Shown here: piece by piece, positions 1-64,000 of the stretch
Layout of the letters: each line of letters begins with the position of its first letter
Position numbering within the stretch: position 1 is the stretch's first letter
IMG/VR virus record: IMGVR_UViG_2939142107_000001
Location: 1 to 64,000 of that record
DNA: 64,000 bases
DNA from: a virus
Lineage: Duplodnaviria > Heunggongvirae > Uroviricota > Caudoviricetes
Direction: 5' to 3' (one strand)
Position numbers and translations under genes: made by a program
Notes under the pieces: model-generated
What the model saw: the letters and a program-made list of their open reading frames with translations, nothing else
What the model was told of the DNA's origin: nothing
Database searches by the model: none

Positions 1-861
1 ATGAATCAATCTTTTATCTCCGATATTCTTTACGCAGACATTGAAAGTAAGGCAAAAGAACTAACAGTTAATTCAAACAACACTGTGCAGCCTGTAGCGT
101 TGATGCGCTTGGGGGTATTCGTTCCGAAGCCATCAAAGAGCAAAGGAGAAAGTAAAGAGATTGATGCCACCAAAGCGTTTTCCCAGCTGGAGATAGCTAA
201 AGCCGAGGGTTACGATGATATTAAAATCACCGGTCCTCGACTCGATATGGATACTGATTTCAAAACGTGGATCGGTGTCATCTACGCGTTCAGCAAATAC
301 GGCTTGTCTTCAAACACCATCCAGTTATCGTTTCAGGAATTCGCTAAAGCCTGTGGTTTCCCCTCAAAACGTCTGGATGCGAAACTGCGTTTAACCATTC
401 ATGAATCACTTGGACGCTTGCGTAACAAGGGTATCGCTTTTAAGCGCGGAAAAGATGCTAAAGGCGGCTATCAGACTGGTCTGCTGAAGGTCGGGCGTTT
501 TGATGCTGACCTTGATCTGATAGAGCTGGAGGCTGATTCGAAGCTGTGGGAGCTGTTCCAGCTTGATTATCGCGTTCTGTTGCAACACCACGCCTTGCGT
601 GCCCTTCCGAAGAAAGAAGCTGCACAAGCCATTTACACTTTCATCGAAAGCCTTCCGCAGAACCCGTTGCCGCTATCGTTCGCGCGAATCCGTGAGCGCC
701 TGGCTTTGCAGTCAGCTGTTGGCGAGCAAAACCGTATCATTAAGAAAGCGATAGAACAGCTTAAAACAATCGGCTATCTCGACTGTTCAATTGAGAAGAA
801 AGGCCGGGAAAGTTTTGTAATCGTCCATTCTCGCAATCCAAAGCTGAAACTCCCCGAATAA
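1..861 (+). CDS. repA: Plasmid replication initiator RepA (P1 R replicon), 286 aa, complete. oriR would lie upstream, outside the window
   Basis: Protein recognised as P1 RepA (MNQSFISDILYADIESKAKELTV...). Followed directly by the incA iteron array. Confidence 0.95.
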   Translation: MNQSFISDILYADIESKAKELTVNSNNTVQPVALMRLGVFVPKPSKSKGESKEIDATKAFSQLEIAKAEGYDDIKITGPRLDMDTDFKTWIGVIYAFSKYGLSSNTIQLSFQEFAKACGFPSKRLDAKLRLTIHESLGRLRNKGIAFKRGKDAKGGYQTGLLKVGRFDADLDLIELEADSKLWELFQLDYRVLLQHHALRALPKKEAAQAIYTFIESLPQNPLPLSFARIRERLALQSAVGEQNRIIKKAIEQLKTIGYLDCSIEKKGRESFVIVHSRNPKLKLPE

Positions 862-1146
862 GTGTGCGCTGGAGGGCAGCTGCATTCAAAAAATGTGTGC
901 TGCCGGGAAGGCTTGTCTAATTTCCCGTTTTTGATGTGCGCTGGAGGGGGATGCCCCGCAGTTTGCCAAGACTTTCCCTCCAGCACACATCTGTCCACCC
1001 GTTTTTCCCTCCAGTGCACATGTAATTATCTGCCTTTCCCTCCAGCACACATATTTGATACCAGCGATCCCTCCACAGCACATAATTCAATGCGACTTCC
1101 CTCTATCGCACATCTTAGACTTTTATTCTCCCTCCAGCACACATCG
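860..1146. repeat. incA: incA copy-number control locus: nine ~19-bp RepA iterons, 3 in one orientation and 6 in the other
   Basis: Copies of GATGTGTGCTGGAGGGAAA-like sequence start near 860, 892 and 932 (forward) and near 973, 1005, 1035, 1067, 1096 and 1126 (reverse, TTCCCTCCAGCACACAT). Confidence 0.9.
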
Positions 1147-1366
1147 ATGCTGCCGGGCAAGCCGTTCTCACCAGTTGATAGAGAGTGAAGCCTTGCTGCC
1201 CGTTGAAGCAGGAAATCACCAAAATGATTCAGGCTACAACCTGAACGTAGAAGAAATCCGCGTCGTTTATGCGTGGAGGATGCCAAAGCATGTTGTGACA
1301 CACCTGGCAAAGGAGTAAACATGCAGAGAATGCTATGTACAAGCATCTGCGCATACATTATTATTT

Positions 1367-1404
1367 TATGCAGCATTTTTAATTTAATTCAAAAATACAG
1401 CATA
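1367..1404. promoter_or_regulatory. par operon promoter/operator region (imperfect long inverted repeat)
   Basis: TATGCAGCATTTTTAATT/AATTCAAAAATACAGCATA imperfect palindrome just upstream of the parA start. The P1 parOP is known to be a large inverted repeat bound by ParA. Confidence 0.6.
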
Positions 1405-1418
1405 AAGGATGACTTTCG

Positions 1419-2615
1419 ATGAGTGATTCCAGCCAGCTTCACAAGGTTGCTCAAAGAGCAAACAGAATGCTCAATGTTCTGACTGAACAAGTACAGTTGC
1501 AAAAGGATGAGCTACACGCGAACGAGTTTTACCAGGTCTATGCGAAAGCGGCACTGGCAAAATTGCCTCTACTGACTCGTGCGAACGTTGACTATGCCGT
1601 AAGTGAAATGGAAGAAAAGGGTTATGTTTTCGATAAACGCCCTGCTGGCTCTTCAATGAAATATGCGATGTCAATTCAGAACATCATCGACATATATGAA
1701 CATCGCGGAGTGCCAAAATACCGGGATCGCTACAGCGAAGCGTATGTGATTTTCATCTCCAATCTTAAAGGCGGTGTGTCAAAAACTGTATCGACGGTTT
1801 CTCTGGCGCATGCAATGCGTGCTCACCCTCATCTTCTGATGGAAGATTTAAGGATTCTGGTTATTGACCTTGATCCGCAATCTTCAGCAACGATGTTTTT
1901 AAGCCATAAACACTCTATTGGTATCGTAAACGCAACATCTGCACAGGCTATGTTGCAGAATGTAAGCCGTGAAGAGCTGTTAGAGGAGTTTATTGTTCCT
2001 TCTGTTGTACCTGGGGTTGACGTTATGCCTGCGTCGATTGACGATGCCTTTATTGCATCCGATTGGAGAGAGCTGTGCAATGAGCATCTACCGGGTCAGA
2101 ACATCCATGCAGTACTGAAAGAAAATGTGATTGATAAGCTGAAGAGCGATTATGACTTTATCCTCGTTGATAGTGGTCCTCACCTTGACGCCTTCCTGAA
2201 AAATGCTTTGGCCTCGGCCAATATATTGTTTACACCTCTGCCGCCTGCAACGGTTGATTTCCACTCATCGCTTAAATACGTTGCCCGTCTTCCTGAGTTG
2301 GTGAAACTCATTTCGGATGAAGGCTGCGAGTGTCAGCTTGCAACTAACATTGGTTTTATGTCCAAGTTGAGTAACAAGGCAGACCATAAGTATTGCCATA
2401 GCCTGGCTAAAGAAGTGTTCGGTGGGGATATGCTTGATGTTGTCCTCCCTCGCCTTGACGGTTTTGAACGCTGCGGCGAGTCTTTTGACACTGTTATTTC
2501 AGCTAACCCGGCAACGTATGTTGGTAGTGCTGATGCATTGAAGAACGCGCGAATTGCTGCGGAAGATTTTGCTAAAGCAGTTTTTGACCGTATTGAATTT
2601 ATCAGATCTAACTGA
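1419..2615 (+). CDS. parA: Partition ATPase ParA (Walker-type, KGGVSKT motif)
   Basis: 398-aa ORF with a deviant Walker A (NLKGGVSKTVSTV), sited between repA/incA and parB. Confidence 0.95.
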   Translation: MSDSSQLHKVAQRANRMLNVLTEQVQLQKDELHANEFYQVYAKAALAKLPLLTRANVDYAVSEMEEKGYVFDKRPAGSSMKYAMSIQNIIDIYEHRGVPKYRDRYSEAYVIFISNLKGGVSKTVSTVSLAHAMRAHPHLLMEDLRILVIDLDPQSSATMFLSHKHSIGIVNATSAQAMLQNVSREELLEEFIVPSVVPGVDVMPASIDDAFIASDWRELCNEHLPGQNIHAVLKENVIDKLKSDYDFILVDSGPHLDAFLKNALASANILFTPLPPATVDFHSSLKYVARLPELVKLISDEGCECQLATNIGFMSKLSNKADHKYCHSLAKEVFGGDMLDVVLPRLDGFERCGESFDTVISANPATYVGSADALKNARIAAEDFAKAVFDRIEFIRSN

Positions 2616-2631
2616 GGAGTAAGAAACCCCC

Positions 2632-3633
2632 ATGTCAAAGAAAAACAGACCAACAATTGGGCGAACCCTTAATCCTTCAATATTAAGCGGATTTGATAGT
2701 TCTTCATCCTCTGGCGATCGAGTCGAGCAGGTATTCAAGTTATCAACTGGTCGCCAGGCCACATTTATTGAAGAGGTAATACCTCCGAACCAGGTAGAAA
2801 GCGATACCTTTGTTGATCAGCATAACAACGGGCGTGACCAGGCATCTCTTACGCCAAAATCATTAAAAAGTATCCGAAGCACTATTAAGCATCAGCAATT
2901 TTACCCTGCAATAGGTGTTAGACGGGCTACAGGGAAAATTGAAATTTTGGATGGTTCCCGGCGTCGAGCTTCTGCCATCTTAGAGAACGTAGGGTTGCGG
3001 GTTTTAGTCACGGACCAGGAGATCAACGTTCAGGAAGCGCAAAATTTAGCGAAAGACGTTCAGACAGCATTGCAGCACAGCATTCGAGAAATAGGTCTGC
3101 GTTTGATGCGAATGAAAAATGATGGGATGAGTCAGAAGGATATTGCAGCCAAGGAAGGGCTGTCTCAGGCGAAAGTCACGCGTGCTCTCCAGGCAGCGAG
3201 TGCTCCGGAAGAATTAGTCGCCCTTTTCCCTGTGCAGTCGGAATTAACCTTTTCGGACTACAAAACGCTTTGTGCTGTTGGCGACGAAATGGGGAACAAG
3301 AATTTAGAGTTTGATCAGCTTATTCAAAACATATCCCCGGAAATAAACGACATCTTATCCATTGAAGAAATGGCCGAAGATGAAGTTAAAAATAAAATCC
3401 TGCGCTTGATAACAAAGGAAGCCTCACTACTCACGGATAAAGGTTCTAAAGATAAGTCCGTAGTTACTGAATTATGGAAATTTGAGGACAAGGATCGCTT
3501 TGCAAGGAAGCGCGTGAAAGGCCGTGCATTTTCTTATGAGTTTAATCGACTTTCAAAAGAGCTACAGGAAGAACTCGACAGGATGATTGGGCATATCCTT
3601 AGAAAGAGCCTCGATAAAAAGCCGAAGCCTTAA
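2632..3633 (+). CDS. parB: Partition centromere-binding protein ParB
   Basis: 333-aa ORF immediately after parA and followed by parS. ParB-type sequence recognised. Confidence 0.95.
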   Translation: MSKKNRPTIGRTLNPSILSGFDSSSSSGDRVEQVFKLSTGRQATFIEEVIPPNQVESDTFVDQHNNGRDQASLTPKSLKSIRSTIKHQQFYPAIGVRRATGKIEILDGSRRRASAILENVGLRVLVTDQEINVQEAQNLAKDVQTALQHSIREIGLRLMRMKNDGMSQKDIAAKEGLSQAKVTRALQAASAPEELVALFPVQSELTFSDYKTLCAVGDEMGNKNLEFDQLIQNISPEINDILSIEEMAEDEVKNKILRLITKEASLLTDKGSKDKSVVTELWKFEDKDRFARKRVKGRAFSYEFNRLSKELQEELDRMIGHILRKSLDKKPKP

Positions 3634-3725
3634 ACTTTCGCCATTCAAATTCCACTATTAACCTACTGTTTTTAAAGTAAATCCATCTAAAATTTCAAGG
3701 TGAAATCGCCACGATTTCACCTTGG
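3634..3725. other. parS: parS partition site (centromere) with box A heptamers, box B TCGCCA hexamers and an AT-rich IHF region
   Basis: CTTTCGCCATTCAAATTCCAC...TAAAATTTCAAGGTGAAATCGCCACGATTTCACCTTGG closely matches the remembered P1 parS. TCGCCA occurs at 3638-3643 and again in the right arm. Confidence 0.85.
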
Positions 3726-3778
3726 ATTTTACCTTCCTCCCCTACTCCCGAAAAAAATAAAAAAATTGCTTGTCACGA

Positions 3779-3807
3779 GAAAGTCAACAAGTGACTTTCA
3801 ATAAAAT
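3779..3807 (+). promoter_or_regulatory. Lpa-dependent late promoter for gene 23
   Basis: Inverted repeat GAAAGTCAACAAGTGACTTTC is followed by TAAAAT (-10). P1 late promoters have a 9-bp inverted repeat centred near -22 in place of a -35. Confidence 0.6.
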
Positions 3808-3858
3808 CTCTTCCGAAAAGGGATTCACACAAGTGCCTTGTGTTTAAGGAAGAGTAAA

Positions 3859-5565
3859 TTGAGTAACTTACGCGAATACCAGAATCGTATTGCAGATATC
3901 GCAAAACGCTCTAAAGCTGTGCTTGGCTGGGCAAGCACTGCGCAGTTCGGTACTGATAACCAATTCATTAAAGATGATGCCGCGCGTGCCGCATCTATCC
4001 TTGAAGCTGCACGTAAAGACCCAATTTTTGCGGGTATCTCTGATAATGCCACCGCTCAAATCGCTACAGCGTGGGCAAGTGCACTGGCTGACTACGCCGC
4101 AACACATAAATCTATGCCACGTCCGGAAATTCTGGCCTCCTGCCACCAGACGCTGGAAAACTGCCTGATTGAGTCCACCCGCAATAGCATGGATGCCACC
4201 AATAAAGCGATGCTGGAATCAGTCGCGGCAGAGATGATGAGTGTTTCTGACGGGGTTATGCGTCTGCCTTTATTCCTGGCGATGATCCTGCCTGTTCAGT
4301 TGGGGGCAGCTACCGCTGATGCGTGTACATTCATTCCGGTTACGCGTGACAAGTCCGAAATCTATGAAATCTTTAACGTAGCGGGTTCTTCTTTTGGCTC
4401 TTATGCTATTGGTGATGTTCTGGACATGCAATCCGTTGGCGTGTACAGCCAGTTGCGCCGCCGCTATGTGCTGGTTGCAAGCTCCGACGGCACCAGCAAA
4501 ACTGCAACCTTCAAGATGGAAGATGTCGAAGGTCAGAATGTCCCGATTCGCAAAGGTCGCACAAACATCTACGTTAACCGTATTAAGTCTGTTGTTGATA
4601 ACGGCTCCGGCACTCTGCTTCACACATTCAATAACAAAGCAGGCGAACAAATCACTGTTACTTGCTCTTTGAATTACAACGTTGGTCAGATTGCCCTGTC
4701 GTTCTCCAAAGCGCCGGATAAAGGCACTGAGATCGCCATTGAGGTGGAGATCAATATAGAAGCAGCTCCTGAGCTGATCCCACTTATCAACCACGAAATG
4801 AAGAGTTACACCCTGTTCCCAAACCAGTTCGTCATCGCGGCTGAGCACACGGTACAGGCGGCGTATGAAGCACAGCGTGAATTTGGTCTGGATCTTGGCT
4901 CCCTACAGTTCCGCACCCTGAAGGAATACCTGTCCCATGAGCAAGATATGCTTCGTCTTCGTATCATGATTTGGCGAACTCTTGCGACCGACTCCTTTGA
5001 TATTGCACTGCCAGCTAACCAGTCCTTTGATGTGTGGGCAACCATCATTCGAGGCAAATTCCAGACGGTATATCGCGGTATTATTGAGCGTATTAAATCT
5101 TCTGGTGCGATGGGGATGTATGCCGGTGCTGATGCGGCATCTTTCTTCAAACAATTGCCGAAGGATTTCTTCCAGCCAGCAGAAGATTACATCCAGACCC
5201 CATACGTCCACTACATTGGCACTCTGTTCGGCAACGTCAAAGTGTTCGAAGTACCAGAAGGTATTTGTACGAACCTGACCGCCGACGGTATCCAGTTCAG
5301 CCCAATGGATGTGCTGTGCTACGTCCGTGATGAAAATCCGGGCAAAGCGGGCTTCGTAACTGGTGATGCAGTCCCGGCTGTCCCATTCCAGCATCCGACC
5401 ACCCCGGCACTAGTCAACCGAACCACTCTGTGGGGTTCGGCTATCAACGATATGCACCCACGTAACGGCGCTGACTACTTCACGCGTGTAACTCTGACTA
5501 TGGCCAAAAATGGCGGAATTAACTTCCTGACCGGTAACATGATTGATGCCGGTGACTCTGAGTAA
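3859..5565 (+). CDS. 23: Major head protein (gene 23). Probable TTG start at 3859 after AAGGAAGAG; the ORF is open from 3838
   Basis: Long ORF in the position of P1 gene 23, directly after parS and a late promoter. There is no in-frame ATG near the 5' end. Confidence 0.75.
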   Translation: MSNLREYQNRIADIAKRSKAVLGWASTAQFGTDNQFIKDDAARAASILEAARKDPIFAGISDNATAQIATAWASALADYAATHKSMPRPEILASCHQTLENCLIESTRNSMDATNKAMLESVAAEMMSVSDGVMRLPLFLAMILPVQLGAATADACTFIPVTRDKSEIYEIFNVAGSSFGSYAIGDVLDMQSVGVYSQLRRRYVLVASSDGTSKTATFKMEDVEGQNVPIRKGRTNIYVNRIKSVVDNGSGTLLHTFNNKAGEQITVTCSLNYNVGQIALSFSKAPDKGTEIAIEVEINIEAAPELIPLINHEMKSYTLFPNQFVIAAEHTVQAAYEAQREFGLDLGSLQFRTLKEYLSHEQDMLRLRIMIWRTLATDSFDIALPANQSFDVWATIIRGKFQTVYRGIIERIKSSGAMGMYAGADAASFFKQLPKDFFQPAEDYIQTPYVHYIGTLFGNVKVFEVPEGICTNLTADGIQFSPMDVLCYVRDENPGKAGFVTGDAVPAVPFQHPTTPALVNRTTLWGSAINDMHPRNGADYFTRVTLTMAKNGGINFLTGNMIDAGDSE

Positions 5566-5625
5566 GCACGGGAAGTTCTCCGTTTAACATAGCGCCCCCG
5601 TGCGGGGCGCATAACAGGGAAAGTT

Positions 5626-7215
5626 ATGTCTCAATATTCAATTCAACAGTCATTAGGTAATGCATCCAGCGTCGCGGTTAGCCCGATCAATGCCGATGCG
5701 ACGTTATCTACCGGTGTTGCATTAAATAGCAGCTTATGGGCTGGTATTGGCGTATTTGCGCGTGGCAAGCCGTTTACTGTTCTTGCGGTTACTGAGTCCA
5801 ATTACGAAGATGTTCTCGGCGAACCGCTGAAGCCGTCTTCCGGCTCACAGTTCGAACCAATTCGCCATGTGTACGAAGCTATTCAGCAAACGTCTGGTTA
5901 TGTTGTCCGTGCTGTTCCGGATGATGCGAAGTTCCCGATTATTATGTTCGATGAATCAGGCGAACCGGCTTACAGTGCGTTGCCATACGGTTCTGAAATT
6001 GAACTTGATAGCGGCGAAGCCTTTGCTATCTACGTTGATGATGGTGATCCGTGTATTTCACCTACCCGTGAGTTAACCATCGAAACGGCAACAGCGGACA
6101 GCGCGAGTAATGAACGCTTCATCTTAAAACTGACCCAGACGACTTCGCTTGGTGTGGTAACGACCCTGGAGACACACACTGTGTCTTTGGCGGAAGAAGC
6201 GAAAGATGACATGGGCCGCTTGTGTTATCTGCCTACGGCTCTGGAAGCTCGTTCTAAATATCTGCGCGCGGTTGTTAATGAAGATCTGATTTCTACAGCG
6301 AAAGTAACAAACAAAAAATCGTTGGCGTTCACTGGTGGTACCAACGGTGATCAGTCGAAAATCTCAACCGCTGCGTACCTGCGTGCGGTGAAAGTGCTGA
6401 ACAATGCGCCGTACATGTACACCGCTGTTCTTGGCCTGGGCTGCTATGACAATGCGGCTATCACCGCATTAGGTAAAATCTGTGCAGATCGCCTGATTGA
6501 TGGCTTCTTTGATGTCAAACCGACATTAAGGTACGCAGAAGCACTAACAGCTGTTGAGGGTACCGGTTTACTTGGTACCGATTATGTAAGCTGTTCTGTC
6601 TATCACTACCCGTTCTCCTGCAAAGACAAATGGACCCAATCCCGTGTGGTCTTCGGTCTGTCTGGCGCGGCGTATGCGGCGAAAGCTCGTGGCGTCAAGA
6701 AAAACTCTGATGTCGGCGGTTGGCATTACTCACCGGCTGGTGAAGAACGTGCCGTCATTGCTCGTGCGTCAATTCAACCGCTGTATCCGGAAGATACCCC
6801 GGACGAAGAAGCAATGGTCAAGGGCCGTCTCAATAAAGTATCTGTTGGCACCTCTGGCCAGATGATCATCGACGATGCTTTAACTTGCTGCACGCAGGAT
6901 AACTATCTGCACTTCCAGCACGTCCCATCCCTGATGAATGCAATCAGCCGTTTCTTTGTCCAGTTAGCCCGACAGATGAAGCATAGCCCGGACGGTATTA
7001 CTGCGGCTGGCCTGACTAAAGGGATGACCAAACTTTTAGATCGCTTTGTCGCCTCCGGCGCTCTGGTGGCTCCTCGTGATCCCGATGCTGACGGTACAGA
7101 ACCGTATGTGCTGAAAGTTACGCAGGCGGAATTCGATAAATGGGAAGTAGTCTGGGCCTGCTGCCCGACTGGCGTAGCCCGTCGTATCCAGGGCGTACCG
7201 CTGCTTATTAAGTAA
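5626..7215 (+). CDS. 22: Contractile tail sheath protein (gene 22)
   Basis: 529-aa ORF. Position and size match P1 gene 22. Confidence 0.75.
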   Translation: MSQYSIQQSLGNASSVAVSPINADATLSTGVALNSSLWAGIGVFARGKPFTVLAVTESNYEDVLGEPLKPSSGSQFEPIRHVYEAIQQTSGYVVRAVPDDAKFPIIMFDESGEPAYSALPYGSEIELDSGEAFAIYVDDGDPCISPTRELTIETATADSASNERFILKLTQTTSLGVVTTLETHTVSLAEEAKDDMGRLCYLPTALEARSKYLRAVVNEDLISTAKVTNKKSLAFTGGTNGDQSKISTAAYLRAVKVLNNAPYMYTAVLGLGCYDNAAITALGKICADRLIDGFFDVKPTLRYAEALTAVEGTGLLGTDYVSCSVYHYPFSCKDKWTQSRVVFGLSGAAYAAKARGVKKNSDVGGWHYSPAGEERAVIARASIQPLYPEDTPDEEAMVKGRLNKVSVGTSGQMIIDDALTCCTQDNYLHFQHVPSLMNAISRFFVQLARQMKHSPDGITAAGLTKGMTKLLDRFVASGALVAPRDPDADGTEPYVLKVTQAEFDKWEVVWACCPTGVARRIQGVPLLIK

Positions 7216-7224
7216 GGGAATACA

Positions 7225-8040
7225 ATGAGCAAAAACTTTTTTCAATCCGGGGCATTTTTGGGGAATGGACTGTCCCGTTTCGCTTTGAACTCTGATCCTG
7301 TGCAGCTGATGGAGTCTGCCCGAGCAAGCGCCGAACCGCCAACAGATCCGGTTATTAATAATAATCCGGAACCGGCGGCACAGACTAACGATAACGTTCC
7401 ATCTGCCCCGGCTCCAGAGCAAATCCTGGAAGGGAAAGACGGTAAAGAATGGACCGTCGAACAGGCGCACCAGATGATTCTGGAAGCTGCAAATCGAAGT
7501 GCTATGCAGAATGCGTTGAGTGATGCGGCCGACGCCGTTTTCTCCTGGGCTGATAGCGGTGATCTGACTTTCGACTCCCTTGATGGTTTCGTTCAGGCTA
7601 TCGCTGGTATCTCTGATGACGACGACTCCGAAGTTACAGAAGAACAGGACGATGCCTATAACGAAGCATGGGCAAATGTTGCTGACTTCCTCGCAGCATG
7701 CGGTGTAGATGATGACCTGATCGAAGCACTGGCTGACGATGAAGACGACGACGCAGCTGCTGATGTTGGTGCCTCTATCGCTGGTTTAGATAGCGACGAC
7801 CGTGATGAACTGGAAGCGGCGTTTGTTGTTGCTGGCACTTCTGATGAAATGCTGACTGAAGCATTTAAGAAGGTTGTTCGTAACGGTGAGATCAAACTCA
7901 TCCGTAAACGCCTGCGGAAAAAACGTCTGACTGCGGCTCAAAAATCGGCGCTGAAAAAAGCGCGTCGAAAAGCCCAGACCGGCGCGGCAAAACTTGCCCG
8001 CAAAAAGTCAATGAAACTGCGCCGTAAGCGCCTTGGCTAA
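7225..8040 (+). CDS. 21: Morphogenetic protein (gene 21 position) with an acidic core and a Lys/Arg-rich C-terminal tail
   Basis: 271-aa ORF; assigned by synteny. Confidence 0.55.
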   Translation: MSKNFFQSGAFLGNGLSRFALNSDPVQLMESARASAEPPTDPVINNNPEPAAQTNDNVPSAPAPEQILEGKDGKEWTVEQAHQMILEAANRSAMQNALSDAADAVFSWADSGDLTFDSLDGFVQAIAGISDDDDSEVTEEQDDAYNEAWANVADFLAACGVDDDLIEALADDEDDDAAADVGASIAGLDSDDRDELEAAFVVAGTSDEMLTEAFKKVVRNGEIKLIRKRLRKKRLTAAQKSALKKARRKAQTGAAKLARKKSMKLRRKRLG

Positions 8041-8075
8041 AGGAGGAGGCCGGAGAACTCCGGCCTTTAACTTGA

Positions 8076-8657
8076 ATGGCACCTATACCTTATGGGGTTT
8101 ACAGCCAGGCTGATGGTGTATCGCCATTTCTGAAAGTTACTTTAACGAACTCTCAGTACCAGGTTACCGGATATATCAGCCAGGGGGCAGCAATGAACAT
8201 GGCCCAGAATTGGGAAGCGCCGTTTACCGGTATGTCCATGGGGTCTGTTGCTGGTGCTTTCAGTGGTTTTGCGCAGGTTGGTACTGAAACAACGTCGGTG
8301 GCCCGTTGGAACAGCTTAATGGTTTGGGAGGGGGGAACACCGCCGACTTTCACGCTGCCAGTAACTTTCATCGCTTTGTTTGACCCATTCACGGAGGTTT
8401 CAGGAGCTATCGCCGCATTGTCAGCGATGATTAGCCCGGAACTTAAAGATGCCAGTATTGGTGGTCGAATCCCGGAGCGTGTGACGCTAAACATTGGTCG
8501 CCGGATCAACATCATTGATGTCGCTATCCAGGACATAAGTTTCGATCTCGATGCACCCAGGGACAGCAATGGGCATTTCCTGAAAAACACCGTCAACCTC
8601 CAGTTGACCGGTTCTTCGATATATAACAGCTCCGATATTGTTCGGGCGTTCCAGTAA
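8076..8657 (+). CDS. pmgG: Putative morphogenetic protein
   Basis: 193-aa ORF; assigned by synteny with P1. Confidence 0.55.
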   Translation: MAPIPYGVYSQADGVSPFLKVTLTNSQYQVTGYISQGAAMNMAQNWEAPFTGMSMGSVAGAFSGFAQVGTETTSVARWNSLMVWEGGTPPTFTLPVTFIALFDPFTEVSGAIAALSAMISPELKDASIGGRIPERVTLNIGRRINIIDVAIQDISFDLDAPRDSNGHFLKNTVNLQLTGSSIYNSSDIVRAFQ

Positions 8658-8668
8658 AAGGATTTTAT

Positions 8669-9178
8669 ATGGGGCACAATAACACTAAGGGAAACCGTAA
8701 ATTTATTAAGGGCCGCTATACTGCCAACGCGGCCAAAGGCGAACGACTGGTATCTTCTGAATTCCAGCTCACTTTTGCAGGCCATGAAGATATCAGCGTA
8801 CTGGTTCGCACGTCGCAAATTCCTGAAATGACCCGCGAGGATGTGGAGGACTATGGTCCGAATGGTGTGAAGTTCAACCAGCACGGTCCAATTCGAAACT
8901 CTGGGGAAATCCAGGTCCAGTGCGTGGAGACTATCGAAGGCGATATTCTTCAGTTCATTAAAGATCGCATTGCGGCGAAGGACTATGTTGATATCACGAT
9001 GGCTGCGACCCCTGAATCCAAATCTTCCGGGGTTAACGCTGTGACAAAAGCTGCTACAACAATTGAAATGTTGGACTGCAAAATCTACAGTGATGCAATC
9101 GACTTTAGTACCGAAGATGTGACTGCCGCTGTGCGCCCGTCACTTCGTATCGTTTACAACTGGATTGAGTGGGATTAA
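8669..9178 (+). CDS. bplB: Putative baseplate/tail-tube-like protein
   Basis: 169-aa ORF; assigned by synteny. Followed by a strong terminator. Confidence 0.55.
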   Translation: MGHNNTKGNRKFIKGRYTANAAKGERLVSSEFQLTFAGHEDISVLVRTSQIPEMTREDVEDYGPNGVKFNQHGPIRNSGEIQVQCVETIEGDILQFIKDRIAAKDYVDITMAATPESKSSGVNAVTKAATTIEMLDCKIYSDAIDFSTEDVTAAVRPSLRIVYNWIEWD

Positions 9179-9197
9179 GAGTCATCCCTTGTATTTT

Positions 9198-9221
9198 AAA
9201 GCTCCTTCGGGAGCTTTTTTG
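9198..9221 (+). terminator. Rho-independent terminator
   Basis: AAAGCTCC-TTCG-GGAGCTTT followed by a T run. Confidence 0.8.
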
Positions 9222-9261
9222 TGCTTAAATTATGCCGGTATAGATAGATTTTGAGCATGTT

Positions 9262-9558
9262 ATGGAAATTGATTTTTCATACTCTCCTGAGACGATAGAA
9301 AGAAGATTCGAAATAATTGGATGCATAACTATTTCAGATGAGCATTATTGGGTTCTCTATGATGCCAATACATGGTTATGTGCCTTAGCAGAATGTCAGC
9401 CATCGTTATGTGTAGGGGAGGGGGCTTTTCGACATAAGGTGCTGGCTACACTTGAAGTGAACACGTTACGATATTGGTGTGTAGAAATACTTAGTGATAA
9501 CAAAGAATTGCATTTATTATTGCTGAATAAGTGTGCTTCTCTGCGCAGAAAAGCATGA
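9262..9558 (+). CDS. Hypothetical protein (pmgF position)
   Basis: 98-aa ORF, AT-rich. I do not recognise the sequence. Confidence 0.45.
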   Translation: MEIDFSYSPETIERRFEIIGCITISDEHYWVLYDANTWLCALAECQPSLCVGEGAFRHKVLATLEVNTLRYWCVEILSDNKELHLLLLNKCASLRRKA

Positions 9559-9685
9559 GAAAACCCAACCGCTCTCCAGGAATTATCAGAAGAATATATG
9601 CGGAAAGTTATAGCTAGCTATTGAAAAGCTAAAGTAGATCGGTTAGATTTGCCTTACTCATCTACCATGTGTAGAAAGAGCGATC

Positions 9686-9727
9686 GAACCCGATACATAG
9701 CAATATGTGTCGGGTTCAGCTTTTTTA
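9686..9727. terminator. Hairpin terminator, probably bidirectional
   Basis: 13-bp stem GAACCCGATACAT / ATGTGTCGGGTTC followed by AGCTTTTTTAT. It overlaps the stop of the minus-strand ORF ending at 9725. Confidence 0.7.
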
Positions 9728-10189
9728 TGTCCCAAGTGCTCTTTTTCTGCTTTGTTTGAGTGTTCTGATTTTACTGTCATAGGTTACAACATAGGCTGTT
9801 TTGAGAAGCCAATAGTCTCTACGTGCGGATAGCACAACAACGTAGTTTTCACACTCATTCCAGATTACCCACTCTTCAGTTGGTCCTCGTCTTTCAGACC
9901 AACATGATATATCGCAATGGTTATAATTCCTTATCATATGCGCGATCCAGCGAATTCGCTTGCACCGTTCAAGATCGGGTATACGTTCTTCTTCTTTTTT
10001 TCCCTCTGATACTAAATGCCAAAATCCGAACTCTTTCCCATCATATTCCGGTGAATAACGTAATCGAACAGGGAGACCCTTAAACGTTATATTAGAGATT
10101 AAAATGTCTTCTCTGACAACATCATATACATCGTCTATATACTCTTGCCAACTTCCATTGAAGTACAATAAATCTGGCATTTGAAGCAT
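9725..10189 (-). CDS. Hypothetical 154-aa protein, translationally coupled partner of the DUF3800 gene
   Basis: Its ATG overlaps the upstream stop (TGATG at 10187-10191). The ORF track shows a longer 159-aa version starting at 10204. No recognisable motif. Confidence 0.65.
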   Translation of the reverse strand: MLQMPDLLYFNGSWQEYIDDVYDVVREDILISNITFKGLPVRLRYSPEYDGKEFGFWHLVSEGKKEEERIPDLERCKRIRWIAHMIRNYNHCDISCWSERRGPTEEWVIWNECENYVVVLSARRDYWLLKTAYVVTYDSKIRTLKQSRKRALGT

Positions 10190-10893
10190 CAGCGAGCCTC
10201 CCACACGAAAATATTAAATTTACTTTCTGTTGGAAGAGTGCTTTTTAGTAACTCCCTGTTTGTATGTGATTTTATCCTGTTTATGACTTGGATTTTTCCC
10301 GCGTTGCTATTCATTCCTCGATGAACGTAGCCTAACGCACCAATGAAAAGATCCGTTAGCTGCAATTGTTGCACTTCATGAGATCGTATATGTTGAATTC
10401 TGTTTATCGACTCATGATTGTAATCATAGCGATCATTGTGAAGAACCCCTCTTAATTTCTCAATTTTTTCAATACCTAAAGTATCTTTTATATCTAGGTA
10501 GATATTGTATGTGTTGTTACTTTCTATTATGTTTTTTAAGACATAAAAAAACATCTTATAATAGAAAGTATTATGATCTTGATGGAATCGAGCATGGTCC
10601 AGTTGCTCTTTATCAGGAACAACAACACCTCTAAAGCGCAATGCTGGGTTGCTGAAGAAGTAATCTACGACATCTAAGTAAAATTCAACTTTGGACGCAG
10701 ATACTTTAGTCCACTTGATTTCGAAATCAGGTTTTAGATTGTGTTTTAATTTTAATTCCTTGATGTCTCTAGCAATTTTTTTTGTGATAGAGCCAGGACA
10801 CCAAAGTGCACCCAATACCATGACTTTATTATGATCATTTAGTAGGTGACAGGATTCATCGCAGAATACATTAAATGTTCTTCGGTTCAACAT
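10189..10893 (-). CDS. DUF3800-family protein
   Basis: N-terminal FCDES (D12-E13) and C-terminal QLQLTDLFIGAL (Q178..D181) match the two signature motifs of DUF3800. AAGTGGAG RBS upstream. AT-rich. Confidence 0.75.
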   Translation of the reverse strand: MLNRRTFNVFCDESCHLLNDHNKVMVLGALWCPGSITKKIARDIKELKLKHNLKPDFEIKWTKVSASKVEFYLDVVDYFFSNPALRFRGVVVPDKEQLDHARFHQDHNTFYYKMFFYVLKNIIESNNTYNIYLDIKDTLGIEKIEKLRGVLHNDRYDYNHESINRIQHIRSHEVQQLQLTDLFIGALGYVHRGMNSNAGKIQVINRIKSHTNRELLKSTLPTESKFNIFVWEAR

Positions 10894-11061
10894 GTTAACT
10901 CCACTTATTGTTAGGTAGAATTGTCCGTTAGTTGTTTATTAATTGCAATAAAGGGACGTCCAGATTTGACAACTATGTCCTCTTACCAGGACACCTATGA
11001 GTTTGCCTCATGGCAAACTAGAGGTGTTGAAAGTATGCATGGTTATAATTAGAGCAATTCA

Positions 11062-11907
11062 TTACCCTCTGAATCCTGCCGGTATACCCCATTGTTCGTT
11101 ATCTTTATTTTTGGCTAAAACCGCATTAAGAGCTTCGTTTACCGTCATGCAATGCGGCAGATTATCGAAGTTTGATATCCCGCCAATATCAGGAGAACGC
11201 TTGTTCTTCAGGAAAGCATATTTCCGCGAAGCCGCCTCTACTTTCTGCTTGAACTCATGTTTTTGAGCGCGTTTTTTGGATAACCGCAGATTGTCTGCCT
11301 TTGCTTTTGCCTCAGCGATCCAGGAAGTCAAATTTTTGAGCCTGGTCGTTCCGGCACCGCCGGAAACTGATCTTTTTGTTTTTTTAATTTGTGACTTCTT
11401 ATTCTTTATTGCCACGTCATCCTGACAGGGGGAGGGGGTATCATTTTGACATGGGGGTGTGGATAAAAAATTAAATAAAGCCAATGTCTTAGCGAGAACA
11501 GCTTTAACCTTGGTTGCCGCTGAAGAGATCTTTAATTTGCTTTCAATCAGCGCATTTTTGGCTTGTTGTGCGAAGGCCAAAAAGGATGGTGTAAACCGGT
11601 ACAGGTTAGCGCGACGTTCATGGTGATCGCCGATAACAATCTCTACAGACAGAATTCCTTTGTTTACAGCTTCACGGAATGCACGAACGACGGTTGATTG
11701 GCTATAACCAGTTTCTGCCGCGATCAGGCGGTGAGGCTTGTGAATGAAGTATTCACTGGTTGTTGCCGCTAGATTTGCACATTGCGACAGGATATGCCCG
11801 GCGCTACGGGATAGACCGGAGTGTGTTACAAAGCAGGCCAATTCATAGCCAGAAAAAGTAAAATCGCTCATCGTTATACAGCTCAGGAAAGTGACTTTAG
11901 CCAGCAT
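11062..11907 (-). CDS. repL: Lytic replicon initiator RepL (oriL lies inside the gene in P1)
   Basis: 281-aa protein recognised as P1 RepL; downstream of kilA on the same strand. Confidence 0.9.
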   Translation of the reverse strand: MLAKVTFLSCITMSDFTFSGYELACFVTHSGLSRSAGHILSQCANLAATTSEYFIHKPHRLIAAETGYSQSTVVRAFREAVNKGILSVEIVIGDHHERRANLYRFTPSFLAFAQQAKNALIESKLKISSAATKVKAVLAKTLALFNFLSTPPCQNDTPSPCQDDVAIKNKKSQIKKTKRSVSGGAGTTRLKNLTSWIAEAKAKADNLRLSKKRAQKHEFKQKVEAASRKYAFLKNKRSPDIGGISNFDNLPHCMTVNEALNAVLAKNKDNEQWGIPAGFRG

Positions 11908-11936
11908 TACAATGCTGGTGGTTCTTACTACGTCTG

Positions 11937-12737
11937 TTAGCGCGTTGCCGCGACAGGTACCAGCACACCAGCATCAAGCAATCGCTTCATCAGCCACTGC
12001 TGACCTTTGCCGGTTATACGAGTCGTGAAAGAAATCCTGCTTCCATTGCTTGTATCGATCACGGTTTCTTTAAGGGTGAAATACCCACGGGATATGTATT
12101 CTTGTTTGGGGACGTTCCTGCGTTCACCGGTTGCGATCAGAATTCCGTTATCACGCAACCAGGTGAAGAGATAGTTTTGGCCCAGGCCGAGCACTTTGGC
12201 ATAGTTGCCGATTAGAACCCCGCTAGCGGTAGCAACGCGTTCGGCGAATTCGACTTTAGGTGCATCCATAAGCATTTTTTGCTCCAGCCGTTGCTTTTGC
12301 TCTGCCAGGTCGGCAGCCAAACGGAGAGCTTCAGGGAGACTCTGCGGAATAGCTGGTTGTAATCTTCCGGCTCGATAGTCGATAAATGTCTGGTTTACCT
12401 TCAGCCGAAATGCGGGAGAAATCCAGCCTGCGTACTCCACAGCGAGCAATTCATGGGCAAAAGTGCCGCCGCCACGGCCTTCGAACGAAACTATGCAATT
12501 CTGCATAGTTTCTTTTTCAAGCTCTTCGATGAGCTGTTTGGCTGACAGCGTTCTTAGCCATTGAGCTGGCGCTTTATGGGCACCGAGTCCGCTCGCTCTG
12601 TGTAGAGCATTAAGGTTGTAACGGCCAGCGCAGTCGGTCGTAATTTCAACACCACAAATAACAGGCAGAGTGGTTGAAGGATCGACATTTTGATGAAGGT
12701 TTGATATATTCATATCCGCATTGAATGTTTGTTGCAT
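11937..12737 (-). CDS. kilA: KilA (KilA-N domain plus ANT/KilAC C-terminal domain)
   Basis: 266 aa. The C-terminal ~130 aa are paralogous to the Ant C-terminus (PQSLPEALRLAADLAEQK... versus PQTLPEALRLAAELAEQK...). Confidence 0.9.
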   Translation of the reverse strand: MQQTFNADMNISNLHQNVDPSTTLPVICGVEITTDCAGRYNLNALHRASGLGAHKAPAQWLRTLSAKQLIEELEKETMQNCIVSFEGRGGGTFAHELLAVEYAGWISPAFRLKVNQTFIDYRAGRLQPAIPQSLPEALRLAADLAEQKQRLEQKMLMDAPKVEFAERVATASGVLIGNYAKVLGLGQNYLFTWLRDNGILIATGERRNVPKQEYISRGYFTLKETVIDTSNGSRISFTTRITGKGQQWLMKRLLDAGVLVPVAATR

Positions 12738-12806
12738 TTTTTCTCCAAATTTGCATCAACCTTCAATCACCAGCTCGAAATGGTGATTCTTTGCACTTAG
12801 AAAACG

Positions 12807-12823
12807 AAATTTATTAGAGCAAA
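12807..12823 (-). promoter_or_regulatory. C1 operator upstream of kilA-repL
   Basis: AAATTTATTAGAGCAAA matches the reverse complement of the C1 operator consensus ATTGCTCTAATAAATTT at 16/17. Confidence 0.7.
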
Positions 12824-12900
12824 TTTTTCTGACTCGATCCAGATCGGGTTGGACGATCTGCTCAGAAACCTGCCAGTTAGCTGGCAGGTTTTTTCTTTTG

Positions 12901-13935
12901 TTAACCTATTGCTACTGGTTTTAACAAACCAGCATCAAGTAGCTTGCGAGTTAACCACTGCTGGCCTTTACCCGTTAATTGGGGCGTCAGCCGTATCTGG
13001 TAGCCATTTTCATCATCCAGCACCACTTCTTTCACCGTGAAATACCCGGCGTTGATGTACTGTTGGCGCGGTACGTTTTTGCGCGCTCCAAAAGCCATGA
13101 GAATGCCGTTCTGGCGCAACCATGAGAAAAGGGCGTTTTGCTTAAGTCCAACGACCTTTGCAAAGTTCCCGATCAGGATTCCATTGGCCACTGATACCCG
13201 GTCGGCAAAATCGACTTTAGGGGCTGCGGCCACCAGCTGTTGTTCCAACTGCATTTTCTGTTCTGCTAACTCGGCAGCCAGGCGTAGGGCTTCTGGTAAT
13301 GTCTGGGGGATCGATGGGGTAGGGGAGTTTGCCTGCTGTAACTCTTCCAGTTTGTCGATCAGCGAACGGCGGACCGCTTTTGACTCGCGCGCGGCAACTC
13401 GCAGGGCTTGTTTGTAGGTCATGGTTATAATATCTATTTCTGCGCCGTTTTTTTGACCTACGAAAATTTCGTAGGTTTCTCCTTCAAGCTCATCCTTAAC
13501 TCTGGCAATGAAATCATTGTTGCGAACTGGTTTTTCGCTACATAATTTCCGTGCCTCATTGACCATCTTCAACAATGTTTGGCTGTCGATTGTGTCTCCG
13601 GTGTTTGGGATGACATTCAGGGCTGGTGCTGGCGTAGCTGAAGCAACAGGTGCTGGTTTTTCAACATTTAAATTATTACCGGTCATTCTATGTGCCTCCT
13701 TTCTCATTTCTGCTGCCACTGTTGCGTAACGTAGACGTCCTTGTTCAATCAAATAATCCCTGATCTCGGCTATCAGTAGCCTGTTGATCACAGCCTTATC
13801 TGTTCGGGTATAAAAACGTCTGGTTATCATGAAATAGTTAGCAATTGCGCCGGGGATCTCCCGTGTCGGCATACAGGCAGTATGCAAGGCGATCGCTTCG
13901 ACTATTTCATTACGGGTGACGAGAGGTGTTTTCAT
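12901..13935 (-). CDS. ant1: Antirepressor Ant1 (Ant2 arises from an internal in-frame start in P1)
   Basis: 344-aa ORF overlapping the icd stop; ANT C-terminal domain; immI position. Confidence 0.85.
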   Translation of the reverse strand: MKTPLVTRNEIVEAIALHTACMPTREIPGAIANYFMITRRFYTRTDKAVINRLLIAEIRDYLIEQGRLRYATVAAEMRKEAHRMTGNNLNVEKPAPVASATPAPALNVIPNTGDTIDSQTLLKMVNEARKLCSEKPVRNNDFIARVKDELEGETYEIFVGQKNGAEIDIITMTYKQALRVAARESKAVRRSLIDKLEELQQANSPTPSIPQTLPEALRLAAELAEQKMQLEQQLVAAAPKVDFADRVSVANGILIGNFAKVVGLKQNALFSWLRQNGILMAFGARKNVPRQQYINAGYFTVKEVVLDDENGYQIRLTPQLTGKGQQWLTRKLLDAGLLKPVAIG

Positions 13936-14153
13936 AAACCCCCCTGAACGTCGGCAGAGAAGGGGAGGCTCCAGTAACTAAGTGAATTGCGCGAGTTAGT
14001 TGAAAAACGGGCAGTAAAAATGCAGGGGCCATCAGGCAATTGAGAGCGTGCTTCGTCTTCTGTTGCTGCGATAACGAAGTGATAGTGGTGTTTTTTACAG
14101 GAATAGAAACGCCAGATGAATTCTTGGCGTGCGCAAGGATTGGCATTAACCAT
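13932..14153 (-). CDS. icd: Icd (interference with cell division), leader gene coupled to ant
   Basis: 73-aa ORF directly downstream of c4 and overlapping the ant start, as in P1 immI. Confidence 0.8.
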   Translation of the reverse strand: MVNANPCARQEFIWRFYSCKKHHYHFVIAATEDEARSQLPDGPCIFTARFSTNSRNSLSYWSLPFSADVQGGL

Positions 14154-14202
14154 AGTTACGGCCTCGTAAGTTGATAAACAACCTGCGACCCGCTGCTAAA
14201 CA

Positions 14203-14279
14203 GGTGGCAGGACGTGACGGGGTTAGCAGACTGGCACTTACGAAACCAGCAGGCCGAAGCCTCCCCATCACGCCCCACC
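14203..14279 (-). ncRNA. c4: c4 antisense repressor RNA (77 nt)
   Basis: The minus strand reads GGTGGGGCGTGATGGGGAGGCTTCGGCCTGCTGGTTTCGTAAGTGCCAGTCTGCTAACCCCGTCACGTCCTGCCACC. Terminal GGTGG/CCACC and GGGCGTGATGGGG/CCCCGTCACGTCC pair. The 77-nt length equals the known c4 size. The loop CTGCTAAC is complementary to flanking GTTTAGCAG targets. Confidence 0.75.
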
Positions 14280-14398
14280 ATAATTCGGGCGTAACGTGGT
14301 TTACGGACACAAAAATACCGCAATATCGGAAATCTGCGGTTGTCCGCGTAAGTATTCAGGCTGCTAAACCCGGTCGCAGAATTTGCTACGACGGCGGA

Positions 14399-14427
14399 AC
14401 TATAAGCCTGAACGATTAAAAGGTCAA
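14399..14427 (-). promoter_or_regulatory. Sigma70 promoter of the c4-icd-ant operon (P51b-like)
   Basis: On the minus strand, TTGACC (14422-14427) is followed by a 17-nt spacer and TATAGT (14399-14404). Confidence 0.65.
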
Positions 14428-14465
14428 TATGATGCGAAAAGATAGCATTCGCGACTTAAAAATAC

Positions 14466-14482
14466 AAATTTATTAGAGCAGA
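14466..14482 (-). promoter_or_regulatory. C1 operator (Op51-like) upstream of immI
   Basis: AAATTTATTAGAGCAGA matches the operator consensus at 15/17. Confidence 0.7.
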
Positions 14483-14772
14483 TTAGTGTCGTGCAATAGA
14501 TATATTATTTGTGATGAAAAATAATGCAGAGGGATATTGTAACTTTAAGATGGATATCAATAGTCGATACATAAATTAAGTTAGCAATAAACTATTAACT
14601 TAAGAAATAATGCAGATGGTGAACTTGTCTCTGACTTTTCAGCTATACACAATAAGTTAGGGATAGCTTATAAAAAGTTGATTAATTGATATAAGTCAAT
14701 GGGAGTATTCTTGTTTACTTTTCGTTCTCGTGGTAACTTCTCGCCGGTTTTTGTTTTTCTGGGATGATTCTT

Positions 14773-15285
14773 ATGTCTAAAAAGTATACTTTATGCGCTC
14801 TTGTTGTATCTGCAATTCTTCTTTCTGGGTGTCAATCTAGCGGTGCTGATTATGCTGCCGATGTTTATGATACCGCTCAATTGAATTCGAAGCAGGAAAC
14901 AAAGACAGTCAATATTATCTCTGTGCTTCCAGCTAAAGTGAAAGTTGATAATAAAGCTAATAAAGAAGCGGCACAGACATTTGGTGCGGTACTGGGAGCT
15001 GTTGCTGGGGGCGTTGCCGGTTATAATGTTAAAGGCACATCGACACTGGGTGCTGTAGCTGGCGGTACTGGTGGTGCGGCTCTTGGTGCAGCGGCTGGTT
15101 CTTTGGTTAGTGATAAAACAATTGTTGAAGGTGTTTCACTGACTTATAAAGAAGGAACTAAGGTGTTCACTTCAACTCAAGTTGGTAAAGCATGCCAGTT
15201 TACAACGGGGCTTGCTGTGCTTATTTCAACTAAAGATAATGAAACTCGAATTCAGCCAAATGCTACTTGTCCAGAAAAGAAATAA
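14773..15285 (+). CDS. Glycine-zipper lipoprotein (SlyB/Pcp-like), at the sim locus position
   Basis: Signal peptide with lipobox LLSG|C (Cys20 counted from the ATG at 14773). Gly-zipper stretch GAVLGAVAGGVAGY...GAVAGGTGGAALGAAAG. An alternative ATG lies at 14764. Confidence 0.8.
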   Translation: MSKKYTLCALVVSAILLSGCQSSGADYAADVYDTAQLNSKQETKTVNIISVLPAKVKVDNKANKEAAQTFGAVLGAVAGGVAGYNVKGTSTLGAVAGGTGGAALGAAAGSLVSDKTIVEGVSLTYKEGTKVFTSTQVGKACQFTTGLAVLISTKDNETRIQPNATCPEKK

Positions 15286-15288
15286 TTT

Positions 15289-15828
15289 ATGAATAAAATT
15301 ATTTTATTTCTAATCTTTTCTACGTTTAGTGTAGGCACTGCCTTGGCTAACTCGTTGCAAAGTCAAATTGCTGCTATTGCTCAAGCGGAAAATGAAGGGC
15401 GAGCTAAAGAGCAGCAAGCTGAGGATGCCAGAAAAGAACTTATTCGCCAACAAGCACAAGCTGAACGTATTAGAAGAGAAAAAGCAGCATCTGCCGCTGC
15501 TGCACGCGAAAAACAGCGTGTTGCTGCAGAAAATGAACGTAGAGCGAAACGAGAAGCCGAGCTAGCAAATGACAAGAAGCGAGATCAAGCTTATGAGGAT
15601 GAGCTTCGCAAGCTGCAACTCGAAAGCATGAAACTCGAACTGCAAGCAAAAGCGGCTCGTGTCCAGCGAGAAAACGATTTTATAGAGCAGGAGTTGAAGG
15701 AGAGAGCAGCTAAGACAGATGTAATTCAGTCTGAGGCTGATGCAAATAGAAATATTTCTACAGGAAGTAAAGATTTACTGCAAAGCGAAGGAAAAGCTAG
15801 AGAGAAGAAAGCTAGCAGTTGGTGGTAG
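15289..15828 (+). CDS. Secreted/periplasmic charged coiled-coil protein
   Basis: Type I signal peptide MNKIILFLIFSTFSVGTALA|NS, followed by E/R/K/A/Q-rich heptad-like sequence. Starts 3 nt after the lipoprotein gene. Confidence 0.75.
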   Translation: MNKIILFLIFSTFSVGTALANSLQSQIAAIAQAENEGRAKEQQAEDARKELIRQQAQAERIRREKAASAAAAREKQRVAAENERRAKREAELANDKKRDQAYEDELRKLQLESMKLELQAKAARVQRENDFIEQELKERAAKTDVIQSEADANRNISTGSKDLLQSEGKAREKKASSWW

Positions 15829-15867
15829 TAATCACTACGATTGCGAGCATACTGTCACAAATGACAA

Positions 15868-16475
<608 letters not shown>

Positions 16476-16485
16476 GGGAGCTGAT

Positions 16486-17097
16486 ATGGGGCTTAATGTT
16501 GCTTCAGTAAAGTCTTATGTATCTTCGGCATTAACGACGACATTATTTGGCTCCGGCGTTGGTGAGCGGGAAGTTGGTAAGCTGACGTCAATCATCATGA
16601 ACAAAATGCTGTTCGCGCAAGGATGGCAGTTCTCTGTCGAAGTTGATGGTCTGGAGGGGGCAGACTTCTTTGCTAAAGACATTACCTACCACGATTACAG
16701 CATCGAATATGAAACGATTAAAATCGGCGGAGGGAATATCCTTCAGCCAACGGAGCGTTCGCCTGGGCAGATAACAATGATGGTCAGGGATACCGTTGAT
16801 GGCCTCGTTTTGGACTGGTTTAAGACGGCAAAAAGTCGGGTGATCAATCCGGACGGTACCGGGAATATACCGTCTAAATATTTGCTCAATGTGCGTATTT
16901 ATCGGTTGCTGTCCTCCGGTTTAACCAAACTGGAAAATGAGATGACGGTATTCCCGGTCACTACCGGCGATGTCACCTATGCGCGAGATCAGGTTACTGA
17001 ATTTAAGTCATTCCCAATGACCTTCGCATTGCACAGCACGTTTAACCAATCCTCAAGTTCTTTGGCTTCCCTTCTGGGCTTTAGCTTTTCTCTTTGA
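16486..17097 (+). CDS. tub: Tail tube protein
   Basis: 203-aa ORF; assigned by synteny with P1 tub. Confidence 0.6.
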   Translation: MGLNVASVKSYVSSALTTTLFGSGVGEREVGKLTSIIMNKMLFAQGWQFSVEVDGLEGADFFAKDITYHDYSIEYETIKIGGGNILQPTERSPGQITMMVRDTVDGLVLDWFKTAKSRVINPDGTGNIPSKYLLNVRIYRLLSSGLTKLENEMTVFPVTTGDVTYARDQVTEFKSFPMTFALHSTFNQSSSSLASLLGFSFSL

Positions 17098-17111
17098 ATT
17101 AAGGAGCAAGG

Positions 17112-17993
17112 ATGCTTTTACCTCTTTTCCCGCTACCATCGCGGCCAACTGAATTGATCCAGTTCCGTCAGCCAAATATTGCTGATGCGATGCGTTTCAA
17201 CTCGATAACACCGGAGGAACAAGAACAACAGACAACGGCGTATTTAAAAGCCTTGCTGGCTGAACCCGCGAAACATGATCCCCTGACATGGACGGCGCAG
17301 GACCGGATTACCGCGTTATGGTGGATATTTACCGGCTCCCGTGAAACACCGGTCGAGACATTCACCTACACCTGTAAACATTGCGGTAAAGAGCATTATT
17401 ACGATTGCGATATGAATGCTCTGGCTGAAGATATCCAGGTCCTGGAAGTGGAACCTTTCATTGACGATATTGAGGTGTCTGTAGAGGGAGTACCTTATCA
17501 ATGGCGTATCGTGCCGCTTGATGGTTGGGCAATGGAAATGCTGGAGATGCGCCGTGCAGCATTGCCACCTGAAGACGACGCGGAATTCAAAGAAGCGATC
17601 GTTGATTTGCGTTTTTGGGAATTCGCTTATCAGTGTGAGCTTTATAACGATGTTAGCGGTACTCGTGAAGATCAGGCTGAGCGTCGTTATGAAACGATTA
17701 AACGGATGGCCATTGATACTGAATTTATGAAGCTGGCGGCACACATCCGACTGGCTCATGAAAAGCTCGAGCATGGTTTACCGTGCTACATCGATAAAGG
17801 TGAAATGCGTCTTCGTCTCCCGCCGCATAAATGCCCAAATCAGGATAAAAAGGAGTCCACAGAGGGTGCATATACCCGTCTGTGGGTGCCCTTTCGGGCT
17901 ACCGACTTCATTCCACAGGTGGGGATTGAAAAGCTATCAGACCTTAGTGTCCAACCTGGTTTTGTATGGGGGTATACCGATTCAGGACGCTGA
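17112..17993 (+). CDS. pmgB: Putative morphogenetic protein
   Basis: 293-aa ORF; assigned by synteny. Confidence 0.55.
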   Translation: MLLPLFPLPSRPTELIQFRQPNIADAMRFNSITPEEQEQQTTAYLKALLAEPAKHDPLTWTAQDRITALWWIFTGSRETPVETFTYTCKHCGKEHYYDCDMNALAEDIQVLEVEPFIDDIEVSVEGVPYQWRIVPLDGWAMEMLEMRRAALPPEDDAEFKEAIVDLRFWEFAYQCELYNDVSGTREDQAERRYETIKRMAIDTEFMKLAAHIRLAHEKLEHGLPCYIDKGEMRLRLPPHKCPNQDKKESTEGAYTRLWVPFRATDFIPQVGIEKLSDLSVQPGFVWGYTDSGR

Positions 17994-18074
17994 AAGGCTT
18001 ACTGAATCCTATGCGTTTTTCCTGTTGGAGAAACTGGAAGAAAAACTTAAACCGAAACGGTAGGCGATAAGATC

Positions 18075-21000
18075 ATGGAAAGAAAAAACGCCAATATTGA
18101 CGATATTATAAGGACAGTTGAAACCGCCAGCGCGAAAGAGCTGGAAGAGCTTGCAGGTATTCGGGAAGCTGTTGAAGATTTGAAAGGGGAACGAGTTGCA
18201 ACTGTTGACCCAGTATCTCGCAGTGTGTCGGCATTAAATCGCACAATCGAAAATTCACGTCCTGACTTTGTGACCAATGCGCCATCAGTGGACCCTATTG
18301 TTGACGCAATAAAACGGCTTAATTTAGGGGACGTTTCTCGTATACGGGAGGACAAAGTCACTAACCGTGAACAGCAGGCTGCACCAACAGCGCACAATCC
18401 CCCAAATAGACGAAGAGAGGCAATAACAGAGGATGTTAAAGCACAGCGGTTAGAAACGGTCAAACTCGCTCGTGATTTGAAAGGGGAACGCGTTGCAACG
18501 GTTGACCCAGTATCTCGCAGTGTGTCGGCATTAAATCGAACAATCGAAAATTCCCGGCCAGACTTTGTGGCCAATGTGCCATCAGTAGACCCTATTGTTG
18601 ACGCAATGAAACGGCTTAATTTAGGGGACGTTTCTCGTGTAGTTCAGGAGGGCATTGCTCAACAGGAACAGCAGGCCAAATCAACTACACCAAAGGGTAA
18701 AAAACGACGCAGGAAGGCTATACCAGAGGATATAAAGGCACAACGGACCGAAGCAGCCGAACACGCTCGCGAAATGTTCGATCAAAAAGGCGGTGCGCAA
18801 AAAAGCCAAAACCAACGCGATGCGCGTGGTCGTTTTATTGGAAAGTTAGGGAGTAAGGCCGCAACGGAAGATGCCCGTGCTGAACGTGCTGAAAAGGCCA
18901 GGCGCAAAGAGGATGATGAGCGTCTAAATGCTGAATCAGGTTTATTAAAAAAACTGTCAAAAGTAGCTGAAGGCATAGGTAACCCTTCAGAGACTCGTGC
19001 CGTTGATGCGTTAGGTTATGCCGTTGCTGGTCCATTGTGGGCAGCAGGGAAGGAGCTTGGCGGGATATCAAAAGAAGTTGGTGGATCGCTTAATGGTGCC
19101 AGAAAGTCTATTGCCGATGTGATTCGTGGCAATGACGATAACAGCCGTAGAAAAGGTTTTTTTAGGCGTAAATCGCAAAATAGTGCCGATGTCGTTCAGG
19201 TTAACACCCAAAAACGGACAGTTCAGGAACTTCAGGAGCAGACCAGCGAAATTAAAGAGGGCAATGACAAGATTCTCAGCGCCCTTGATCAGATAGCCAA
19301 AAACACCGGGAAAAAGAAGGGCGGCTTGCTGTCCAAACTATTTAGCCTGTTAGGGAAGGGGGCCGGTGGCGTCGCGTCGTTGTTAATGGGGCGTGGCATG
19401 CTGAAAAAAGCTGGAGCACTCGCTTTTGGCGCTCTGGGGGCAAAGAAACTTGTAGGAATGCTACGCGGTGGTGGCAAGAAGACTATCGCCCATGAAGGTG
19501 GAGATTTGGCTGCCCGGGCAGCAGGTAAACTTGGATTAAAGGCAGTTGGTAAAGGGGCGTTACGCGCAATTCCCTTAGTCGGCACAGTGGCTGGAGGTAT
19601 TTATGATGCGGTAACCGGTTGGAATGATACAGAAGCGCAACGTCGAGCGTTTGGGCTTAAATCAGGACAAGATCCATCATTCCAGCAAAAAGCCGCTTAT
19701 ACGTTAGCCAATGTTCTTGATATGGGGGGACTGGTATCTGGTATTAGCAGCGCCATTGGTGAGGTTCTCAAATCACTTGGATTTGAGGATATCGGCAATA
19801 TGTTGCAATCATTTTCGACGGAAAGTATTGCCCAGGCCATTGATAGTGGGATTACCAACTTAGAAACATATATTTCTAACCTTGGCGACACCATTTCTAC
19901 CAAGTTCGAAGATTACACAGCAAAGATTGGTGATGCTGTTTCAGCATGGTTTAGCGATACATCTAATAAGCTGCTTGAAAAGCTGGATGCCATCAAAGAC
20001 TTCTTTACTGTTGATAACCTGAAACAGGTTTTCAGTGATGCAATTGATAGTGCAATTGATTTCATTAAGAACCCAGGGAAACACATTAAAGAGGCGGCTG
20101 GTAATATTTGGGATGGGGTTAAAAATTTACCTGGTAAAGCATTAGATGCAGCGGTTGATGCCGTTAAAAATACCCCTGCGGCAATGATTGTATCAAAAAT
20201 ACCCAATCCGATCGGCGAGGCTAATGCGAAAGAAATCACTCCAGAGTTAAAAGCTCCGGTTAATAGCGAGGCTAATGCGAAAGAAATCGCTCCAGAGTTA
20301 AAAGCTCCGGTTAATAGCCACCAGGAGACATCTGATTCTAAAACTGAATCCGATGCCAAACAGACTAATATTGCTACCCGCGTGATAAATGCGGCACTGG
20401 ACACAGCGAAAGATAGCAATAAAACAGTTAAACAAACTGCCAATCAGATTATCAATGCAAATGCCGTAGAAACGGGCAATAGCGCGTTGCAGAAAATTGA
20501 TAAAGCTATTGGTCAAAATAGCTCGTCATCATCCTCGCTTAATACCACTGGCACCAGGAATGACATTCAGAAAGCTGCGGATACCTACAATAATGGCAAC
20601 TTGTATGTAAAAGTCGGAAGTCTTGGCGCTGAAGGTAAGGCAAATCTCGATAAGTTGGCTCCGTATTTTGCTGAACTAGAGAATAAATATGGCCTTCCTG
20701 AAGGTACTCTTTACGCGATTGCTGCAACTGAATCTGGTGGTAATCCGTATGCAAAATCCCAAACCGGTGCTCTGGGAATGTTTCAGTTCACGGGGATTGC
20801 TCGTGAAGAGACTGGCTTAGCTGAAGGTGAATCGTTTGATCCTGTGAAATCGGCAGAAGCTGCGGCTCTTCTCATGAGCAAGTATCTGAAGCAAGCCAAT
20901 GGAGACTTAAACGAGGCCATCACTGCATATAACGCTGGGTTTGGCACTATCAATAAGTGGAAAAAAGGCACAGGTGACTTATCGAAAGAAAACCGTGAGT

Positions 21001-21815
21001 ACGCGATCAAGGTCAATACTCATCGTGCTCGCTATTTAGGTGGTGAAATCTATACACCTGGAGCAGGAGCACAGGGTGGGGCGCAATATGGAGTGAGGGG
21101 ACCACTGCCTGATAACGCTGTTATCGATCAGTCTACTGGCCTGGCGTTTACCCCTGGTGATAGCCCGTTTGAGAAAGGCGGTCTGGTAGACAAAATCGGC
21201 AATGCTGTTGGCGTTAACGATCTGGTCAACAAATTCATGAATGGCCGGGGTATGCGTCGGGAAGTCGTTCAGGGAACGCTCGAAGAACGTGCACGAGGGA
21301 AGGGGACCGCAACAGCAGCTGGCAATGTGTATGTTGATACTCCGATGCCAGTTGAAGAGGTGCGTCCGGTGGCCAGCAACTCAAGTTACTTTGACCAACT
21401 CGGCGCACAAATGGGGATTGATGGACTATTCGATAAACTCCGCAACTCGCCGGGGATGCGGAAAAATAATGCGACTGAACCAGCCTCCACGTCCAAGGTG
21501 ACGACTGCCGCCAACGATTTGCAGCAACCAACCGGTCGTATGCAGATAGACGGGCAGGTTATTAGTGACCTTGGCGGTTCCGGTGCCAAGCCGACAATGC
21601 AGTTGGCTGATAATACCGTTTCACTTGATGGTGAAACGAAGCGGCTGTTTGCGCAGATGACCTCATTGCTTGCCAGGATTGAAGAGCACACCAAAGACTC
21701 GGCGAAAGGCCAGGGAACTGTCGTAAAGGTCAGCACGCCTCAGCCGGGCGTTATGCGCACGGTACCACTGTCAATTGATGATCCGTTGATGAATGACTAC
21801 GCGAGAGTTGATTGA
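18075..21815 (+). CDS. sit: Tape-measure/structural injection transglycosylase Sit
   Basis: 1246 aa. SLT lytic transglycosylase motif YAIAATESGGNPYAKSQTGALGMFQF. Gly/Ala/Lys-rich hydrophobic central part typical of tape measures. Confidence 0.85.
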   Translation: MERKNANIDDIIRTVETASAKELEELAGIREAVEDLKGERVATVDPVSRSVSALNRTIENSRPDFVTNAPSVDPIVDAIKRLNLGDVSRIREDKVTNREQQAAPTAHNPPNRRREAITEDVKAQRLETVKLARDLKGERVATVDPVSRSVSALNRTIENSRPDFVANVPSVDPIVDAMKRLNLGDVSRVVQEGIAQQEQQAKSTTPKGKKRRRKAIPEDIKAQRTEAAEHAREMFDQKGGAQKSQNQRDARGRFIGKLGSKAATEDARAERAEKARRKEDDERLNAESGLLKKLSKVAEGIGNPSETRAVDALGYAVAGPLWAAGKELGGISKEVGGSLNGARKSIADVIRGNDDNSRRKGFFRRKSQNSADVVQVNTQKRTVQELQEQTSEIKEGNDKILSALDQIAKNTGKKKGGLLSKLFSLLGKGAGGVASLLMGRGMLKKAGALAFGALGAKKLVGMLRGGGKKTIAHEGGDLAARAAGKLGLKAVGKGALRAIPLVGTVAGGIYDAVTGWNDTEAQRRAFGLKSGQDPSFQQKAAYTLANVLDMGGLVSGISSAIGEVLKSLGFEDIGNMLQSFSTESIAQAIDSGITNLETYISNLGDTISTKFEDYTAKIGDAVSAWFSDTSNKLLEKLDAIKDFFTVDNLKQVFSDAIDSAIDFIKNPGKHIKEAAGNIWDGVKNLPGKALDAAVDAVKNTPAAMIVSKIPNPIGEANAKEITPELKAPVNSEANAKEIAPELKAPVNSHQETSDSKTESDAKQTNIATRVINAALDTAKDSNKTVKQTANQIINANAVETGNSALQKIDKAIGQNSSSSSSLNTTGTRNDIQKAADTYNNGNLYVKVGSLGAEGKANLDKLAPYFAELENKYGLPEGTLYAIAATESGGNPYAKSQTGALGMFQFTGIAREETGLAEGESFDPVKSAEAAALLMSKYLKQANGDLNEAITAYNAGFGTINKWKKGTGDLSKENREYAIKVNTHRARYLGGEIYTPGAGAQGGAQYGVRGPLPDNAVIDQSTGLAFTPGDSPFEKGGLVDKIGNAVGVNDLVNKFMNGRGMRREVVQGTLEERARGKGTATAAGNVYVDTPMPVEEVRPVASNSSYFDQLGAQMGIDGLFDKLRNSPGMRKNNATEPASTSKVTTAANDLQQPTGRMQIDGQVISDLGGSGAKPTMQLADNTVSLDGETKRLFAQMTSLLARIEEHTKDSAKGQGTVVKVSTPQPGVMRTVPLSIDDPLMNDYARVD
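18177..18639 (+). repeat. In-frame duplication inside sit: ~165-bp conserved units at 18177-18342 and 18474-18639, period 297 bp (99 aa)
   Basis: DLKGERVATVDPVSRSVSALNRTIENSRPDFV.N.PSVDPIVDA.KRLNLGDVSR occurs twice, with near-identical DNA. Confidence 0.85.
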
Positions 21816-22171
21816 TGGCCAACAATAACGAAATTGATCCTTTGCTGACGCTGGAGTTATCCGGCGTAAAAACGTATGAGTCCCAGGAGGAGGCCTGGGG
21901 CGCTCGTTTATATGAGTGGCTAAACACTTATCAGGGTGAGGTATACGGAGATCCGTCATGGGGCAATGTTTTACCGCAGTTTAAACACGAACCGACCAAC
22001 TTGTCGCATGTTCAAATTGCGGTTGAGGCAATGCTGTTGCAAAAACTGACGGTAGATTTACCTGACATACCGATTTCTGGCTTGTCAGTAGCCGAGGGAG
22101 ATGCTTTTGATAAGTTGAAAATATCCATTCGTATCAGGGATATAACTATCACACAGGACGTGGTGCTATGA
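21812..22171 (+). CDS. pmgA: Baseplate wedge protein, gp25/GPW-like
   Basis: 119 aa with the pattern YQGEVYGDPSWGNVLPQFKHEP typical of gp25-like proteins. ATGA overlap with sit. Confidence 0.6.
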   Translation: MMANNNEIDPLLTLELSGVKTYESQEEAWGARLYEWLNTYQGEVYGDPSWGNVLPQFKHEPTNLSHVQIAVEAMLLQKLTVDLPDIPISGLSVAEGDAFDKLKISIRIRDITITQDVVL

Positions 22172-23601
22172 GTAAAACAACACCGACTAAAGACAGTATT
22201 CGTGCAGAGTTTGAAGAGCTTGTCGAGAAAGATTCATTCTGGTCGAAGTTTGTCGGCTCTCAATTTGTCTCGATGCTGACATTGTTTATTACCCAGATTG
22301 TCTACAGGTGCTTTCAGTATGCCGATGCGGCGCTGGCTGAAGGCTTTATATCGACCGCGACGCGGCGTTCCTCTATCCTGGCAGCGGCAGAAACGAATAG
22401 TTACGTTGGTACCAAGCCAACACCGTCATCGGGGATGATTGAGATCACCGCCACAAGTGAAGATGCCCCAGCGGTAATCCCCAAAAACATGCCTTTAATA
22501 TCTGACGACCAGTACCCTTACATGACTATGGATGTATGCAGGTTGGTTGACGGCACCGGTACGGTAGAAGTGGCACAGTTGGAAATCCAGGAGGTGACAT
22601 ATACCGTTACGGCAGCCAAAGAATTTCTGGAAGTCGTGTTATCAAAGGCTCTTACTGCTGTCTGCTATAAGCTGGAAGTATTCGTGACGACCGATGGTAA
22701 GACCACGCAGTGGTCTTCCAGCACTATGTTCCGGTTAGCCGGTAGTAAAAGCCAGGTCTACGTTGAGTTTTATAAACCATCCGAGCAGTTGGGGGTTCGA
22801 TTCGGCGATGGGCTAATTGGGCAAATACCGCCAGAAGGTTCGACAATTACGCTTAAGGTATGGTGCACCAACGGCGATATAACCCTGGTTGCTGGCCAAA
22901 ACCTGACGCCTGTCGATTCTGCGGCTAATTTAGCTAATTTGATTTCAGTTAAGACAACGACACCTATAACCGCAGGTACCGATGCTGAAACAACGGAGAT
23001 CACACGTAACCGTGCACAATATTACCTTGCCTATGATGATCAGGTCGTATGGGGCGGGGACTATACGTATTTTCTGGTTCGTAACATCCCGGGGCTGTCC
23101 TGGGTAAAGGCATGGGGCGAAGGCCAGCAAGAGAAATTAGATGGTGCTTATAATGTTCAGAATATCAATAAGATATTTATTTCAGGATGGCATCCAAATA
23201 AAAGCCAGTCAGAGCTTGAAGAAATGATCCTGACTGCCTTTAAGAAGGTACCGAATGAACTGAACAAGAAATTCTCTTATAAAGAGGTCAGAAAACTACC
23301 ATTTAAGATAACCATCACCGGGCGGATATCGGCAAGCCTGACTATTGAGAACGTGACTGATGAGTTGAAGTCGGCACTGGAAACAAAATTTGGGCGCGAC
23401 TCAAATTTCTTTGATCCGAACGGTGTCGGCAAGTACATCCTGATCAAGAAAAAAGACGTTTGGGCATTTATCGAAACGCTGGGTTATTTCCGCGACTTTT
23501 ATCTGGAATTTGTCGAGTGGAATGAGTCCAACGGCTTTTACGATTTCGTTTATCTGGATACAGAAAACTCCACCTTTAATATTTCGTATGAGGAGGAGTG
23601 A
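22168..23601 (+). CDS. bplA: Baseplate J-like protein
   Basis: 477 aa; overlapping start/stop with its neighbours; assigned by synteny. Confidence 0.6.
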   Translation: MSKTTPTKDSIRAEFEELVEKDSFWSKFVGSQFVSMLTLFITQIVYRCFQYADAALAEGFISTATRRSSILAAAETNSYVGTKPTPSSGMIEITATSEDAPAVIPKNMPLISDDQYPYMTMDVCRLVDGTGTVEVAQLEIQEVTYTVTAAKEFLEVVLSKALTAVCYKLEVFVTTDGKTTQWSSSTMFRLAGSKSQVYVEFYKPSEQLGVRFGDGLIGQIPPEGSTITLKVWCTNGDITLVAGQNLTPVDSAANLANLISVKTTTPITAGTDAETTEITRNRAQYYLAYDDQVVWGGDYTYFLVRNIPGLSWVKAWGEGQQEKLDGAYNVQNINKIFISGWHPNKSQSELEEMILTAFKKVPNELNKKFSYKEVRKLPFKITITGRISASLTIENVTDELKSALETKFGRDSNFFDPNGVGKYILIKKKDVWAFIETLGYFRDFYLEFVEWNESNGFYDFVYLDTENSTFNISYEEE

Positions 23602-24437
23602 TGCAACGTTCCTGGTTTAATAATCGGCTTACATCAGCTAAGCAAAAGTCATTGCTCTATAAATCATTGGCTGATTTGGTTCAGTCAATGATGGACACCT
23701 TTGTTGACCCATGGTTGGAGCGAATTACCAACCGGAAGTCTATTTTTTCCATGAGCAAGGAGGATCTGGAGACCAGGACAAATGAACTTGGCCAGTTCTT
23801 TACTATCAGAACCTCAAACTCATCTTCCGTTCCGATGTTGTTACAACAGCGGCTTGATGAGATTCACTTTAAGGGGACTGAACGCCCTATAAACCAGACA
23901 ATTTACCGCGAATTTAATGGTATTTCTGTTTTATGGGATCCGATATATGCACCGGTGGACCTTGAACGTCATCCCTATGGCACAGTTCTAATACCAGAAA
24001 GCACACTGGAAACTACCGGCGGCACATTCGGCGAGATGTTTCTGACTTCCAGAGGGATGATCAGTATTCCCATAAACGACCTGGCCCGGACAATGGGTAT
24101 TACTGGCACGATAGATCAGTCCGCAATTACAGAAGAAATTCTCAGAAAGTTTAATCAGTTCGTAAAGCCTCTACTGCCACTGCATATAGTGTTTGATGGG
24201 CTTACGCTCTATTTGTCGGTTGTTGTGAATGAACAGGCCGACATGATCACTTTGAACGAGATTTCTGATACCGAAAAAGCGTACTGCTGGTTTGAAACTT
24301 CGGATACAACTTCGCTTACTGGAGTTACGTCGATTAGCGCCCCGATCACCGCAACGCCTGGTGGCACTATTGTGAAAGCGACACCTACGTTTGATCGCAC
24401 ACGCGCAGATGATTTGTTGCTGGATAGCGACGCCTGA
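23598..24437 (+). CDS. 16: Baseplate/tail protein (gene 16)
   Basis: 279 aa; assigned by synteny. Confidence 0.55.
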   Translation: MMQRSWFNNRLTSAKQKSLLYKSLADLVQSMMDTFVDPWLERITNRKSIFSMSKEDLETRTNELGQFFTIRTSNSSSVPMLLQQRLDEIHFKGTERPINQTIYREFNGISVLWDPIYAPVDLERHPYGTVLIPESTLETTGGTFGEMFLTSRGMISIPINDLARTMGITGTIDQSAITEEILRKFNQFVKPLLPLHIVFDGLTLYLSVVVNEQADMITLNEISDTEKAYCWFETSDTTSLTGVTSISAPITATPGGTIVKATPTFDRTRADDLLLDSDA

Positions 24438-24465
24438 CAATCACCCCGTCCGCAGGGCGGGGTGA

Positions 24466-24485
24466 CAAGTTACTTCTCTTACAAT
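24466..24485 (+). promoter_or_regulatory. Candidate late promoter for the R-S-U operon
   Basis: CAAGTTACTTCTCTTACAAT resembles the AAGTGACTTT..-10 pattern seen upstream of genes 23 and lyz. Confidence 0.4.
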
Positions 24486-24515
24486 GAGGCTTCACAACAT
24501 TGATTAGGGAAAATC

Positions 24516-24950
24516 ATGTCTGACGTCTCAACAAACCTCTATAAGAGTCAGTTGTTGGACTATTACTATCAGCGGCGCGCTGAATCGTCCATTAACAAAG
24601 GCTCTCGATTTTTAATCAGCAAGGCCGTTTTCGGTACCAGTTCACTGGTTACTAAGAAAGGAGATGGCACTTATGAGATTGGAGAACTGCCAAAGGCTTT
24701 CGATCTGGCAGAACTGACCAGTAAATTTTGCACCATCAACCTCGTCCCAACCTACTCAGGCGGGATAATTACTGTCCGAATGGACCTTGATCAAAGCCAG
24801 TTGCAGAAAGGGAAAAACTACCCATTCAACACTCTGGTTGTTCTGGATAACGAGAACAAGCCAATCGCCATTATTTGTGTCCAGGAAGACTCGCTGTATG
24901 TGGGCAAAACATATACCGCAGTTATGGCCATAAACACGACTACAGCATAA
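24516..24950 (+). CDS. R: Tail fibre-associated protein R
   Basis: 144 aa, directly upstream of S. Confidence 0.65.
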   Translation: MSDVSTNLYKSQLLDYYYQRRAESSINKGSRFLISKAVFGTSSLVTKKGDGTYEIGELPKAFDLAELTSKFCTINLVPTYSGGIITVRMDLDQSQLQKGKNYPFNTLVVLDNENKPIAIICVQEDSLYVGKTYTAVMAINTTTA

Positions 24951-24961
24951 GGATATGCTTG

Positions 24962-27900
24962 ATGAATGACGTTACAGTTGTCACATCGGTTACTTACCCA
25001 TCACCCGAGTCGTTGGCTCTGGTGGCTGATGTGCAATACCACGAACCATATCTGTCAGCCGCGCTAAACCGAAAATTCAGGGGAATTGTTGACCCTGGAT
25101 TTTATGCCGGTTTTTTTCCTAAGCCTGGCGGTGGGATGAACCTGTTAATCACCTCAGTGGATGGTGATAAAACCGCTGGCGCGGCGTCAGTGAATATTGG
25201 TGAATTCTACCAGGTAACTATTCAGCAGCGTAAGGATATTTCTCTTGCACTTAGCGCAGGTAAGAAATATGCAATTGTGCTGAAGGGAAGATACCTCCTT
25301 GGAGAAGATTCTTATCAGGTTAATACCGCGTCACATATTCATGCGGCTGAATTTGTTGCCAGAACCTATACCGATTCATATCAGTTAGGAGATGGGGAAC
25401 TGCTTGTTTGTACGGTGAATATCCCTGCTGGCGTATCTGCTATTACTAAGGAAATGATAGATGTATCCGACCGCATCGATCTCGCGATAGGCATTGAAAT
25501 TTCCGACTCTGTAACCAGTACCAGAAGTGATGTCGCTGCAAGTTCGCTGGCGGTTAAAAAAGCCTACGATCTGGCTAAAAGCAAGTATACGGCGCAGGAT
25601 GCAAGCACAACACAAAAGGGATTAGTTCAGCTCAGTAGCGCAACTAACAGCGACAGCGAAACAATGGCGGCTACCCCTAAAGCCGTTAAGTCTGTAAAAG
25701 AGCTGGCTGATACCAAAGCGCCAATAGAAAGCCCGAGTCTGACAGGAACGCCAACCGCGCCGACGGCAGCGCAAGGTACAAACAGCACGCAGATCGCAAA
25801 TACAGCCTTTGTTAAGGCAGCTATAACGGCACTTATCAACGGTGCACCTGGCACACTGGATACGCTTAAAGAAATAGCTGCTGCGATCAATAACGACCCG
25901 AATTTCAGCACAACTATCAACAATGCTCTGGCTCTTAAAGCTCCTTTAGCAAGTCCTGCATTAACGGGAATACCTACTGCGCCTACCGCTGCACAGGGTA
26001 CGAATAACACGCAGATTGCTACGACCGCTTATGTAAGAGCTGCTATCTCTGCATTGGTCGGCTCATCACCTGAAGCTCTTGATACCCTGAATGAGCTTGC
26101 AGCAGCACTGGGCAATGACCCGAACTTTGCGACAACAATGACAAATGCGCTGGCAGGCAAACAGCCTCTGGATGCAACTTTAACCGCGCTTGCTGGTCTT
26201 GCGACAGGCGCAAATAAATTGCCGTACTTTACCGGTACAGACACTGTTTCCCAGACTGATTTAACGTCAGTCGGTCGCGATATCCTGGCTAAAACAAGCA
26301 CACTGGCTGTTATCCAATACCTTGGTTTAAGAGAAATCGGAACCAGCGGCGAAAAGATCCCCCTGTTGAGCACAGCTAATACCTGGAGTTCTCAACAGAC
26401 TTTCAAAGGTAAGACAGCGTTTTCAGCCGCTGCTACATTTAGTGCCGGGATAGCAGGAGCCATCGAGCCGGAAAAAATTGGCGACCAGACGGTTGATCTT
26501 AACAACCTGACCATCAGCTCAGATGTCGGGGCAATTAAATATTATTATTGTCCAACCTTTGGAGGTGGTGCAAATATCACCAACAAGCCTGACGGCGTAA
26601 ACGGTAACTTTTTGCTCCGTGTAGAGTCGACTCGCAAAGTTTCTGCTTCGGATTATGCGAACATGCAAACGCTGATCAGCAACGACACAAAACGTATATA
26701 CGTTCGCTTTGTTGTTAATGGAAGCTGGGCAGCGTGGAGTCAGGTTGTTGTTTCCGGATGGGGTCAGGATGTAAGTGTTAAGTCTCTTAGTGCCGTGGCT
26801 CTTAGTGGATCTTTGACAGGTAATGCATCCACCGCCACAAAACTGCAAACAGCACGCACAATCGGCGGAGTGTCGTTCGATGGTAGTGCCAATATCGACC
26901 TGCCGGGCGTGAATAAAGCAGGTAATCAGAGCACTACCGGCAATGCTGCAACCGCTACGAAACTGCAAACAGCCCGCACAATCAACGGTGTTAAGTTTGA
27001 TGGTTCTGCGAACATTTCGATACCAACAATTACGTCCAGAGGGCGTGTTACTGCGCTCACCGATACAACACAAGGTGCTGCTACTGGATTGCAGATGTAT
27101 GAGGCGTACAACAATAGCTACCCGACCGCGTATGGCAACGTATTGCACATGAAAGGTGCGAGTGCTGCTGGTGAGGGCGAGTTGCTTATTGGCTGGAGTG
27201 GTACGAGCGGTGCACATGCGCCGGTTTTCATTCGCTCCCGAAGAGATCACACTGATGCGGCATGGTCAGCGTGGGCGCAGGTATATACATCAAGGGACTC
27301 CATTCCTGGTGTGAATGCCACTGGCAATCAGAATACAACTGGCAATGCAGCAACTGCTACAAAACTACAGACGGCAAGAACTATCGGCGGAGTTAGCTTT
27401 GATGGTACTGCGAATATTAATTTACCTGGTGTTAACGTTGCGGGTAATCAGAATACATCCGGTAACGCGGCTACAGCGACCAAGTTACAAACCGCTAGAA
27501 CTATAAATGGGGTGTCGTTTGACGGTTCTAAAAACATTGAGCTAACTCCAAGGTCTATAGGCACGATCAACTCAATAACAATGTCTTTTAGTGGTGGTGC
27601 TGGATGGTTCAAGCTGGCAACTGTAACCATGCCACAGGCCAGTTCCGTGGTTTACATAAGCCTGATTGGTAGTTCTGGATATAATGTTAACTCCCCTATG
27701 CAGGCTGGTATATCTGAACTTGTTCTTCGTGCGGGAAATGGGAATCCAAAAGGTCTTACTGGTGCGTTATGGCGACGGACATCGGTTGGATTTACTAATT
27801 TTGCATGGGTGAATACATCCGGTGATACCTATGATGTTTATGTTGAAATAGGTAATTTCGCCACGGGTGTAAATATCCAGTGGGATTATACCAGTAACGC

Positions 27901-29662
27901 CAGCGTAACGATTCATACATCACCATCTTATACAGCGAATAAACCAACAGGCCTGACAGATGGAACTGTATATGTAATTTACAGTTCGCACATTAAACCG
28001 ACCGCCACGGATGTCGGCGCATTACCAATAACCGGAGGAAATCTCAACGGCGGTTTAACGGCTACTGGTGAGATCATTTCAAAATCGGCGAATGGTCTGC
28101 GTATTGCCTACGGAAACTACGGATTCTTTATCCGAAACGATGGTTCAAACACATATTTCATGTTGACCAATTCGGGTAACAGCCTGGGAACCTATAATAA
28201 TTTAAGGCCGCTTATCATTAACAATGCCAATGGTACTGTTACGATCGGTAATGGACTCAATGTTACTGGCGGCATCAATGGTAGTTTGAACGGTAATGCT
28301 GCAACTGCAACAAAACTGCAAACAGCACGCACAATAGGCGGAGTGTCATTCGATGGTAGTGCCAATATCGACCTGCCAGGTGTGAATAAAGCAGGTAATC
28401 AGAGCACTACTGGCAATGCTGCAACTGCAACAAAACTGCAAACAGCACGCACAATCGGCGGAGTGTCGTTCGATGGTAGTGCCAATATCGACCTGCCGGG
28501 CGTGAATAAAACAGGTAATCAGAGCACTACCGGTAATGCAGCTACGGCTACCAAATTGCTAACAGCGCGTACCATTAATGGGGTTTCATTTGACGGTTCT
28601 GCGAATATTTCACTGTCACCAGCAAATATTGGTTGCCCGGCATCTCCTACTGGTTGGTTAAAAACAGGTAATAACGGTGAGTCAATAACGACAGCTCAGT
28701 TAGTTACTTTGTTGCAAAATAATGGGGCATTCAATACGAAAGCATGGTTCGCTCGTTGTGCATGGTCGTATGCAACTAGTGCATCCATACCAGACAGTGA
28801 AACTGGTTGTGGCATTATTCCACTGGCGGGTGCTGTGATAGAAGTATTCAGCAATAATACCGACAATTACACTATTCGAATAACAACAGCCACGACGACA
28901 AGTGTCTCTGGTGCACTCACTAATGCGGAGTTTATCTATGTGTTTAACGTGTCTGGCAGCACAAGTTATTCACCTGGATGGCGCAGAGCGTATAACACTA
29001 AAAATAAACCTACTACTACTGACCTTGGCTTGAGCGATGAAAGTGGATACGTTGGGCGCCTGATAAGCACTAGGGTTTTCACGTCATCAGGTACGTACAT
29101 CCCGACGCCAGGAACAAAACGGCTCAGGGTCACAATAACGGGCGGCGGTGGCGGAGGGGGCGGCTGCAAGGCTACATCCAATAATGAAACGTTTTTCGGT
29201 GCTGGCGGTGGGGCCGGTGGAACAATAATTTCAATAATGACCCCGACACAGAATAGTTATCCAGTCACTATCGGCGCAGGTGGGGCCGGTGGTGTTAGTG
29301 CGACGAACGGCACCAGGGGCGGGAATAGCGTATTCGCATCGTTAATTGCTCCTGGTGGCGCAGGCGGCGGGAAAGTGGGTGTTACAAACACAAACGGCGG
29401 TAACGGAGGTGTGCCGAGTACTGGCGATATCCGCATCACTGGTGGAGATGGAGGCGACGGTCAGTCCGGAAATATCAGCGTCAGCGGTGAAGGCGGAACA
29501 TCGCACTGGGGCGGCGGTGGACGCGCAGGCGCTGGCGGTGGTGTTATCGGTAAAGCATATGGTTCAGGCGGAGGTGGCGCATACGATGCCGGTTATAGCG
29601 GAACCAGTATGACGGGCGGGAAAGGTGCTTCAGGGATTTGTATTATCGAGGAGTTTGCATAA
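24962..29662 (+). CDS. S: Tail fibre protein S, 1566 aa: P1-like constant N-terminal part fused to a very long mosaic distal part ending in a glycine-rich domain
   Basis: The ATG at 24962 (MNDVTVVTSVTYPSPE...) follows the R stop. Contains tail-fibre repeats (SP.LTG.PTAPTAAQGTN.TQIA.TA.V) and many GNAATATKLQTARTI.GV.FDGSANI units. The ORF track extends it upstream to 24875, overlapping R. Confidence 0.9.
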   Translation: MNDVTVVTSVTYPSPESLALVADVQYHEPYLSAALNRKFRGIVDPGFYAGFFPKPGGGMNLLITSVDGDKTAGAASVNIGEFYQVTIQQRKDISLALSAGKKYAIVLKGRYLLGEDSYQVNTASHIHAAEFVARTYTDSYQLGDGELLVCTVNIPAGVSAITKEMIDVSDRIDLAIGIEISDSVTSTRSDVAASSLAVKKAYDLAKSKYTAQDASTTQKGLVQLSSATNSDSETMAATPKAVKSVKELADTKAPIESPSLTGTPTAPTAAQGTNSTQIANTAFVKAAITALINGAPGTLDTLKEIAAAINNDPNFSTTINNALALKAPLASPALTGIPTAPTAAQGTNNTQIATTAYVRAAISALVGSSPEALDTLNELAAALGNDPNFATTMTNALAGKQPLDATLTALAGLATGANKLPYFTGTDTVSQTDLTSVGRDILAKTSTLAVIQYLGLREIGTSGEKIPLLSTANTWSSQQTFKGKTAFSAAATFSAGIAGAIEPEKIGDQTVDLNNLTISSDVGAIKYYYCPTFGGGANITNKPDGVNGNFLLRVESTRKVSASDYANMQTLISNDTKRIYVRFVVNGSWAAWSQVVVSGWGQDVSVKSLSAVALSGSLTGNASTATKLQTARTIGGVSFDGSANIDLPGVNKAGNQSTTGNAATATKLQTARTINGVKFDGSANISIPTITSRGRVTALTDTTQGAATGLQMYEAYNNSYPTAYGNVLHMKGASAAGEGELLIGWSGTSGAHAPVFIRSRRDHTDAAWSAWAQVYTSRDSIPGVNATGNQNTTGNAATATKLQTARTIGGVSFDGTANINLPGVNVAGNQNTSGNAATATKLQTARTINGVSFDGSKNIELTPRSIGTINSITMSFSGGAGWFKLATVTMPQASSVVYISLIGSSGYNVNSPMQAGISELVLRAGNGNPKGLTGALWRRTSVGFTNFAWVNTSGDTYDVYVEIGNFATGVNIQWDYTSNASVTIHTSPSYTANKPTGLTDGTVYVIYSSHIKPTATDVGALPITGGNLNGGLTATGEIISKSANGLRIAYGNYGFFIRNDGSNTYFMLTNSGNSLGTYNNLRPLIINNANGTVTIGNGLNVTGGINGSLNGNAATATKLQTARTIGGVSFDGSANIDLPGVNKAGNQSTTGNAATATKLQTARTIGGVSFDGSANIDLPGVNKTGNQSTTGNAATATKLLTARTINGVSFDGSANISLSPANIGCPASPTGWLKTGNNGESITTAQLVTLLQNNGAFNTKAWFARCAWSYATSASIPDSETGCGIIPLAGAVIEVFSNNTDNYTIRITTATTTSVSGALTNAEFIYVFNVSGSTSYSPGWRRAYNTKNKPTTTDLGLSDESGYVGRLISTRVFTSSGTYIPTPGTKRLRVTITGGGGGGGGCKATSNNETFFGAGGGAGGTIISIMTPTQNSYPVTIGAGGAGGVSATNGTRGGNSVFASLIAPGGAGGGKVGVTNTNGGNGGVPSTGDIRITGGDGGDGQSGNISVSGEGGTSHWGGGGRAGAGGGVIGKAYGSGGGGAYDAGYSGTSMTGGKGASGICIIEEFA
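26310..26335. other. cix/hix/gix-family 26-bp invertase crossover site (orphan cixL) at the constant/variable junction of S
   Basis: The reverse complement TTCTCTTAAACCAAGGTATTGGATAA resembles hixL TTCTTGAAAACCAAGGTTTTTGATAA. It encodes IQYLGLRE in S. Confidence 0.7.
26815..28620 (+). repeat. Dispersed and tandem ~120-bp coding repeats within S (about 8 or more units in three clusters near 26815-27010, 27315-27540 and 28290-28620)
   Basis: Near-identical DNA segments such as ...caaaactgcaaacagcacgcacaatcggcggagtgtcgttcgatggtagtgccaatatcgacctgccgggcgtgaataaa... at ~26835 and ~28435. Confidence 0.85.
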
Positions 29663-30072
29663 TGAATACGTCATATGCAGTTATTGAAAATGGGATGGTT
29701 GTGAATGTCATTGTCTGGGATGGCGAGGCTGAATTCACAGTGCCGGATAATCAGCAGCTCATTAATATTTCTGATATCAGTGAGCAGCCCGGAATCGGCT
29801 GGGTGTATTCAGACGGGGGATTTACTGCGCCACCCACTCCGGAACGTTCTCATGATGAACTGGTAGCTGACGCTGAACAGAAAAAAAAGTCGCTGATTGA
29901 TACCGCAATGGCTTCCATTAGTCTTATTCAACTGAAATTACAGGCCGGACGGAATCTTACGCAGGCTGAAACCACCCGTCTTAACGCTGTGTTGGATTAT
30001 ATCGATGCGGTGACCGCAACGGATACCAGCACTGCACCAGATGTCAATTGGCCAGCGTTCCCGGAGGCGTAG
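29662..30072 (+). CDS. U: Tail fibre assembly chaperone U (Tfa family)
   Basis: 136 aa; TAATG overlap with S. Tfa-like sequence MNTSYAVIENGMVVNVIVWDG... Confidence 0.8.
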   Translation: MNTSYAVIENGMVVNVIVWDGEAEFTVPDNQQLINISDISEQPGIGWVYSDGGFTAPPTPERSHDELVADAEQKKKSLIDTAMASISLIQLKLQAGRNLTQAETTRLNAVLDYIDAVTATDTSTAPDVNWPAFPEA

Positions 30073-30149
30073 CCCATTAAAAAAATATCTGGAGCGCTGG
30101 AAGTAACGACTGGTTCCAGTGCATCCAGATAAGATGATTACTGTTCATG

Positions 30150-30363
30150 CTTCAAGAGCGAGCGCATACTGCATCCAGGCCAATCTAACTTTCATTCGAC
30201 CAGAGTGTCACCTCTCAAAAGCATTTTTTAACTCTGGTCGTTCAGCCTTTTTGCCGCTCGCCTTATCCTCAAAAATTAGCTCACATCCTGCGCTTTCAAG
30301 GGCATTTCGTTGCTAAGCAGTGTTTTGTTCATTTGTTGATACGCGTACATAGCCTATTAGCAT
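30150..30363 (-). pseudogene. cin: cin DNA invertase pseudogene: N-terminal remnant only, with multiple lesions
   Basis: Minus-strand translation from the ATG at 30363 reads MLIGYVRVSTNEQNTA*QRNALESAGCELIFEDKASGKKAERPELKNAFER*. After a frameshift it reads GDTLVE*KLDWPGCSMRSL. The serine-recombinase catalytic motif is present, but there is an amber stop at codon 17, a frameshift, an opal stop, and loss of the 3' two thirds. The lower boundary is approximate. Confidence 0.85.
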
Positions 30364-30490
30364 ATTTTCTACTCACTATCGTTATTTATAGCAAGCTGCG
30401 GATTTTGATTAACAGAAACCAGTGTGTGTGGAAATCACAAAGTGCATACCGTGCCCCAATGATGTTTTATTGAAAAGCGGGGGTACTTTA

Positions 30491-30772
30491 ATGTTTGATT
30501 TAACAATATTTTTTATAACCATCCTTGGAGGCGTGCATTCGTTTCTGAATGGGGTTCGTGAAAAACGTTACGAAGCGTCATGCAGGCAATTGATGGCCGA
30601 GTGTATTGCTGCCGTACTTGCAGGCTTTATAGGCATGTATTTCGCGGAATATAAGGGTATGGATGAAAGTCTTCAGAATTGCGTGACTATTATTTGCAGC
30701 ATCAATAACAAGCTCATTCTTGAAAAGTCACAAAGGATTATCGATTCGTACCTCAATAGAAATGCCTCTTAA
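30491..30772 (+). CDS. Holin-like membrane protein, paralogue of LydA
   Basis: ILGGVHSFLNGVREKR...IAAVLAGFIGMYFAEYKG aligns by eye with LydA VIGGIGTFLMDVRDGR...FVAVTAGAVAYLLGQHEG. ATG at 30491 follows a G-rich RBS; the ORF is open from 30422. Confidence 0.6.
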   Translation: MFDLTIFFITILGGVHSFLNGVREKRYEASCRQLMAECIAAVLAGFIGMYFAEYKGMDESLQNCVTIICSINNKLILEKSQRIIDSYLNRNAS

Positions 30773-30789
30773 GCAACAAATGACCGGTT

Positions 30790-30811
30790 GAGAAGTTACT
30801 TTGCATACCAT
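30790..30811 (+). promoter_or_regulatory. Candidate late promoter of the lydA-darA operon
   Basis: GAGAAGTTACTTTGCATACCAT resembles the other late-promoter elements in this window. The -10 is weak. Confidence 0.35.
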
Positions 30812-30839
30812 TACCTCCTGACAACGTAGGAGGGAACTT

Positions 30840-31169
30840 GTGCTTGACACACAGGAATTAGCTCCAGTTGCTATTGCGTTCCTGCTTTCAGTAATTGGTG
30901 GGATAGGCACGTTCCTGATGGATGTCCGAGACGGTCGCCAGTCTGGCAATTTGTTGGGATTGGTTACGGAGATCTTTGTTGCAGTGACAGCTGGCGCGGT
31001 GGCGTACCTATTGGGGCAACACGAGGGCTGGGAGTTATCAATTACGTACTTAATGGTAACGATAGCCAGCAATAACGGTCATGAGGTGATTTCAGGGATG
31101 AAACGAGTGAATATCGATAGCATTCTGAATGTTCTTACAAGTTTGGTGAAAAAGGGAGGCGGGAAATGA
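30840..31169 (+). CDS. lydA: Holin LydA
   Basis: 109 aa; GTG start after GGAGGGAAC; recognised as P1 LydA with three hydrophobic segments. Confidence 0.85.
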   Translation: MLDTQELAPVAIAFLLSVIGGIGTFLMDVRDGRQSGNLLGLVTEIFVAVTAGAVAYLLGQHEGWELSITYLMVTIASNNGHEVISGMKRVNIDSILNVLTSLVKKGGGK

Positions 31170-31609
31170 TTGGCTGGGGTGTATGCGTTCTTGCGTTAGC
31201 CTTAGCCGATCGCTGTTTGCTAAAACGCAAGGACATCACGCATTTAGAACTTGGTGATGTGGAAATTAAACCGGGTTTCATCCGAGTGCCGTTCAAATAC
31301 CGGTCTAAATTCCCGTTTTTGCGCGGCGCAACGGTCAGATATTGGATCCGCGATGTTCAGAAGCCGACGACAGTGATTGAAGGCGAACAACGTTGTCTGA
31401 CGTCGGCTGAACAGGGCGAAAACAGTGAATGGTTGTACATACCCACTGAATATATGGGTATAGGAGATCGACTGTGGCATTTCAACGTCATGGTTACGCA
31501 TGGCGACTCGTTCATTAACCCGTTGTATCGGATTTTCCCTGTTACTCAGCAAATCCGCAGAAGTTACGTAATAAATCTCGCACAGGATGTGTCAGATGAC
31601 GAAAAATAA
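31166..31609 (+). CDS. lydB: Antiholin LydB
   Basis: 147 aa; ATGA overlap with lydA; assigned by synteny. Confidence 0.8.
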   Translation: MIGWGVCVLALALADRCLLKRKDITHLELGDVEIKPGFIRVPFKYRSKFPFLRGATVRYWIRDVQKPTTVIEGEQRCLTSAEQGENSEWLYIPTEYMGIGDRLWHFNVMVTHGDSFINPLYRIFPVTQQIRRSYVINLAQDVSDDEK

Positions 31610-32198
31610 GTATGCAACGGTCGATTTTGACCAGGTTAATGAAAAGGGGCTGAAATCCCTTATCGCGGCGATCAATAAAACCGGGGTTACGGTAATTGAG
31701 GTTGACTCCAGCAACCGCGCAACAACGAAAGATGGCGTTAAAGTTAAAACCGCAAAGCTGGTTCTTAACGACGGACAAATTCTTGCCATACAGGTAAACG
31801 ATACTGGCGATATATCGTCTGTGAAACTGAATGGAAAAGCTATTCCTAACGCTCAGTCGCCGGATATCAAGACGCTTGGTACCGTCATGGGACAAGCGGC
31901 CCGCAAAAACTCCGCAAAATTCCAGAAATCACTGATCGCCAAAGCGAAGCGTGTTGCCAATCCGGTAGACAAGAAACCGGCAGTTAAATCCAACTTTCAG
32001 CGCCTGCAAGAAGCAAAACAGCGGAATGCTCAGGTGGTTGCCGCTTATAAGTCCGCGCAGAATTCGGTGTCTTTCAATCAACAGCAGATCACTGATTTGC
32101 GGGCGAAGCTGGATAAGGAGACGGGCCGACTCAATAACGAAAAGGCACGGAATGGCGAACTCAAACGTCGTCTTAAGCAACTGAAAGCAGGAAATTAA
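31596..32198 (+). CDS. hdf: Hdf (Dar system/head-size accessory protein)
   Basis: 200 aa from MTKNKYATVDF; immediately upstream of darA. Confidence 0.65.
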   Translation: MTKNKYATVDFDQVNEKGLKSLIAAINKTGVTVIEVDSSNRATTKDGVKVKTAKLVLNDGQILAIQVNDTGDISSVKLNGKAIPNAQSPDIKTLGTVMGQAARKNSAKFQKSLIAKAKRVANPVDKKPAVKSNFQRLQEAKQRNAQVVAAYKSAQNSVSFNQQQITDLRAKLDKETGRLNNEKARNGELKRRLKQLKAGN

Positions 32199-32199
32199 C

Positions 32200-34119
32200 A
32201 TGGAACAGTTCAATATCAATAAAGGGGTGACGATCAAGCCCGGGCTTGACGTGCTTCCCCCGCCAGTGACTGATGATGAATATCGCGCATTAATGGCCGG
32301 TGAGGACCGCTATCTGATGACGGAATCCAATACCCTGGAGGAAATCGAGGCTACGTTCTTCTATGACACGCCGATCCACTGGTGTGCTACGGATTTACTG
32401 GAGGCGATTAGTTCTACTCGTTTGCAGTTACACCGGACCATGCAGGCATTTGTCCGGGCATTGAACCAGAAGCTGAATGGTACCGGAATCTCTGCGGGGA
32501 GTGATAAAACGGGGGATGTGGCCCAGAACGGTGCACGCGCGATCGGCGGTGCTGAAATTGGCCGGGCACGTAACGTTAACGGGCTGCCGGTCCTGCCAGC
32601 CATTATTCCGCTCAGTGATGGTCAGACTATCAGCATTTTGTTTCATAGCCCGACAGCGGAAAACCGGATCACCAATAGCGATACGCTGGTTGCTTTCCAG
32701 TTCTTACTGAATAAAAAAGACGTTACTCACACCGTTGCTCCGATGAGTGGACGTGATATGACGCTGGCGCAGGTCACCATGAAACTTGCCAACCTTGCAG
32801 AGAAAAACTCGGCAAAATTCCAGCGTGCGCAGAAGAAGAAAAAAGCCCTGGTTGATGAAATAACCCAACTACAGGCTGACAGTGACCAGAAAGAGGATGC
32901 CATGAGCGACCTCGCGGATCAGGTGGCAGCGGTAGAAGGCCAGAAGGCAGATCTGGAGCAGAAAATTAACGCGGTTGCTTCGGAAGCGGATTCTCTTTAT
33001 CAAGAAAATGAGCGTTTGCAGGCGGAGATTGATCAGCTCAATCGTACTGGTGGGCGCGATACCATTGCTCCAGCGGGGATGACTGGTGGGCACTCTCGCG
33101 CGCTAACGGATCGCCTTGCCAGTATCAAAAATCGTATGCATATGGACGGGGAAGCGACGCTCAGTAATGGTGCATCAATGAAGCAATTCATTGGGGATGG
33201 CGAAGGGTATATCCAGTTAACCGATCCGGATGGCAGCGTATACATGATCAAGGCTAAATCCATACAGGGTGTGGACATGGCAGATGCGATCGGCAAGCTG
33301 TTTAAAGCCTATAAAGCGGGTAATGTATCGGAATATTTGGTCCAGCCAGAAGAACATAAACCAGAAAACGTCGAACCTGAACCAGCGGAGGATACCGGTA
33401 GCTCTTCGCCTGAACCAGAAGTCTCTGTAGGTGCATATCGATATGCCCTGCAAATGCGTCCGGCGGCCCCTGGCGCGATACCTGAAGGTAACAAAGCAAT
33501 TCTTCCGCGCCCTGATGAAGGTGACCCGTATTATGAATATGCACGCTACGGCATTGCTACTTACGATACCCCGCTTTCTGATCAGCAAATGAGTGAGTAC
33601 GACCTGAAGTTATTGCCTCGCGAGGATTCTTTCGACTTCCTGGCGAAGACACTTACTAATGGTCCGTTTGGCAAATATGCACAAAAAGCTCTGGAGCTAG
33701 CCACCAGCTCACCAGACGAGTTCCGCGTAATGCTGAAAACTCAGTTTCAAAAAACTTTCCCCAATATTGCGTTTCCAGGGGGCGCTGGCATCGAGAAAAT
33801 GGTGCAGAGCATGATCAATGCATTGCAGGCCGAAGTCGGTGAGATTACTCAACCAGAACCGGTCCCGGCACAGCCTGATGAAACGGTTAGCGAAGCAGAT
33901 GCAGAGGCTAATAAAGCCATTGAATATCTCAATAGCGTGATGGATATGCAAAGCACTGACATGGCGGAGATCCGTAACGCCCGGGGTAATGTCCGGGAAG
34001 CGATTGCAGCCCTTCAGGCTGCCGGGCGTTTTGAGGAAAACGAAGAGCTGGTTAATGGCGCAGCTCGCCACCTGGCTGATCTGCTGGTAGCAATCCAGAA
34101 AGCGGGGGTAGCGGCATGA
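32200..34119 (+). CDS. darA: DarA, internal head protein of the Dar antirestriction system
   Basis: 639 aa. Size and position match P1 darA. Confidence 0.85.
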   Translation: MEQFNINKGVTIKPGLDVLPPPVTDDEYRALMAGEDRYLMTESNTLEEIEATFFYDTPIHWCATDLLEAISSTRLQLHRTMQAFVRALNQKLNGTGISAGSDKTGDVAQNGARAIGGAEIGRARNVNGLPVLPAIIPLSDGQTISILFHSPTAENRITNSDTLVAFQFLLNKKDVTHTVAPMSGRDMTLAQVTMKLANLAEKNSAKFQRAQKKKKALVDEITQLQADSDQKEDAMSDLADQVAAVEGQKADLEQKINAVASEADSLYQENERLQAEIDQLNRTGGRDTIAPAGMTGGHSRALTDRLASIKNRMHMDGEATLSNGASMKQFIGDGEGYIQLTDPDGSVYMIKAKSIQGVDMADAIGKLFKAYKAGNVSEYLVQPEEHKPENVEPEPAEDTGSSSPEPEVSVGAYRYALQMRPAAPGAIPEGNKAILPRPDEGDPYYEYARYGIATYDTPLSDQQMSEYDLKLLPREDSFDFLAKTLTNGPFGKYAQKALELATSSPDEFRVMLKTQFQKTFPNIAFPGGAGIEKMVQSMINALQAEVGEITQPEPVPAQPDETVSEADAEANKAIEYLNSVMDMQSTDMAEIRNARGNVREAIAALQAAGRFEENEELVNGAARHLADLLVAIQKAGVAA

Positions 34120-34481
34120 CACTATCAGCTATTGAGTTAATGGACCTCAGCGACAAGTTGGATTCTCTGATGTCCAAAGCTGCTACCGCGAGTGGCATGG
34201 AGTTGCTGGATATCAGCGATGAAATTGACCAGATCATGCAACAGATGGGGTACGGCGCGTCCGGCGGCGGTAGTGGCGAGGAAAAACAACCTTCGGTACA
34301 TGATGGTGTGCCAAAACTGGTTGCTGATTTCCTGGCTGATAAATTCGTCGATCAGAGCACCGATGCATTTATCGGTACGTTGCAGGACTTGAGTCAATAT
34401 GTTGGCACATACATCGATCTGGACCAGGTTAAACAGCACACGGCGGCATGGATAGCCGCCAACATTAAAGAGGCAGCATAA
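34116..34481 (+). CDS. ddrA: DdrA
   Basis: 121 aa; ATGA overlap with darA. Confidence 0.7.
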   Translation: MTLSAIELMDLSDKLDSLMSKAATASGMELLDISDEIDQIMQQMGYGASGGGSGEEKQPSVHDGVPKLVADFLADKFVDQSTDAFIGTLQDLSQYVGTYIDLDQVKQHTAAWIAANIKEAA

Positions 34482-34493
34482 GGCGTAACAGGG

Positions 34494-37481
34494 ATGAGCT
34501 TAAGCGATCAGGTGGTAATGGCCACCAGCATAGAAACGCTGATCGAGCTGCTAAAAAACCTGCCCAATTACGGGCGGGTTTCGTATGTGGTGACAGCGAA
34601 GGGAGACGAGGTAAAAACAGCGTTTGATATCGTCGATGCCTCAGCTCTTTTGGTATCCAATACTCTGGACGGGAAAATTAACCCTGACTATCCCCAGGAA
34701 CTTCAGCCGCGCGACCGGACCCGCGCATCCAATCTTCTTCAGGTCAACCAGATATCCAAGGATTTGCGTCCTGCCCAGCTTACCGATTCCGGTTTATCCA
34801 GCCATGGCGCGCCGATAATTGGTGAGGACAATGCCGTTGAGTCAGGTAATGGACGGACCATGGGGATCATCAAAGCCTATCAGGACGGCAATGCGGATCG
34901 GTATCGTGAGTACCTGATTGATCATGCGACCGAATTCGGCATACGACCTGAAAAGGTTGAATCAATGGCGGCTCCGGTACTGGTGCGCCGACGGTTAACT
35001 AAGGTTGACCGCGTTCAGTTTGCCAAGGACTCAAATATTTCTGATCTTCAGGAAATGGCAGCCAGTGAAAAGGCTTTTGTTGATGCTGACAGCATAACTC
35101 CGGCGATGATGGCGCTGTTTAACCCATCAGAAAGTGGAGATCTGCTTAGCCGCAGTAATGACGCGTTTATTCGCGGATTCATGACGCAAGTTGGTGCCAC
35201 ACAGGCTGCTGGCCTTGTAACGGAAGATGGGCGACCAACACGGCAACTTGTAGACCGTATACAAAACGCGATCTTTGCCAAGGCATATAAGGATGCGCGC
35301 CTGGTAAGGATGGTTGCAGAAGAACCTGATCCGGATATGCGTAATGTTCTGACGGCGCTTAATGCGGCAGCCAATGATTTTGTCCAGATGCAGGCTTTGT
35401 CAGGAGAAGCGCACAAGCAGGCTGTGACAACTATTGTTGATGGCATTGAGACAGCGGATAGCCTCGATAAAAAGGCGCTGGCGGCATTGAAAGATGCGGT
35501 AGACCTGGTAAGGCAATCGAAGGAGTCAGGCCAGCATATTACCGATGTTATTGCTCAGGGGGATATGTTCAGCGAAACGGCCCCGGAAGTGAAAGCACTC
35601 GCGTTGTTTATCGTCGCGAATAACCGTAGCGCGAAGCGTATGGCCACCGCCTTTAAGTTGATGGCGCAACGTATCAATGATGAGTTACAGCACCAGGGCC
35701 AGGCGCTCGGGGATATGTTTGGCGGCGGCGATGTGTCGTTACAGGATATCCTTCGCCAGGTGTCTCAGGAACTGGAAAACGAAGGCATGCAAGGGATATC
35801 CGGCGGTCTTTTCGAGTCCGTTTCCGGCGGTAGCTACAACGGTGTTGCTCCGTATACCAGTTTGCTATTACATCGGGCATCCGGCATCAAAGACATTATT
35901 CATCTGATCAGGCTGCTTTCCCGCACAGATCCCCAGGATGAACAGCTTGTACAAGTGCTTGCGCATTTTGTTCGAATGCCTGTTGCCGACGTGAAAAAAT
36001 GGTGCCGATTATTCGGTATCAGCAATTCGTTACTTCGCGGCTTGTTAAATCACGCATCCTCCCTTGGGCGCGATGGCTTTGATGAGATAGCGCAGGCGAT
36101 AAAAAACGGAGATATGCCACCAGCTATTGACTGGTTTTCCATTCGCCCAACCAGGGTGAAAGCATTCCTTAGCGCGGCGCATACGGCATCACCATTGGCA
36201 GAAATGGTTCAGAGGCTGTCGCTCATATTCACAGATCATACCGCGTTGGGTGATCTGACTCTTGACGAGATGAAAGAAGCATCCATTCAGTGGGCCGATC
36301 AACAAAATGAGGTTAACTCTGACTTCTTGCCAGCATTCAGGAAGGCCGTTAGTAAAGCGGATGATGCCCGTGGAATTCTGAAGGCATTTAAGGCATTGCA
36401 AAGTCGGGTTAATAAACATGTCGGTGATATCGATGGGGTAACGGCGGAAGGCAGGGATATCCTTAAAGAGCACGGCATAACGCCAGAGTTTATTGATGAG
36501 ATCAGGACTGATATGCAGCGTGAGGTCGTATCGTCCCTGCAAATCGTAGCCAGAGCGTTGGCGGATGCTAATCCGAAGAGTGCGGCCATTGTTAACCAGG
36601 TTATTGGTGATATTGAAGCATCGGAGGGCATGGGGGCGCTGAAACTCTTCCTTTCGCGAGCGTTTAATCCTAACGGCAATATTCTCCCTGGCATTATTGG
36701 TGAGGCTAAAAAGTATGTCAGCGAAGAAGAACTTGAGCATCTTGACCAACTACTTAAGCGATTCTCATATAACCCGCAGACACGCTGGCAAATGAATCAG
36801 CGAAGTATGGGTTCGGTCCACGAGAAAGTGTTATCTGCCATGAACAGTGCGATCGCCAACTCATCCGTATCTGAAGAAAAAGCTCTTGAGTGGGCCGACT
36901 CTTTTATCACGGAAGAAGTGGAAGAAGCCCGCGCTGGACAGAATGGTGGGATAAACCTGCGCAAGGAACTTGCTGATATTTATCGCCTGACTGGCGGGAA
37001 AATATCGACCTTATCAAAGGTGGTTCACCACCAGGGAAGGGCATATGCAAATCTAAATGGTGTTGTTGCTGTCAATTTGAACGATGAAAATGCAAGAGCA
37101 CTGTGGCACGAGCTGGGTCATCATCTTGAGTACAGTAACCCCGGTTTGTTAGAGAAAGCCCGGTCATTCCTGAAGGCCAATGTTGAAGGGGGTAAGCTAT
37201 CTTTCGTCAATATCGGTGGGCGTGGCAAGCCTGAATGGTGCTTCAGATCTCGATTGAGTAATATTTATATGGCGAAGGTATACCCGCCAGTCTCAGTGAG
37301 TAACTCCGGGAAAATTCGGCAGAAATCACCGACTATTTCCAAAACGTCAGCAACGGAAGTATTCTCTATGGCTCTTCAGTTGTATCATGACAAAGAGGCC
37401 GCTGCCGCATCACTGATGAATGGTGACGGATTGCTGGAACTGTTATTAGGTGTGGCAAAGGAGCTAAATAATGCAGATTAA
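34494..37481 (+). CDS. ddrB: DdrB, large Dar-operon head protein
   Basis: 995 aa; assigned by synteny. Confidence 0.75.
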   Translation: MSLSDQVVMATSIETLIELLKNLPNYGRVSYVVTAKGDEVKTAFDIVDASALLVSNTLDGKINPDYPQELQPRDRTRASNLLQVNQISKDLRPAQLTDSGLSSHGAPIIGEDNAVESGNGRTMGIIKAYQDGNADRYREYLIDHATEFGIRPEKVESMAAPVLVRRRLTKVDRVQFAKDSNISDLQEMAASEKAFVDADSITPAMMALFNPSESGDLLSRSNDAFIRGFMTQVGATQAAGLVTEDGRPTRQLVDRIQNAIFAKAYKDARLVRMVAEEPDPDMRNVLTALNAAANDFVQMQALSGEAHKQAVTTIVDGIETADSLDKKALAALKDAVDLVRQSKESGQHITDVIAQGDMFSETAPEVKALALFIVANNRSAKRMATAFKLMAQRINDELQHQGQALGDMFGGGDVSLQDILRQVSQELENEGMQGISGGLFESVSGGSYNGVAPYTSLLLHRASGIKDIIHLIRLLSRTDPQDEQLVQVLAHFVRMPVADVKKWCRLFGISNSLLRGLLNHASSLGRDGFDEIAQAIKNGDMPPAIDWFSIRPTRVKAFLSAAHTASPLAEMVQRLSLIFTDHTALGDLTLDEMKEASIQWADQQNEVNSDFLPAFRKAVSKADDARGILKAFKALQSRVNKHVGDIDGVTAEGRDILKEHGITPEFIDEIRTDMQREVVSSLQIVARALADANPKSAAIVNQVIGDIEASEGMGALKLFLSRAFNPNGNILPGIIGEAKKYVSEEELEHLDQLLKRFSYNPQTRWQMNQRSMGSVHEKVLSAMNSAIANSSVSEEKALEWADSFITEEVEEARAGQNGGINLRKELADIYRLTGGKISTLSKVVHHQGRAYANLNGVVAVNLNDENARALWHELGHHLEYSNPGLLEKARSFLKANVEGGKLSFVNIGGRGKPEWCFRSRLSNIYMAKVYPPVSVSNSGKIRQKSPTISKTSATEVFSMALQLYHDKEAAAASLMNGDGLLELLLGVAKELNNAD

Positions 37482-37788
37482 AATCGCGGCGCCATTAGGC
37501 GGAGATGCCATTATCGAATTTGATGATAATGAAGAAGTTTCCGGGCGTTTAAGCATTATCTCCGGTGACATTACCGAGGACATGATCGCTGAAGCCATAG
37601 CTGGGGCAAATCCCAATAGCTATATGGGATTCGTTAACACCCTTGATGCTCCCGCAAGTGATGTTCTCCGAACGCTGCATCTTTACGCTGGCTGGTTTGT
37701 TGATTGGCCAGCAGTAGAGGGTGGCGATGAGGACGACGACGATGACGACGATGATTTTGGGGATCATGTAGACCAGATCGTATATTGA
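37471..37788 (+). CDS. Small acidic protein with a poly-Asp tract, last gene of the dar operon
   Basis: 105 aa; overlaps the ddrB stop by 11 nt. C-terminal GGDEDDDDDDDDFGDH. Followed by a strong terminator. Confidence 0.6.
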   Translation: MQIKIAAPLGGDAIIEFDDNEEVSGRLSIISGDITEDMIAEAIAGANPNSYMGFVNTLDAPASDVLRTLHLYAGWFVDWPAVEGGDEDDDDDDDDFGDHVDQIVY

Positions 37789-37790
37789 AG

Positions 37791-37820
37791 AAATCCCGCC
37801 AATCGGCGGGATTTTTTTTA
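37791..37820. terminator. Bidirectional rho-independent terminator
   Basis: AAATCCCGCC-AATC-GGCGGGATTT followed by TTTTTT. The complement also ends in a U run for the convergent minus-strand gene. Confidence 0.85.
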
Positions 37821-38612
37821 ATCGCTTTCCACTTCTTCCGTAGTGTTTTCTTGCAGTTCTGTTAATGCAGCACGACACAGGTTCCGGGCATTGGCTATAG
37901 CCACACTTTTGACTTCATCCGTCATCGTGCAGGTAATGTACTGATCGAGTTCTTCAGCGCGGATGATGCTTTTGCCAATCAGAAACTGTATTTGCCAGAG
38001 CAGATCAGCATCCATAATCAGAATTTCTGCCGGGCCTTCAGGACCAGCCGGGAAGGAAACATAAGACTGTTTGCCCAGGCCGATAACTCGACAACTTGCT
38101 TCAAGAATTGCGCGATTGAGGTCTGACTTTGTAACTGAAACAGGTTGATTTTCACCTGTGATTACGCCGTTGACATGGATGTGGAATGGCATGTAGCTTG
38201 AAATTCGCTCTACTTTCCATACGCCAGCAAGCGATCCTTCATGCAGCACAATGGGGGTAACCGCGAGTTTCATCTCACCATATAACTGCTGGCAGATAGC
38301 TGGATTGCTGAATACATCCAAAGGTTCACACTCAAACAGCGGCGCAATCTGTATGAGGTCCATCATGGTCATACCAGGGGTACGAGCAGTAATGAATCTG
38401 CGCATGCCAGTATCCATTGTGCGCCAGATAGCTACACCATGCTTTTTGCTCACTTCTTCAGTAAAGCCAAGGTGGCACATGATGGTTTTTTCGATAGCCA
38501 GATCAGAGATAGAAACCTTTTCGCCAGGTACACCATCATTATTGATGGTCACTTCTACACTCTGGCCATTACGCAGGCGGTATTGAATGGTTTTAGTATT
38601 TTGTGCTGTCAT
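37818..38612 (-). CDS. Hypothetical 264-aa protein downstream of ssb
   Basis: Clean ORF with no motif I recognise. Same strand as ssb. Confidence 0.65.
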   Translation of the reverse strand: MTAQNTKTIQYRLRNGQSVEVTINNDGVPGEKVSISDLAIEKTIMCHLGFTEEVSKKHGVAIWRTMDTGMRRFITARTPGMTMMDLIQIAPLFECEPLDVFSNPAICQQLYGEMKLAVTPIVLHEGSLAGVWKVERISSYMPFHIHVNGVITGENQPVSVTKSDLNRAILEASCRVIGLGKQSYVSFPAGPEGPAEILIMDADLLWQIQFLIGKSIIRAEELDQYITCTMTDEVKSVAIANARNLCRAALTELQENTTEEVESD

Positions 38613-38626
38613 AGTCTTTTCTCTGC

Positions 38627-38809
38627 TTAAAAACTGATGTATTGCGCCTTCAGGTTGGTTAGGAATGTTTTCCCACCAGCGAAAGCAATATCTCGGGGTG
38701 TTCTATTCGTTAAAAGCGCGTGCCATTGCCAACTTTGGCGTTTGTTTGCGAGTTCGTGCTTTTGTCGGCGTCTTGACCACCGCTTTTCTTTCAGTCGTTT
38801 TTTACTCAT
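38627..38809 (-). CDS. Possible small basic protein between ssb and the 264-aa ORF
   Basis: 60-aa Lys/Arg-rich ORF starting 6 nt after the ssb stop. May be spurious. Confidence 0.3.
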   Translation of the reverse strand: MSKKRLKEKRWSRRRQKHELANKRQSWQWHALLTNRTPRDIAFAGGKTFLTNLKAQYISF

Positions 38810-38814
38810 AAACT

Positions 38815-39303
38815 CTAAAACGGAATATCGTCGTCAAAGTCCATTGGAGGTTCGTTATTGGCGTTGCTCTGAGGTTTACCGCCACCACTGTATTGCTGGT
38901 GGTTTTGAGGTTGGTTCGATTGCCCCCAGCCATTTGAGGACTGTGAATCGTCACGGCGAGCGCCGATCATTTGCATGGTGCCGCCCTGGCTGACGATAAT
39001 TTCCGTCGTGTAACGTTCTACACCGGCGTCATCTGTCCACTTACGGGTTTTAAGTTTCCCTTCGATGTAGACCTGAGAACCTTTTCGTAAATACTCACTC
39101 GCAATTTCAGCAAGTTTCCCGAACAAAACGACTCTATGCCATTCTGTTTGCTCTTTCTGTTGGCCCGTTTGCTTGTCGCGCCATGATTCATTTGTTGCGA
39201 TGCTTAGTCTTCCGACCGCTCCGCCATTTGGTATATACCTGATCTCCGGGTCTTGCCCCAGGGTACCAATCAGGATGACTTTGTTTACACCGCGTTGTGC
39301 CAC
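38815..39303 (-). CDS. ssb: Single-stranded DNA-binding protein
   Basis: OB-fold SSB sequence with the canonical acidic tail MDFDDDIPF. Confidence 0.95.
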
Positions 39304-39322
39304 TTATCTTACCTAATAAAAT

Positions 39323-39339
39323 AAAATGATTAGAGCAAT
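39323..39339 (-). promoter_or_regulatory. C1 operator upstream of ssb
   Basis: AAAATGATTAGAGCAAT matches the operator consensus at 15/17. Confidence 0.65.
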
Positions 39340-39471
39340 AATGTATATCTTTGAAACGTAGCTAACAAGTGATTTGCATTATCCTGTGCCTTCTAAAGGG
39401 ATCGAGTCAGTCGGTATTGGCTGTGAATGGGTGTTTGTCCTGGAGCGTAAAAATTCGCTTATGAGGTCTTT

Positions 39472-40029
39472 ATGAAGGGAAAAACAGCCGCAGGAGGCGG
39501 TGCAATTTGCGCTATCGCGGTGATGATTACCATCGTAATGGGTAATGGCAATGTGCGAACCAACCAGGCGGGGCTTGAGCTGATTGGTAACGCTGAAGGT
39601 TGCCGACGTGATCCATACATGTGCCCGGCGGGGGTATGGACTGACGGGATCGGTAATACACACGGGGTAACGCCGGGTGTGCGAAAAACCGACCAGCAAA
39701 TCGCCGCTGATTGGGAAAAGAATATCCTGATCGCTGAACGCTGTATTAATCAGCACTTCCGGGGCAAAGACATGCCCGATAATGCCTTTAGTGCAATGAC
39801 AAGCGCGGCATTCAATATGGGATGCAATAGCTTACGGACCTACTACAGCAAAGCGCGAGGCATGCGAGTCGAAACGTCCATCCACAAGTGGGCGCAGAAA
39901 GGGGAATGGGTGAATATGTGTAACCATCTCCCTGATTTTGTGAACAGTAACGGCGTGCCCCTGCGAGGTTTAAAGATTCGCCGTGAAAAAGAACGCCAGC
40001 TTTGCCTGACGGGACTGGTCAATGAATAA
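39472..40029 (+). CDS. lyz: SAR endolysin Lyz (T4-lysozyme fold with N-terminal signal-arrest-release segment)
   Basis: 185 aa recognised as P1 Lyz (MKGKTAAGGGAICAIAVMITIVMGNGNVRTNQAGLELIGNAEGCRRDPY...). Late-promoter-like AACAAGTGATTTGCATTAT at ~39365-39383. Confidence 0.95.
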   Translation: MKGKTAAGGGAICAIAVMITIVMGNGNVRTNQAGLELIGNAEGCRRDPYMCPAGVWTDGIGNTHGVTPGVRKTDQQIAADWEKNILIAERCINQHFRGKDMPDNAFSAMTSAAFNMGCNSLRTYYSKARGMRVETSIHKWAQKGEWVNMCNHLPDFVNSNGVPLRGLKIRREKERQLCLTGLVNE

Positions 40030-40276
40030 ACTCCGGCAGCTCCGCAGACTTTCGACAATGAAGTTATCGCTGGCAGCGATAGTTTTCGACTCGATTTTCA
40101 TGGCGGTATATGTGCTTAATGAAACGTGGCCACTGGAACCGCTATTGTATGCCGGGCTTCGGCTGTGCCTGACATTTTTGAGCATGGCCGCGAGATTGAT
40201 GCAGCAGAAAGAAACCGCTTCAGATTGTCCACGCCGCGCGGTGCGCAAATATATGGCACGCAGGCGAAGTCGATAA
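40022..40276 (+). CDS. Possible small membrane protein overlapping the lyz stop
   Basis: 84-aa ORF; ATGAATAA overlap with lyz. Two hydrophobic segments and a basic C-terminus. A terminator follows. Confidence 0.4.
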   Translation: MNKLRQLRRLSTMKLSLAAIVFDSIFMAVYVLNETWPLEPLLYAGLRLCLTFLSMAARLMQQKETASDCPRRAVRKYMARRRSR

Positions 40277-40287
40277 TAGTTAACGAG

Positions 40288-40316
40288 AACCCCGGCACTC
40301 GCCGGGGTTATTTTTG
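40288..40316 (+). terminator. Rho-independent terminator after the lyz unit
   Basis: AACCCCGG-CACTCG-CCGGGGTT followed by ATTTTT. Confidence 0.8.
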
Positions 40317-40320
40317 GTGG

Positions 40321-43051
<2,731 letters not shown>

Positions 43052-43084
43052 TTAATTAGAATAATTCGTATCGTGTTTGAACGG

Positions 43085-43110
43085 AAATTTAACACTAGTC
43101 ACTTGTTAAG
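43085..43110 (-). promoter_or_regulatory. Candidate late promoter for prt-pro
   Basis: The minus strand reads CTTAACAAGTGACTAGTGTTAAATTTCC, the same AACAAGTGACT element as the gene 23 promoter. Confidence 0.45.
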
Positions 43111-43118
43111 GATTACCA

Positions 43119-46100
43119 ATGAACAAGCTATCTATGGGAGTGTTTCGCTGTTCAAGTGTCAGCGAAATATTGAAATACATTAGGGCAATAACATCTCACC
43201 GAGCGCCGATTAAATACGGCGTGGAAAAGGTGGAAGGCAAAAGCTATGACCGACTGCGCCGTGAGGCGAATCAGAAGGCGATAGATTTGCTTAATTCGCT
43301 GGTGGACGGCGCGACACTGACAGATGAACAGCGCCAGATCCTGGCTGGGTACACCGGTGAAGGCGGCATTGGCGGGTCCGTCTCCGAATATTACACACCA
43401 AAGCCGATCGCTGAAGGTGTCTGGGAGATCATGAAGCTCTACGGCGCGGACGTAGGTAACACTCTGGAACCATCGGCGGGAACCGGCGTTTTTAATGAGA
43501 CAAAACCGGTTGGTACGGTGATGACCGCGACTGAGATCAGCAGTGTTTCCGGTCGTATAAACCAGCTGTTACATCCGGAAGACAGCGTACAAATTTCCCC
43601 GTTCGAACAACTGGCTGTAAGCACGCCTAACGATTCATTCGACCATGTTGTGGGTAACGTTCCGTTCGGCGGTCGTGATAACACACGCAACATCGATAAG
43701 CCTTACGCAGAAGAAACGGACATGGGGTCTTACTTCATGCTCCGCATGTTGGACAAGATAAAGCCTGGCGGATTCATGTGCGTGATTGTGCCGCCGTCCA
43801 TTGTTTCAGGTTCAAACATGAAGCGGTTACGCCTGCGCCTATCCCGTAAAGCTGAATTTCTTGGTGCCCACCGCTTGCCTACCGGTACTTTTGACGCAAA
43901 CGGGACCAGTACGGTCGTTGACGTGGTGCTGATGCGCAAACATCCGGCGGAGATGGCTGAGAAAATCCCCCTGGTGGATGAGAGCACTCTTGAATCGGCA
44001 AATGTGCTTTGGCCAACGTTTATTTCTGGCAAGTGGTTTGAAAAGGATGGCCGCCGGTTTGTTCATGGCACCCAGGAAAAGGGCTTCCAGGGGCGTATTG
44101 AGGTTCGTGCCGACGGTCAGATTGATAACCAGGCTCTTAAAGCGAAGCTGATTCATCGTTTCGAAAGCCGTATCGACTGGTCTTTGCTCGATATGGCTGA
44201 ACCGTCACCGACCGCAGATGTTGTTGATGAAGGGGAAATGCGCCTGATTAATGGCGTATGGCAAAAATATGCTGGTGGTCGCTGGATTGAAGCTGATGCC
44301 GGGAAGGAGCTGAAGATTGAGGTTGCCAGTTATGGCGCGGATAGCTGGGAGGCTCTTCAGCGTAACCTGACTACAACAGAAGGCCGTCTCGGTATGACAT
44401 TTACCCAGATGGCAAATGTCCGCGATAAGTACACCACATCAATCAGCGACGATATGGTGCAGCTGGTGGACTGGATTAACAGCCAGCCTGAAAAATACCG
44501 TGAACGCTTGTATCGTGGAGCGATGATTGGCCGGATGTTAATTGAATATCAGGATATGAAGGCCGCCGGGCATAGTGCTGAACAAATCGAACAGCAGCGC
44601 CTTTCTCTGGTATCCCGTTTGCAGGCAGAGATTGACCGTTTTGGTAACCCCGGTCGCGGTCCGATAGCGAAATTATCGGGGAGCGGTGCGCGCGCCTGGT
44701 TTGCTTTCCGTGGTGCAATTAAGCTGGATGGCACTATTTCTGACGAGCTGACAGGAAAACTGGTTACGCATGATTCCAGCGCCAGTTATGACTCTACCAG
44801 CTATCAGGACACCCTGCGTTATCTCTACAGTGATCTCACTCGCGATCCAATCCAGCTCGATGATTTCCGCCTTGCGTTTACCGGCGAACTGCCAGCCAGT
44901 GATGACGAGTTGCTTAATTTATTGGCCAGCACCCCTGGCATTGCGGTTTCACCGTATGGCGGGATTGTTCCGTTCGCCCGCGCCACCAGCGGCGACATTA
45001 ACGAGATAGTGGCTCCAAAACAGGAATTCCTCGCCACGCTCCCCGACGGTCCAGTAAAGAACAACGTCCTTAATCAGCTGGCAGCGATCGAAGAGAAGCG
45101 CATCAAGACGCCAGCAGAGAATATCCGGTTTAAGCTCAATAGCCGTTGGTTCGACCGTTCCGTCATTCTGGAATTTTTGCAGGAAAACGGCTATCCGGAT
45201 CTGCGCTATGTGCAGTCAGTGCAGCTGGAAGGCGACGAAATGGTTTCTGACACCTATCACGGTGGTGATGGTCTGTTCGTCGGGCACCGATACGGTGTCG
45301 TCCAGCGTAAGGATAAAGAAACAGGCGAGATCCGCTACGAGTGGGACCGTAAATCAGGTGAAAACGCGACCGGGTTCCCGGCACAGCTGGAAAAGTATCT
45401 CAATGGTGCGCGTATCGGTGGCAAAGATAGCGCGACGGCGAACGGCTACCGCGAGCAGATGGCACTGCTTGAGGACCAGTTCAATAAGTGGATCAAGACG
45501 CACGATCGCTACGATGAGCTGGTTGCCAAATACAACGATGTGTTCAATAGCAATATCCCGTATGAACACTCTGGCGATCCGCTTGGGTTGAAGGGATTAA
45601 GCGGTAAGCGCCAGCCATTTGATTACCAGAATAGCGAGGTGCGCCGACTGTCCGAAGATGGGCGCGGCATCCTGGGCTTCGGCACCGGGCTGGGTAAAAC
45701 CACGACCGCGCTGGCGCTTGAGGCGTTCAACTATGAGAACGGTCGCTCCACCCGTACTGCGTATGTAGTGCCTAAATCAGTGCTGGAAAACTGGTATTAC
45801 GAAGCAAAAGAATTCCTGAGTGAAGAGGCATTCAGTAACTACCTGTTCGTCGGTCTTGATGTGCTGATGGATGGCGATCAGATTCGCCAGGTGCCGGTGC
45901 TCGATGAGAACGGTAAACCTGTTCTTGGTACTGATGGCACTCCAGTTATGCGCGATGCCCTAAAACTGGCAGATGAAGCCACTATCACGGCGCGGATGAA
46001 CGCGATCCCGCACTCAAATTACCGTGCAGTCGTGTTTACCAAAGAACAATACGCCCGCATTCCGCTACGTGATGACACCGTAGATGAGCATGCACAGGAT

Positions 46101-49100
46101 ATGCTTTATGACTTCGTTGCCGCCGGACGCGTAGCCAGCGCAATGGACTCCGACTCCCACCGCAAAGAGGCCGCGCGTCGCCGGGTATTGTCGGAGTATT
46201 CAGATACCGGCACCGAAAAAGCAGAGAAGTATCCGTACTTTGAGGATATGGGCTTCGATAGTGTGATCGCTGACGAAGGTCACAACTACCGCAATAGCTA
46301 TAAAAATGGTCGCGAAGCGTCACAACTGGCCTATCTGCCCACCAGCGCGGTGGCGCAATCGGCGCGAGATATGGCAATTAAAAACGCGTACCTGATGAAA
46401 AAGAATGGCGGGCGCGGGCCGGTTCTCCTGACTGCAACGCCAGTCGTTAACACCCCGATCGATGCATACAACATGCTTTCTCATGTTCTGCCGAAGGAAT
46501 ACTGGCAGAACATGGGGATCTACGGTCCTGATGACTTCGTTAAATTCTTCGGCAAGACCAGGCTGGAAACGGTACAGAAAATTAGCGGTGAAGTTGAAGA
46601 AAAAATGGCGCTGATGGGCTTTGAAAACCTTGATGCGCTGCGCGGTATATTCCATCGCTGGGTAACGCTTAAAACGGCGGAAGACGTTAAGGATACCGTG
46701 GAGATCCCGGAGCTGGACGAACACCAGCAGGATGCACCACTTACTGAAGAACAACTGGCGGCGTATGAAGAATTGCGTCAGCAGGCGGAAGCGGCGGCCA
46801 AAGCCAACAATGGCGTAACGACCTCGGTCAATGAAGACGGCGTGATTGAGCACGAGAAAGCCCGTCCGATCTTCTCAATAATCAGGGATATGGACCGCGT
46901 ATGTACTGACATGGACCTGTACTATCGCCGGATCACCTATCGTTTCCTGCCGGAGTACGCCGATGCGGTGCAGCAGCTGGCGGACAGTTTGCCTAAACAA
47001 GCCACCAGCGAAGACGACGACAGTGATGATTCAATCACGCAGCAATCGCAATACTCCCTGATAGATAAGGGCGAGTTTATTCAGTTGCAGGTTCCGGAAG
47101 CGTTCGAGCAGGAAGTGAATAAGCGCCTGGCCAGGTTTGGCATTGACGAACAGACCGTAACTCACCCCGTTACGCCCAAATACGCGAAGCTGATCGCCAC
47201 GCTGAAGGAGTTTTTCCCGGAAGGTAAGCAAATCATCTTCACCGATGAAAAAACGCAGCACCAGAAGCTCAAGCGCATTATCTGCAATGCTCTAAACCTT
47301 GAACCTTCAAAGGTGGGGATCCTGAATGCTCAGACGGTTGCCGAGGCAGGTAAAACCGGTAAGAAACTGAAAGCGGTTAAACCGCCGAAAGAGCTACCGG
47401 ATGAACCAACAGATGCACAGATAGCGAAATACAACGAGCAAATGGCTCTGTATGACGCCTATATCGCGCAGCAAAATGAAATGTCGTTGGGCGGTCTGGA
47501 AAAGATTGCAGCCGACTTCCAGGAGGGCCGGACTCCGATCATCATCTGCAACAAAAAGGCAGAGGTGGGTATCAACCTGCATCGAGGAACGACGGATATC
47601 CACCACCTGACGTTGCCGTGGACACCAGCCAGTATCGCACAGCGTAACGGTCGCGGTGCCCGAGTTGGTTCCAACCGTGCAAGCGTTCGCGTTCACTACT
47701 ACTGCGGCAAGGGGTCTTTCGATGAATACCGACTGAAGACGCTGAAGCGTAAAGCAGGCTGGATCTCCGATATCCTCCGTTCAGATAAGTCAGAAATGGA
47801 GAACGCCGACGCCAATGACATGATCGAAATGCAGATGTATACCGCGAAGGATGACGGCGAACGTCTGGCAATGATGCAGGTTCAAATGGATAAGGCGAAA
47901 GCTGCGAAACGCGCTCGCCAGAAAGAACAGGCTACTATCGACCTTCAGAACTACATCAAGGCGCAGCACGCAGCTGGCGAGGATGTGGAGGTACTTACCG
48001 CTGAATTAGAGCGAAGCAAAGCGGAACTTGAAAAGACCACCGCCGAGGTAGCTAAATTCAAACAGGCGGCAATGGCCAAGGCAGCGGATAACGCAGACTG
48101 GAAGGCCCGCTGGGGGAGTGTCCATCACACAGACCGTATGTTGTTAGCACAGTATCGCGCGTCGTTGAAAAGCGCCATTCAGCGCAAGGCTAATATCTCT
48201 CAGGCCATCTCCCGCTATGAGAAATTATTGAACCGTACTCAGAAGGCCGCGACGGATATCAAACGCCTGCGCCCGCTGGTGGAGGATGCAATAAATAAAG
48301 GCATTCTGGATGTTGATCCTGATCTGGTTAACCATGCGAATGAGTTCCTTGTTATCGGCGATCGCTCATGGCGTGTAGGCCAATACTACGATTGTGCCGG
48401 TGATATCGTTCGCATTAAGTCGCTGGACTTCGACAGCCAGCGCGCAGACGTGGAGATCATCTTTACCTTAAGAGGCACCAAATCGGGTAACTGGGATGTG
48501 AAGACGCTGGATAAACAGGTGGATGTAACTCCCGATGAAGATGCTGTTATGCAGAAAATCAGTGGTGGCGTCTCCATCGCCGGGATTAACGACATCATTT
48601 CCTGTGACGATTTCTACCGTTTCCAGCAGCGCGGCATGATCAAAATCACTGACTCATACGGCGTTCAGACTACAGAGTCAGGCTATAGCATTGATTTTGT
48701 TGGTACCTATACGGACCCACTGAAGCATGCGGTTTACCCGGATCGCCGTGACGGCGCGCTGAAGTCGTCAATTGCAAAATGGGTGCTTGGTATGATGTCG
48801 GAAGGGAATAACCGCCAGATCCGTTCGGCAGAAACATTCCTGGTTGAATTGTTTGGCTCCAATTATGGCGATGTAATCGCGTCATACGGAGATACGCTAT
48901 CCCCTGAAGCAATTCAGGAGAAAATAGCGGATGCGATCGCAAAAATGCCGGAGAAAACAAGCCAGGGGGCTACTCGTAACGGGGATTCTGAACTTGAGGT
49001 CACCAATGCCATTTTCGGTACCCATGAGTTCCGGGCGTCAGATTATGAGATCACCACAGCACAGTTTGGCACCATTGGCATTTACAGCAATAAAGCCGAG

Positions 49101-49886
49101 ATCAAGCAGGCAATGGACGCAGCAAACGCGCGCATCGCAGCAGAACGGGAAGCCAATCTGAATCATGCAGTCGCCGCACTGACTCAATCGTGGGTAACAG
49201 CAATCAGGGAGGCCGCCACCACAGGGAAAATCACACCTGCAATTGCGGATGTCGTAAACGCCGGCTCTAAATTTATGGATGCCTATCAAATGGATGCGGT
49301 GCAGTTGCCATCAGCCTATGGCCAACTCAGCTATCGCATGACCTACAACCTGGTATCAATGTTTTCCGACCTTGCCATCCTTGGGCTGGTGGATCTTAAC
49401 GAGGTTACGCCGGAATTGCTCAGCATGCGCAAGAATCATGTGGAGATATTGCAGAGAATTAACACGGTTCTTGCCGGGCGCACCGATGAAGAGAAACAGG
49501 CCGACGCTGATCGGATAAACCTGGCCCTTGGCAACATCACGGAGGAAGAAATTGCCGCCAGAAACGAGAAACAAGAAGAGTTATCATCAATACAGGGTGA
49601 TGCCACCAGCATAGCTCAGTCTCTTGGTCTGAATTATCGCGTATCCACCGCCGACCTGAAGATGATGTACGCACCGAAATTCGCCGCTGGCGAGGTATTT
49701 GGGCTTCAGGAAGCCTCAGGCATGAAAGGCGTTCTTTTCCGTGCGAAAGACGCAATCAAGGCGAAATTCGGCGCTCGCTGGCTGCCAGCGAAGGCGAAGA
49801 ACAGCGATTTCCCGGGTAACTGGTGGATTATCGAGACAAAACACAACGTGGCGGACGTTCTGGCCGTCATCCAACAATACGCATAA
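43119..49886 (+). CDS. darB: DarB, virion antirestriction protein with N6-adenine methyltransferase and SF2 helicase domains
   Basis: 2255 aa. MTase motifs (EPSAGTGVF ... NVPFG) and helicase motifs (GFGTGLGKTTTA; DEGHNYRN; a QRNGRGARVG-type motif VI). Confidence 0.9.
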   Translation: MNKLSMGVFRCSSVSEILKYIRAITSHRAPIKYGVEKVEGKSYDRLRREANQKAIDLLNSLVDGATLTDEQRQILAGYTGEGGIGGSVSEYYTPKPIAEGVWEIMKLYGADVGNTLEPSAGTGVFNETKPVGTVMTATEISSVSGRINQLLHPEDSVQISPFEQLAVSTPNDSFDHVVGNVPFGGRDNTRNIDKPYAEETDMGSYFMLRMLDKIKPGGFMCVIVPPSIVSGSNMKRLRLRLSRKAEFLGAHRLPTGTFDANGTSTVVDVVLMRKHPAEMAEKIPLVDESTLESANVLWPTFISGKWFEKDGRRFVHGTQEKGFQGRIEVRADGQIDNQALKAKLIHRFESRIDWSLLDMAEPSPTADVVDEGEMRLINGVWQKYAGGRWIEADAGKELKIEVASYGADSWEALQRNLTTTEGRLGMTFTQMANVRDKYTTSISDDMVQLVDWINSQPEKYRERLYRGAMIGRMLIEYQDMKAAGHSAEQIEQQRLSLVSRLQAEIDRFGNPGRGPIAKLSGSGARAWFAFRGAIKLDGTISDELTGKLVTHDSSASYDSTSYQDTLRYLYSDLTRDPIQLDDFRLAFTGELPASDDELLNLLASTPGIAVSPYGGIVPFARATSGDINEIVAPKQEFLATLPDGPVKNNVLNQLAAIEEKRIKTPAENIRFKLNSRWFDRSVILEFLQENGYPDLRYVQSVQLEGDEMVSDTYHGGDGLFVGHRYGVVQRKDKETGEIRYEWDRKSGENATGFPAQLEKYLNGARIGGKDSATANGYREQMALLEDQFNKWIKTHDRYDELVAKYNDVFNSNIPYEHSGDPLGLKGLSGKRQPFDYQNSEVRRLSEDGRGILGFGTGLGKTTTALALEAFNYENGRSTRTAYVVPKSVLENWYYEAKEFLSEEAFSNYLFVGLDVLMDGDQIRQVPVLDENGKPVLGTDGTPVMRDALKLADEATITARMNAIPHSNYRAVVFTKEQYARIPLRDDTVDEHAQDMLYDFVAAGRVASAMDSDSHRKEAARRRVLSEYSDTGTEKAEKYPYFEDMGFDSVIADEGHNYRNSYKNGREASQLAYLPTSAVAQSARDMAIKNAYLMKKNGGRGPVLLTATPVVNTPIDAYNMLSHVLPKEYWQNMGIYGPDDFVKFFGKTRLETVQKISGEVEEKMALMGFENLDALRGIFHRWVTLKTAEDVKDTVEIPELDEHQQDAPLTEEQLAAYEELRQQAEAAAKANNGVTTSVNEDGVIEHEKARPIFSIIRDMDRVCTDMDLYYRRITYRFLPEYADAVQQLADSLPKQATSEDDDSDDSITQQSQYSLIDKGEFIQLQVPEAFEQEVNKRLARFGIDEQTVTHPVTPKYAKLIATLKEFFPEGKQIIFTDEKTQHQKLKRIICNALNLEPSKVGILNAQTVAEAGKTGKKLKAVKPPKELPDEPTDAQIAKYNEQMALYDAYIAQQNEMSLGGLEKIAADFQEGRTPIIICNKKAEVGINLHRGTTDIHHLTLPWTPASIAQRNGRGARVGSNRASVRVHYYCGKGSFDEYRLKTLKRKAGWISDILRSDKSEMENADANDMIEMQMYTAKDDGERLAMMQVQMDKAKAAKRARQKEQATIDLQNYIKAQHAAGEDVEVLTAELERSKAELEKTTAEVAKFKQAAMAKAADNADWKARWGSVHHTDRMLLAQYRASLKSAIQRKANISQAISRYEKLLNRTQKAATDIKRLRPLVEDAINKGILDVDPDLVNHANEFLVIGDRSWRVGQYYDCAGDIVRIKSLDFDSQRADVEIIFTLRGTKSGNWDVKTLDKQVDVTPDEDAVMQKISGGVSIAGINDIISCDDFYRFQQRGMIKITDSYGVQTTESGYSIDFVGTYTDPLKHAVYPDRRDGALKSSIAKWVLGMMSEGNNRQIRSAETFLVELFGSNYGDVIASYGDTLSPEAIQEKIADAIAKMPEKTSQGATRNGDSELEVTNAIFGTHEFRASDYEITTAQFGTIGIYSNKAEIKQAMDAANARIAAEREANLNHAVAALTQSWVTAIREAATTGKITPAIADVVNAGSKFMDAYQMDAVQLPSAYGQLSYRMTYNLVSMFSDLAILGLVDLNEVTPELLSMRKNHVEILQRINTVLAGRTDEEKQADADRINLALGNITEEEIAARNEKQEELSSIQGDATSIAQSLGLNYRVSTADLKMMYAPKFAAGEVFGLQEASGMKGVLFRAKDAIKAKFGARWLPAKAKNSDFPGNWWIIETKHNVADVLAVIQQYA

Positions 49887-49891
49887 CAGGA

Positions 49892-49911
49892 GCGCCCGGT
49901 TCGCCGGGCGT
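49892..49911 (+). terminator. GC hairpin after darB (no T run)
   Basis: GCGCCCGG-TTCG-CCGGGCGT. Confidence 0.45.
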
Positions 49912-49919
49912 CGCATAAT

Positions 49920-50360
49920 ATGGCCACACTATCTGATACAATAAAACCGAATAAAACATATCTTGAGGCGGTACTCCGTACAGCGTTGTTAGGAAAGACA
50001 GAAGACGAATACGTTGATTTCTTCCTGTCAGGGCTACGCGGGCGATTACTGAAAAATCCCCGCCTGTACCGCAGCTATGGTCCATACTGGCCGGAAATTA
50101 AAAAATTATTACTGGAGCGCGGTTATGGTAATTTCGGTCGTCTCGTTGACCGTGACGTTCGCAAAATTTACCGTTATGACCGCCCGGCTCTAACACTCAT
50201 AGCCGCGACGCTCTACAGCCAGGAGCGTTTTGATAATGGTCAGATATACTCAGCCTGGCATTTACTGCCAGTGCCTGAAGAAGTTGACGACCAGGACTAT
50301 GAATTTGAGTCTTACGATTTGGAAGTTGAAGCCTTGGCACAGGCTGGAGAGAAAACTTGA
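49920..50360 (+). CDS. ulx: Ulx (upstream of lxc; Dar-associated)
   Basis: 146 aa; assigned by synteny. Confidence 0.65.
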   Translation: MATLSDTIKPNKTYLEAVLRTALLGKTEDEYVDFFLSGLRGRLLKNPRLYRSYGPYWPEIKKLLLERGYGNFGRLVDRDVRKIYRYDRPALTLIAATLYSQERFDNGQIYSAWHLLPVPEEVDDQDYEFESYDLEVEALAQAGEKT

Positions 50361-50605
50361 AAAAGCGATACTACACAGTAAAGCATGGGACGCTACGAGC
50401 ATTACAAGAGTTTGCTGATAAGCATAACGTTGAGGTGCGCAGGGAAGGGGGAAGTAAAGCTCTGCGCATGTACCGCCCGGACGGGAAATGGCGTACGGTC
50501 GTCGATTTCAAAACTAACAGCGTTCCCCAGGGCGTCCGCGACCGGGCATTCGAAGAATGGGAGCAAATCATCATAGATAATGCATTGCTCCTGAATGCTG
50601 ATTAA
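50357..50605 (+). CDS. lxc: Lxc (Bof), corepressor modulating C1
   Basis: 82 aa; size and position match P1 lxc. Confidence 0.7.
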   Translation: MKKRYYTVKHGTLRALQEFADKHNVEVRREGGSKALRMYRPDGKWRTVVDFKTNSVPQGVRDRAFEEWEQIIIDNALLLNAD

Positions 50606-50613
50606 GTTTGTCT

Positions 50614-50640
50614 AGCCCGGTTAATACCGGGCTGGTTTAG
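50614..50640. terminator. Bidirectional terminator between the convergent lxc gene and the accessory cassette
   Basis: AGCCCGG-TTAATA-CCGGGCT flanked by T/A runs. Confidence 0.75.
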
Positions 50641-50663
50641 ACATCTTAAGTGGGTGTTAATTT

Positions 50664-51173
50664 TTAATTATGGTTAATCATATCTAACAGTATTTTTAGC
50701 TTCCTGCATGTGTTATCAATATCTTTACATAATATGACATCAAGGATGTTTGGTAGTCCTAATACCATATGAGAAATGAAACCCTCGCCAACTTGTAGAT
50801 TATGGGTAGTCTCATCTGGATTCACGTATTCAATGGTTTTAGTTTTATTTATCCCATAATCTTTATAACAGATGATTACAGGAATGTTCTTCTGTTCAGC
50901 AATCTGCAACTCTATTCCTAGCCCTGTTGATGGAAAACTACATTCTGCAATTATTACATCAGATTTCTCAACCATATCTCTGTCCCAAATGTAACAAAGT
51001 CTAGATTTGTTACTTTCAGGGCGCTTTGATAATTCTGGGTCACTATTTATCAAAGCATATTTTACGTTGTTATTTTGAGATAGACCTTTTGCAAGGCTGT
51101 GAATCCAATTACTGTACTCATGGAAAATTTCCCTTGGAACATGAGTTAAAGCGCATGCGATATATATATTCAT
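50664..51173 (-). CDS. Nucleoside 2-deoxyribosyltransferase-like (NDT/Rcl/TIR-like fold) protein, 169 aa
   Basis: NIYIACAL at the N-terminus and WDRDMVEKSDVIIAECSFPSTGLGIELQIAEQKNIPVI match the NDT family pattern (D...aD.vvA...dsGT.fE.GyA...KPvi). E88 occupies the catalytic Glu position. TAATG overlap with the upstream gene. Very AT-rich. Confidence 0.75.
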   Translation of the reverse strand: MNIYIACALTHVPREIFHEYSNWIHSLAKGLSQNNNVKYALINSDPELSKRPESNKSRLCYIWDRDMVEKSDVIIAECSFPSTGLGIELQIAEQKNIPVIICYKDYGINKTKTIEYVNPDETTHNLQVGEGFISHMVLGLPNILDVILCKDIDNTCRKLKILLDMINHN

Positions 51174-52213
51174 TAAGAAGCAGACCTTACGTTTGGGATA
51201 AGAAATTGGTGTCCAGTAATTTCAGATGAAATTGCATCTATAAACTGTGACGGAGATTGTTGAATAAATTCAGCAATAATCCAGTTTTCTTTTTCATTTA
51301 GTAACTGTCTTAGCTTAAGTGGGTCATACCGACATAGCTCACTTAATCGATGCATAGCTGCTAGGGTTATAACCAATGGCGATATTGAAACAGAAGTATG
51401 CTCAGATTGATTGTTTTTACGTTTGAGATACCAAAGAGTCTCTGCGCCATTGATATAGTAAAGATCTCTTCTTATTTTTTGATGAAATTCAGTTAATTGC
51501 GGCATGTTGGACGATTGATTTTCATTAAAATCAAGTAATGATTCTACTGATTTTATTTTGTACTTTTCTCTTTCAAACAATTCGAACGCTGGCGGTAGAA
51601 TGTCGAAAACTGTGTCGAACCGAAAATCCTTGGATAAAATCGCAGTGAAAAACAGGCTATTGTCTGACTCATTCAAAACGAACTCAGCATCGATCAGTGG
51701 AATAAATATATCATCAGTTACATCATAAGTAAGGCAATATGTACGATGAATATATGGCAATCCAGAAAAAAGGTTTTTTATATTGTACACCCCCTCATGA
51801 GAGGTGCCGTCAATATATTTTGAAAAAGACGGAAGTATACCCTCATTTTTTATTTTTACTTTTATATCAGATAAGTTATCAATTTGGGCTGTATTTTCAC
51901 CCCTAGCAACACCATGATGCTGTTTGAAGTTTATATTGCGAGATGAAAGTAACGCCTTTACTGCATTCATGAATGAATAATAGTGCAAAAGTGGGGCTGA
52001 TTGGTTGGGTAAACCATTGGCCGCCTGATTAAATACTTTTGCTTGCTCCCAATAAAAAAGAGCCTCATCTTTTTCGTTTCGCTTTAACCAGAGTTCGACA
52101 AAATCCCAATGACTGTATGTAAGTACATTCCTTGCGGTTAGGTCAGGGTTTAATAATGCTTTATGAGGCTTCATGACCTTGTTCCTAATTTTCAGCGGCT
52201 TAATATTCATCAT
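51173..52213 (-). CDS. YaaC-like family protein, 346 aa
   Basis: ALFYWEQAKVFNQAANGLPNQSAPLLHYYSFMNAVKALLSSRNINFKQHHGV...IKVKIKNEGILPSF resembles the conserved YaaC N-terminal core. GGAGGAT RBS lies 8 nt upstream. Confidence 0.65.
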   Translation of the reverse strand: MMNIKPLKIRNKVMKPHKALLNPDLTARNVLTYSHWDFVELWLKRNEKDEALFYWEQAKVFNQAANGLPNQSAPLLHYYSFMNAVKALLSSRNINFKQHHGVARGENTAQIDNLSDIKVKIKNEGILPSFSKYIDGTSHEGVYNIKNLFSGLPYIHRTYCLTYDVTDDIFIPLIDAEFVLNESDNSLFFTAILSKDFRFDTVFDILPPAFELFEREKYKIKSVESLLDFNENQSSNMPQLTEFHQKIRRDLYYINGAETLWYLKRKNNQSEHTSVSISPLVITLAAMHRLSELCRYDPLKLRQLLNEKENWIIAEFIQQSPSQFIDAISSEITGHQFLIPNVRSAS

Positions 52214-52242
52214 TGTAATAATCCTCCACCCAAAGTTACTAG

Positions 52243-52271
52243 ATTGTAAAATATATATTTTTGTTCCACAA
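52243..52271 (-). promoter_or_regulatory. Candidate sigma70 promoter of the cassette, with an overlapping palindrome
   Basis: On the minus strand, TTGTGG is followed by a 17-nt spacer and TACAAT. The palindrome TTGTTGTGGAACAA (52261-52274) overlaps the -35. Confidence 0.35.
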
Positions 52272-52303
52272 CAAAAATCTCTATTGGCTACTGACGTAAT
52301 TAA

Positions 52304-52945
52304 TTATAAATAGTTTTCTTTGCCGGTAAGTAAGCCTTGAGGAACTCGCTTGTCGGCTAGACATTGGGTTCCGCGAATTATGTTAATCAGAGGGCTTAGT
52401 AACGATGGTTCCTGGCGGGCCTCAACTTCTCCAGCCATTGCCCTGATGTAGTCGGCGCTTGCAACGTTGTTATATTCCGTTGCGAAGCAGCATAACAACG
52501 ACAGAACGTGCTCTGTCGTTATTTCGCTCCAGTTGATGTTGAAAAATTCATCGCCTTTTTTGTCGTGTTCGGAATCGAAGATGCTTTGGTGGAGGATGTA
52601 TTTGCCGGATTCTTTGCGCGGTAACTTGATCGCTTTCTGGCGTTCCAGCTCCTTGTAAATCTGCATTGCTTCAATTAGTACCGGCCTGCCGTTCATGAAG
52701 GGATCGCGCAACCTTACACGCTGGCCAACTCGACCCGTAATAAAGCTGTTTTCCTCTTCCACCAGCACGATAAAACCCTTTTCCTCTTTTTCTTGCAATT
52801 CGCGCAGCAGCTGGAGTTCCATATCGCGGCGGCGTTCAGGGTAGCTGGTCCGCTCAGCCATTATCAGCTCATTGTTGATCCATGCGGCAGTCATTGACGC
52901 CGGTTTGCCGACGCTCATCGAAACAACGCATATTTTCTTATCCAT
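52304..52945 (-). CDS. mat: Mat (maturation control) candidate
   Basis: ORF between ref and the res/mod position. Start at MDKKICVVSM (52945) is preferred; the ORF is open to 53092. Confidence 0.55.
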   Translation of the reverse strand: MDKKICVVSMSVGKPASMTAAWINNELIMAERTSYPERRRDMELQLLRELQEKEEKGFIVLVEEENSFITGRVGQRVRLRDPFMNGRPVLIEAMQIYKELERQKAIKLPRKESGKYILHQSIFDSEHDKKGDEFFNINWSEITTEHVLSLLCCFATEYNNVASADYIRAMAGEVEARQEPSLLSPLINIIRGTQCLADKRVPQGLLTGKENYL

Positions 52946-53134
52946 AGCGCCCCTTATAAAAAAGAAAAGCCACCAGCGGCGGCTTAGCAATACAACTGAA
53001 GGTAGCGCCCGGTACTCAGACTGTGCCGTCCATGGAATATTTGAAAAGGGATCCATCCGTACCGGGCATGTGATGATTCTGACTGAAGTCACTTGTCAGT
53101 TGTCAATTATTTCAGATTAAAAATAATATATTTA

Positions 53135-53695
53135 TTAGTGCATGATGTTTGCCATCTCATAAGCGTCAGCCAGCAACTCCATCTCTGACTTGTTCAGCAA
53201 GGTGAATTCTTTCTTGCCTCCAACCACACCATCGGCATGAACAGGGACCAGCCAGGGGTATTTTTCTCTTACTTCAGCCGGTGCTGCATGCTGGTGGTGC
53301 CATCTACAAAGTGGCAATTGCTTTTTGTGACAACCAGGCGCGGTACGACCGGAGATATGGTGCAGAGACACCTCTTCAGATATTACTCCATGCATATAGC
53401 AGGCAATGCAGGGGAGAGCACCAAGAGCATTGGCTATGCGCCGCTCCTCCGCCGTCGGTGTTCGTCCCTTCAAGCCACGAGATTTTATTTTTACCGCGCT
53501 TTTCCGCGTTTTGCTGGCTGGTGGGCGCTCTTTCTGTTTAGCGATACGGCGGTCGATAGTATTCCGCATTTTCTGATATTGAGATTCTCGCCAGGCCGGA
53601 TCAGCCAACTTCTCCCGTTGCCGAGCGATCGCTCGTTCTCTGGCTGCCTTCTGCCACTTACGGTGCTGTTCAATTTTTTGTTCGATTGTTTTCAT
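53135..53695 (-). CDS. ref: Ref, RecA-dependent HNH endonuclease (recombination enhancement function)
   Basis: 186 aa from MKTIEQKIEQHRKWQKAARE; HNH-type motif LHHISGRT...CRWHH. Recognised as P1 Ref. Confidence 0.9.
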   Translation of the reverse strand: MKTIEQKIEQHRKWQKAARERAIARQREKLADPAWRESQYQKMRNTIDRRIAKQKERPPASKTRKSAVKIKSRGLKGRTPTAEERRIANALGALPCIACYMHGVISEEVSLHHISGRTAPGCHKKQLPLCRWHHQHAAPAEVREKYPWLVPVHADGVVGGKKEFTLLNKSEMELLADAYEMANIMH

Positions 53696-53793
53696 ATGGC
53701 AAAAAAAAGGCGGCCTGATGGCCGCCAATGATGTCAAGGAGTTAAGTAATGGCAACGTCTTCGTAGTTGACAAAAACTGCGGCTCAATTATAG

Positions 53794-53810
53794 CAATCAA
53801 TTAGAGCAAT
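53794..53810 (-). promoter_or_regulatory. C1 operator upstream of ref, with a second partial copy at ~53781-53797
   Basis: CAATCAATTAGAGCAAT matches the consensus at 14/17. Confidence 0.6.
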
Positions 53811-53941
53811 GGTAGATATTTTGTTTATCGCGAATCACATTTTTTCACTTCAGTACCTGTGTGCTATACTCCTTCTTGATTGATTGGATGCGGAATACAA
53901 ACCCGCTCTTTTGTGCAGCCTGGCTCCTTGCCAGGCTTTTT

Positions 53942-54253
53942 TTATTTCATCATGGAAGCTGTTAATGCTTTGGACCTTGCTGAACTGATTGAGAGGGCTT
54001 TGTCAACGTGCCCCAAAAATTCGCCAAACTCAGACATCACTTTAGCAAAACCGCGCCGTGCTTCTTCCTCGGTGGCATTCATCACGAAATGTTCAGCACT
54101 ACGCATACTTCTGACAGGGAACGCAACGGATATTGAGTCAATATCAGGCATTCTATCGCTCAGCTTTACAGTGACAATGACGGCTGGCGACTGAATATTA
54201 GTGCTCACTGACAGCACTACATATTTTCCGTCGATGTTGAAATTCTTTCTCAT
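53942..54253 (-). CDS. cra: Cra (cre-associated) candidate
   Basis: 103-aa ORF directly downstream of cre. An operator-like CAAAGAATTAGAGCAAT lies at 54270-54286. Confidence 0.55.
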   Translation of the reverse strand: MRKNFNIDGKYVVLSVSTNIQSPAVIVTVKLSDRMPDIDSISVAFPVRSMRSAEHFVMNATEEEARRGFAKVMSEFGEFLGHVDKALSISSARSKALTASMMK

Positions 54254-54303
54254 ATGTCGCCATAAATATCAAAGAATTAGAGCAATCATTTACGCGTTAA
54301 TGG

Positions 54304-55335
54304 CTAATCGCCATCTTCCAGCAGGCGCACCATTGCCCCTGTTTCACTATCCAGGTTACGGATATAGTTCATGACAATATTTACGTTGGTCCAGCCACCA
54401 GCTTGCATGATCTCCGGTATTGAAACTCCGGCGCGGGCCATATCTCGCGCGGCTCCGACACGGGCACTGTGTCCAGACCAGGCCAGGTACCTCTGACCAG
54501 AGTCATCCTTAGCCCCGTAAATCAATCGGTGAGTTGCTTCAAAAATCCCTTCCAGGGCGCGAGTTGATAGCTGGCTGGTGGATGATGGCGAGGCAACACC
54601 ATTTTTTCTGACCCGGCAAAACAAGTAGTTATTCGGATCATCAGCCACACCAGAGACGGAAATCCATCGCTCGACCAGTTTAGTTACCCCCAGGCTAAGT
54701 GCCTTCTCTACACCTGCGGTGCTAACCAGCGTTTTCGTTCTGCCAATATGGATTAACATTCTCCCACCGTCAGTACGTGAGATATCTTTAACCCTGATCC
54801 TGGCAATTTCGGCTATACGTAACAGGGTGTTATAAGCAATCCCCAGAAATGCCAGATTACGTATATCCTGGCAGCGATCGCTATTTTCTATGAGTGAACG
54901 AACCTGGTCGAAATCAGTGCGTTCGAACGCCAGTGCCTGTTTTGCACGTTCACCGGCATCAACGTTTTCTTTTCGGATCCGCCGCATGACCAGTGAAACA
55001 GCATTGCTGTCACTTGGTCGTGGCAGCCCGGACCGACGATGAAGCATGTTTAGCTGGCCCAAATGTTGCTGGATAGTTTTTACTGCCAGACCGCGCGCCT
55101 GAAGATATAGAAGATAATCGCGAACATCTTCAGGTTCTGCGGGAAACCATTTCCGGTTATTCAACTTGCACCATGCCGCCCACGACCGGCAAACGGACAG
55201 AAGCATTTTCCAGGTATGCTCAGAAAACGCCTGGCGATCCCTGAACATGTCCATCAGGTTCTTGCGAACCTCATCACTCGTTGCATCGACCGGTAATGCA
55301 GGCAAATTTTGGTGTACGGTCAGTAAATTGGACAT
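54304..55335 (-). CDS. cre: Cre tyrosine recombinase
   Basis: 343 aa, MSNLLTVHQNLPALPVDATSDEVRKNLMDMFRDRQAFSEHTWKMLLSVCRSW...RLLEDGD. A few substitutions relative to the Cre sequence I remember. Confidence 0.98.
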   Translation of the reverse strand: MSNLLTVHQNLPALPVDATSDEVRKNLMDMFRDRQAFSEHTWKMLLSVCRSWAAWCKLNNRKWFPAEPEDVRDYLLYLQARGLAVKTIQQHLGQLNMLHRRSGLPRPSDSNAVSLVMRRIRKENVDAGERAKQALAFERTDFDQVRSLIENSDRCQDIRNLAFLGIAYNTLLRIAEIARIRVKDISRTDGGRMLIHIGRTKTLVSTAGVEKALSLGVTKLVERWISVSGVADDPNNYLFCRVRKNGVASPSSTSQLSTRALEGIFEATHRLIYGAKDDSGQRYLAWSGHSARVGAARDMARAGVSIPEIMQAGGWTNVNIVMNYIRNLDSETGAMVRLLEDGD

Positions 55336-55342
55336 TTAACAC

Positions 55343-55564
55343 TCAGATAATGGTTTTAAGTAAAGTGTACAGGATCGGCTCTGCCTTTACCTGTTTATGG
55401 TTCTCGTCATAGAAACGCCAGCGACCGCGCGTGCGTTCTATTTTCTCTTCACCGCGCGATAATGACAGTTGACAACTATCACGATCAAACCCTTTTGCCC
55501 GCCAGTAACCACGGTTTTTCTCAAGCTCAAGATGAGTGGACACTTTAGCAGCTGAATATCCCAT
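55343..55564 (-). CDS. Possible 73-aa ORF between loxP and cre
   Basis: Ends 7 nt before the cre ATG. This region holds the cre promoters, so coding status is uncertain. Confidence 0.3.
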   Translation of the reverse strand: MGYSAAKVSTHLELEKNRGYWRAKGFDRDSCQLSLSRGEEKIERTRGRWRFYDENHKQVKAEPILYTLLKTII

Positions 55565-55744
55565 TTTTCACCTCTGATTGATTGGTGGTGCTAAGTGCGC
55601 TACGCGAAATCTGGAGCACTAACACTGCCAACATTTCGCAGATTTTACGTAGCGCAACCTTGATCAAATGATCACTATTTGACCTGTAAGGTATTGAACT
55701 GTATGGATTTACAGGTAAATTGATCATGTTCAATAACCCTTTAG

Positions 55745-55778
55745 ATAACTTCGTATAATGTATGCTATACGAAGTTAT
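55745..55778. other. loxP: loxP site
   Basis: Exact match to ATAACTTCGTATAATGTATGCTATACGAAGTTAT. Confidence 0.99.
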
Positions 55779-55821
55779 TAGGTCTGAAGAGGAGTTTACG
55801 TCCAGCTGCGCATAAAAATCA

Positions 55822-55838
55822 ATAATTATTAGAGCAAT
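55822..55838 (-). promoter_or_regulatory. C1 operator (immC, Op99 group)
   Basis: ATAATTATTAGAGCAAT matches the consensus at 15/17. Confidence 0.7.
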
Positions 55839-55914
55839 AAATTTTGAGAGAAAAATCCCACTCCACCAGCCAAAAACTGGATTGTTTTTCATAGTTGTTT
55901 GACAATTGCTCTAA

Positions 55915-55931
55915 TAAATTATAGTTTTGCC
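55915..55931 (+). promoter_or_regulatory. C1 operator overlapping a rightward promoter (P99-type)
   Basis: ATTGCTCTAATAAATTA matches the consensus at 16/17. It is preceded by TTGACA and followed by TATAGT/TAGTTT. Confidence 0.75.
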
Positions 55932-56002
55932 GCCGTTTCGTAATACGACTTTGGATTCACTATTTAATGTGTCTTCAGCGTTGTAGAGCGGCTCAGAAGG
56001 AA

Positions 56003-56080
56003 ATGAGCAAACAGGGAAACCTTATACAACGGCATTACAGCTATGCATTGCTCATCTTACACACAGCGCAATGTTGTTAG
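56003..56080 (+). CDS. Possible 25-codon immC leader ORF (imcA/imcB-type)
   Basis: AGAAGGAA RBS, then ATG...TGTTGTTAG. Its stop codon lies within the IS5 target TTAG. Confidence 0.3.
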   Translation: MSKQGNLIQRHYSYALLILHTAQCC

Positions 56081-57275
<1,195 letters not shown>

Positions 57276-57358
57276 TTAGATTACCCCAGCATGGATCATG
57301 GGTGAAACAGTAGGTCAGAGCTTCAGGCTCTGTGTTGTCAATACAGTGAGGCATAATT

Positions 57359-57568
57359 ATGGCTTTCATTCCACCAACCATCGACGACGTTAGACATTGC
57401 TCTAACGCTTTATCTGTAGACCCCGCCGAAACCGACGCTGCCCGCGCCATTGCTGAACACTACTCAAAGATATCCAATCAGGAGTACCGCATCACCCAAG
57501 ACGACCTGGATGATCTCACTGACACAATCGAATATCTCATGGCCACTAACCAGCCAGACTCACAATAA
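57359..57568 (+). CDS. coi: Coi, C1 inactivator
   Basis: 69 aa, directly upstream of c1. Recognised as P1 Coi. Confidence 0.9.
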   Translation: MAFIPPTIDDVRHCSNALSVDPAETDAARAIAEHYSKISNQEYRITQDDLDDLTDTIEYLMATNQPDSQ

Positions 57569-57584
57569 ATGCACTAATAAATCT
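57568..57584 (+). promoter_or_regulatory. Operator-like site between coi and c1
   Basis: AATGCACTAATAAATCT matches the consensus at 14/17. Confidence 0.45.
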
Positions 57585-57614
57585 ATTATTTTCGTTGGAT
57601 CCTTCTATAATGGT

Positions 57615-57655
57615 GGCCAACAACTCCCAGTGTAATCCGCTGTGAGTTGTTGGCC
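57615..57655 (+). promoter_or_regulatory. Perfect 12-bp stem hairpin in the coi-c1 spacer
   Basis: GGCCAACAACTC, a 17-nt loop, then GAGTTGTTGGCC. No T run. Confidence 0.5.
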
Positions 57656-57678
57656 ATGTCAATTCTGGAGGAGGATCA

Positions 57679-58530
57679 ATGATAAATTATGTCTACGGCG
57701 AACAACTGTACCAGGAGTTCGTCAGCTTCAGGGATCTCTTTCTAAAAAAAGCTGTTGCACGCGCCCAACACGTTGATGCCGCCAGCGACGGTCGTCCTGT
57801 TCGCCCGGTTGTCGTTCTGCCGTTCAAAGAAACGGACAGCATTCAGGCTGAAATTGATAAATGGACTTTAATGGCGCGGGAACTGGAACAGTACCCAGAC
57901 CTCAATATCCCAAAGACTATTTTATATCCAGTGCCTAACATCCTTCGCGGTGTGCGTAAGGTTACTACTTATCAGACAGAAGCTGTGAACAGCGTCAACA
58001 TGACCGCTGGCCGCATTATTCATCTGATTGATAAGGACATTCGCATCCAGAAAAGCGCGGGGATCAATGAGCACAGTGCGAAATACATAGAGAACCTGGA
58101 AGCAACAAAAGAGCTAATGAAGCAGTACCCGGAGGATGAAAAATTCCGTATGCGTGTACACGGCTTTAGCGAAACAATGCTGCGCGTCCATTACATTTCC
58201 AGTAGCCCTAACTACAATGATGGTAAATCAGTTAGTTACCATGTGCCGCTGTGTGGTGTGTTTATCTGCGATGAAACTCTCCGTGATGGAATCATCATCA
58301 ACGGTGAATTCGAGAAAGCAAAATTTAGCCTTTATGACTCTATAGAACCGATCATCTGCGACCGCTGGCCGCAGGCAAAAATATATCGCCTGGCAGATAT
58401 TGAAAATGTAAAAAAACAAATTGCCATCACTCGCGAAGAGAAAAAGGTCAAATCAGCCGCATCAGTTACGCGCAGCCGTAAAACTAAGAAGGGGCAGCCA
58501 GTAAACAGCAACCCCGAAAGCGCGCAATAG
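57679..58530 (+). CDS. c1: C1 repressor of lytic functions
   Basis: 283 aa, MINYVYGEQLYQEFVSFRDLFLKKAVARAQHVD... Recognised as P1 C1. GGAGGAGG RBS. Confidence 0.97.
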   Translation: MINYVYGEQLYQEFVSFRDLFLKKAVARAQHVDAASDGRPVRPVVVLPFKETDSIQAEIDKWTLMARELEQYPDLNIPKTILYPVPNILRGVRKVTTYQTEAVNSVNMTAGRIIHLIDKDIRIQKSAGINEHSAKYIENLEATKELMKQYPEDEKFRMRVHGFSETMLRVHYISSSPNYNDGKSVSYHVPLCGVFICDETLRDGIIINGEFEKAKFSLYDSIEPIICDRWPQAKIYRLADIENVKKQIAITREEKKVKSAASVTRSRKTKKGQPVNSNPESAQ

Positions 58531-58555
58531 TTTTCCATCCGGCATGGTCAAATTG

Positions 58556-60040
58556 TTATTCATTAAGCCATGCCAGAGCTTCATCAACCTGCGCTTCGTC
58601 TTCGACGCTAAGCACTTCATCTTGGGGAACATAGTTCGCCAACATAGCGAAACAATATGTATCCCAATGGTCCGGTGAGTGCAGGTTGAGTTTTTTCTTC
58701 ATATCTTCCTTTGACATCACCTTCCATTGACCTGCGGAATTTATCCCTACCGGTATCTTTGATGCTTCCTCTATAGTCGCAGCCCCCTTATCAAGCCTCA
58801 TACGCCCTGATTTTACAGCTTCTGCCGCCTGAATATTCGCGAAAGCGCGCATATCGAAATAAAGGCTTTTATCTTCACGGCTGTGCATCTTTTTACCCCA
58901 GCGGATACGCTGGACGGTAATGCCATAGCGTTCGTACATTAGATCAGCCGTCGATTTCCCCAAGCCATCGCCATCAATAGCTATGGTTATGTTCGGGAAC
59001 CGTTCTGGGTTACATTCTGCGAAAATCTTGGCGGCTAACTGCGTTTCTGTAACGTCTGTGTATTCCAGCATACGATAGTTGATTACACGGCGTTTATTTC
59101 GCTGGCCGGACACCATCATGATATTAATAACGGACTTATCTCGTCCTGTGCCACCAGCAACGTCAACACATGCAACCCAGCCCCATCCTTTGGCAATCTT
59201 GACCTTTCGCCGCGTCGCCCGCTCAACCTCATCACGACCAAGAAGAAAGCCATCTTGAGATTTGGGAAATTCACCACGTACTTTGATCATGTACATGGGG
59301 TTATCACGACCGCCATACTCCGCAAGTTTTGCTCGTATAAATTTTGCATCTACAAGCGGAGATTCTTCACTATTCAGTATTATCGCAGTAAACAATCCAT
59401 CAGGATTTCCCGGGCGAATAGCTAGTCTGTGGTGTGAATCGTAGAAATAGCCTGAAGGTCGCGTAGGCTGGGAAAGAAGCAGAATACGGTTATCCTTACC
59501 GGTCAGCGCACCTGTTATCACACTGAATGCTTTATCACTCACACCCGACGCTTCGTCGATGATATACAAGAGATGATCGGCGTGTTCACCAGCCAACGCC
59601 TCCTCATTTCCGGGGCGACAGGACTTTATCAATATTGTCCAAACACCCTTGCCAGTCACCTCAAAAAAAGACGTTTCTGTAAGAATGAAATACTTCGACA
59701 ACCACGGGAATCTGCTAACAGCAGTAGCCCAATTGCTCTTTATGTATTTGAAAATACCATCAAGGACTTGCTGTCTTTTGTTAGCGACCAGAATGACGCG
59801 AGCGCCGGGGAAAAACATGATGAAGAGTATTGCAATGATACTCGTCATATCCGATTTACCAGTACCATGGCCGGAGGTCACACTTGTCCAACTGCCGTCC
59901 TGCTGCGTGGACTCAATGATCTCATCCTGCTGCCAGGTTGGTGTCTTCCCAAACAACACATCAGCGGCCGCAATCCAGTCATAACGATATAGCGCCACCA
60001 GCTCGCGCCAACGTGGGTCCGTTACGCAACTTCTGGCCAT
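58556..60040 (-). CDS. pacB: Pacase large subunit PacB (terminase ATPase/nuclease)
   Basis: 494 aa. Walker A-like SGHGTGKS. Overlaps the pacA stop. Confidence 0.9.
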
Positions 60041-61233
60041 TAATCATCATCCCCGTACAGTTTGCGGGTAACTTCTTCGTCTTCCTCCTCGTCTTCGTCC
60101 AGATCCTGTTCAAGCCATGCTTCGTTTGATATGCCTTCCGCATCGACATCACCATAACCACCTGTATCGACGATATCGGCAATTTCTTCTCTACGATGCT
60201 CAATCCACAATGCCGCATCAGCGCGGCGGCTGGCGGCCCGTTCTCGCGCGATTTTATCCAGATCTTCAAGTGATGGAGCGCCAGATGCTGTTTGGTTTTC
60301 CTCATCATCGGTATTGGTCTTAGGAGCACGCAGATCGGCTTTGATTTGCTCCAGCATCAGGGGCGGCACTTTTCCTCCATGCGCCTCGATGAATTCAGCC
60401 GCTTCCAGCACTGACCAGTTATTTTCACGCTTTCGTTCGTATGCCAGCTTAACAATGCCAGCTTGCCCCATAGATAAAGCGTGCTTTTCCGCCTCCCGGC
60501 TTTCTTTTCGATAGTTATTCCGGATGCTGTAAATGGTGTTGATCAGGCTGCTTATCTGCGCGGAACAGCTGTTTAGCATGCTCGCGATACGGTATTCAGG
60601 CGGAGTACCTTCATCATCGTCTTTTTGCTGATCGCGCATTTCCTGCACTAGGCGAATACACGTATCCCTGGCGTTCTCCAGCATAAGGAGATGAGAAAGA
60701 GACTTTTCCAGAAGAGTGGTTTCCAGAACATCGGCCCCGGACCGACGCAACATAGCGCGCGCGGCCTTCCGCGCTTCAACGTTATCTATCAGGTAATCGC
60801 CAGCTTCGAATTCAAAGCGTTCACCATCATCATCCAGGGTGTCGCGTTCCAGGCGATCACGTAAGGTCCGGTGGGCGCGGGTGATCACGTCATGATCATC
60901 TGAACGATCATTTATGCGCTTATTTTGGCGCTTCGCATTCTCGACTGCGGCACTGACAACGGCATTAACTCTTTGTTTTTCCGCTATTTCAGCCGAAATG
61001 TGATCACCTGCATGTTGATCATTAGAGTGATCAATGATCATGCTTTTTAGTGGCTTCCTGACTGGCTTATTTGGCTTGCGGCTGTCCGTAGTCCTGGTGT
61101 CTTCTTTGAAGGCACGGAGATAACGACGTGCGGTATTAGGGTTAAGATTAAACTCGGCGGCATACTGTGCGATGGTGTAACCACCATCTCGCGCCAGGCG
61201 AGCAAAATTCTTCTTGTGATCGTCCCAGGTCAC
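60040..61233 (-). CDS. pacA: Pacase small subunit PacA (contains pac)
   Basis: 397 aa with an N-terminal HTH-like region and an acidic C-terminus. The pac hexamer clusters lie inside it. Confidence 0.9.
60854..61040. other. pac: pac packaging site: two clusters of Dam-methylatable TGATCA/CGATCA hexamers
   Basis: Hexamers at 60854, 60882, 60893 and 60905, and at 61001, 61016, 61028 and 61035, flank a ~90-bp spacer. This is the known P1 pac architecture. Confidence 0.85.
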
Positions 61234-61318
61234 TTATGCTTCCTTTCGTAAAAACTCTTTTTGACGCGAGGGTAACGAAAGTCACATGTCAAAAGGCCCG
61301 GAACGGGCAAGCAATCAA

Positions 61319-61771
61319 TCAGATACGTGCGGATGTGGCATTACCGTAATGACGGTGCTGACGGGCCACCTTATTGAAAAGTTGACGCGCCATTACCCAA
61401 GGCTGGTGCTCCCGGCGTTCCTTTTCGTCCTGCGTCATATAGAGTTCGTTCTGGAGTTTTTCATCAAACCGGCGCGGAGCGCGGCTACGGCGAAAGAATT
61501 CAGGATTCAGAGAGTGGATCTGAAATCTACGTGGGCGTGTACTGTCATCTATCAAAACAGACGAATACTTAGACACAGCGATAGCCTTTAAGCGCAGATA
61601 AACATCGCGCTTATCGACATCCAGATGCGGGTATTCCTTTTCAAGAATTGCTGCGAGTTCTTTCGCTGATAGAAGAGATTTAGTGCGGATCATGTAATCC
61701 GCAATCTCGTACGATGTTATTCGTGAGTGATTTATTTCCATGAAGTGGCGTCCCTGCCAGTTAAGTAACAT
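61319..61771 (-). CDS. lpa: Lpa, late promoter activator (gene 10)
   Basis: 150-aa ORF (alternative start MEINHSR at 61741) between pdcB and pacA. C1 operator upstream. Confidence 0.75.
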   Translation of the reverse strand: MLLNWQGRHFMEINHSRITSYEIADYMIRTKSLLSAKELAAILEKEYPHLDVDKRDVYLRLKAIAVSKYSSVLIDDSTRPRRFQIHSLNPEFFRRSRAPRRFDEKLQNELYMTQDEKERREHQPWVMARQLFNKVARQHRHYGNATSARI

Positions 61772-61840
61772 CCTGTCACCTACTGATTAGCCCATGTCAA
61801 CTAATCAACGTGGAATATAATACCCTAGATTAAAGAAATA

Positions 61841-61857
61841 GCAATACATTAGAGCAA
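61841..61857 (-). promoter_or_regulatory. C1 operator controlling lpa
   Basis: CAATACATTAGAGCAAT matches the consensus at 14/17. Confidence 0.6.
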
Positions 61858-61859
61858 TT

Positions 61860-62903
61860 TTATCTAACACTCGACGAATGACTTGTGATAACGCCCACTC
61901 CAAGCGCGTAATCAAAGAACAATCGTTGATGCATCGCCAACCTACCGTGCGTCTTCTCCCAATTATCGCGGTCACGCTCAATATCACGCTGGCATGACTG
62001 GCACAGAGGAATTGCGTAAATGTCATGCGCGCATAATCGACTATGACGAACGATATAAGGCGTAATGTGAGCGCCAGCTCCCGCAGCTCCACACCCACAG
62101 CATGGACGGGAAGCAACAAAGTCCATGTACTCAGGTAATTTTAGCGATTGCAGTTTTGGTATTTTGAAATGCGCCATGCCAGGGTCGGAGTCAACATCCA
62201 CAGGGCATACTTTTGCACGCATCGGCGCGGCGCGTTCTTCCATCATCTGAACATATGCTGTAGCGCGATCGTCATACGGGCGAATATCCGCCTCTTTCAG
62301 AGGTCCGCTATCCTGCGGAGTAGCCTTCATCTTATTTATTGATATGCGGCAGACTTCTTCCGGCATCAGGTGCATCATGTTGCGCATGAAAGCCCACCAG
62401 CACAGCTCCTGAATACTTAAATCATGGCTATTTGAAAGGCCCATTTCCTGACGGGCGACATCCAGTATCCAGTTAACGCGATTATTGTGCAGCGTTTCTT
62501 TCAGCTCATTAAAACCACGCATCCGGTAATGGTTATCGTGATGCCAGCACAACAACACCGCGCTATTGTCTCGTTCAGCGTGGACAATATGGTTGTCACA
62601 CCAACTACGATCTGCGGCCTGGCATTGACCCTCTTTCCTACGCAACCACGCCACCAGCGCGTCAATTCCACCAATACGGCGAAACAGTTCATCGCTGTTA
62701 AAAAACGGCTGCAACGCCTCATTTGTTGCCATGGTTTGCTCGGTAACAACGAGGCCGTCTTCCATGTGCTCGATTAACTCACGCGGCACCGGCTCCATAA
62801 TAAATTTACGGCCAGCCTCCACCAGCTTTCTGACCTCCTGATCCACTTTGAACGTGGCGAGGCCAAGCTCTTTCTGTACAAATGGAGTAATTACGGCTTT
62901 CAC
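61860..62903 (-). CDS. pdcB: PdcB (post-doc region protein)
   Basis: 347-aa ORF, Cys/His-rich; assigned by synteny. Confidence 0.55.
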
Positions 62904-62930
62904 ATCACACCTTTAATCACTGATTGGGCT

Positions 62931-63131
62931 TTATCTGCTGCCCGGCATTCTCTGTTTAAGCACAACCATTTCCTGACGGCATAACACAGCAATAGCTGTC
63001 CTGGCACCAATTTGCTTACCAACCAGGTATTGCTTTACCTTGCGGCGACTCACGCCATCAAGAAGCATCTTTAACGCTTCACGGGACAACTTGTTGTATT
63101 TGCGTGCCATTAATCTACTCCGCAGAACCAT
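62931..63131 (-). CDS. pdcA: PdcA, small basic HTH-like protein
   Basis: 66-aa ORF overlapping the doc stop. Confidence 0.5.
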
Positions 63132-63495
63132 ACAATCTACGTAACGTGTCGGCGACAGAAGATACAGATATCTCGCCAGTCGCAGCGCCTACGGTAAGGT
63201 CTGCCAGTTCAGGTGAATCAAATACCTGCACCCCGTTACGGCGTAGAAATAGCAGCGCACTGTTTAGCGCGGTACGCTTATTGGCATCATTGAATATATG
63301 CCCTCTCGCTGTAGCCACCAGGTAGGTGGCGGAGACTTCGAAAAGGTCGGTGATCTCTTCGTAGGCAACTCTGGCCTGAACTCTCCCGATAATGGCCTCT
63401 GCCCTACCCGGATCAGACATTCCCGGCAGGCCGCCGTAGCGGCTTATATTCGCATCATGAAGCGCAATAAGTTCTTCCGGTGATATATGCCTCAT
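63115..63495 (-). CDS. doc: Doc toxin (Fic-fold kinase of EF-Tu)
   Basis: 126 aa, [22 protein letters not shown]...[11 protein letters not shown]. Recognised as P1 Doc. Confidence 0.97.
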
Positions 63496-63716
63496 TATCG
63501 GTTAACCAGTTCCTTGTTGGTGGAGTCCAGGGTGTCAAACAGGGATGCAAATTCAGCATCCAGCGCCGCTTTTTTGTAGGCTTCGAAAGTAGCCTTGCTG
63601 ACAATTACTGCTGGCTCACGGCCTCTGCGGGTGATTTCAACCTCTTCCCCGGCTTCAACATTGTTGAGCACTTCAGAAAGGTTGCCACGCGCGGTACGGA
63701 AGTTAATGGATTGCAT
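63495..63716 (-). CDS. phd: Phd antitoxin
   Basis: 73 aa from [39 protein letters not shown]. Its stop overlaps the doc start. Confidence 0.95.
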
Positions 63717-63788
63717 AAACACCTCGTGTACTCGTTATGTGTACACAATTATAAACTTCACAGGCATAAAGCACCAGCCCTTTGCAGC

Positions 63789-64000
63789 TTAAATAACCGG
63801 ACAATCATCAAACTCCCCACTTCTGGCATCATTGATGACATGAGTGATCACACCAAAAACAGCATTACTGCCCGTGTATCCATCGTCATCTACTGGTAAC
63901 GCCTCTTTCTTCCCGGTGCTTAAATCCTCCAGGTGCTGGCGCGGATACTTCCTGTATCTCTTTATGCGATATTCACCCTCCATAGCGCACACAAGCAGAG
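63789..64000 (-). CDS. Hypothetical ORF; possibly the 3' end of a gene continuing beyond the window
   Basis: Frame open from 63789 to the window edge. Not recognised. Confidence 0.3.
   Translation of the reverse strand, partial: LLVCAMEGEYRIKRYRKYPRQHLEDLSTGKKEALPVDDDGYTGSNAVFGVITHVINDARSGEFDDCPVI

Follow-up and report, generated by a model that had tools for sequence, protein, structure and literature searches.

The rlfA/rlfB pair in a variable slot of P1-like phage-plasmids

The window analysed here, a 64,000-nt stretch of a Caudoviricetes genome, carries two minus-strand genes in a region that is 98.2% identical to phage P1 (NC_005856) over 3,601 bases and 98.9% identical to P7 over 3.6 kb. 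The correspondence with P1 is gene for gene, with equal lengths and a shared position between repL and pmgF. The upstream gene, rlfA (rapA of P7; 10189..10893), encodes a DUF3800 protein of 234 aa, for which an RNase HII-like fold is predicted, and the downstream gene, rlfB (rapB of P7; 9725..10189), encodes a partner of 154 aa, counted from its ATG. RlfA differs from its P1 counterpart at one residue (233/234 the same) and RlfB at two (152/154), so that the pair is rlfA/rlfB itself. Both genes are already named in P1, as uncharacterised genes, and both figure in a catalogue of defence candidates.

The preliminary description had seen something else in this slot, namely a newly acquired foreign cassette in place of rlfA/rlfB, closed by a terminator of its own. 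The low GC content and the variability of the slot speak for such a reading, but the near-identity of both proteins to those of P1 refutes it and the T-run of the supposed terminator lies on the opposite strand (see below), which leaves this reading practically no chance of being right. What had been said about the architecture of the pair holds. The two ORFs overlap in a TGATG stop/start (10191-10187) and share one base, through which rlfB is translationally coupled to rlfA; each start has a Shine-Dalgarno-like sequence ahead of it (GGAG at 10902-10899 for rlfA and GGGAGG at 10202-10197 for rlfB); and the GC content is 0.33-0.40 across the pair versus 0.47-0.53 in the flanks.

The pair had also been credited with its own promoter upstream of rlfA and with being insulated, and neither claim stands as made. 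A consensus sigma-70 scan upstream of rlfA reported no promoter, not even the equivalent of the P1 promoter PrlfA, which the P1 record lists only as 'predicted' and which is weak in the window (10920..10948, minus strand; TTGCAA at 10948-10943, a 17-nt spacer and GACAAT at 10925-10920). Between the repL stop codon and rlfA lies the C1 repressor operator Orlf, formerly Op55 (ATTGCTCTAATTATAAC; 11042..11058, minus strand), identical in sequence to the annotated P1 operator, and rlfA/B transcripts have been reported with the early lytic (replication) genes. The unit is therefore not fully insulated, and the operator together with the early lytic transcripts argues against simple constitutive expression of rlfAB from the prophage. 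Control by C1 in P1 is as compatible with a role in the lytic phase as with one in defence.

Could the pair simply serve replication, as the names first given to the genes in P1 imply? RlfA/RlfB would in that case process RNA-DNA hybrids or primers for RepL/oriL lytic replication and have no role in defence. Their location directly downstream of repL/oriL, behind Orlf, the grouping of their transcripts and the P1 annotation itself ('possibly associated with lytic replication') are in line with this idea. However, the distribution of the pair speaks against it. Among PLSDB plasmids, rlfAB was found in 100 and repL in 515, so that about four fifths of the repL plasmids do without the pair, and in RCS47, SJ46 and Ro157c2YLVW unrelated cargo occupies the interval between bplB and repL. 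The slot is thus variable among P1-like phage-plasmids, as had been proposed, and rlfA-rlfB-pmgF has been described as the low-GC 'variable region 5' (PMC9603915). The preliminary description had counted conservation of the pair as rlfA/rlfB orthologues in all P1-like genomes as evidence against its own reading; orthologues they are, but they are missing from some of these genomes. Moreover, P1 CRISPRi knock-downs of rlfA and of rlfB gave an EOP near 1 and both genes were scored as nonessential for plaque formation, a result that is uninformative on defence.

A candidate small RNA gene convergent with rlfB

Facing rlfB on the plus strand is a candidate small RNA gene of about 70 nt (9656..9726, both ends inferred), in which a 5' hairpin precedes an intrinsic terminator. 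A promoter-like site found by consensus scan (9621..9649, plus strand; TTGAAA, a 17-nt spacer and TAGATT) stops 7 nt ahead of the conserved CTC that opens helix 1 (9657..9680; CTC-A-TCTAC-CATGT-GTAGA-AA-GAG), a 24-nt element nearly invariant between phyla. Helix 2, the terminator (9686..9726), has a stem (9686-9717) of 14 bp, one of them G.T, followed by AGC and six Ts (9721-9726) that abut the rlfB stop codon (9725-9727). The gene is absent both from the P1 record, where no RNA gene is annotated between pmgF and rlfB, and from Rfam 15, which, searched at permissive thresholds with the window and with four strong loci, yielded no family for the RNA.

The hairpin had previously been noticed as a terminator with a 13-bp stem that closes the rlfAB unit. 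It does exist, but its T-run belongs to the plus strand; on the rlfAB strand the stem contains a mismatch, C.A, and GATCGCTC comes after it in place of a U-tract. It is the terminator of the convergent small-RNA gene and not of the rlfAB unit, and read-through from pmgF would be halted there as well.

Several lines of evidence define the RNA, its strand and its structure. A covariance model searched against the whole window found a single match (9651-9745, plus strand; 58.1 bits, E 3e-14), and the RNA folds with -29.7 kcal/mol (z -6.3). Overall, 95.1% of the alignment cells are paired versus 81.1% in shuffles, none of 500 shuffles reaching the observed value, and changes on both sides of a pair occur in 131 cells versus 36 expected; controls in which the pairing was slid gave 43-52%. 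Helix 1 is paired in 99.6% of 504 cells, with compensatory types UA/AU/UG/CG/GC and AU/GU/GC, and at one locus (L037) its CUC/GAG is replaced by CUG/CAG. Helix 2 is paired in 90.5% of cells on the strand of the RNA versus 76.0% on the rlfAB strand, and a run of at least five Ts within the eight nucleotides that follow it is found at 33 of 63 loci on the RNA strand but at 10 of 63 on the other. Because of 104 G.U cells, the helices are valid only on the strand opposite rlfAB. Equivalents of the promoter-like site, kept at a fixed distance, score at least 9/12 at 41 of 80 related loci versus 3.9% of shuffles, while 21 of the 80, mostly from Bacteroidota, carry a TAnnTTTG box instead; the promoters of the RNA match the lineage and the distance is retained.

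Two other readings of the hairpin were not adopted. The sequence of the linker after it varies between loci, which excludes a guide segment as a conserved feature, and a Shine-Dalgarno mimic (GAAGGAG) was set aside, as the window and several further loci have A in place of the G and CUC pairs with the GAG.

The hairpin also bears a resemblance to CRISPR RNA. Its UCUAC-CAUGU-GUAGA matches the LbCas12a handle, UCUAC-UAAGU-GUAGA, at 13 of 15 positions (scaffold in PMC11048238 and in print in about 260 other papers). This raises an alternative in which the RNA would be a solitary repeat of the Racr/Cracr/CreR type directed against type V-A (Cas12a-family) systems, with RlfA as a stand-alone counterpart of the DUF3800 accessory proteins of V-A2/VI-F. 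A promoter, a single hairpin and a rho-independent terminator are indeed the parts of the reported Racr/Cracr/CreR RNAs, DUF3800 proteins have been reported beside Cas12a2, Cas12a3 and Cas13 loci, and the early regions of phages contain orphan copies of the RNA next to anti-repressors. Nevertheless, the flanks are not those of a Cas12a handle, whose pseudoknot needs an AAUU 5' flank and a U at position -1. Here CUCA and A(G/A)GAG stand in their place and form base pairs with one another, supported by covariation; the 5-bp stem is free to vary (UUAAC, UCAAC, UCCAC, UUGAC); and the unconserved sequence after the hairpin means that there is no conserved guide. No Cas12a-like gene appeared in the recurrent neighbour clusters that were scanned, a scan that leaves aside singleton large ORFs such as one of 1,326 aa at locus L006, and E. 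coli and P1 are not known to have a type V-A system. We regard this alternative as improbable.

How tightly is the RNA tied to the gene pair? One strong covariance-model match adjoins rlfB at all 87 evaluable rlfAB loci, which comprise 79 chromosomal loci, P1, the window, five contigs that represent three distant homologues and the Bifidobacterium phage Bbif-1; 17 of the chromosomal loci lay outside the training of the model. The same search gave no match at three P1-like loci that lack rlfAB. Enterobacteria, Bacteroidota, Chloroflexota, Cyanobacteria and the Bifidobacterium phage keep the RNA almost base for base. It is mostly convergent with rlfB, but at three loci (L209, L085 and L123) it is co-directional. 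Cis-antisense control as in type I toxin-antitoxin systems is thereby rejected as the conserved mechanism, and because of these loci we prefer a role in trans.

The association is not exclusive in the other direction. Of the viral contigs with the core motif, 96 extend for 1,400 nt or more towards the expected place of rlfB; 19 of these carry RlfAB there in convergent orientation, and two further contigs have RlfAB upstream of the RNA and co-directional with it, a result by which a link of the RNA to rlfAB alone is rejected. SPbeta-like phages have the RNA and no RlfA gene. In SPbeta, a DUF3800-VIII RNA is found at a distance of 40 nt from copies of the RNA, and a sub-threshold match to skipping-rope some 1.1 kb away. 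The RNA is single-copy beside rlfAB, whereas tandem pairs are found only among the orphan copies of some phages; orphan copies as such are common in phages, SPbeta among them.

RlfA, RlfB and their genomic neighbours

RlfA belongs to DUF3800, as had been recognised from its motifs. It matches Pfam PF12686 with 54.2 bits (E 3.5e-14; gathering cut-off 21), residues 8-189 aligning to profile positions 1-148 of 149, and D12, E13, Q178 and D181 are invariant in a family alignment of 41 sequences. The predicted fold is RNase H-like and nearest to type 2 RNases H, with D12/E13 on strand 1, D134 after the strand 127-133 and D181 on the helix 175-191, all of them invariant. A DEDD active site can be proposed for the model from the fold and the order of the motifs only; a comparison of the family with RNase HII of E. 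coli by hhalign, meant to map catalytic residues, returned no alignment. Sequence-profile searches of the PDB with the RlfA and RlfB families yielded nothing usable, and NCBIfam gave no matches for any of the five local proteins.

RlfB matched no Pfam or NCBIfam family either, in keeping with the earlier remark that it belongs to no recognised one, and Foldseek found nothing significant for it in the PDB; it may have a fold of the RelE/colicin-D RNase type. Its family comprises 1,765 representatives, the best 150 of which are almost all stand-alone proteins of 150-180 aa. The RlfA family spans phyla and, clustered at about 50% identity, has over 5,400 clusters. Of 80 chromosomal loci, drawn from some 15 phyla, 79 have an RlfB-profile match directly downstream of RlfA on the same strand; the one that does not is cut by a contig end. 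The pairing is kept even where RlfB is only 29-37% identical to the copy in the window. The A-then-B order is obligate; RlfA is the most conserved part of the module and RlfB its small, fast-evolving partner.

Outside phages, the pair keeps a particular company. The commonest neighbours at the 79 chromosomal loci are same-strand restriction-modification genes; HsdS/M/R, type III Mod/Res, Mrr or GmrSD lie within three ORFs at no fewer than 45 of them, and 13 loci are fully embedded in such genes. The largest neighbour clusters contained no replication protein. In this respect, although an RNase H2-like fold of RlfA would suit the processing of RNA-DNA hybrids or primers, the chromosomal neighbourhood joins the patchy occurrence in plasmids in making a purely replicative role a rather poor prospect. 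The claim that the locus is a defence candidate is a fair reading. The two adjacent genes match the PADLOC models PDC-M04A (RlfA, E 7.8e-96) and PDC-M04B (RlfB, E 4.1e-52), a class derived by 'guilt by embedding' and released as an untested candidate (Payne et al. 2024 preprint).

A putative RNA-protein module and its relatives

With moderate confidence, we favour the view that rlfA, rlfB and the small RNA gene (window 9621-11058) form one RNA-protein module, most likely for phage exclusion or abortive infection and possibly for addiction to the element that carries it. Nuclease activity, RNA binding, a toxin/antitoxin logic and an anti-phage function are what we infer for it. In a model of its action, RlfA would be a putative RNase H2-like DUF3800 nuclease and RlfB its small partner protein. 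Once transcribed towards rlfB from its own promoter, the RNA would act in trans through its 24-nt 5' hairpin in one of two ways: i) as a cofactor bound by RlfA/RlfB or ii) as an antitoxin-like inhibitor of them. In chromosomes the module travels inside restriction-modification operons, and in P1 it occupies a variable cargo slot. A C1 operator stands at rlfAB and none was found at the RNA promoter, which suggests that the RNA is made in lysogens and RlfAB mainly after derepression; here, no operator is annotated and a consensus scan allowing three mismatches found none, though such a scan would also miss Orlf.

An antitoxin-like RNA equally brings to mind a selfish addiction cassette, in which the unstable RNA would restrain toxic proteins, cells losing the element would be killed after segregation, the carrier (a phage-plasmid or a restriction-modification island) would thereby be stabilised, and anti-phage activity would be absent or incidental. 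The compactness of the module, its horizontal spread with about 50% identity between phyla, a constitutive-looking RNA promoter adjoining possibly toxic nucleases, and the benefit that low-copy P1-like plasmids draw from addiction modules are all in its favour, as are a tmRNA gene near one chromosomal locus (L042) and a tRNA gene near another (L072), which suggest genomic islands. But P1 already has phd-doc, a C1 operator ahead of rlfAB is atypical for a constitutive addiction module, and embedding in restriction-modification genes is equally a hallmark of abortive-infection back-ups. As the whole explanation, addiction seems to us rather unlikely. The two functions are compatible and not mutually exclusive.

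The putative module has likenesses to several known systems. The pair shows no substantive difference from rlfA/rlfB of P1 and rapA/rapB of P7. It agrees with PDC-M04 in its matches to the A and B models, in the adjacency of the genes and in the embedding of its chromosomal relatives in type I or type III restriction-modification operons, but PDC-M04 is defined as two proteins and the RNA falls outside that definition. Structured RNAs that adjoin DUF3800 genes in either orientation, often with a rho-independent terminator, have been described as DUF3800-I to -XI, drum and skipping-rope (Weinberg et al. 2017). The RNA reported here shares the association with a DUF3800 gene (at the 87 rlfAB loci), but it is tied to one DUF3800 subfamily and to a second protein and has no match in Rfam 15. 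None of those motifs was detected at E up to 10 in window positions 9600-9760 or in positions 6820-6990 of locus L042, and four loci searched over their full length gave none at E up to 1, with a search set whose DUF3800-VIII and skipping-rope models both detected their RNAs in SPbeta.

Retrons of type VII likewise combine a DUF3800 RNase H2-like protein with a non-coding nucleic acid in a defence-type module. However, the stretch from rlfA through rlfB to the RNA gene contains no reverse transcriptase, the RNA does not resemble msr/msd, and the rlfAB module is often tightly flanked by restriction-modification genes; the retron DUF3800 proteins have DEED and lack the Q of QxxD, whereas RlfA keeps Q178 and D181. 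PrrC and RloC anticodon nucleases are, like the putative nuclease module here, accessory to type I restriction-modification operons, a likeness of genomic position only, with no relation in sequence or fold to RlfA/RlfB. In ToxIN, a type III toxin-antitoxin system, a small structured RNA lies by a nuclease-type protein and phages carry orphan pseudo-ToxI decoys, and we propose the same logic here. The ToxIN RNA, nevertheless, is a tandem repeat upstream of the toxin and co-transcribed with it, while that of rlfAB is single, has its own promoter and lies downstream of rlfB, usually convergent; the rlfAB module also has no Kid/MazF-like toxin. A bolder extension, which we put forward tentatively and consider doubtful as a whole, is that of a widespread ribonucleoprotein immune or toxin-antitoxin system in which an RNase H2-like DUF3800 nuclease would have a fixed hairpin RNA, similar to a crRNA, as its cofactor or antitoxin and orphan copies of the SPbeta type would be disarming decoys.

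The gene pair is in itself ordinary; the novelty lies in the RNA, which always adjoins it in the loci examined, and P1, among the most studied of phages, apparently has an unannotated small RNA gene. Bioinformatic work has connected DUF3800 proteins with retrons, with Cas12a2, Cas12a3 and Cas13 loci and with eleven RNA motifs unrelated to one another, and no activity of these proteins is known: in the literature we found no tested function for rlfA/rlfB, PDC-M04, DUF3800, skipping-rope or DUF3800-I/VIII, and the preprint on Csx32, a Cas13-associated DUF3800 protein, assigns it none. With a three-part module in P1 and orphan RNA in SPbeta, the question comes within reach of two of the best genetic systems. 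Should the RNA prove to be an antitoxin or cofactor and the phage copies decoys, a new RNA-based layer would be added to the conflict between phages and their hosts, and the link between DUF3800 and many different structured RNAs, long without an explanation, would for the first time gain a function; the idea is directly testable in E. coli/P1 and in B. subtilis/SPbeta.

The rlfAB gene pair and its variable slot

The preliminary description took the low-GC genes next to repL for a foreign DUF3800 cassette that had replaced rlfA and rlfB. This premise is wrong because P1 rlfA and rlfB sit at the same place and encode near-identical proteins: RlfA differs from its P1 counterpart by one residue and RlfB by two. 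The P1 record has the same arrangement (rlfA of 705 nt and rlfB of 465 nt, between repL and pmgF), and positions 9200-12800 are 98.2% identical to phage P1 and 98.9% to P7. The structural features described hold: there are two minus-strand ORFs, rlfA (10189-10893, 234 aa) and rlfB (9725-10189, 154 aa counted from the ATG), whose stop and start codons share the A of TGATG (10191-10187), each start having a Shine-Dalgarno-like sequence 5′ of it, and the pair has a GC content of 0.33-0.40 against 0.47-0.53 in the tail genes and repL/kilA. The assignment of RlfA to DUF3800 was also borne out (Pfam score 54.2 bits, cut-off 21), with D12, E13, Q178 and D181 invariant in an alignment of 41 homologues, and RlfB, for which no family had been recognised, has no match in Pfam or NCBIfam.

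The slot is variable, as had been supposed. Of 22 phage records that match, 14 begin to align only at the end of repL or further in; the P1-like genomes in this set have no rlfAB, and three of the 14 are short P1 sequence fragments. In RCS47, SJ46 and Ro157c2YLVW the interval from bplB to repL is occupied by unrelated cargo, and in PLSDB rlfAB is found in 100 plasmids against 515 for repL. In published comparisons, rlfA-rlfB-pmgF constitutes the low-GC ‘variable region 5’ of P1-like phage-plasmids (PMC9603915; PMC6906374), and simABC is another low-GC variable region. A second sharp GC dip, to 0.31, lies at 14400-14800, near the position of the P1 c4/sim region.

A genome-wide CRISPRi screen classed rlfA and rlfB as nonessential for P1 plaque formation (PMC10695390), and a P1vir transcriptome preprint grouped them with early lytic genes. 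The P1 record puts the C1 repressor operator Orlf (Op55) between repL and rlfA, and the identical 17-mer is present at 11042-11058; it has five mismatches to the C1 consensus and is missed by a scan allowing three. That scan returned ten matches, against 0.29 expected by chance, at 12807-12823, 14466-14482, 39323-39339, 55822-55838, 55905-55921 and five more sites, which fits a putative complete P1-type immunity circuit in this element. KilA (11937-12737) and an Ant1-like ORF (12901-13935) have similar C-terminal halves (for example, PQSLPEALRLAADLAEQK and PQTLPEALRLAAELAEQK); the two adjacent genes would thus appear to carry one copy each of the known KilA-C/anti-repressor domain.

The predicted RNase H2-like fold of RlfA agrees with published modelling of other DUF3800 proteins. 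By secondary-structure order, D12/E13, D134 (invariant like the others) and D181 would sit at the expected DEDD carboxylate positions of RNase H2; we infer this mapping from the order of elements, and hhalign of the RlfA family against E. coli RNase HII found no alignment. The RlfB model is confident (pLDDT 90.6), and Foldseek against the PDB retrieved nothing significant with it. RlfA has a very large and unusually conserved set of relatives (more than 5,400 clusters), in which identity stays at about 50% across Enterobacteria, Bacteroidota, Nitrospirota, Chloroflexota, Cyanobacteria and Acidobacteriota. The RlfB sequence changes far more quickly; the family comprises 1,765 representatives at 50% identity, and the best 150 of them are, with few exceptions, stand-alone proteins of some 150-180 aa. 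Of 80 chromosomal loci found by the RlfA profile, 79 have a match to the RlfB profile directly after RlfA on the same strand, the exception ending at a contig edge, and distant RlfB proteins (29-37% identity to the window copy) are still encoded after a DUF3800 gene.

The commonest neighbours of chromosomal rlfAB are restriction-modification genes on the same strand: HsdS (27 loci), HsdR (21), HsdM (15), type III-like Res (9) and type III-like Mod (8), with Mrr and GmrSD likewise represented. At least 45 of the 79 loci have a restriction-modification-type neighbour within three ORFs, and 13 are flanked on both sides. The module also occurs within a few kb of a tmRNA gene (8964-9332 of locus L042) or a tRNA gene (2553-2626 of locus L072); such genes are typical integration sites for genomic islands.

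A replication-linked function, the original idea for rlfAB, is weakened to the point of being improbable: rlfAB is absent from four fifths of repL plasmids, both genes are nonessential for plaque formation, and the chromosomal copies lie among restriction-modification genes, with no recurrent replication-protein neighbour found. RlfB homologues are named ‘oxidoreductase’ in several PLSDB/NCBI records and PHROG 16230 names the family ‘replication protein’; this analysis found support for neither name. The suggestion of a defence role agrees with PADLOC, in which both proteins match PDC-M04 (E 8e-96 for RlfA and 4e-52 for RlfB), a class drawn up from genes that lie within restriction-modification, BREX and DISARM loci and released among 145 untested candidates. 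A literature search retrieved no paper reporting a test of PDC-M04 or rlfA/rlfB. Neither the genes nor their listing as a candidate defence system is therefore new.

A predicted small RNA gene beside rlfB

DNA alignment over all loci revealed a conserved element 3′ of rlfB, read on the strand opposite rlfAB. It consists, in order, of a promoter, a 24-nt hairpin (helix 1, consensus CUC-A-UCUAC-CAUGU-GUAGA-AG-GAG), a short variable linker and a G+C-rich hairpin (helix 2) followed by (A/U)GC and a U-run. In the window, a scan located a promoter-like TTGAAA-17-TAGATT at 9621-9649, followed by helix 1 (9657-9680), the terminator stem (9686-9717) and T6 (9721-9726), which overlaps the rlfB stop codon, all on the plus strand; a 72-nt stretch here folds at -29.7 kcal/mol (z -6.3). 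The hairpin at 9686-9717 had been taken for the terminator of rlfAB. It exists, yet it is not a terminator on that strand, where the stem carries a C.A mismatch and no U-tract follows; the scan places the signal on the plus strand, with AGC and then six T. This hairpin is part of a deeply conserved, unannotated predicted small RNA gene, which would make the module tripartite. Both the termini and the expression of the RNA are predictions from sequence signals.

In an alignment of 63 sequences, pairing holds for 95.1% of cells and, when columns are shuffled, for 81.1% (none of 500 shuffles as high), and 131 cells are changed on both sides, against 36 expected; when the 3′ partners were slid by 1-3 columns as a control, 43-52% were paired. 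In helix 1, one position has the pairs UA/AU/UG/CG/GC and a second has AU/GU/GC, and CUC/GAG becomes CUG/CAG in one locus. Owing to 104 G.U cells, pairing differs between strands, being 99.6% on the RNA strand against 95.4% on the rlfAB strand for helix 1, and 90.5% against 76.0% for helix 2. Of 80 loci, 41 have a sigma-70-like site (at least 9/12) at a fixed distance, compared with 3.9% of shuffles; the -10 element of this site mostly ends 8 nt before CUC. In 21 of the 80 loci, mostly of Bacteroidota, a TAnnTTTG box occupies the position of the site. On the RNA strand, helix 2 is followed by a T-run in 33 of 63 loci, against 10 on the other strand.

A covariance model built from this alignment gave one strong match (38-85 bits) beside rlfB in each of the rlfAB loci: all 79 chromosomal loci, including 17 outside model building, P1, the window, five contigs for three distant RlfB homologues and Bifidobacterium phage Bbif-1, where the rlfB ORF is unannotated. 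The window match (9651-9745, plus strand, 58 bits) is the only one in 64 kb, and three P1-like loci without rlfAB gave none. The Bbif-1 record (L211; GQ141189.1, 3190-3777) annotates an ‘RlfA phagic protein’ and nothing after it; an RlfB-like ORF with the YLVVLGERRDYWVLITAY motif ends at 3711, with the RNA convergent at 3690-3777 (55 bits). The P1 record has no annotation at the RNA position, and no Rfam 15 family matches the RNA of the window or of four other loci. Judged against Rfam 15, the P1 record and searchable literature, the RNA is new.

RNA copies beyond rlfAB

The 24-nt core occurs in at least 120 IMG/VR contigs (L085-L204), and the covariance model matched every one of 100 core-bearing contigs, most matches covering hairpin and terminator. 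In 96 of the viral contigs the sequence extends for at least 1,400 nt on the side expected to carry rlfB; RlfB and RlfA lie on that side, convergent with the RNA, in 19 of these 96, and two other viral contigs have the pair upstream of the RNA and co-directional with it. Cis-antisense control as the conserved mechanism is ruled out by the co-directional orientation of RNA and rlfB in loci L209, L085 and L123. About three quarters of the core-bearing viral contigs are without rlfAB, and other viral copies lie beside anti-repressors, integrases or an exonuclease operon. By eye, the RNA stands directly 5′ of a tRNA-like sequence in L099, L100, L114, L116, L119, L131 and L144.

The Bacillus SPbeta/phi3T group of isolated phages carries the same RNA subfamily. 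Between yonN and yonK, SPBc2 has a non-coding stretch of 1.7 kb with two tandem copies, at 2437-2495 and 2496-2582 of L210 (NC_001884.1 57033-62094, reverse complement), the second with a covarying stem UGUAC/GUACA. An Rfam DUF3800-VIII RNA (2621-2686), which exceeds its threshold at 47.5 bits, begins 40 nt downstream of the copies, and a skipping-rope match that stays below threshold (1267-1376, 29.6 bits) lies about 1.1 kb away from them; the stretch (1261-2943) holds four RNA elements in all. By tblastn, no RlfA homologue or DUF3800 gene was found in SPbeta-like phages. Since the SPBc2 copies adjoin such RNAs, our RNA belongs with the DUF3800-associated motifs described in 2017, yet it is not one of the Rfam models.

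The LbCas12a crRNA handle hairpin (AAUUUCUACUAAGUGUAGAU; scaffold sequence confirmed in print) is identical to UCUAC-CAUGU-GUAGA of the RNA at 13 of 15 positions. DUF3800 proteins have been reported as accessories of V-A2 and VI-F loci, and a promoter, one hairpin and a terminator make up both this RNA and, as reported, viral Racr/Cracr and host CreR RNAs. In contrast to the Cas12a handle, the RNA has different flanks, which form pairs between them; its stem is free to vary in sequence, and no conserved guide follows the hairpin. The resemblance is a lead and not a classification, and we regard mimicry of a Cas12a repeat as quite unlikely.

A putative three-part module

The best-supported reading, and a somewhat probable one, is that of a three-part RNA-protein module that would act in phage exclusion, abortive infection or addiction; beyond the anatomy of the module, we infer each step. 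The highly conserved RlfA, or possibly RlfB, would bind the equally conserved hairpin, and the RNA would work in trans as a cofactor or an inhibitor. A three-mismatch scan, which also misses Orlf, detected no C1 operator at the RNA promoter, and the P1 record annotates none there. Because rlfAB lies behind Orlf and the RNA promoter is without a found C1 operator, the RNA may be made in lysogens and the proteins after derepression. A pure addiction cassette, an idea that overlaps with the three-part module, appears unlikely. The orphan copies that phages carry could be read as decoys aimed at systems of this kind, by analogy with pseudo-ToxI, a phage decoy RNA.

The gene pair alone is of low interest, and the novelty is the RNA. 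The predicted tripartite module links P1, SPbeta and the unexplained association of DUF3800 with RNA, and is directly testable.

Follow-up and report, generated by a model that had tools for sequence, protein, structure and literature searches.

Modular variation in the long tail fibre gene of a P1-like phage-plasmid

P1-like phage-plasmids carry resistance genes between clinical E. coli, and their host range is set by gene S, which encodes the tail fibre. In the stretch of DNA that we analysed (positions 1 to 64,000 of IMG/VR record IMGVR_UViG_2939142107_000001; hereafter, the window), the S protein has 1566 amino acids, versus 987 for P1 S. An earlier note on this DNA, which gave roughly 1000 residues for the P1 protein, rightly called S far longer, and proposed that the fibre stacks several receptor-binding tips in series instead of alternating them by inversion. 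What is the extra length made of, and is it a series of tips? The gene lies on a P1-like phage-plasmid of E. coli that is identical to pCARB35_01 (NZ_CP031654.1). For this plasmid family, the recorded hosts include isolates from wounds and from urine, and strains with names such as SUISSEKPC3NDM5.

Gene S (24962..29662 on the + strand, including the stop codon) is an intact reading frame with no internal stops, and its product begins with MNDVTVV, like P1 S. Upstream is gene R (24516..24950, + strand), a 144-aa ORF at the position of P1 R in the tail-fibre operon, whose database records are named gpR or phage tail protein. The gene order follows the P1 layout, R-S-U-(cin)-lydC/lydA, with intact tail, baseplate, and lysis genes as neighbours. 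The constant N-terminal part of S, or Sc (aa 1–450; 24962..26311, + strand), contains Pfam Phage_fiber_2 repeats and is 94–96% identical to P1 Sc (93.6% at the nucleotide level and 96% at the amino acid level). With a homologous Sc in the R-S-U operon slot, this is a P1-type gene S. Among 5426 complete E. coli genomes, 37 carry the 4701-nt gene at 99–100% identity. Its exact 1566-aa product is already public, on 91 contigs. Because S is 100% identical in many independent complete plasmid assemblies, an assembly artefact is ruled out. Annotation pipelines either call the intact S and the chaperone gene U pseudogenes or break them up. An NCBIfam scan of the S, U, and R proteins gave zero matches.

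S is an unusually long fibre, yet it is ordinary in kind. We consider it quite likely that S is a long P1-like tail fibre in which Sc is followed by a continuous shaft of R units (a 40-residue repeat) and knobs and then by a tip formed by modules I and J; that I, J, and U are a cassette shared with P2-like prophages; that the Cin switch has been lost; and that recombination between R units varies the modules. Under this reading, Sc would anchor the fibre to the baseplate, and the fibre would presumably be a homotrimer.

Downstream of Sc, the protein is a mosaic, as the earlier note had described it: its modules have separate homologies in Pfam, in the PDB, and in the P2-like cassette. The globular segments that the note quoted are all present, and so are its three clusters of repeats, which comprise seven R units of 40 aa (2+2+3) with the motif G[NS]A[AS]TATKL[QL]TARTI[GN]GV[SK]FDG[ST][AK]NI. 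The units have a period of 40 aa and start at residues 620 and 660 (cluster 1, R1 and R2; 26798..27037), 794 and 834 (cluster 2, R3 and R4; 27320..27559), and 1111, 1151, and 1191 (cluster 3, R5 to R7; 28271..28615), all on the + strand. At the nucleotide level, pairs among R1, R5, and R6 are 83–84% identical and the remaining pairs are 54–73% identical. The units of cluster 2 are just 54–72% identical to the others, yet their protein sequence is nearly unchanged. From their sequence, the R units are probably turns of a triple beta-helix that form the shaft. In the PDB, the R cluster showed only a non-significant likeness to the C-terminal beta-helix of phage L Dec (E = 0.09). A Pfam scan of the R-cluster segments gave only a chance-level match to Gln-synt_N, and a full-text search of the literature for the motif string matched no papers.

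Between Sc and the R clusters, and between the clusters themselves, lie four globular modules. Module B (aa 451–612; 26312..26797, + strand), which ends in NGSWAAWSQVVV, had been overlooked by the earlier note. It matches PHROG tail-fibre families at internal positions. Module D (aa 693–786; 27038..27319, + strand) is of the knob or beta-prism type: its modelled fold is a five- to six-stranded antiparallel sheet, and by structure comparison it matches the knobs of T4 gp34, Mu, and R2-pyocin. Module F (aa 867–1008; 27560..27985, + strand) is beta-rich, has PHROG tail-fibre matches at internal positions, and in relatives is usually followed by G. Module G (aa 1009–1103; 27986..28270, + strand) is a gp34-type collar or beta-prism with a flanking beta-helix (Pfam Gp34_trimer, E = 3e-28), and its sequence matches in the PDB are Mu S (5yvq, residues 265–339) and T4 gp34 (4uxe, 5nxf, and 9x3r, residues 1014–1117). 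Pfam scans of the separate modules found nothing for B, D, F, or I (for the I segment, only a chance-level match to PorB). Profile searches of the PDB gave no significant matches for D or F, and for B gave only chance-level antibody matches and the R1 pyocin fibre at E = 8. Aligning B to D with hhalign gave a probability of 24%, and the alignment covered only the C-terminal W..W motif. RefSeq gives relatives with B but without D the name "pyocin knob domain-containing protein".

The suggestion that these internal segments are distal receptor-binding tips found little support. Among relatives, B was near the C-terminus in 0 of 22 and D in 0 of 110, while J was terminal in all 103. F and G are C-terminal almost exclusively in records flagged as partial. 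Also, D resembles the knob of T4 gp34, and G resembles the collars of gp34 and Mu S. We propose instead that the variable part is a single continuous shaft, in which R units would alternate with compact domains that widen it (B and D, both taken to be of the knob or beta-prism type, F, and the collar G). P1 S already has R units, D, and G, so the long architecture extends the P1 norm rather than departing from it.

The distal end would be formed by modules I and J. Module I (aa 1219–1365; 28616..29056, + strand) is a homologue of Mu S' 186–331 (PDB 8ju3, E = 6e-24; E = 1e-25 in a profile search). I-type domains are C-terminal in some other fibres. Module J (aa 1366–1566; 29057..29659, + strand) includes the glycine-rich end that had been noticed before, and this is indeed a distinct terminal domain: residues 1390–1566 (starting at nt 29129) are 35% glycine, versus 10% in the rest of S, and J matches Pfam Gly_rich_2 (PF21722, E = 4.5e-12) at 46.9 bits, where the cut-off is 24.3, over profile positions 2–224 of 226. 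We expect J to be a TNF-like plus polyglycine domain. (An AlphaFold2 model of aa 1104–1566, which includes R5–R7, I, and J, had a pLDDT of 30, from a 20-sequence alignment, too low to be of use.) J is C-terminal and a chaperone gene lies directly downstream, the arrangement expected of a Gly_rich_2 tip. By homology and position, J is most likely the receptor-binding tip.

That downstream gene, U (29662..30072, + strand), encodes a tail-fibre assembly chaperone of 136 aa. It directly follows the fibre gene (its start overlaps the stop codon of S, in TAATG) and matches Caudo_TAP (PF02413, E = 7e-22). U most likely folds the J tip. It shares 87% identity with a chaperone from P2-like prophages along its entire length (136 vs. 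137 aa), but only 28% with P1 U. The similarity to these prophages begins within I, at nt 28626: positions 28626–30062 of the window (1437 nt) are 92.8% identical to an H-like fibre and its chaperone in P2-like prophages, and the fibre part is 99% identical over 344 amino acids. By these alignments, I, J, and U are one cassette common to P2-like prophages, and they would have arrived together.

The earlier note pointed to a cix-type junction (26310–26335), and there is a crossover site at 26313..26335 (+ strand), TCCAATACCTTGGTTTAAGAGAA, with exactly the sequence of P1 cixR; the window has a single copy, where chance would give 0. It is an orphan: cixL, Sv', and U' are all missing from the locus, and there are no inverted repeats in 24000–36000. 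Instead of an intact cin next to the S segment, there is just a remnant, ~67 codons from the start of the invertase gene (30163..30363, − strand); homology to P1 resumes at 30163 and covers cin nt 1–212. RefSeq annotates this remnant as a recombinase pseudogene, and the junction recurs in the relatives L003-5, L007, and L013-16. So, as the note expected, this fibre is not alternated by inversion. A truncated cin and the loss of the C segment were previously reported in other P1-like plasmids (PMC6906374). When the cassette was gained, it most likely took the place of the former Sv tip along with U, U', Sv', cixL, and the bulk of cin, although the order of events is inferred. The fibre is therefore fixed in one form, with no Cin switching.

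How did the shaft become so long? The note also reported that the DNA of the repeats is nearly identical over about 100 bp at two sites and predicted that homologous recombination could delete or swap the ~1.6 kb between them. We found an 81-bp perfect match between R1 (26837..26917) and R6 (28430..28510), both on the + strand, which extends to ~100 bp with one mismatch. The predicted product exists in nature: in the near-identical plasmid pMRSN23713_p1, S is 3108 nt, or 4701 minus 1593, and still in frame, and it encodes 1035 aa. The two copies of the 81-bp repeat are the left and right ends of this natural indel. The first 2211 nt of the short gene have 0 mismatches to the long one, and the flanking proteins are the same. 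The 1593-bp difference is a deletion or an insertion. The short variant, which has no D, F, or G but the tip and chaperone of the long one, persists in several genomes.

More broadly, S genes from other P1-like elements have the same modules in different orders and with different numbers of R units. The differences between S variants are in frame and involve either whole modules or whole units of 120 nt, and the boundaries of the homology blocks sit mainly in R clusters. S modules are shared by 5839 clusters (at 50% identity), with up to 15 R units and lengths of up to 2751 aa. These comparisons support the view that the R repeats act as substrates for recombination. They would provide homologous DNA in a constant frame, so that recombination could add, remove, or permute shaft modules, and this would explain why fibre length and knob content vary among near-identical plasmids. 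We infer that these rearrangements depend on RecA.

Several of B, D, F, and I might nevertheless be independent sites for binding receptors or glycans. Serial stacking would then replace the Cin switch and cover several hosts or surface layers, such as O-antigen at the start and, at the end, an outer-membrane protein or the LPS core. Inversion is indeed gone in every long variant that we examined, but it is gone from the short variant as well, so stacking is not tied to the loss of the switch. Saccharide-binding fibres and tailspikes do contain knob-like domains, but the same knob fold decorates T4 gp34, which is the proximal half-fibre and is far from the receptor. In the R1 and R2 pyocins, knob 2 belongs to the two regions that vary most, and it was proposed to be a second binding site (for secondary saccharide binding) ~100 Å from the tip (PMC6116203). 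D belongs to the more variable modules of S, with 76–98% identity between variants, and a divergent I-type domain ends the fibre of a siphovirus-type phage-plasmid. Against this, B and D were terminal in 0 of 132 occurrences, and P1 S has the arrangement R-D-R...G yet depends on exchange of the Sv and Sv' tips for its host range. Also, the short variant has no D, F, or G, yet it has the same tip and chaperone and persists. Overall, we doubt that the fibre is a stack of adhesins. Given the binding proposed for knob domains and the I-type domains that are terminal, the internal modules may contribute accessory binding.

A broader idea, which we consider quite unlikely, is that the R unit, beyond its role in the shaft, is a conserved in-frame adapter for recombination. 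P1-, P2-, Mu-, and lambdoid-type phages would permute their knob modules through it, with some modules serving as accessory sites for glycan binding, and long fibres would be multivalent, which would compensate for the loss of inversion. If this were true, then the codon pattern of the R units (homogenised or diverged) would decide which module swaps are frequent.

It is very improbable that the long S is a recombination accident, decaying in a defective prophage on a plasmid without infectious particles: PGAP does attach the flags "incomplete" to S and "missing N-terminus" to U and marks cin as frameshifted, cin truly is truncated, and damage to the tail-fibre operon is on record for P1-like plasmids (PMC6906374), but S is uninterrupted and conserved (across 37 complete genomes and 91 contigs), its variants differ in frame, its neighbours in the tail, baseplate, and lysis regions are intact, and U is full length compared to its true relatives, so the pseudogene flags are artefacts of shorter reference proteins, and we exclude pseudogene status for S.

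If S is a long P1-like fibre with a modular shaft and an exchanged tip, as we think, then this locus illustrates cleanly, in nature, how recombination at a short protein repeat alters the length and the modules of a fibre. It also indicates that a tip and its chaperone travel as a cassette between P1-like and P2-like phages, at the cost of the classical Cin switch. Since the two natural variants, long and short, are nearly isogenic, they offer a ready-made comparison of what the shaft knobs contribute to adsorption. R units could be practical junctions for engineering chimeric P1 fibres.

Among known fibres, the closest are P1 and P7 S, with their Cin-invertible C segment. S has the same place in the R-S-U operon, a similar Sc, and an identical cixR, and P1 S already holds R units, a D-type knob, and a G-type collar. 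Compared to P1, the S protein described here has three additional modules (B, F, and I) and a larger number of R units, it has a Gly_rich_2 tip and a different chaperone, and, with cin truncated and cixL, Sv', and U' missing, it does not invert. The H fibre of P2-like prophages of E. coli (659 aa; Phage_tail_fib, Phage_fiber_2, and Gly_rich_2) has the I+J block and the chaperone in common with S. It differs in that its N-terminal half is the P2 collar and shaft, not P1 Sc, and it lacks B, D, F, and G, as well as any R clusters upstream of I. The Mu fibres S and S' (5yvq and 8ju3) share G (~80% identical to Mu S 265–339) and I, but they are about 500 aa and have different tips. Mu also retains its Gin inversion switch.

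The C-terminal region of T4 gp34 and the R1 and R2 pyocin fibres, whose shafts are triple beta-helices, are similar to S in that slender linkers alternate with wider beta-prism or knob domains, and pyocin knob and gp34-distal domains have been termed "mobile pseudo-domains" in tail fibres (PMC12143355). In S, the linker is a specific 40-aa unit without a Pfam family, and there are more modules per chain. As for the tip, we rejected identity with the gp38 adhesin of T-even phages: gp38 is a separate monomeric protein, while J is fused to the fibre chain, and S has no match to Pfam GP38. A better counterpart is gp24 of the cyanophage Pam3, a minimal fibre of 280 aa whose tip combines a TNF-like and a glycine-rich part and whose chaperone is gp25. 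Both have Gly_rich_2 at the C-terminus and a neighbouring chaperone gene. Residues 80–275 of gp24 pass the curated cut-off for Gly_rich_2 (at 26 bits), and J aligns to them end to end and collinearly, albeit with weak pairwise E values (0.04–0.1) and with the match lost when I+J was searched as a profile against the PDB. The alignment includes collinear GGGGxGG stretches and the C-terminal beta-strand (GIxIIEEF or GIIIVQYF). The Gly-rich domain in gp24 is 39% glycine, similar to the 35% in J, and the distal region of gp24 is described as the part that recognises the receptor and resembles S16 gp38 and ALK (PMC9608196). In Pam3, this kind of domain ends a minimal fibre, while J caps a fibre of >1300 residues.

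The open reading frame at 24962-29662 (+ strand) is open across 1566 codons. The locus has the gene layout of P1 (a sit-like gene, baseplate genes, R, S, U, what is left of cin, and lydC/lydA/lydB), and the initial 1448 nt of the frame are 93.6% identical to P1 S, so by sequence we assign it as gene S, the tail fiber gene, of a P1-like phage-plasmid. The protein begins with the constant part Sc (aa 1-450), which is followed by modules B (aa 451-612), D (693-786), F (867-1008), G (1009-1103), I (1219-1365), and J (1366-1566). A 40-aa unit, GNAATATKLQTARTI(G/N)GV(S/K)FDGSANI, occurs seven times (at aa 620, 660, 794, 834, 1111, 1151, and 1191), as R1-R2 (aa 613-692), R3-R4 (787-866), and R5-R7 (1104-1218).

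Module G contains Gp34_trimer (Pfam), and a sequence search of PDB matched it to Mu S (residues 265-339) and T4 gp34 (residues 1014-1117), and matched module I to Mu S' (residues 186-331, 8ju3). We found no Pfam families on B, D, F, I, or the repeat units. Relatives that contain B without D are named "pyocin knob domain-containing protein" in RefSeq. The repeat units show a weak resemblance (E = 0.09) to a beta-helix segment at the C-terminus of phage L Dec and are presumably linkers in the shaft. Glycine makes up 35% of the final 177 residues, and module J contains Gly_rich_2 (Pfam). J aligns end to end with residues 80-275 of Pam3 gp24, which are also above the Gly_rich_2 threshold. This Pam3 domain, which is TNF-like and glycine-rich, is distal and is held to recognize the host; it is embraced by its chaperone, and its structure resembles S16 gp38 and ALK (PMC9608196).

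The earlier note proposed that the globular segments of S are receptor-binding tips, stacked in series. We mapped the modules on 386 related proteins and on the S genes of the loci that we fetched, and we determined how far each module lies from the C-terminus. B and D were never within 30 residues of the C-terminus (0/22 and 0/110), while J was terminal in 103 of 103 cases, so stacked tips are mostly unsupported. F was within 30 residues in 3 cases, all from records flagged as partial, and G in 8 cases, mostly from such records. I was this close in 17 cases, including the fiber of a siphovirus-type phage-plasmid (P0104). Of all the modules, only J is obligatorily terminal; I is ambiguous. P1 S itself has the order Sc-R-D-R-...-G-tip. 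Given these positions and the order in P1, the globular segments inside S are ordinary modules of the shaft in this class of fibers. We keep accessory binding by the internal modules as an alternative because Buth et al. proposed that knob 2 of R pyocins is a second binding site, but we consider it unlikely. (P0104 is a 651-aa side fiber, encoded at 5001-6956 of locus L017. This contig is phage-plasmid-like, and a gene for a GpJ-type central fiber lies upstream of P0104. P0104 has an internal I-type domain that is 85% identical to module I and a divergent one (39%) at its C-terminus, with R units and a Gp34_trimer domain in between.)

The tip of S, at the end of this modular shaft, is a mobile cassette. 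I and J are found, at 94-100% amino acid identity, in 659-aa fibers with a P2-type N-terminus (Phage_tail_fib in Pfam); these are in P2-like prophages of E. coli chromosomes, with a 137-aa Caudo_TAP gene directly after them. Positions 28626-30062, which span I and J and almost the whole of U, are 92.8% identical to a P2-like prophage at the DNA level, and U shares 87% identity with the P2-like chaperone versus 28% with P1 U. The glycine-rich tip and the chaperone are both of known types. We compared J of the window (29057-29659) with six loci (L003, L005, L007, L010, L013, and L016): among plasmids that are otherwise near-identical, amino acid differences in J concentrate between the glycine motifs (for example, TIISIMTPTQNSY versus TVIVTLTLTKDSY, and VSATNGTRGGNSVFASLI). 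J of L013 appears to be a mosaic of the window's type and that of L016. These differences could reflect diversification of the tip or gene conversion. Separately, a 266-aa TIR_2-domain gene lies between tail genes S and V of a P2-like prophage (L010 2700-3500, GCA_014753155.1). It is present in two of three P2-like prophage loci, is absent from the third, and looks like an inserted cargo gene.

In P1, the invertase Cin switches between alternative ends of S and U. The site at 26313-26335 is exactly P1 cixR and is unique in the window. Homology to P1 ends at 26409, past cixR and a conserved flanking segment, and returns at 30163, within cin (at about nt 212), whose first ~67 codons remain (30163-30363, - strand). 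At this locus we found no cixL, Sv', U', or inverted repeats. A lone intact cixR is left stranded within S, and neither P1 nor the P2-like prophage matches the 90 nt (30073-30162) that separate the stop codon of U from what remains of cin. Every relative with a Gly-rich tip that we examined (L003, L004, L005, L007, and L013-L016) has the same junction with P1, as expected if the incoming cassette took the place of everything from the old tip to mid-cin in one ancestral event. Truncation of cin and loss of the C segment were reported previously for P1-like plasmids (PMC6906374).

The repeat units have nearly the same peptide with divergent DNA: R1, R5, and R6 share 83-84% nucleotide identity, and other pairs share 54-73%. 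The near-identity over about 100 bp that had been noticed is an 81-bp exact match (26837-26917 and 28430-28510), then one mismatch and ~19 more matches. We constructed the predicted product of recombination between these copies and found it in six complete genomes. The S gene of pMRSN23713_p1 (NZ_CP158349.1) has 3108 nt, exactly 1593 fewer than the 4701 nt here; its initial 2211 nt are free of mismatches to the window, the flanking proteins are the same, and sister plasmids from the same collection have the long S. The same short variable part is in two plasmids with divergent Sc, one of which has an additional 120-nt unit. P1-like S genes also differ in repeat counts and module order (for example, R-R-F-G-R-D-R-R-R-I-J, B-RRR-D-RR-F-G-RRRRR-J, or G-R-D-RR-I-J in the variable part), and the boundaries of large homology blocks are mostly in R clusters or at the cix-proximal boundary. 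The interpretation in the earlier note is supported for recombination at the repeats and for the lack of alternation by inversion (cin is cut, and cixL, Sv', and U' are absent), but mostly not for the stacked tips; the features it described (the 1566-aa protein, the clusters of repeat units, the cix-type site, the near-identical repeat DNA, and the glycine-rich end) are all confirmed. The best use of this locus is the natural pair of long and short S, as an experiment on the function of the shaft knobs.

The 4701-nt region is 100% identical, with equal coordinates, to plasmids such as NZ_CP031654.1 (pCARB35_01, 89,643 bp, from E. coli of a dog wound). At least 80% of S is present at 99-100% identity in 37 of 5426 complete E. 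coli genomes and in 11 PLSDB plasmids, and 91 contigs of a public collection encode the exact protein, which rules out an assembly accident as the origin of the long S. Human clinical isolates from several countries repeatedly carry plasmids of this family (the strain names include SUISSEKPC3NDM5, AR437, and MRSN wound isolates from Ukraine and Germany), and one isolate is from a dog. S with its tip and chaperone is already in the databases, and is frequently misannotated. In RefSeq/PGAP (NZ_CP031654.1, NZ_CP158325.1, and others; window 24962-30363), S, which is intact at 1566 aa, is either flagged as an "incomplete" pseudogene or broken up into fragments called "tail fiber protein" and "glycine-rich domain-containing protein," and the full-length U is labeled "missing N-terminus." Fragments of this kind account for many of the 400-1150-aa public proteins from this locus. 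Also, the gene at 22168-23601 is a "bleomycin hydrolase" in RefSeq, a "baseplate wedge tail fiber connector (T4-like gp9)" in MH422554, and a "baseplate protein" in NZ_CP029365; the first of these names is probably a misannotation.

With aa 451-1218 as the query of a full search, we obtained 5839 clusters (at 50% identity), of which 560 had E ≤ 1e-30. The proteins in the top 150 have up to 2751 aa and up to 15 R units, and 38 of them have at least seven. Among the P1-like S proteins that we sampled (987, 1035, 1060, 1100, 1110, 1149, 1245, 1366, 1394, 1554, and 1566 aa), this one is the longest, yet the lengths form a continuum. The "pyocin knob" and "gp34-distal" pseudo-domains of tail fibers were previously described as mobile (PMC12143355). 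S is a long member of a known and highly modular class of tail fibers.

Follow-up and report, generated by a model that had tools for sequence, protein, structure and literature searches.

A YaaC-family protein and an NDT/DNPH1-like protein encoded in the lxc-mat interval of P1-like phage-plasmids form an uncharacterised two-gene module, most likely a new system of anti-phage defence

The window analysed here, a stretch of 64,000 nucleotides, corresponds to plasmid pCARB35_01 (NZ_CP031654.1), with identical coordinates. This is a P1-like phage-plasmid of E. coli. Between the end of the lxc ORF (50605, plus strand) and the stop codon of mat (52306-52304) it contains a cassette with only two ORFs, gene 1 and gene 2. 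A preliminary description of this DNA had recognised two translationally coupled, AT-rich minus-strand genes in this interval. We confirmed the ORFs, the mat stop and the overlap, in which the stop codon of gene 1 (TAA) and the start codon of gene 2 (ATG) have one base in common (TAATG, 51175-51171), and found a GC content of 0.34-0.38 within the cassette versus 0.48-0.53 in the flanks. A darB-type ORF of 2255 aa is located upstream. The features of the locus are as follows.

50606-52303, no strand: the whole cargo cassette, a low-GC segment flanked by the stop codons of lxc and mat, for which other cargo can be exchanged in P1-like plasmids
51173-52213, minus strand: gene 1, ORF for a YaaC-family protein of 346 aa (WP_077902034.1)
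50664-51173, minus strand: gene 2, ORF for an NDT/DNPH1-like protein of 169 aa (WP_024245513.1)
51171-51175, minus strand: TAATG stop/start overlap of gene 1 and gene 2, which couples their translation (from sequence)
52221-52227, minus strand: Shine-Dalgarno sequence GGAGGAT, 8 nt 5' of the gene 1 ATG at 52213 (from sequence)
52243-52271, minus strand: weak candidate promoter TTGTGG-17 nt-TACAAT (from sequence; absent from the consensus-scan output)
50614-50633, no strand: GC-rich hairpin AGCCCGGT-ATTA-ACCGGGCT, in the gap where gene 2 and lxc converge

The expression signals proposed earlier for the cassette fared unequally. The ribosome-binding site was found as described (GGAGGAT, 52227-52221). 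The promoter hexamers are also in place (TTGTGG at 52271-52266 and TACAAT at 52248-52243), but the -35 element agrees with the consensus at only 3/6 positions and the site did not pass a consensus scan, which itself returned fewer promoter-like sites than shuffled sequence. As for the bidirectional terminator, the hairpin is stable (fold energy of -21.2 kcal/mol, z -5.15), but it is followed by a U-tract on neither strand and was not called by a terminator scan. It is possible that it acts as a non-canonical bidirectional terminator.

The YaaC-like reading of gene 1 was upheld by a match to PF14175 (157.6 bits, E 6.3e-46, gathering score 27 bits) that spans residues 34-332 and positions 18-307 of the 307-position model; the same family was present in all 120 listed homologues. 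No other Pfam match was found in gene 1, so it has no recognised DNA-binding domain. By fold, gene 1 belongs to the HEPN superfamily, the classic fold of RNase effectors, and within it to the AF0298/AbiV type. Its four-helix up-down bundle, the topology of this superfamily, consists of helices at residues ~35-91 and ~279-333 and is interrupted by an alpha/beta insert (~102-275). Invariant residues are H100-G101, H156-R157, R248, H288, S291, R295-Y296, N310-W311 and E315, followed by a tail with E331 and P340-N341-x-R343. The canonical HEPN motif Rx4-6H is absent from gene 1, as the end of helix 3 (H288-R-L-S-E-L-C-R295-Y-D-P) is not followed by a His 4-6 residues past the Arg. An alternative of the AF0298/AbiV type is provided by the invariant R295 together with the invariant H100, which lies just past helix 2; such a His/Arg arrangement has been described for AF0298 and AbiV (PMC3710099).

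Other searches with gene 1 gave little. The sequence match to PF05168 was not significant (E 0.05-0.09), the full YaaC profile had zero matches among PDB sequences, and a profile built from the HEPN helices after splicing gave there only a chance oligoribonuclease match (E 0.41). In the search for a fold of the insert, Foldseek comparison of the YaaC model with the PDB returned nothing significant, the best hit being the 2H phosphoesterase Usb1 (E 0.35, probability 0.13); the 'HxT'-like H156-R157-T158 is not read here as a 2H site. Searches of NCBIfam and PHROGs yielded nothing meaningful for either gene. Near-solo divergent YaaC relatives, which have no NDT gene, retain H100, IHR(S/T)Y and MHRLSE..RY, suggesting that YaaC has an activity of its own. 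By contrast, the C-terminal PN(V/I)R tail is confined to NDT-paired YaaC proteins, a hint of physical contact with the NDT protein.

Gene 2 had been described as a member of the nucleoside 2-deoxyribosyltransferase (NDT) group. Its Pfam score is below threshold (PF05014, 22.1 bits, E 1.8e-4, gathering score 28.8), although some of its homologues carry a precomputed PF05014 match. A gene 2 profile detected Rcl/DNPH1 among PDB sequences (E 8e-5), PSTGLGIEL falling on PSLGVGYEL, and the AF2 model (pLDDT 96.1) has the flavodoxin-like NDT fold, with DNPH1, the CMP N-glycosidase BcmB and NDTs as its top Foldseek hits and dominant among the top 50 (best E 6e-6, TM up to 0.78 on the target). The NDT assignment thus stands despite the sub-threshold Pfam score. 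Candidate catalytic residues are Y4, D64, S82 and E88, the last two within the motif P81-S-T-G-L-G-I-E88. Across 38 homologues with 47-70% identity, there is no variation at D64, G84, G86 or E88, and at least 90% conservation of Y4 and S82. In the profile alignment, D64, S82 and E88 correspond to D69, S87 and E93 of Rcl, the catalytic Asp, the phosphate-binding Ser and the Glu nucleophile, respectively; the earlier placement of E88 at the catalytic Glu position is supported. Gene 2 has both hallmarks of the NDT superfamily, the Glu in G-x-G-x-E and the Asp, and its S82, six residues ahead of E88, falls on the Ser of P-S-L-G-V-G-Y-E in Rcl.

On the basis of sequence and model, gene 2 is a predicted (deoxy)nucleotide N-glycosidase. 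Since its site, including the Ser, resembles that of the dNMP hydrolase DNPH1/Rcl, the nucleotide depletion proposed in the preliminary description probably fits better than base excision from DNA, which had been offered beside it; NAD-type cleavage, as reported for other NDT-like effectors, may also be considered by analogy. Identity to DNPH1/Rcl, a 2'-deoxynucleoside 5'-phosphate N-hydrolase also named 5-hydroxymethyl-dUMP hydrolase, and to the bacterial CMP N-glycosidases BcmB/MilB is only 14-18%, even though these proteins have the P-S-x-G-x-G-x-E motif and the Asp, Ser and Glu in equivalent positions. Gene 2 further differs from these proteins in an additional beta-hairpin and C-terminal helix (residues ~115-167) with conserved N118-P119-D120, H124, L126-Q127, G129 and G131, and in being encoded with an obligate partner on mobile elements. 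An HMM search of 1.84 billion representatives revealed longer NDT-like relatives (250-565 aa), whose extensions are low-complexity or coiled-coil and contain no Pfam domain; none was a fusion with YaaC.

The co-occurrence of the two genes, which had been put forward as a check, proved to be extensive. YaaC was located directly upstream of the NDT gene in 49/53 genome loci, always on the same strand and with 0-30 nt between the YaaC end and the NDT start, and the NDT gene was directly downstream of YaaC in 76 of the 79 informative metagenome YaaC loci. In IMG/VR the genes were paired in 7/13 loci. The almost invariable adjacency in the genome and metagenome loci extends across at least nine bacterial phyla, and the genes that flank the pair are not conserved from locus to locus. 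The NDT gene occurred alone in none of the 53 loci, which fits a toxic enzyme in need of a partner. Decayed copies, with a frameshift or IS insertion, were occasionally seen (L004, L047, L149).

In three genomes, the place of YaaC upstream of the NDT gene is taken by a dCTP-deaminase-like (DCD-like) membrane protein, which has transmembrane helices, still contains RSSxxRxG and PLE, motifs of dCTP deaminases/dUTPases, and matched no PADLOC model. The three DCD-partnered lineages do not form a single clade on the NDT tree, a neighbor-joining tree without support values, and NDT sequences show no divergence according to partner type. Judging from these sequences, the upstream partner has been exchanged more than once around a constant NDT gene.

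Within P1-like plasmids, the cassette occupies a variable position. It was found at >=95% identity in 84 plasmids, among ~695 that have the flanks, and 108 of 5,426 complete E. coli genomes (~2%) carry the pair, mostly on P1-like phage-plasmids. These phage-plasmids also spread resistance genes. A tabulation of the lxc-mat interval, suggested with the original description, showed that in sister plasmids it holds a type III R-M system, a SIR2 protein, a PIN protein or a DUF2971 protein, the last three matching the PADLOC models PDC-S25/ThsA-like, PDC-S34 and PDC-S31, respectively. The interval is thus a variable one with known defence genes in sister plasmids, as expected of a defence hotspot. 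It is indeed the interval of the res and mod genes to which the cassette had been assigned, but the orientation given for these genes was wrong: in plasmids with type III R-M, mod and res share their strand with lxc, and it is mat, not lxc, with which they are convergent.

Outside this slot, the pair was detected between gpS and gpV of a P2-like prophage, in an accessory region of a lambdoid prophage, and in an E. coli chromosomal island together with integrase, BrxR and Dpd genes. It adjoins a PycTM gene (Pycsar) in Chryseobacterium and AAA_15 and UvrD genes (Gabija-like) in Bradyrhizobium, and neighbors no more than two genes away match models for mad3, GajA, AriA, type I R-M and PDC-M19B. 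A megablast search of 50,697 deposited phage genomes gave zero matches for the cassette. In qualitative terms, this context (the P1 slot, the P2 gpS-gpV site and the defence-gene neighbors) speaks strongly for a role in defence or conflict, as had been proposed.

No PADLOC-DB v2.0.0 model matched gene 1 or gene 2 at E<=1 and we found no paper describing the YaaC + NDT cassette, consistent with the view that it is no named system. Literature searches turned up no relevant mention, in main text, of YaaC/PF14175 with defence, phage or HEPN, nor of the two WP accessions, and YaaC, NDT and HEPN all go unmentioned in a paper on domain-centric discovery (PMC13069673). Nevertheless, the claim of complete novelty is to be softened. 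While the pair is uncatalogued in PADLOC, the exact YaaC cluster (WP_077902034.1) is already listed as a putative novel defence gene, with log-odds of 11.0, in Table S10 of DefensePredictor; it is absent from the screened and validated tables of that study. Our verdict is that the cassette is a real, uncharacterised defence candidate.

Several known systems resemble parts of the cassette. NDT-superfamily defence effectors include the retron Ec86 effector, Thoeris VIII ThsI and AbiJ-NTD1-NDT fusions. In retrons Ec86 (Eco1) and Sen2, the NDT-like domain is a toxic effector restrained by a partner, and that of Ec86 has been reported to deplete adenine derivatives; however, this effector is bilobed and larger than gene 2, and no PADLOC retron model matches the cassette. 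A retron variant was rejected, as neither cassette ORF is an RT and there is no RT among the annotated neighbors. ThsI, a nucleotide hydrolase of the NDT superfamily like that predicted for gene 2, has been proposed to manipulate nucleotide pools in defence, but it is activated by cADPR from a TIR protein and has TPR, whereas the partner in the cassette is a HEPN-fold protein; a Thoeris type VIII variant was also rejected, Pfam giving neither TIR nor TPR in the two genes. HEPN-T proteins of the AbiV/AF0298 type lack the ~175-aa alpha/beta insert of YaaC and act alone or with a minimal nucleotidyltransferase (MNT), whereas YaaC is paired with an NDT-like enzyme; no MNT adjacent to gene 1, as in HEPN-MNT toxin-antitoxin pairs, was found, and the NDT-fold protein is its sole partner in the cassette. 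Finally, defensive dCTP deaminases and dGTPases have the same proposed outcome, phage replication starved of deoxynucleotides, but the chemistry predicted for gene 2 is glycosidic cleavage of monophosphates. Those defensive dCTP deaminases that have been published belong to the zinc cytidine deaminases, with a fold unlike that of the DCD-like partner.

Our main reading is that of a mobile, abortive-infection-type anti-phage pair composed of a glycosidase and a HEPN partner, to which, taken as a whole, we assign a probability of about 0.5. That the cassette is a defence or conflict module of some kind is quite probable. A P1-like prophage-plasmid would use it, in a slot for defence cargo, to exclude other phages. 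Translational coupling would deliver the two proteins in fixed proportion; gene 1 would perceive infection and control the glycosidase, possibly adding an AbiV-like RNase activity via H100 and R295. Gene 2 would then break, via Y4, D64, S82 and E88, the bond between base and sugar in a (deoxy)nucleotide with a 5'-phosphate, and the cleavage would lead to loss of the DNA precursors required by the phage. The substrate could be a dNMP, perhaps of a modified, phage-type kind such as the 5-hydroxymethyl pyrimidine nucleotides, or else a nucleotide of the NAD type. What the analysis establishes is the two folds, the conserved residues, an obligate pairing, mobility and a setting in defence hotspots; we infer the enzymatic activities, the substrate, the physical interaction, the trigger and the identity of the sensor. 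In particular, the earlier assignment of the NDT-like enzyme as effector and YaaC as sensor or regulator is not established and has, in our estimate, somewhat less than an even chance of being right: as a rule, HEPN domains are the effectors of a system rather than its sensors, and when one gene stays while its partners change, it is more typically the effector that is being swapped, so that the NDT protein would be the invariable sensor or maker of a signal.

Such a reversed polarity we consider unlikely. The NDT protein would be the constant component, like the TIR protein ThsB of Thoeris, and a nucleotide that it modifies upon infection, by glycosidic cleavage or base exchange, would activate a swappable effector, which would be YaaC, as a HEPN RNase with its inserted domain as the gate, or, elsewhere, the DCD-like membrane protein. 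Base exchange is natural to NDT enzymes, whose fold is related to TIR. HEPN- and TM-containing proteins are typical effectors, HEPN joined to a ligand-binding domain is an established arrangement, as in CBS-HEPN of DS-11, solo YaaC relatives retain the putative catalytic residues, and the partner was swapped around the NDT gene at least twice. There is, however, no known NDT-type signal generator, the characterised NDT-like domains in defence all being effectors, a site of the dNMP-hydrolase type with a phosphate-binding Ser suits simple hydrolysis, and the neighbor-joining tree has no support values. It is less likely still that the NDT enzyme is a new immune signal generator, an analogue of TIR or cyclase sensors that switches on interchangeable YaaC or DCD-like effectors; if true, bacterial immunity would gain a new second-messenger pathway based on nucleotides, and the YaaC family its first function. 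The lack of NDT sequence divergence by partner type is what would be expected of two enzymes in series with no co-evolved interface, their coupling being metabolic rather than physical. Here, the upstream protein (the DCD-like one, or YaaC as a nucleotide-binding or -hydrolysing HEPN) would convert (d)NTP to (d)NMP, which the NDT-like enzyme, with its conserved DNPH1-type Ser, would split irreversibly to base and sugar phosphate. The products of dCTP deaminases/dUTPases, whose motifs the DCD-like partner keeps, feed a dNMP hydrolase; HEPN-T relatives are found with nucleotidyltransferases, and nucleotide binding is a property of the sacsin HEPN and of the KNTase C-terminal domain. Yet no HEPN domain is known to hydrolyse NTPs, neither silence in uninfected cells nor the transmembrane helices of the DCD-like partner are accounted for, and the PN(V/I)R tail hints at physical contact. 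We regard this scheme as improbable.

Two further explanations concern the role of the pair. A toxin-antitoxin addiction module that stabilises mobile elements, with the NDT protein as toxin and YaaC as protein antitoxin and with no direct anti-phage role, would agree with coupled genes of which the larger upstream one is expected in excess, with an NDT gene that never occurs alone, with occurrence on plasmids, prophages and islands, and with the occasional decayed copies. A 346-aa upstream protein with enzyme-like conservation and no recognised DNA-binding domain is not easily reconciled with it, the slots are otherwise filled by R-M and other genes of defence, not by genes for stability, and DefensePredictor gives a defensive score, so that we rate it low; toxin-antitoxin and abortive-infection roles are, in any case, compatible with each other. 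Least probable of all is a function for the phage itself, be it nucleotide salvage, sanitising of modified nucleotides or counter-defence by degradation of host immune nucleotide signals. DNPH1-type enzymes do sanitise hmdUMP in eukaryotes (according to PDB entry names), and the element invests in counter-defence, as its darB-type ORF indicates. But the pair is also chromosomal and non-prophage, beside defence genes in Bradyrhizobium and Chryseobacterium, host-protective R-M fills the same slot in sister plasmids, and megablast matched none of the deposited phage genomes, with only the seven paired loci seen in IMG/VR.

If the anti-phage pair is confirmed, it would represent a compact two-gene defence system that spans at least nine bacterial phyla, and the YaaC family (PF14175), now without known function, would gain a fold and a biological role. 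The lxc-mat interval is a defence-cargo hotspot of P1-like elements that can be mined like the P2 and P4 hotspots. Confirmation would also show whether DNPH1-like glycosidic cleavage of nucleotides is an antiviral strategy, and such a role would tie a human enzyme that sanitises nucleotides to immunity in bacteria.

The window matches plasmid pCARB35_01 (NZ_CP031654.1), an 89.6-kb IncY P1-like phage-plasmid of E. coli, with the same coordinates. Its lxc-mat interval is organized as follows.

50605, plus strand: end of lxc, one boundary of the two-gene interval
50664-51173, minus strand: gene 2, ORF of 169 aa
51173-52213, minus strand: gene 1, ORF of 346 aa
52227-52221, minus strand: good Shine-Dalgarno sequence, GGAGGAT, ahead of gene 1
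52306-52304, minus strand: stop codon of mat, the other boundary

Within TAATG, the stop codon of gene 1 overlaps the start codon of gene 2, and GC content is 0.34-0.38 in the cassette versus 0.48-0.53 in the flanks. Thus, the gene pair, its coupling, the ribosome-binding site and the AT-richness given in the preliminary description are all seen in the sequence. The promoter proposed there (TTGTGG, 17-nt spacer, TACAAT) is present, but it is weak and was not picked out by a consensus scan. The proposed bidirectional terminator corresponds to a stable hairpin at 50614-50633 (-21.2 kcal/mol, z -5.15); because a U-tract is absent, a terminator function is plausible rather than assured. For mat, a mechanically called ORF reaches a GTG at 53092 (262 aa), whereas RefSeq annotates 52304-52945 (213 aa).

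Approximately 695 plasmids in PLSDB have the mat and lxc flanks, and 84 carry the cassette at at least 95% identity. It was found in 108 of 5,426 complete E. coli genomes, almost always plasmid-borne. In ten sampled sister plasmids, the interval held type III R-M genes (three), DUF2971 (three), SIR2, PIN, an EAL fragment or IS5, which places the cassette in the res-mod slot as had been proposed; however, mod and res lie on the lxc strand in these plasmids and converge on mat, not on lxc. Several cargos matched PADLOC families: SIR2 (PDC-S25/ThsA/LmuA), PIN (PDC-S34) and DUF2971 (PDC-S31). This makes the lxc-mat interval a hotspot for defence cargo. Where elements carry other cargo, their similarity to the mat of the window begins only at query position 61-138 (window 52304-52441). 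An exchange of cargo therefore takes the last ~20-46 mat codons with it, which puts the recombination junction within mat, in its 3' end. A second cargo site, between mat and cre (window 53135-54253, ref to cra), also varies in P1-like plasmids; its cargos, replacing or beside ref, include an MBL-fold hydrolase with HTH and ester cyclase genes, GNAT with GrpB, and IS26 with aac(3)-IVa and aph(4)-Ia. Examples from retrieved loci are listed here.

L060, 5080-6384: single-gene SIR2 cargo, lxc-mat slot
L063, 5437-6387: single-gene PIN cargo, lxc-mat slot
L064, 3775-4785: single-gene DUF2971 cargo, lxc-mat slot
L060, 7877-10068: mat-cre site variant
L065, 6111-9726: mat-cre site variant
L066, 6827-9672: mat-cre site variant

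The gene 2 product scored 22.1 bits against Pfam PF05014, below the cutoff of 28.8. Despite this, a profile of 38 homologs matched Rcl/DNPH1 chains in PDB (E 8e-5), and its very confident AlphaFold model (pLDDT 96) was closest to human DNPH1, an Enterococcus NDT-family protein, the CMP N-glycosidase BcmB and true nucleoside 2-deoxyribosyltransferases (NDTs), in agreement with the NDT-like fold assigned earlier. In the profile, P-S-T-G-L-G-I-E88 aligned with P-S-L-G-V-G-Y-E of Rcl, and W-D64 with the catalytic Asp. D64, G84, G86 and E88 are invariant in homologs (47-70% identity), as expected if E88 occupies the position of the catalytic Glu, and Y4 and S82 are conserved in at least 90%. We take Y4, D64 and E88 to be the catalytic Tyr, Asp and Glu of Rcl/DNPH1, and S82 the Ser that binds the 5'-phosphate. 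Judging from these positions, the site looks like that of an N-glycosidase of nucleotides, not of nucleosides or DNA. In the representative library, proteins of 250-565 aa (P0294-P0333) contain a full-length relative of this domain that bears the PSTGTGQELERA motif; the long, charged extensions behind it resemble coiled coils and have no Pfam match.

Gene 1 is a clear member of the YaaC family (Pfam, E 6e-46), as first described. Its HEPN helices span residues ~35-91 and ~279-333; when spliced, they gave a weak match to PF05168 HEPN over exactly that segment (E 0.05-0.09), and some homologs are named UPF0332 by JGI. The canonical HEPN Rx4-6H motif is absent from gene 1, and the layout of its invariant R295 and H100 is the arrangement given for AF0298-type HEPN-T proteins and AbiV (Anantharaman et al., PMC3710099). 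YaaC is therefore better read as a HEPN protein. In structure searches, the gene 1 insert showed no recognisable relative. The insert has a nearly invariant P-x-x-H-R-T-Y-C, resembling the HxT of 2H phosphoesterases (H156-R157-T158, window 51740-51748), and the best Foldseek PDB matches of the whole model were Usb1 structures, at a non-significant E of 0.35.

When one genome was scanned for each species, the NDT-like gene turned up in 53 loci, from Proteobacteria, Bacteroidota, Planctomycetota, Cyanobacteria, Acidobacteriota, Nitrospirota, Armatimonadota, Myxococcota and Campylobacterota. In 49 of them, a YaaC gene on the same strand ended 0-30 nt before the NDT-like gene. Starting from YaaC instead, the 80 best metagenome loci included 75 with NDT directly downstream; in the other five, one NDT followed a frameshifted YaaC, one contig was too short and three had no NDT. 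The pair forms a unit that is both conserved and mobile, and its flanking genes differ from locus to locus. Outside the P1-like plasmids, it lies in several settings of a defence type. A lambdoid prophage has it in its accessory region, an E. coli island combines it with integrase, BrxR and Dpd genes, and a P2-like prophage has it between gpS and gpV, the interval known as the Z/fun hotspot. In Chryseobacterium it adjoins a PycTM gene and helicase-nucleases, and in Bradyrhizobium AAA_15 and UvrD (Gabija-like) genes. When the neighbours at the 53 loci were pooled, taking the two closest genes to either side, they matched mad3, PDC-M19B, type I R-M, NsnB, AriA, HEC-02A and GajA; integrases, IS elements and TrbI were also among the matches. 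Decayed copies were seen too, with YaaC frameshifted in L004:746-1662 and L149:86-1695; in L047:133-2303, a ~1-kb ORF common to other loci, possibly a transposase, separates a YaaC remnant from NDT.

Divergent YaaC proteins (35-41% identity) without an NDT gene also exist, several on viral contigs (L077-L082, L168, L172, L175), and their downstream genes vary. They keep H100-G, IHR(S/T)Y, MHRLSE..RY and NWLLSEF, and thus these core polar residues belong to the function of YaaC itself. The C-terminal P-N-(V/I)-R tail is lost and may be specific to the partnership with NDT.

Three loci had a different gene ahead of NDT.

L009, 9009-10450; L022, 8946-10438; L053, 9046-10441: dCTP-deaminase-like gene and NDT

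In these loci, from a Desulfarculales MAG, a Bacteroidetes MAG and Piscirickettsia salmonis, the gene that overlaps the NDT start encodes ~320-350 aa, with a dCTP-deaminase-like domain (PF22769, E ~1e-26) and, at the C-terminus, hydrophobic segments that are apparently transmembrane. Neither protein had a PADLOC match, and the pair apparently forms another uncharacterised module, again of two genes. In a neighbor-joining tree of 51 NDT proteins (without support values), the three NDTs were not monophyletic: one fell among alphaproteobacterial YaaC-paired proteins, one among Bacteroidota and one on a deep branch. Hence, the upstream partner was probably exchanged more than once. These pairs show that NDT is the constant element of the module, and the new partner links the enzyme with the chemistry of deoxypyrimidine nucleotides.

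Neither gene 1 nor gene 2 is covered by a model in PADLOC-DB v2, and we found no paper in the full-text literature discussing YaaC in a phage or HEPN context. However, the gene 1 protein itself, WP_077902034.1, is listed in DefensePredictor Table S10 (Science 2026, PMC13092281), where its cluster is a 'Putative novel defense gene' (mean log-odds 11.0); its only similarity to known defence is a weak HHblits match to Retron_IX HEPN (coverage 0.16, probability 52). It is absent from Tables S6 and S8 of screened or validated systems, so the module is flagged computationally but not characterised. An NDT-superfamily effector is already known in retron Ec86 and has been proposed for Thoeris type VIII, and a 2013 study noted fusions of NDT to N-terminal Abi domains (PMC3710099). 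The module therefore combines, in a new way, building blocks already known from defence.

We consider the cassette to be an anti-phage, abortive-infection-type module, with a probability of roughly 0.8. The earlier inference of defence is thus sound, but its YaaC-like sensor is re-read here as HEPN, and its division into sensor and effector is tentative. In the model that we tentatively prefer, at slightly under even odds, the NDT-like enzyme would be the effector, acting as a nucleotide N-glycosidase; the HEPN-fold partner would keep it in check, and its activation would run through that partner. All characterised NDT-like domains in defence are effectors, the enzyme was never found alone in the 53 loci, and gene order and translational coupling resemble those of antitoxin-toxin pairs.

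The main rival reverses these roles. In its favour, HEPN-type and membrane-enzyme partners are swapped around an NDT gene that stays constant, and solo YaaC relatives retain their polar residues. Overall, we regard it as unlikely. A serial pathway from dNTP through dNMP to free base is improbable, and we attach equally little weight to a pure addiction module; a function benefiting the phage is the least probable of all. In a field that often yields new systems, the cassette stands as a solid defence candidate, widespread and to some degree novel in mechanism, and the lxc-mat slot is worth mining systematically over the ~695 plasmids.
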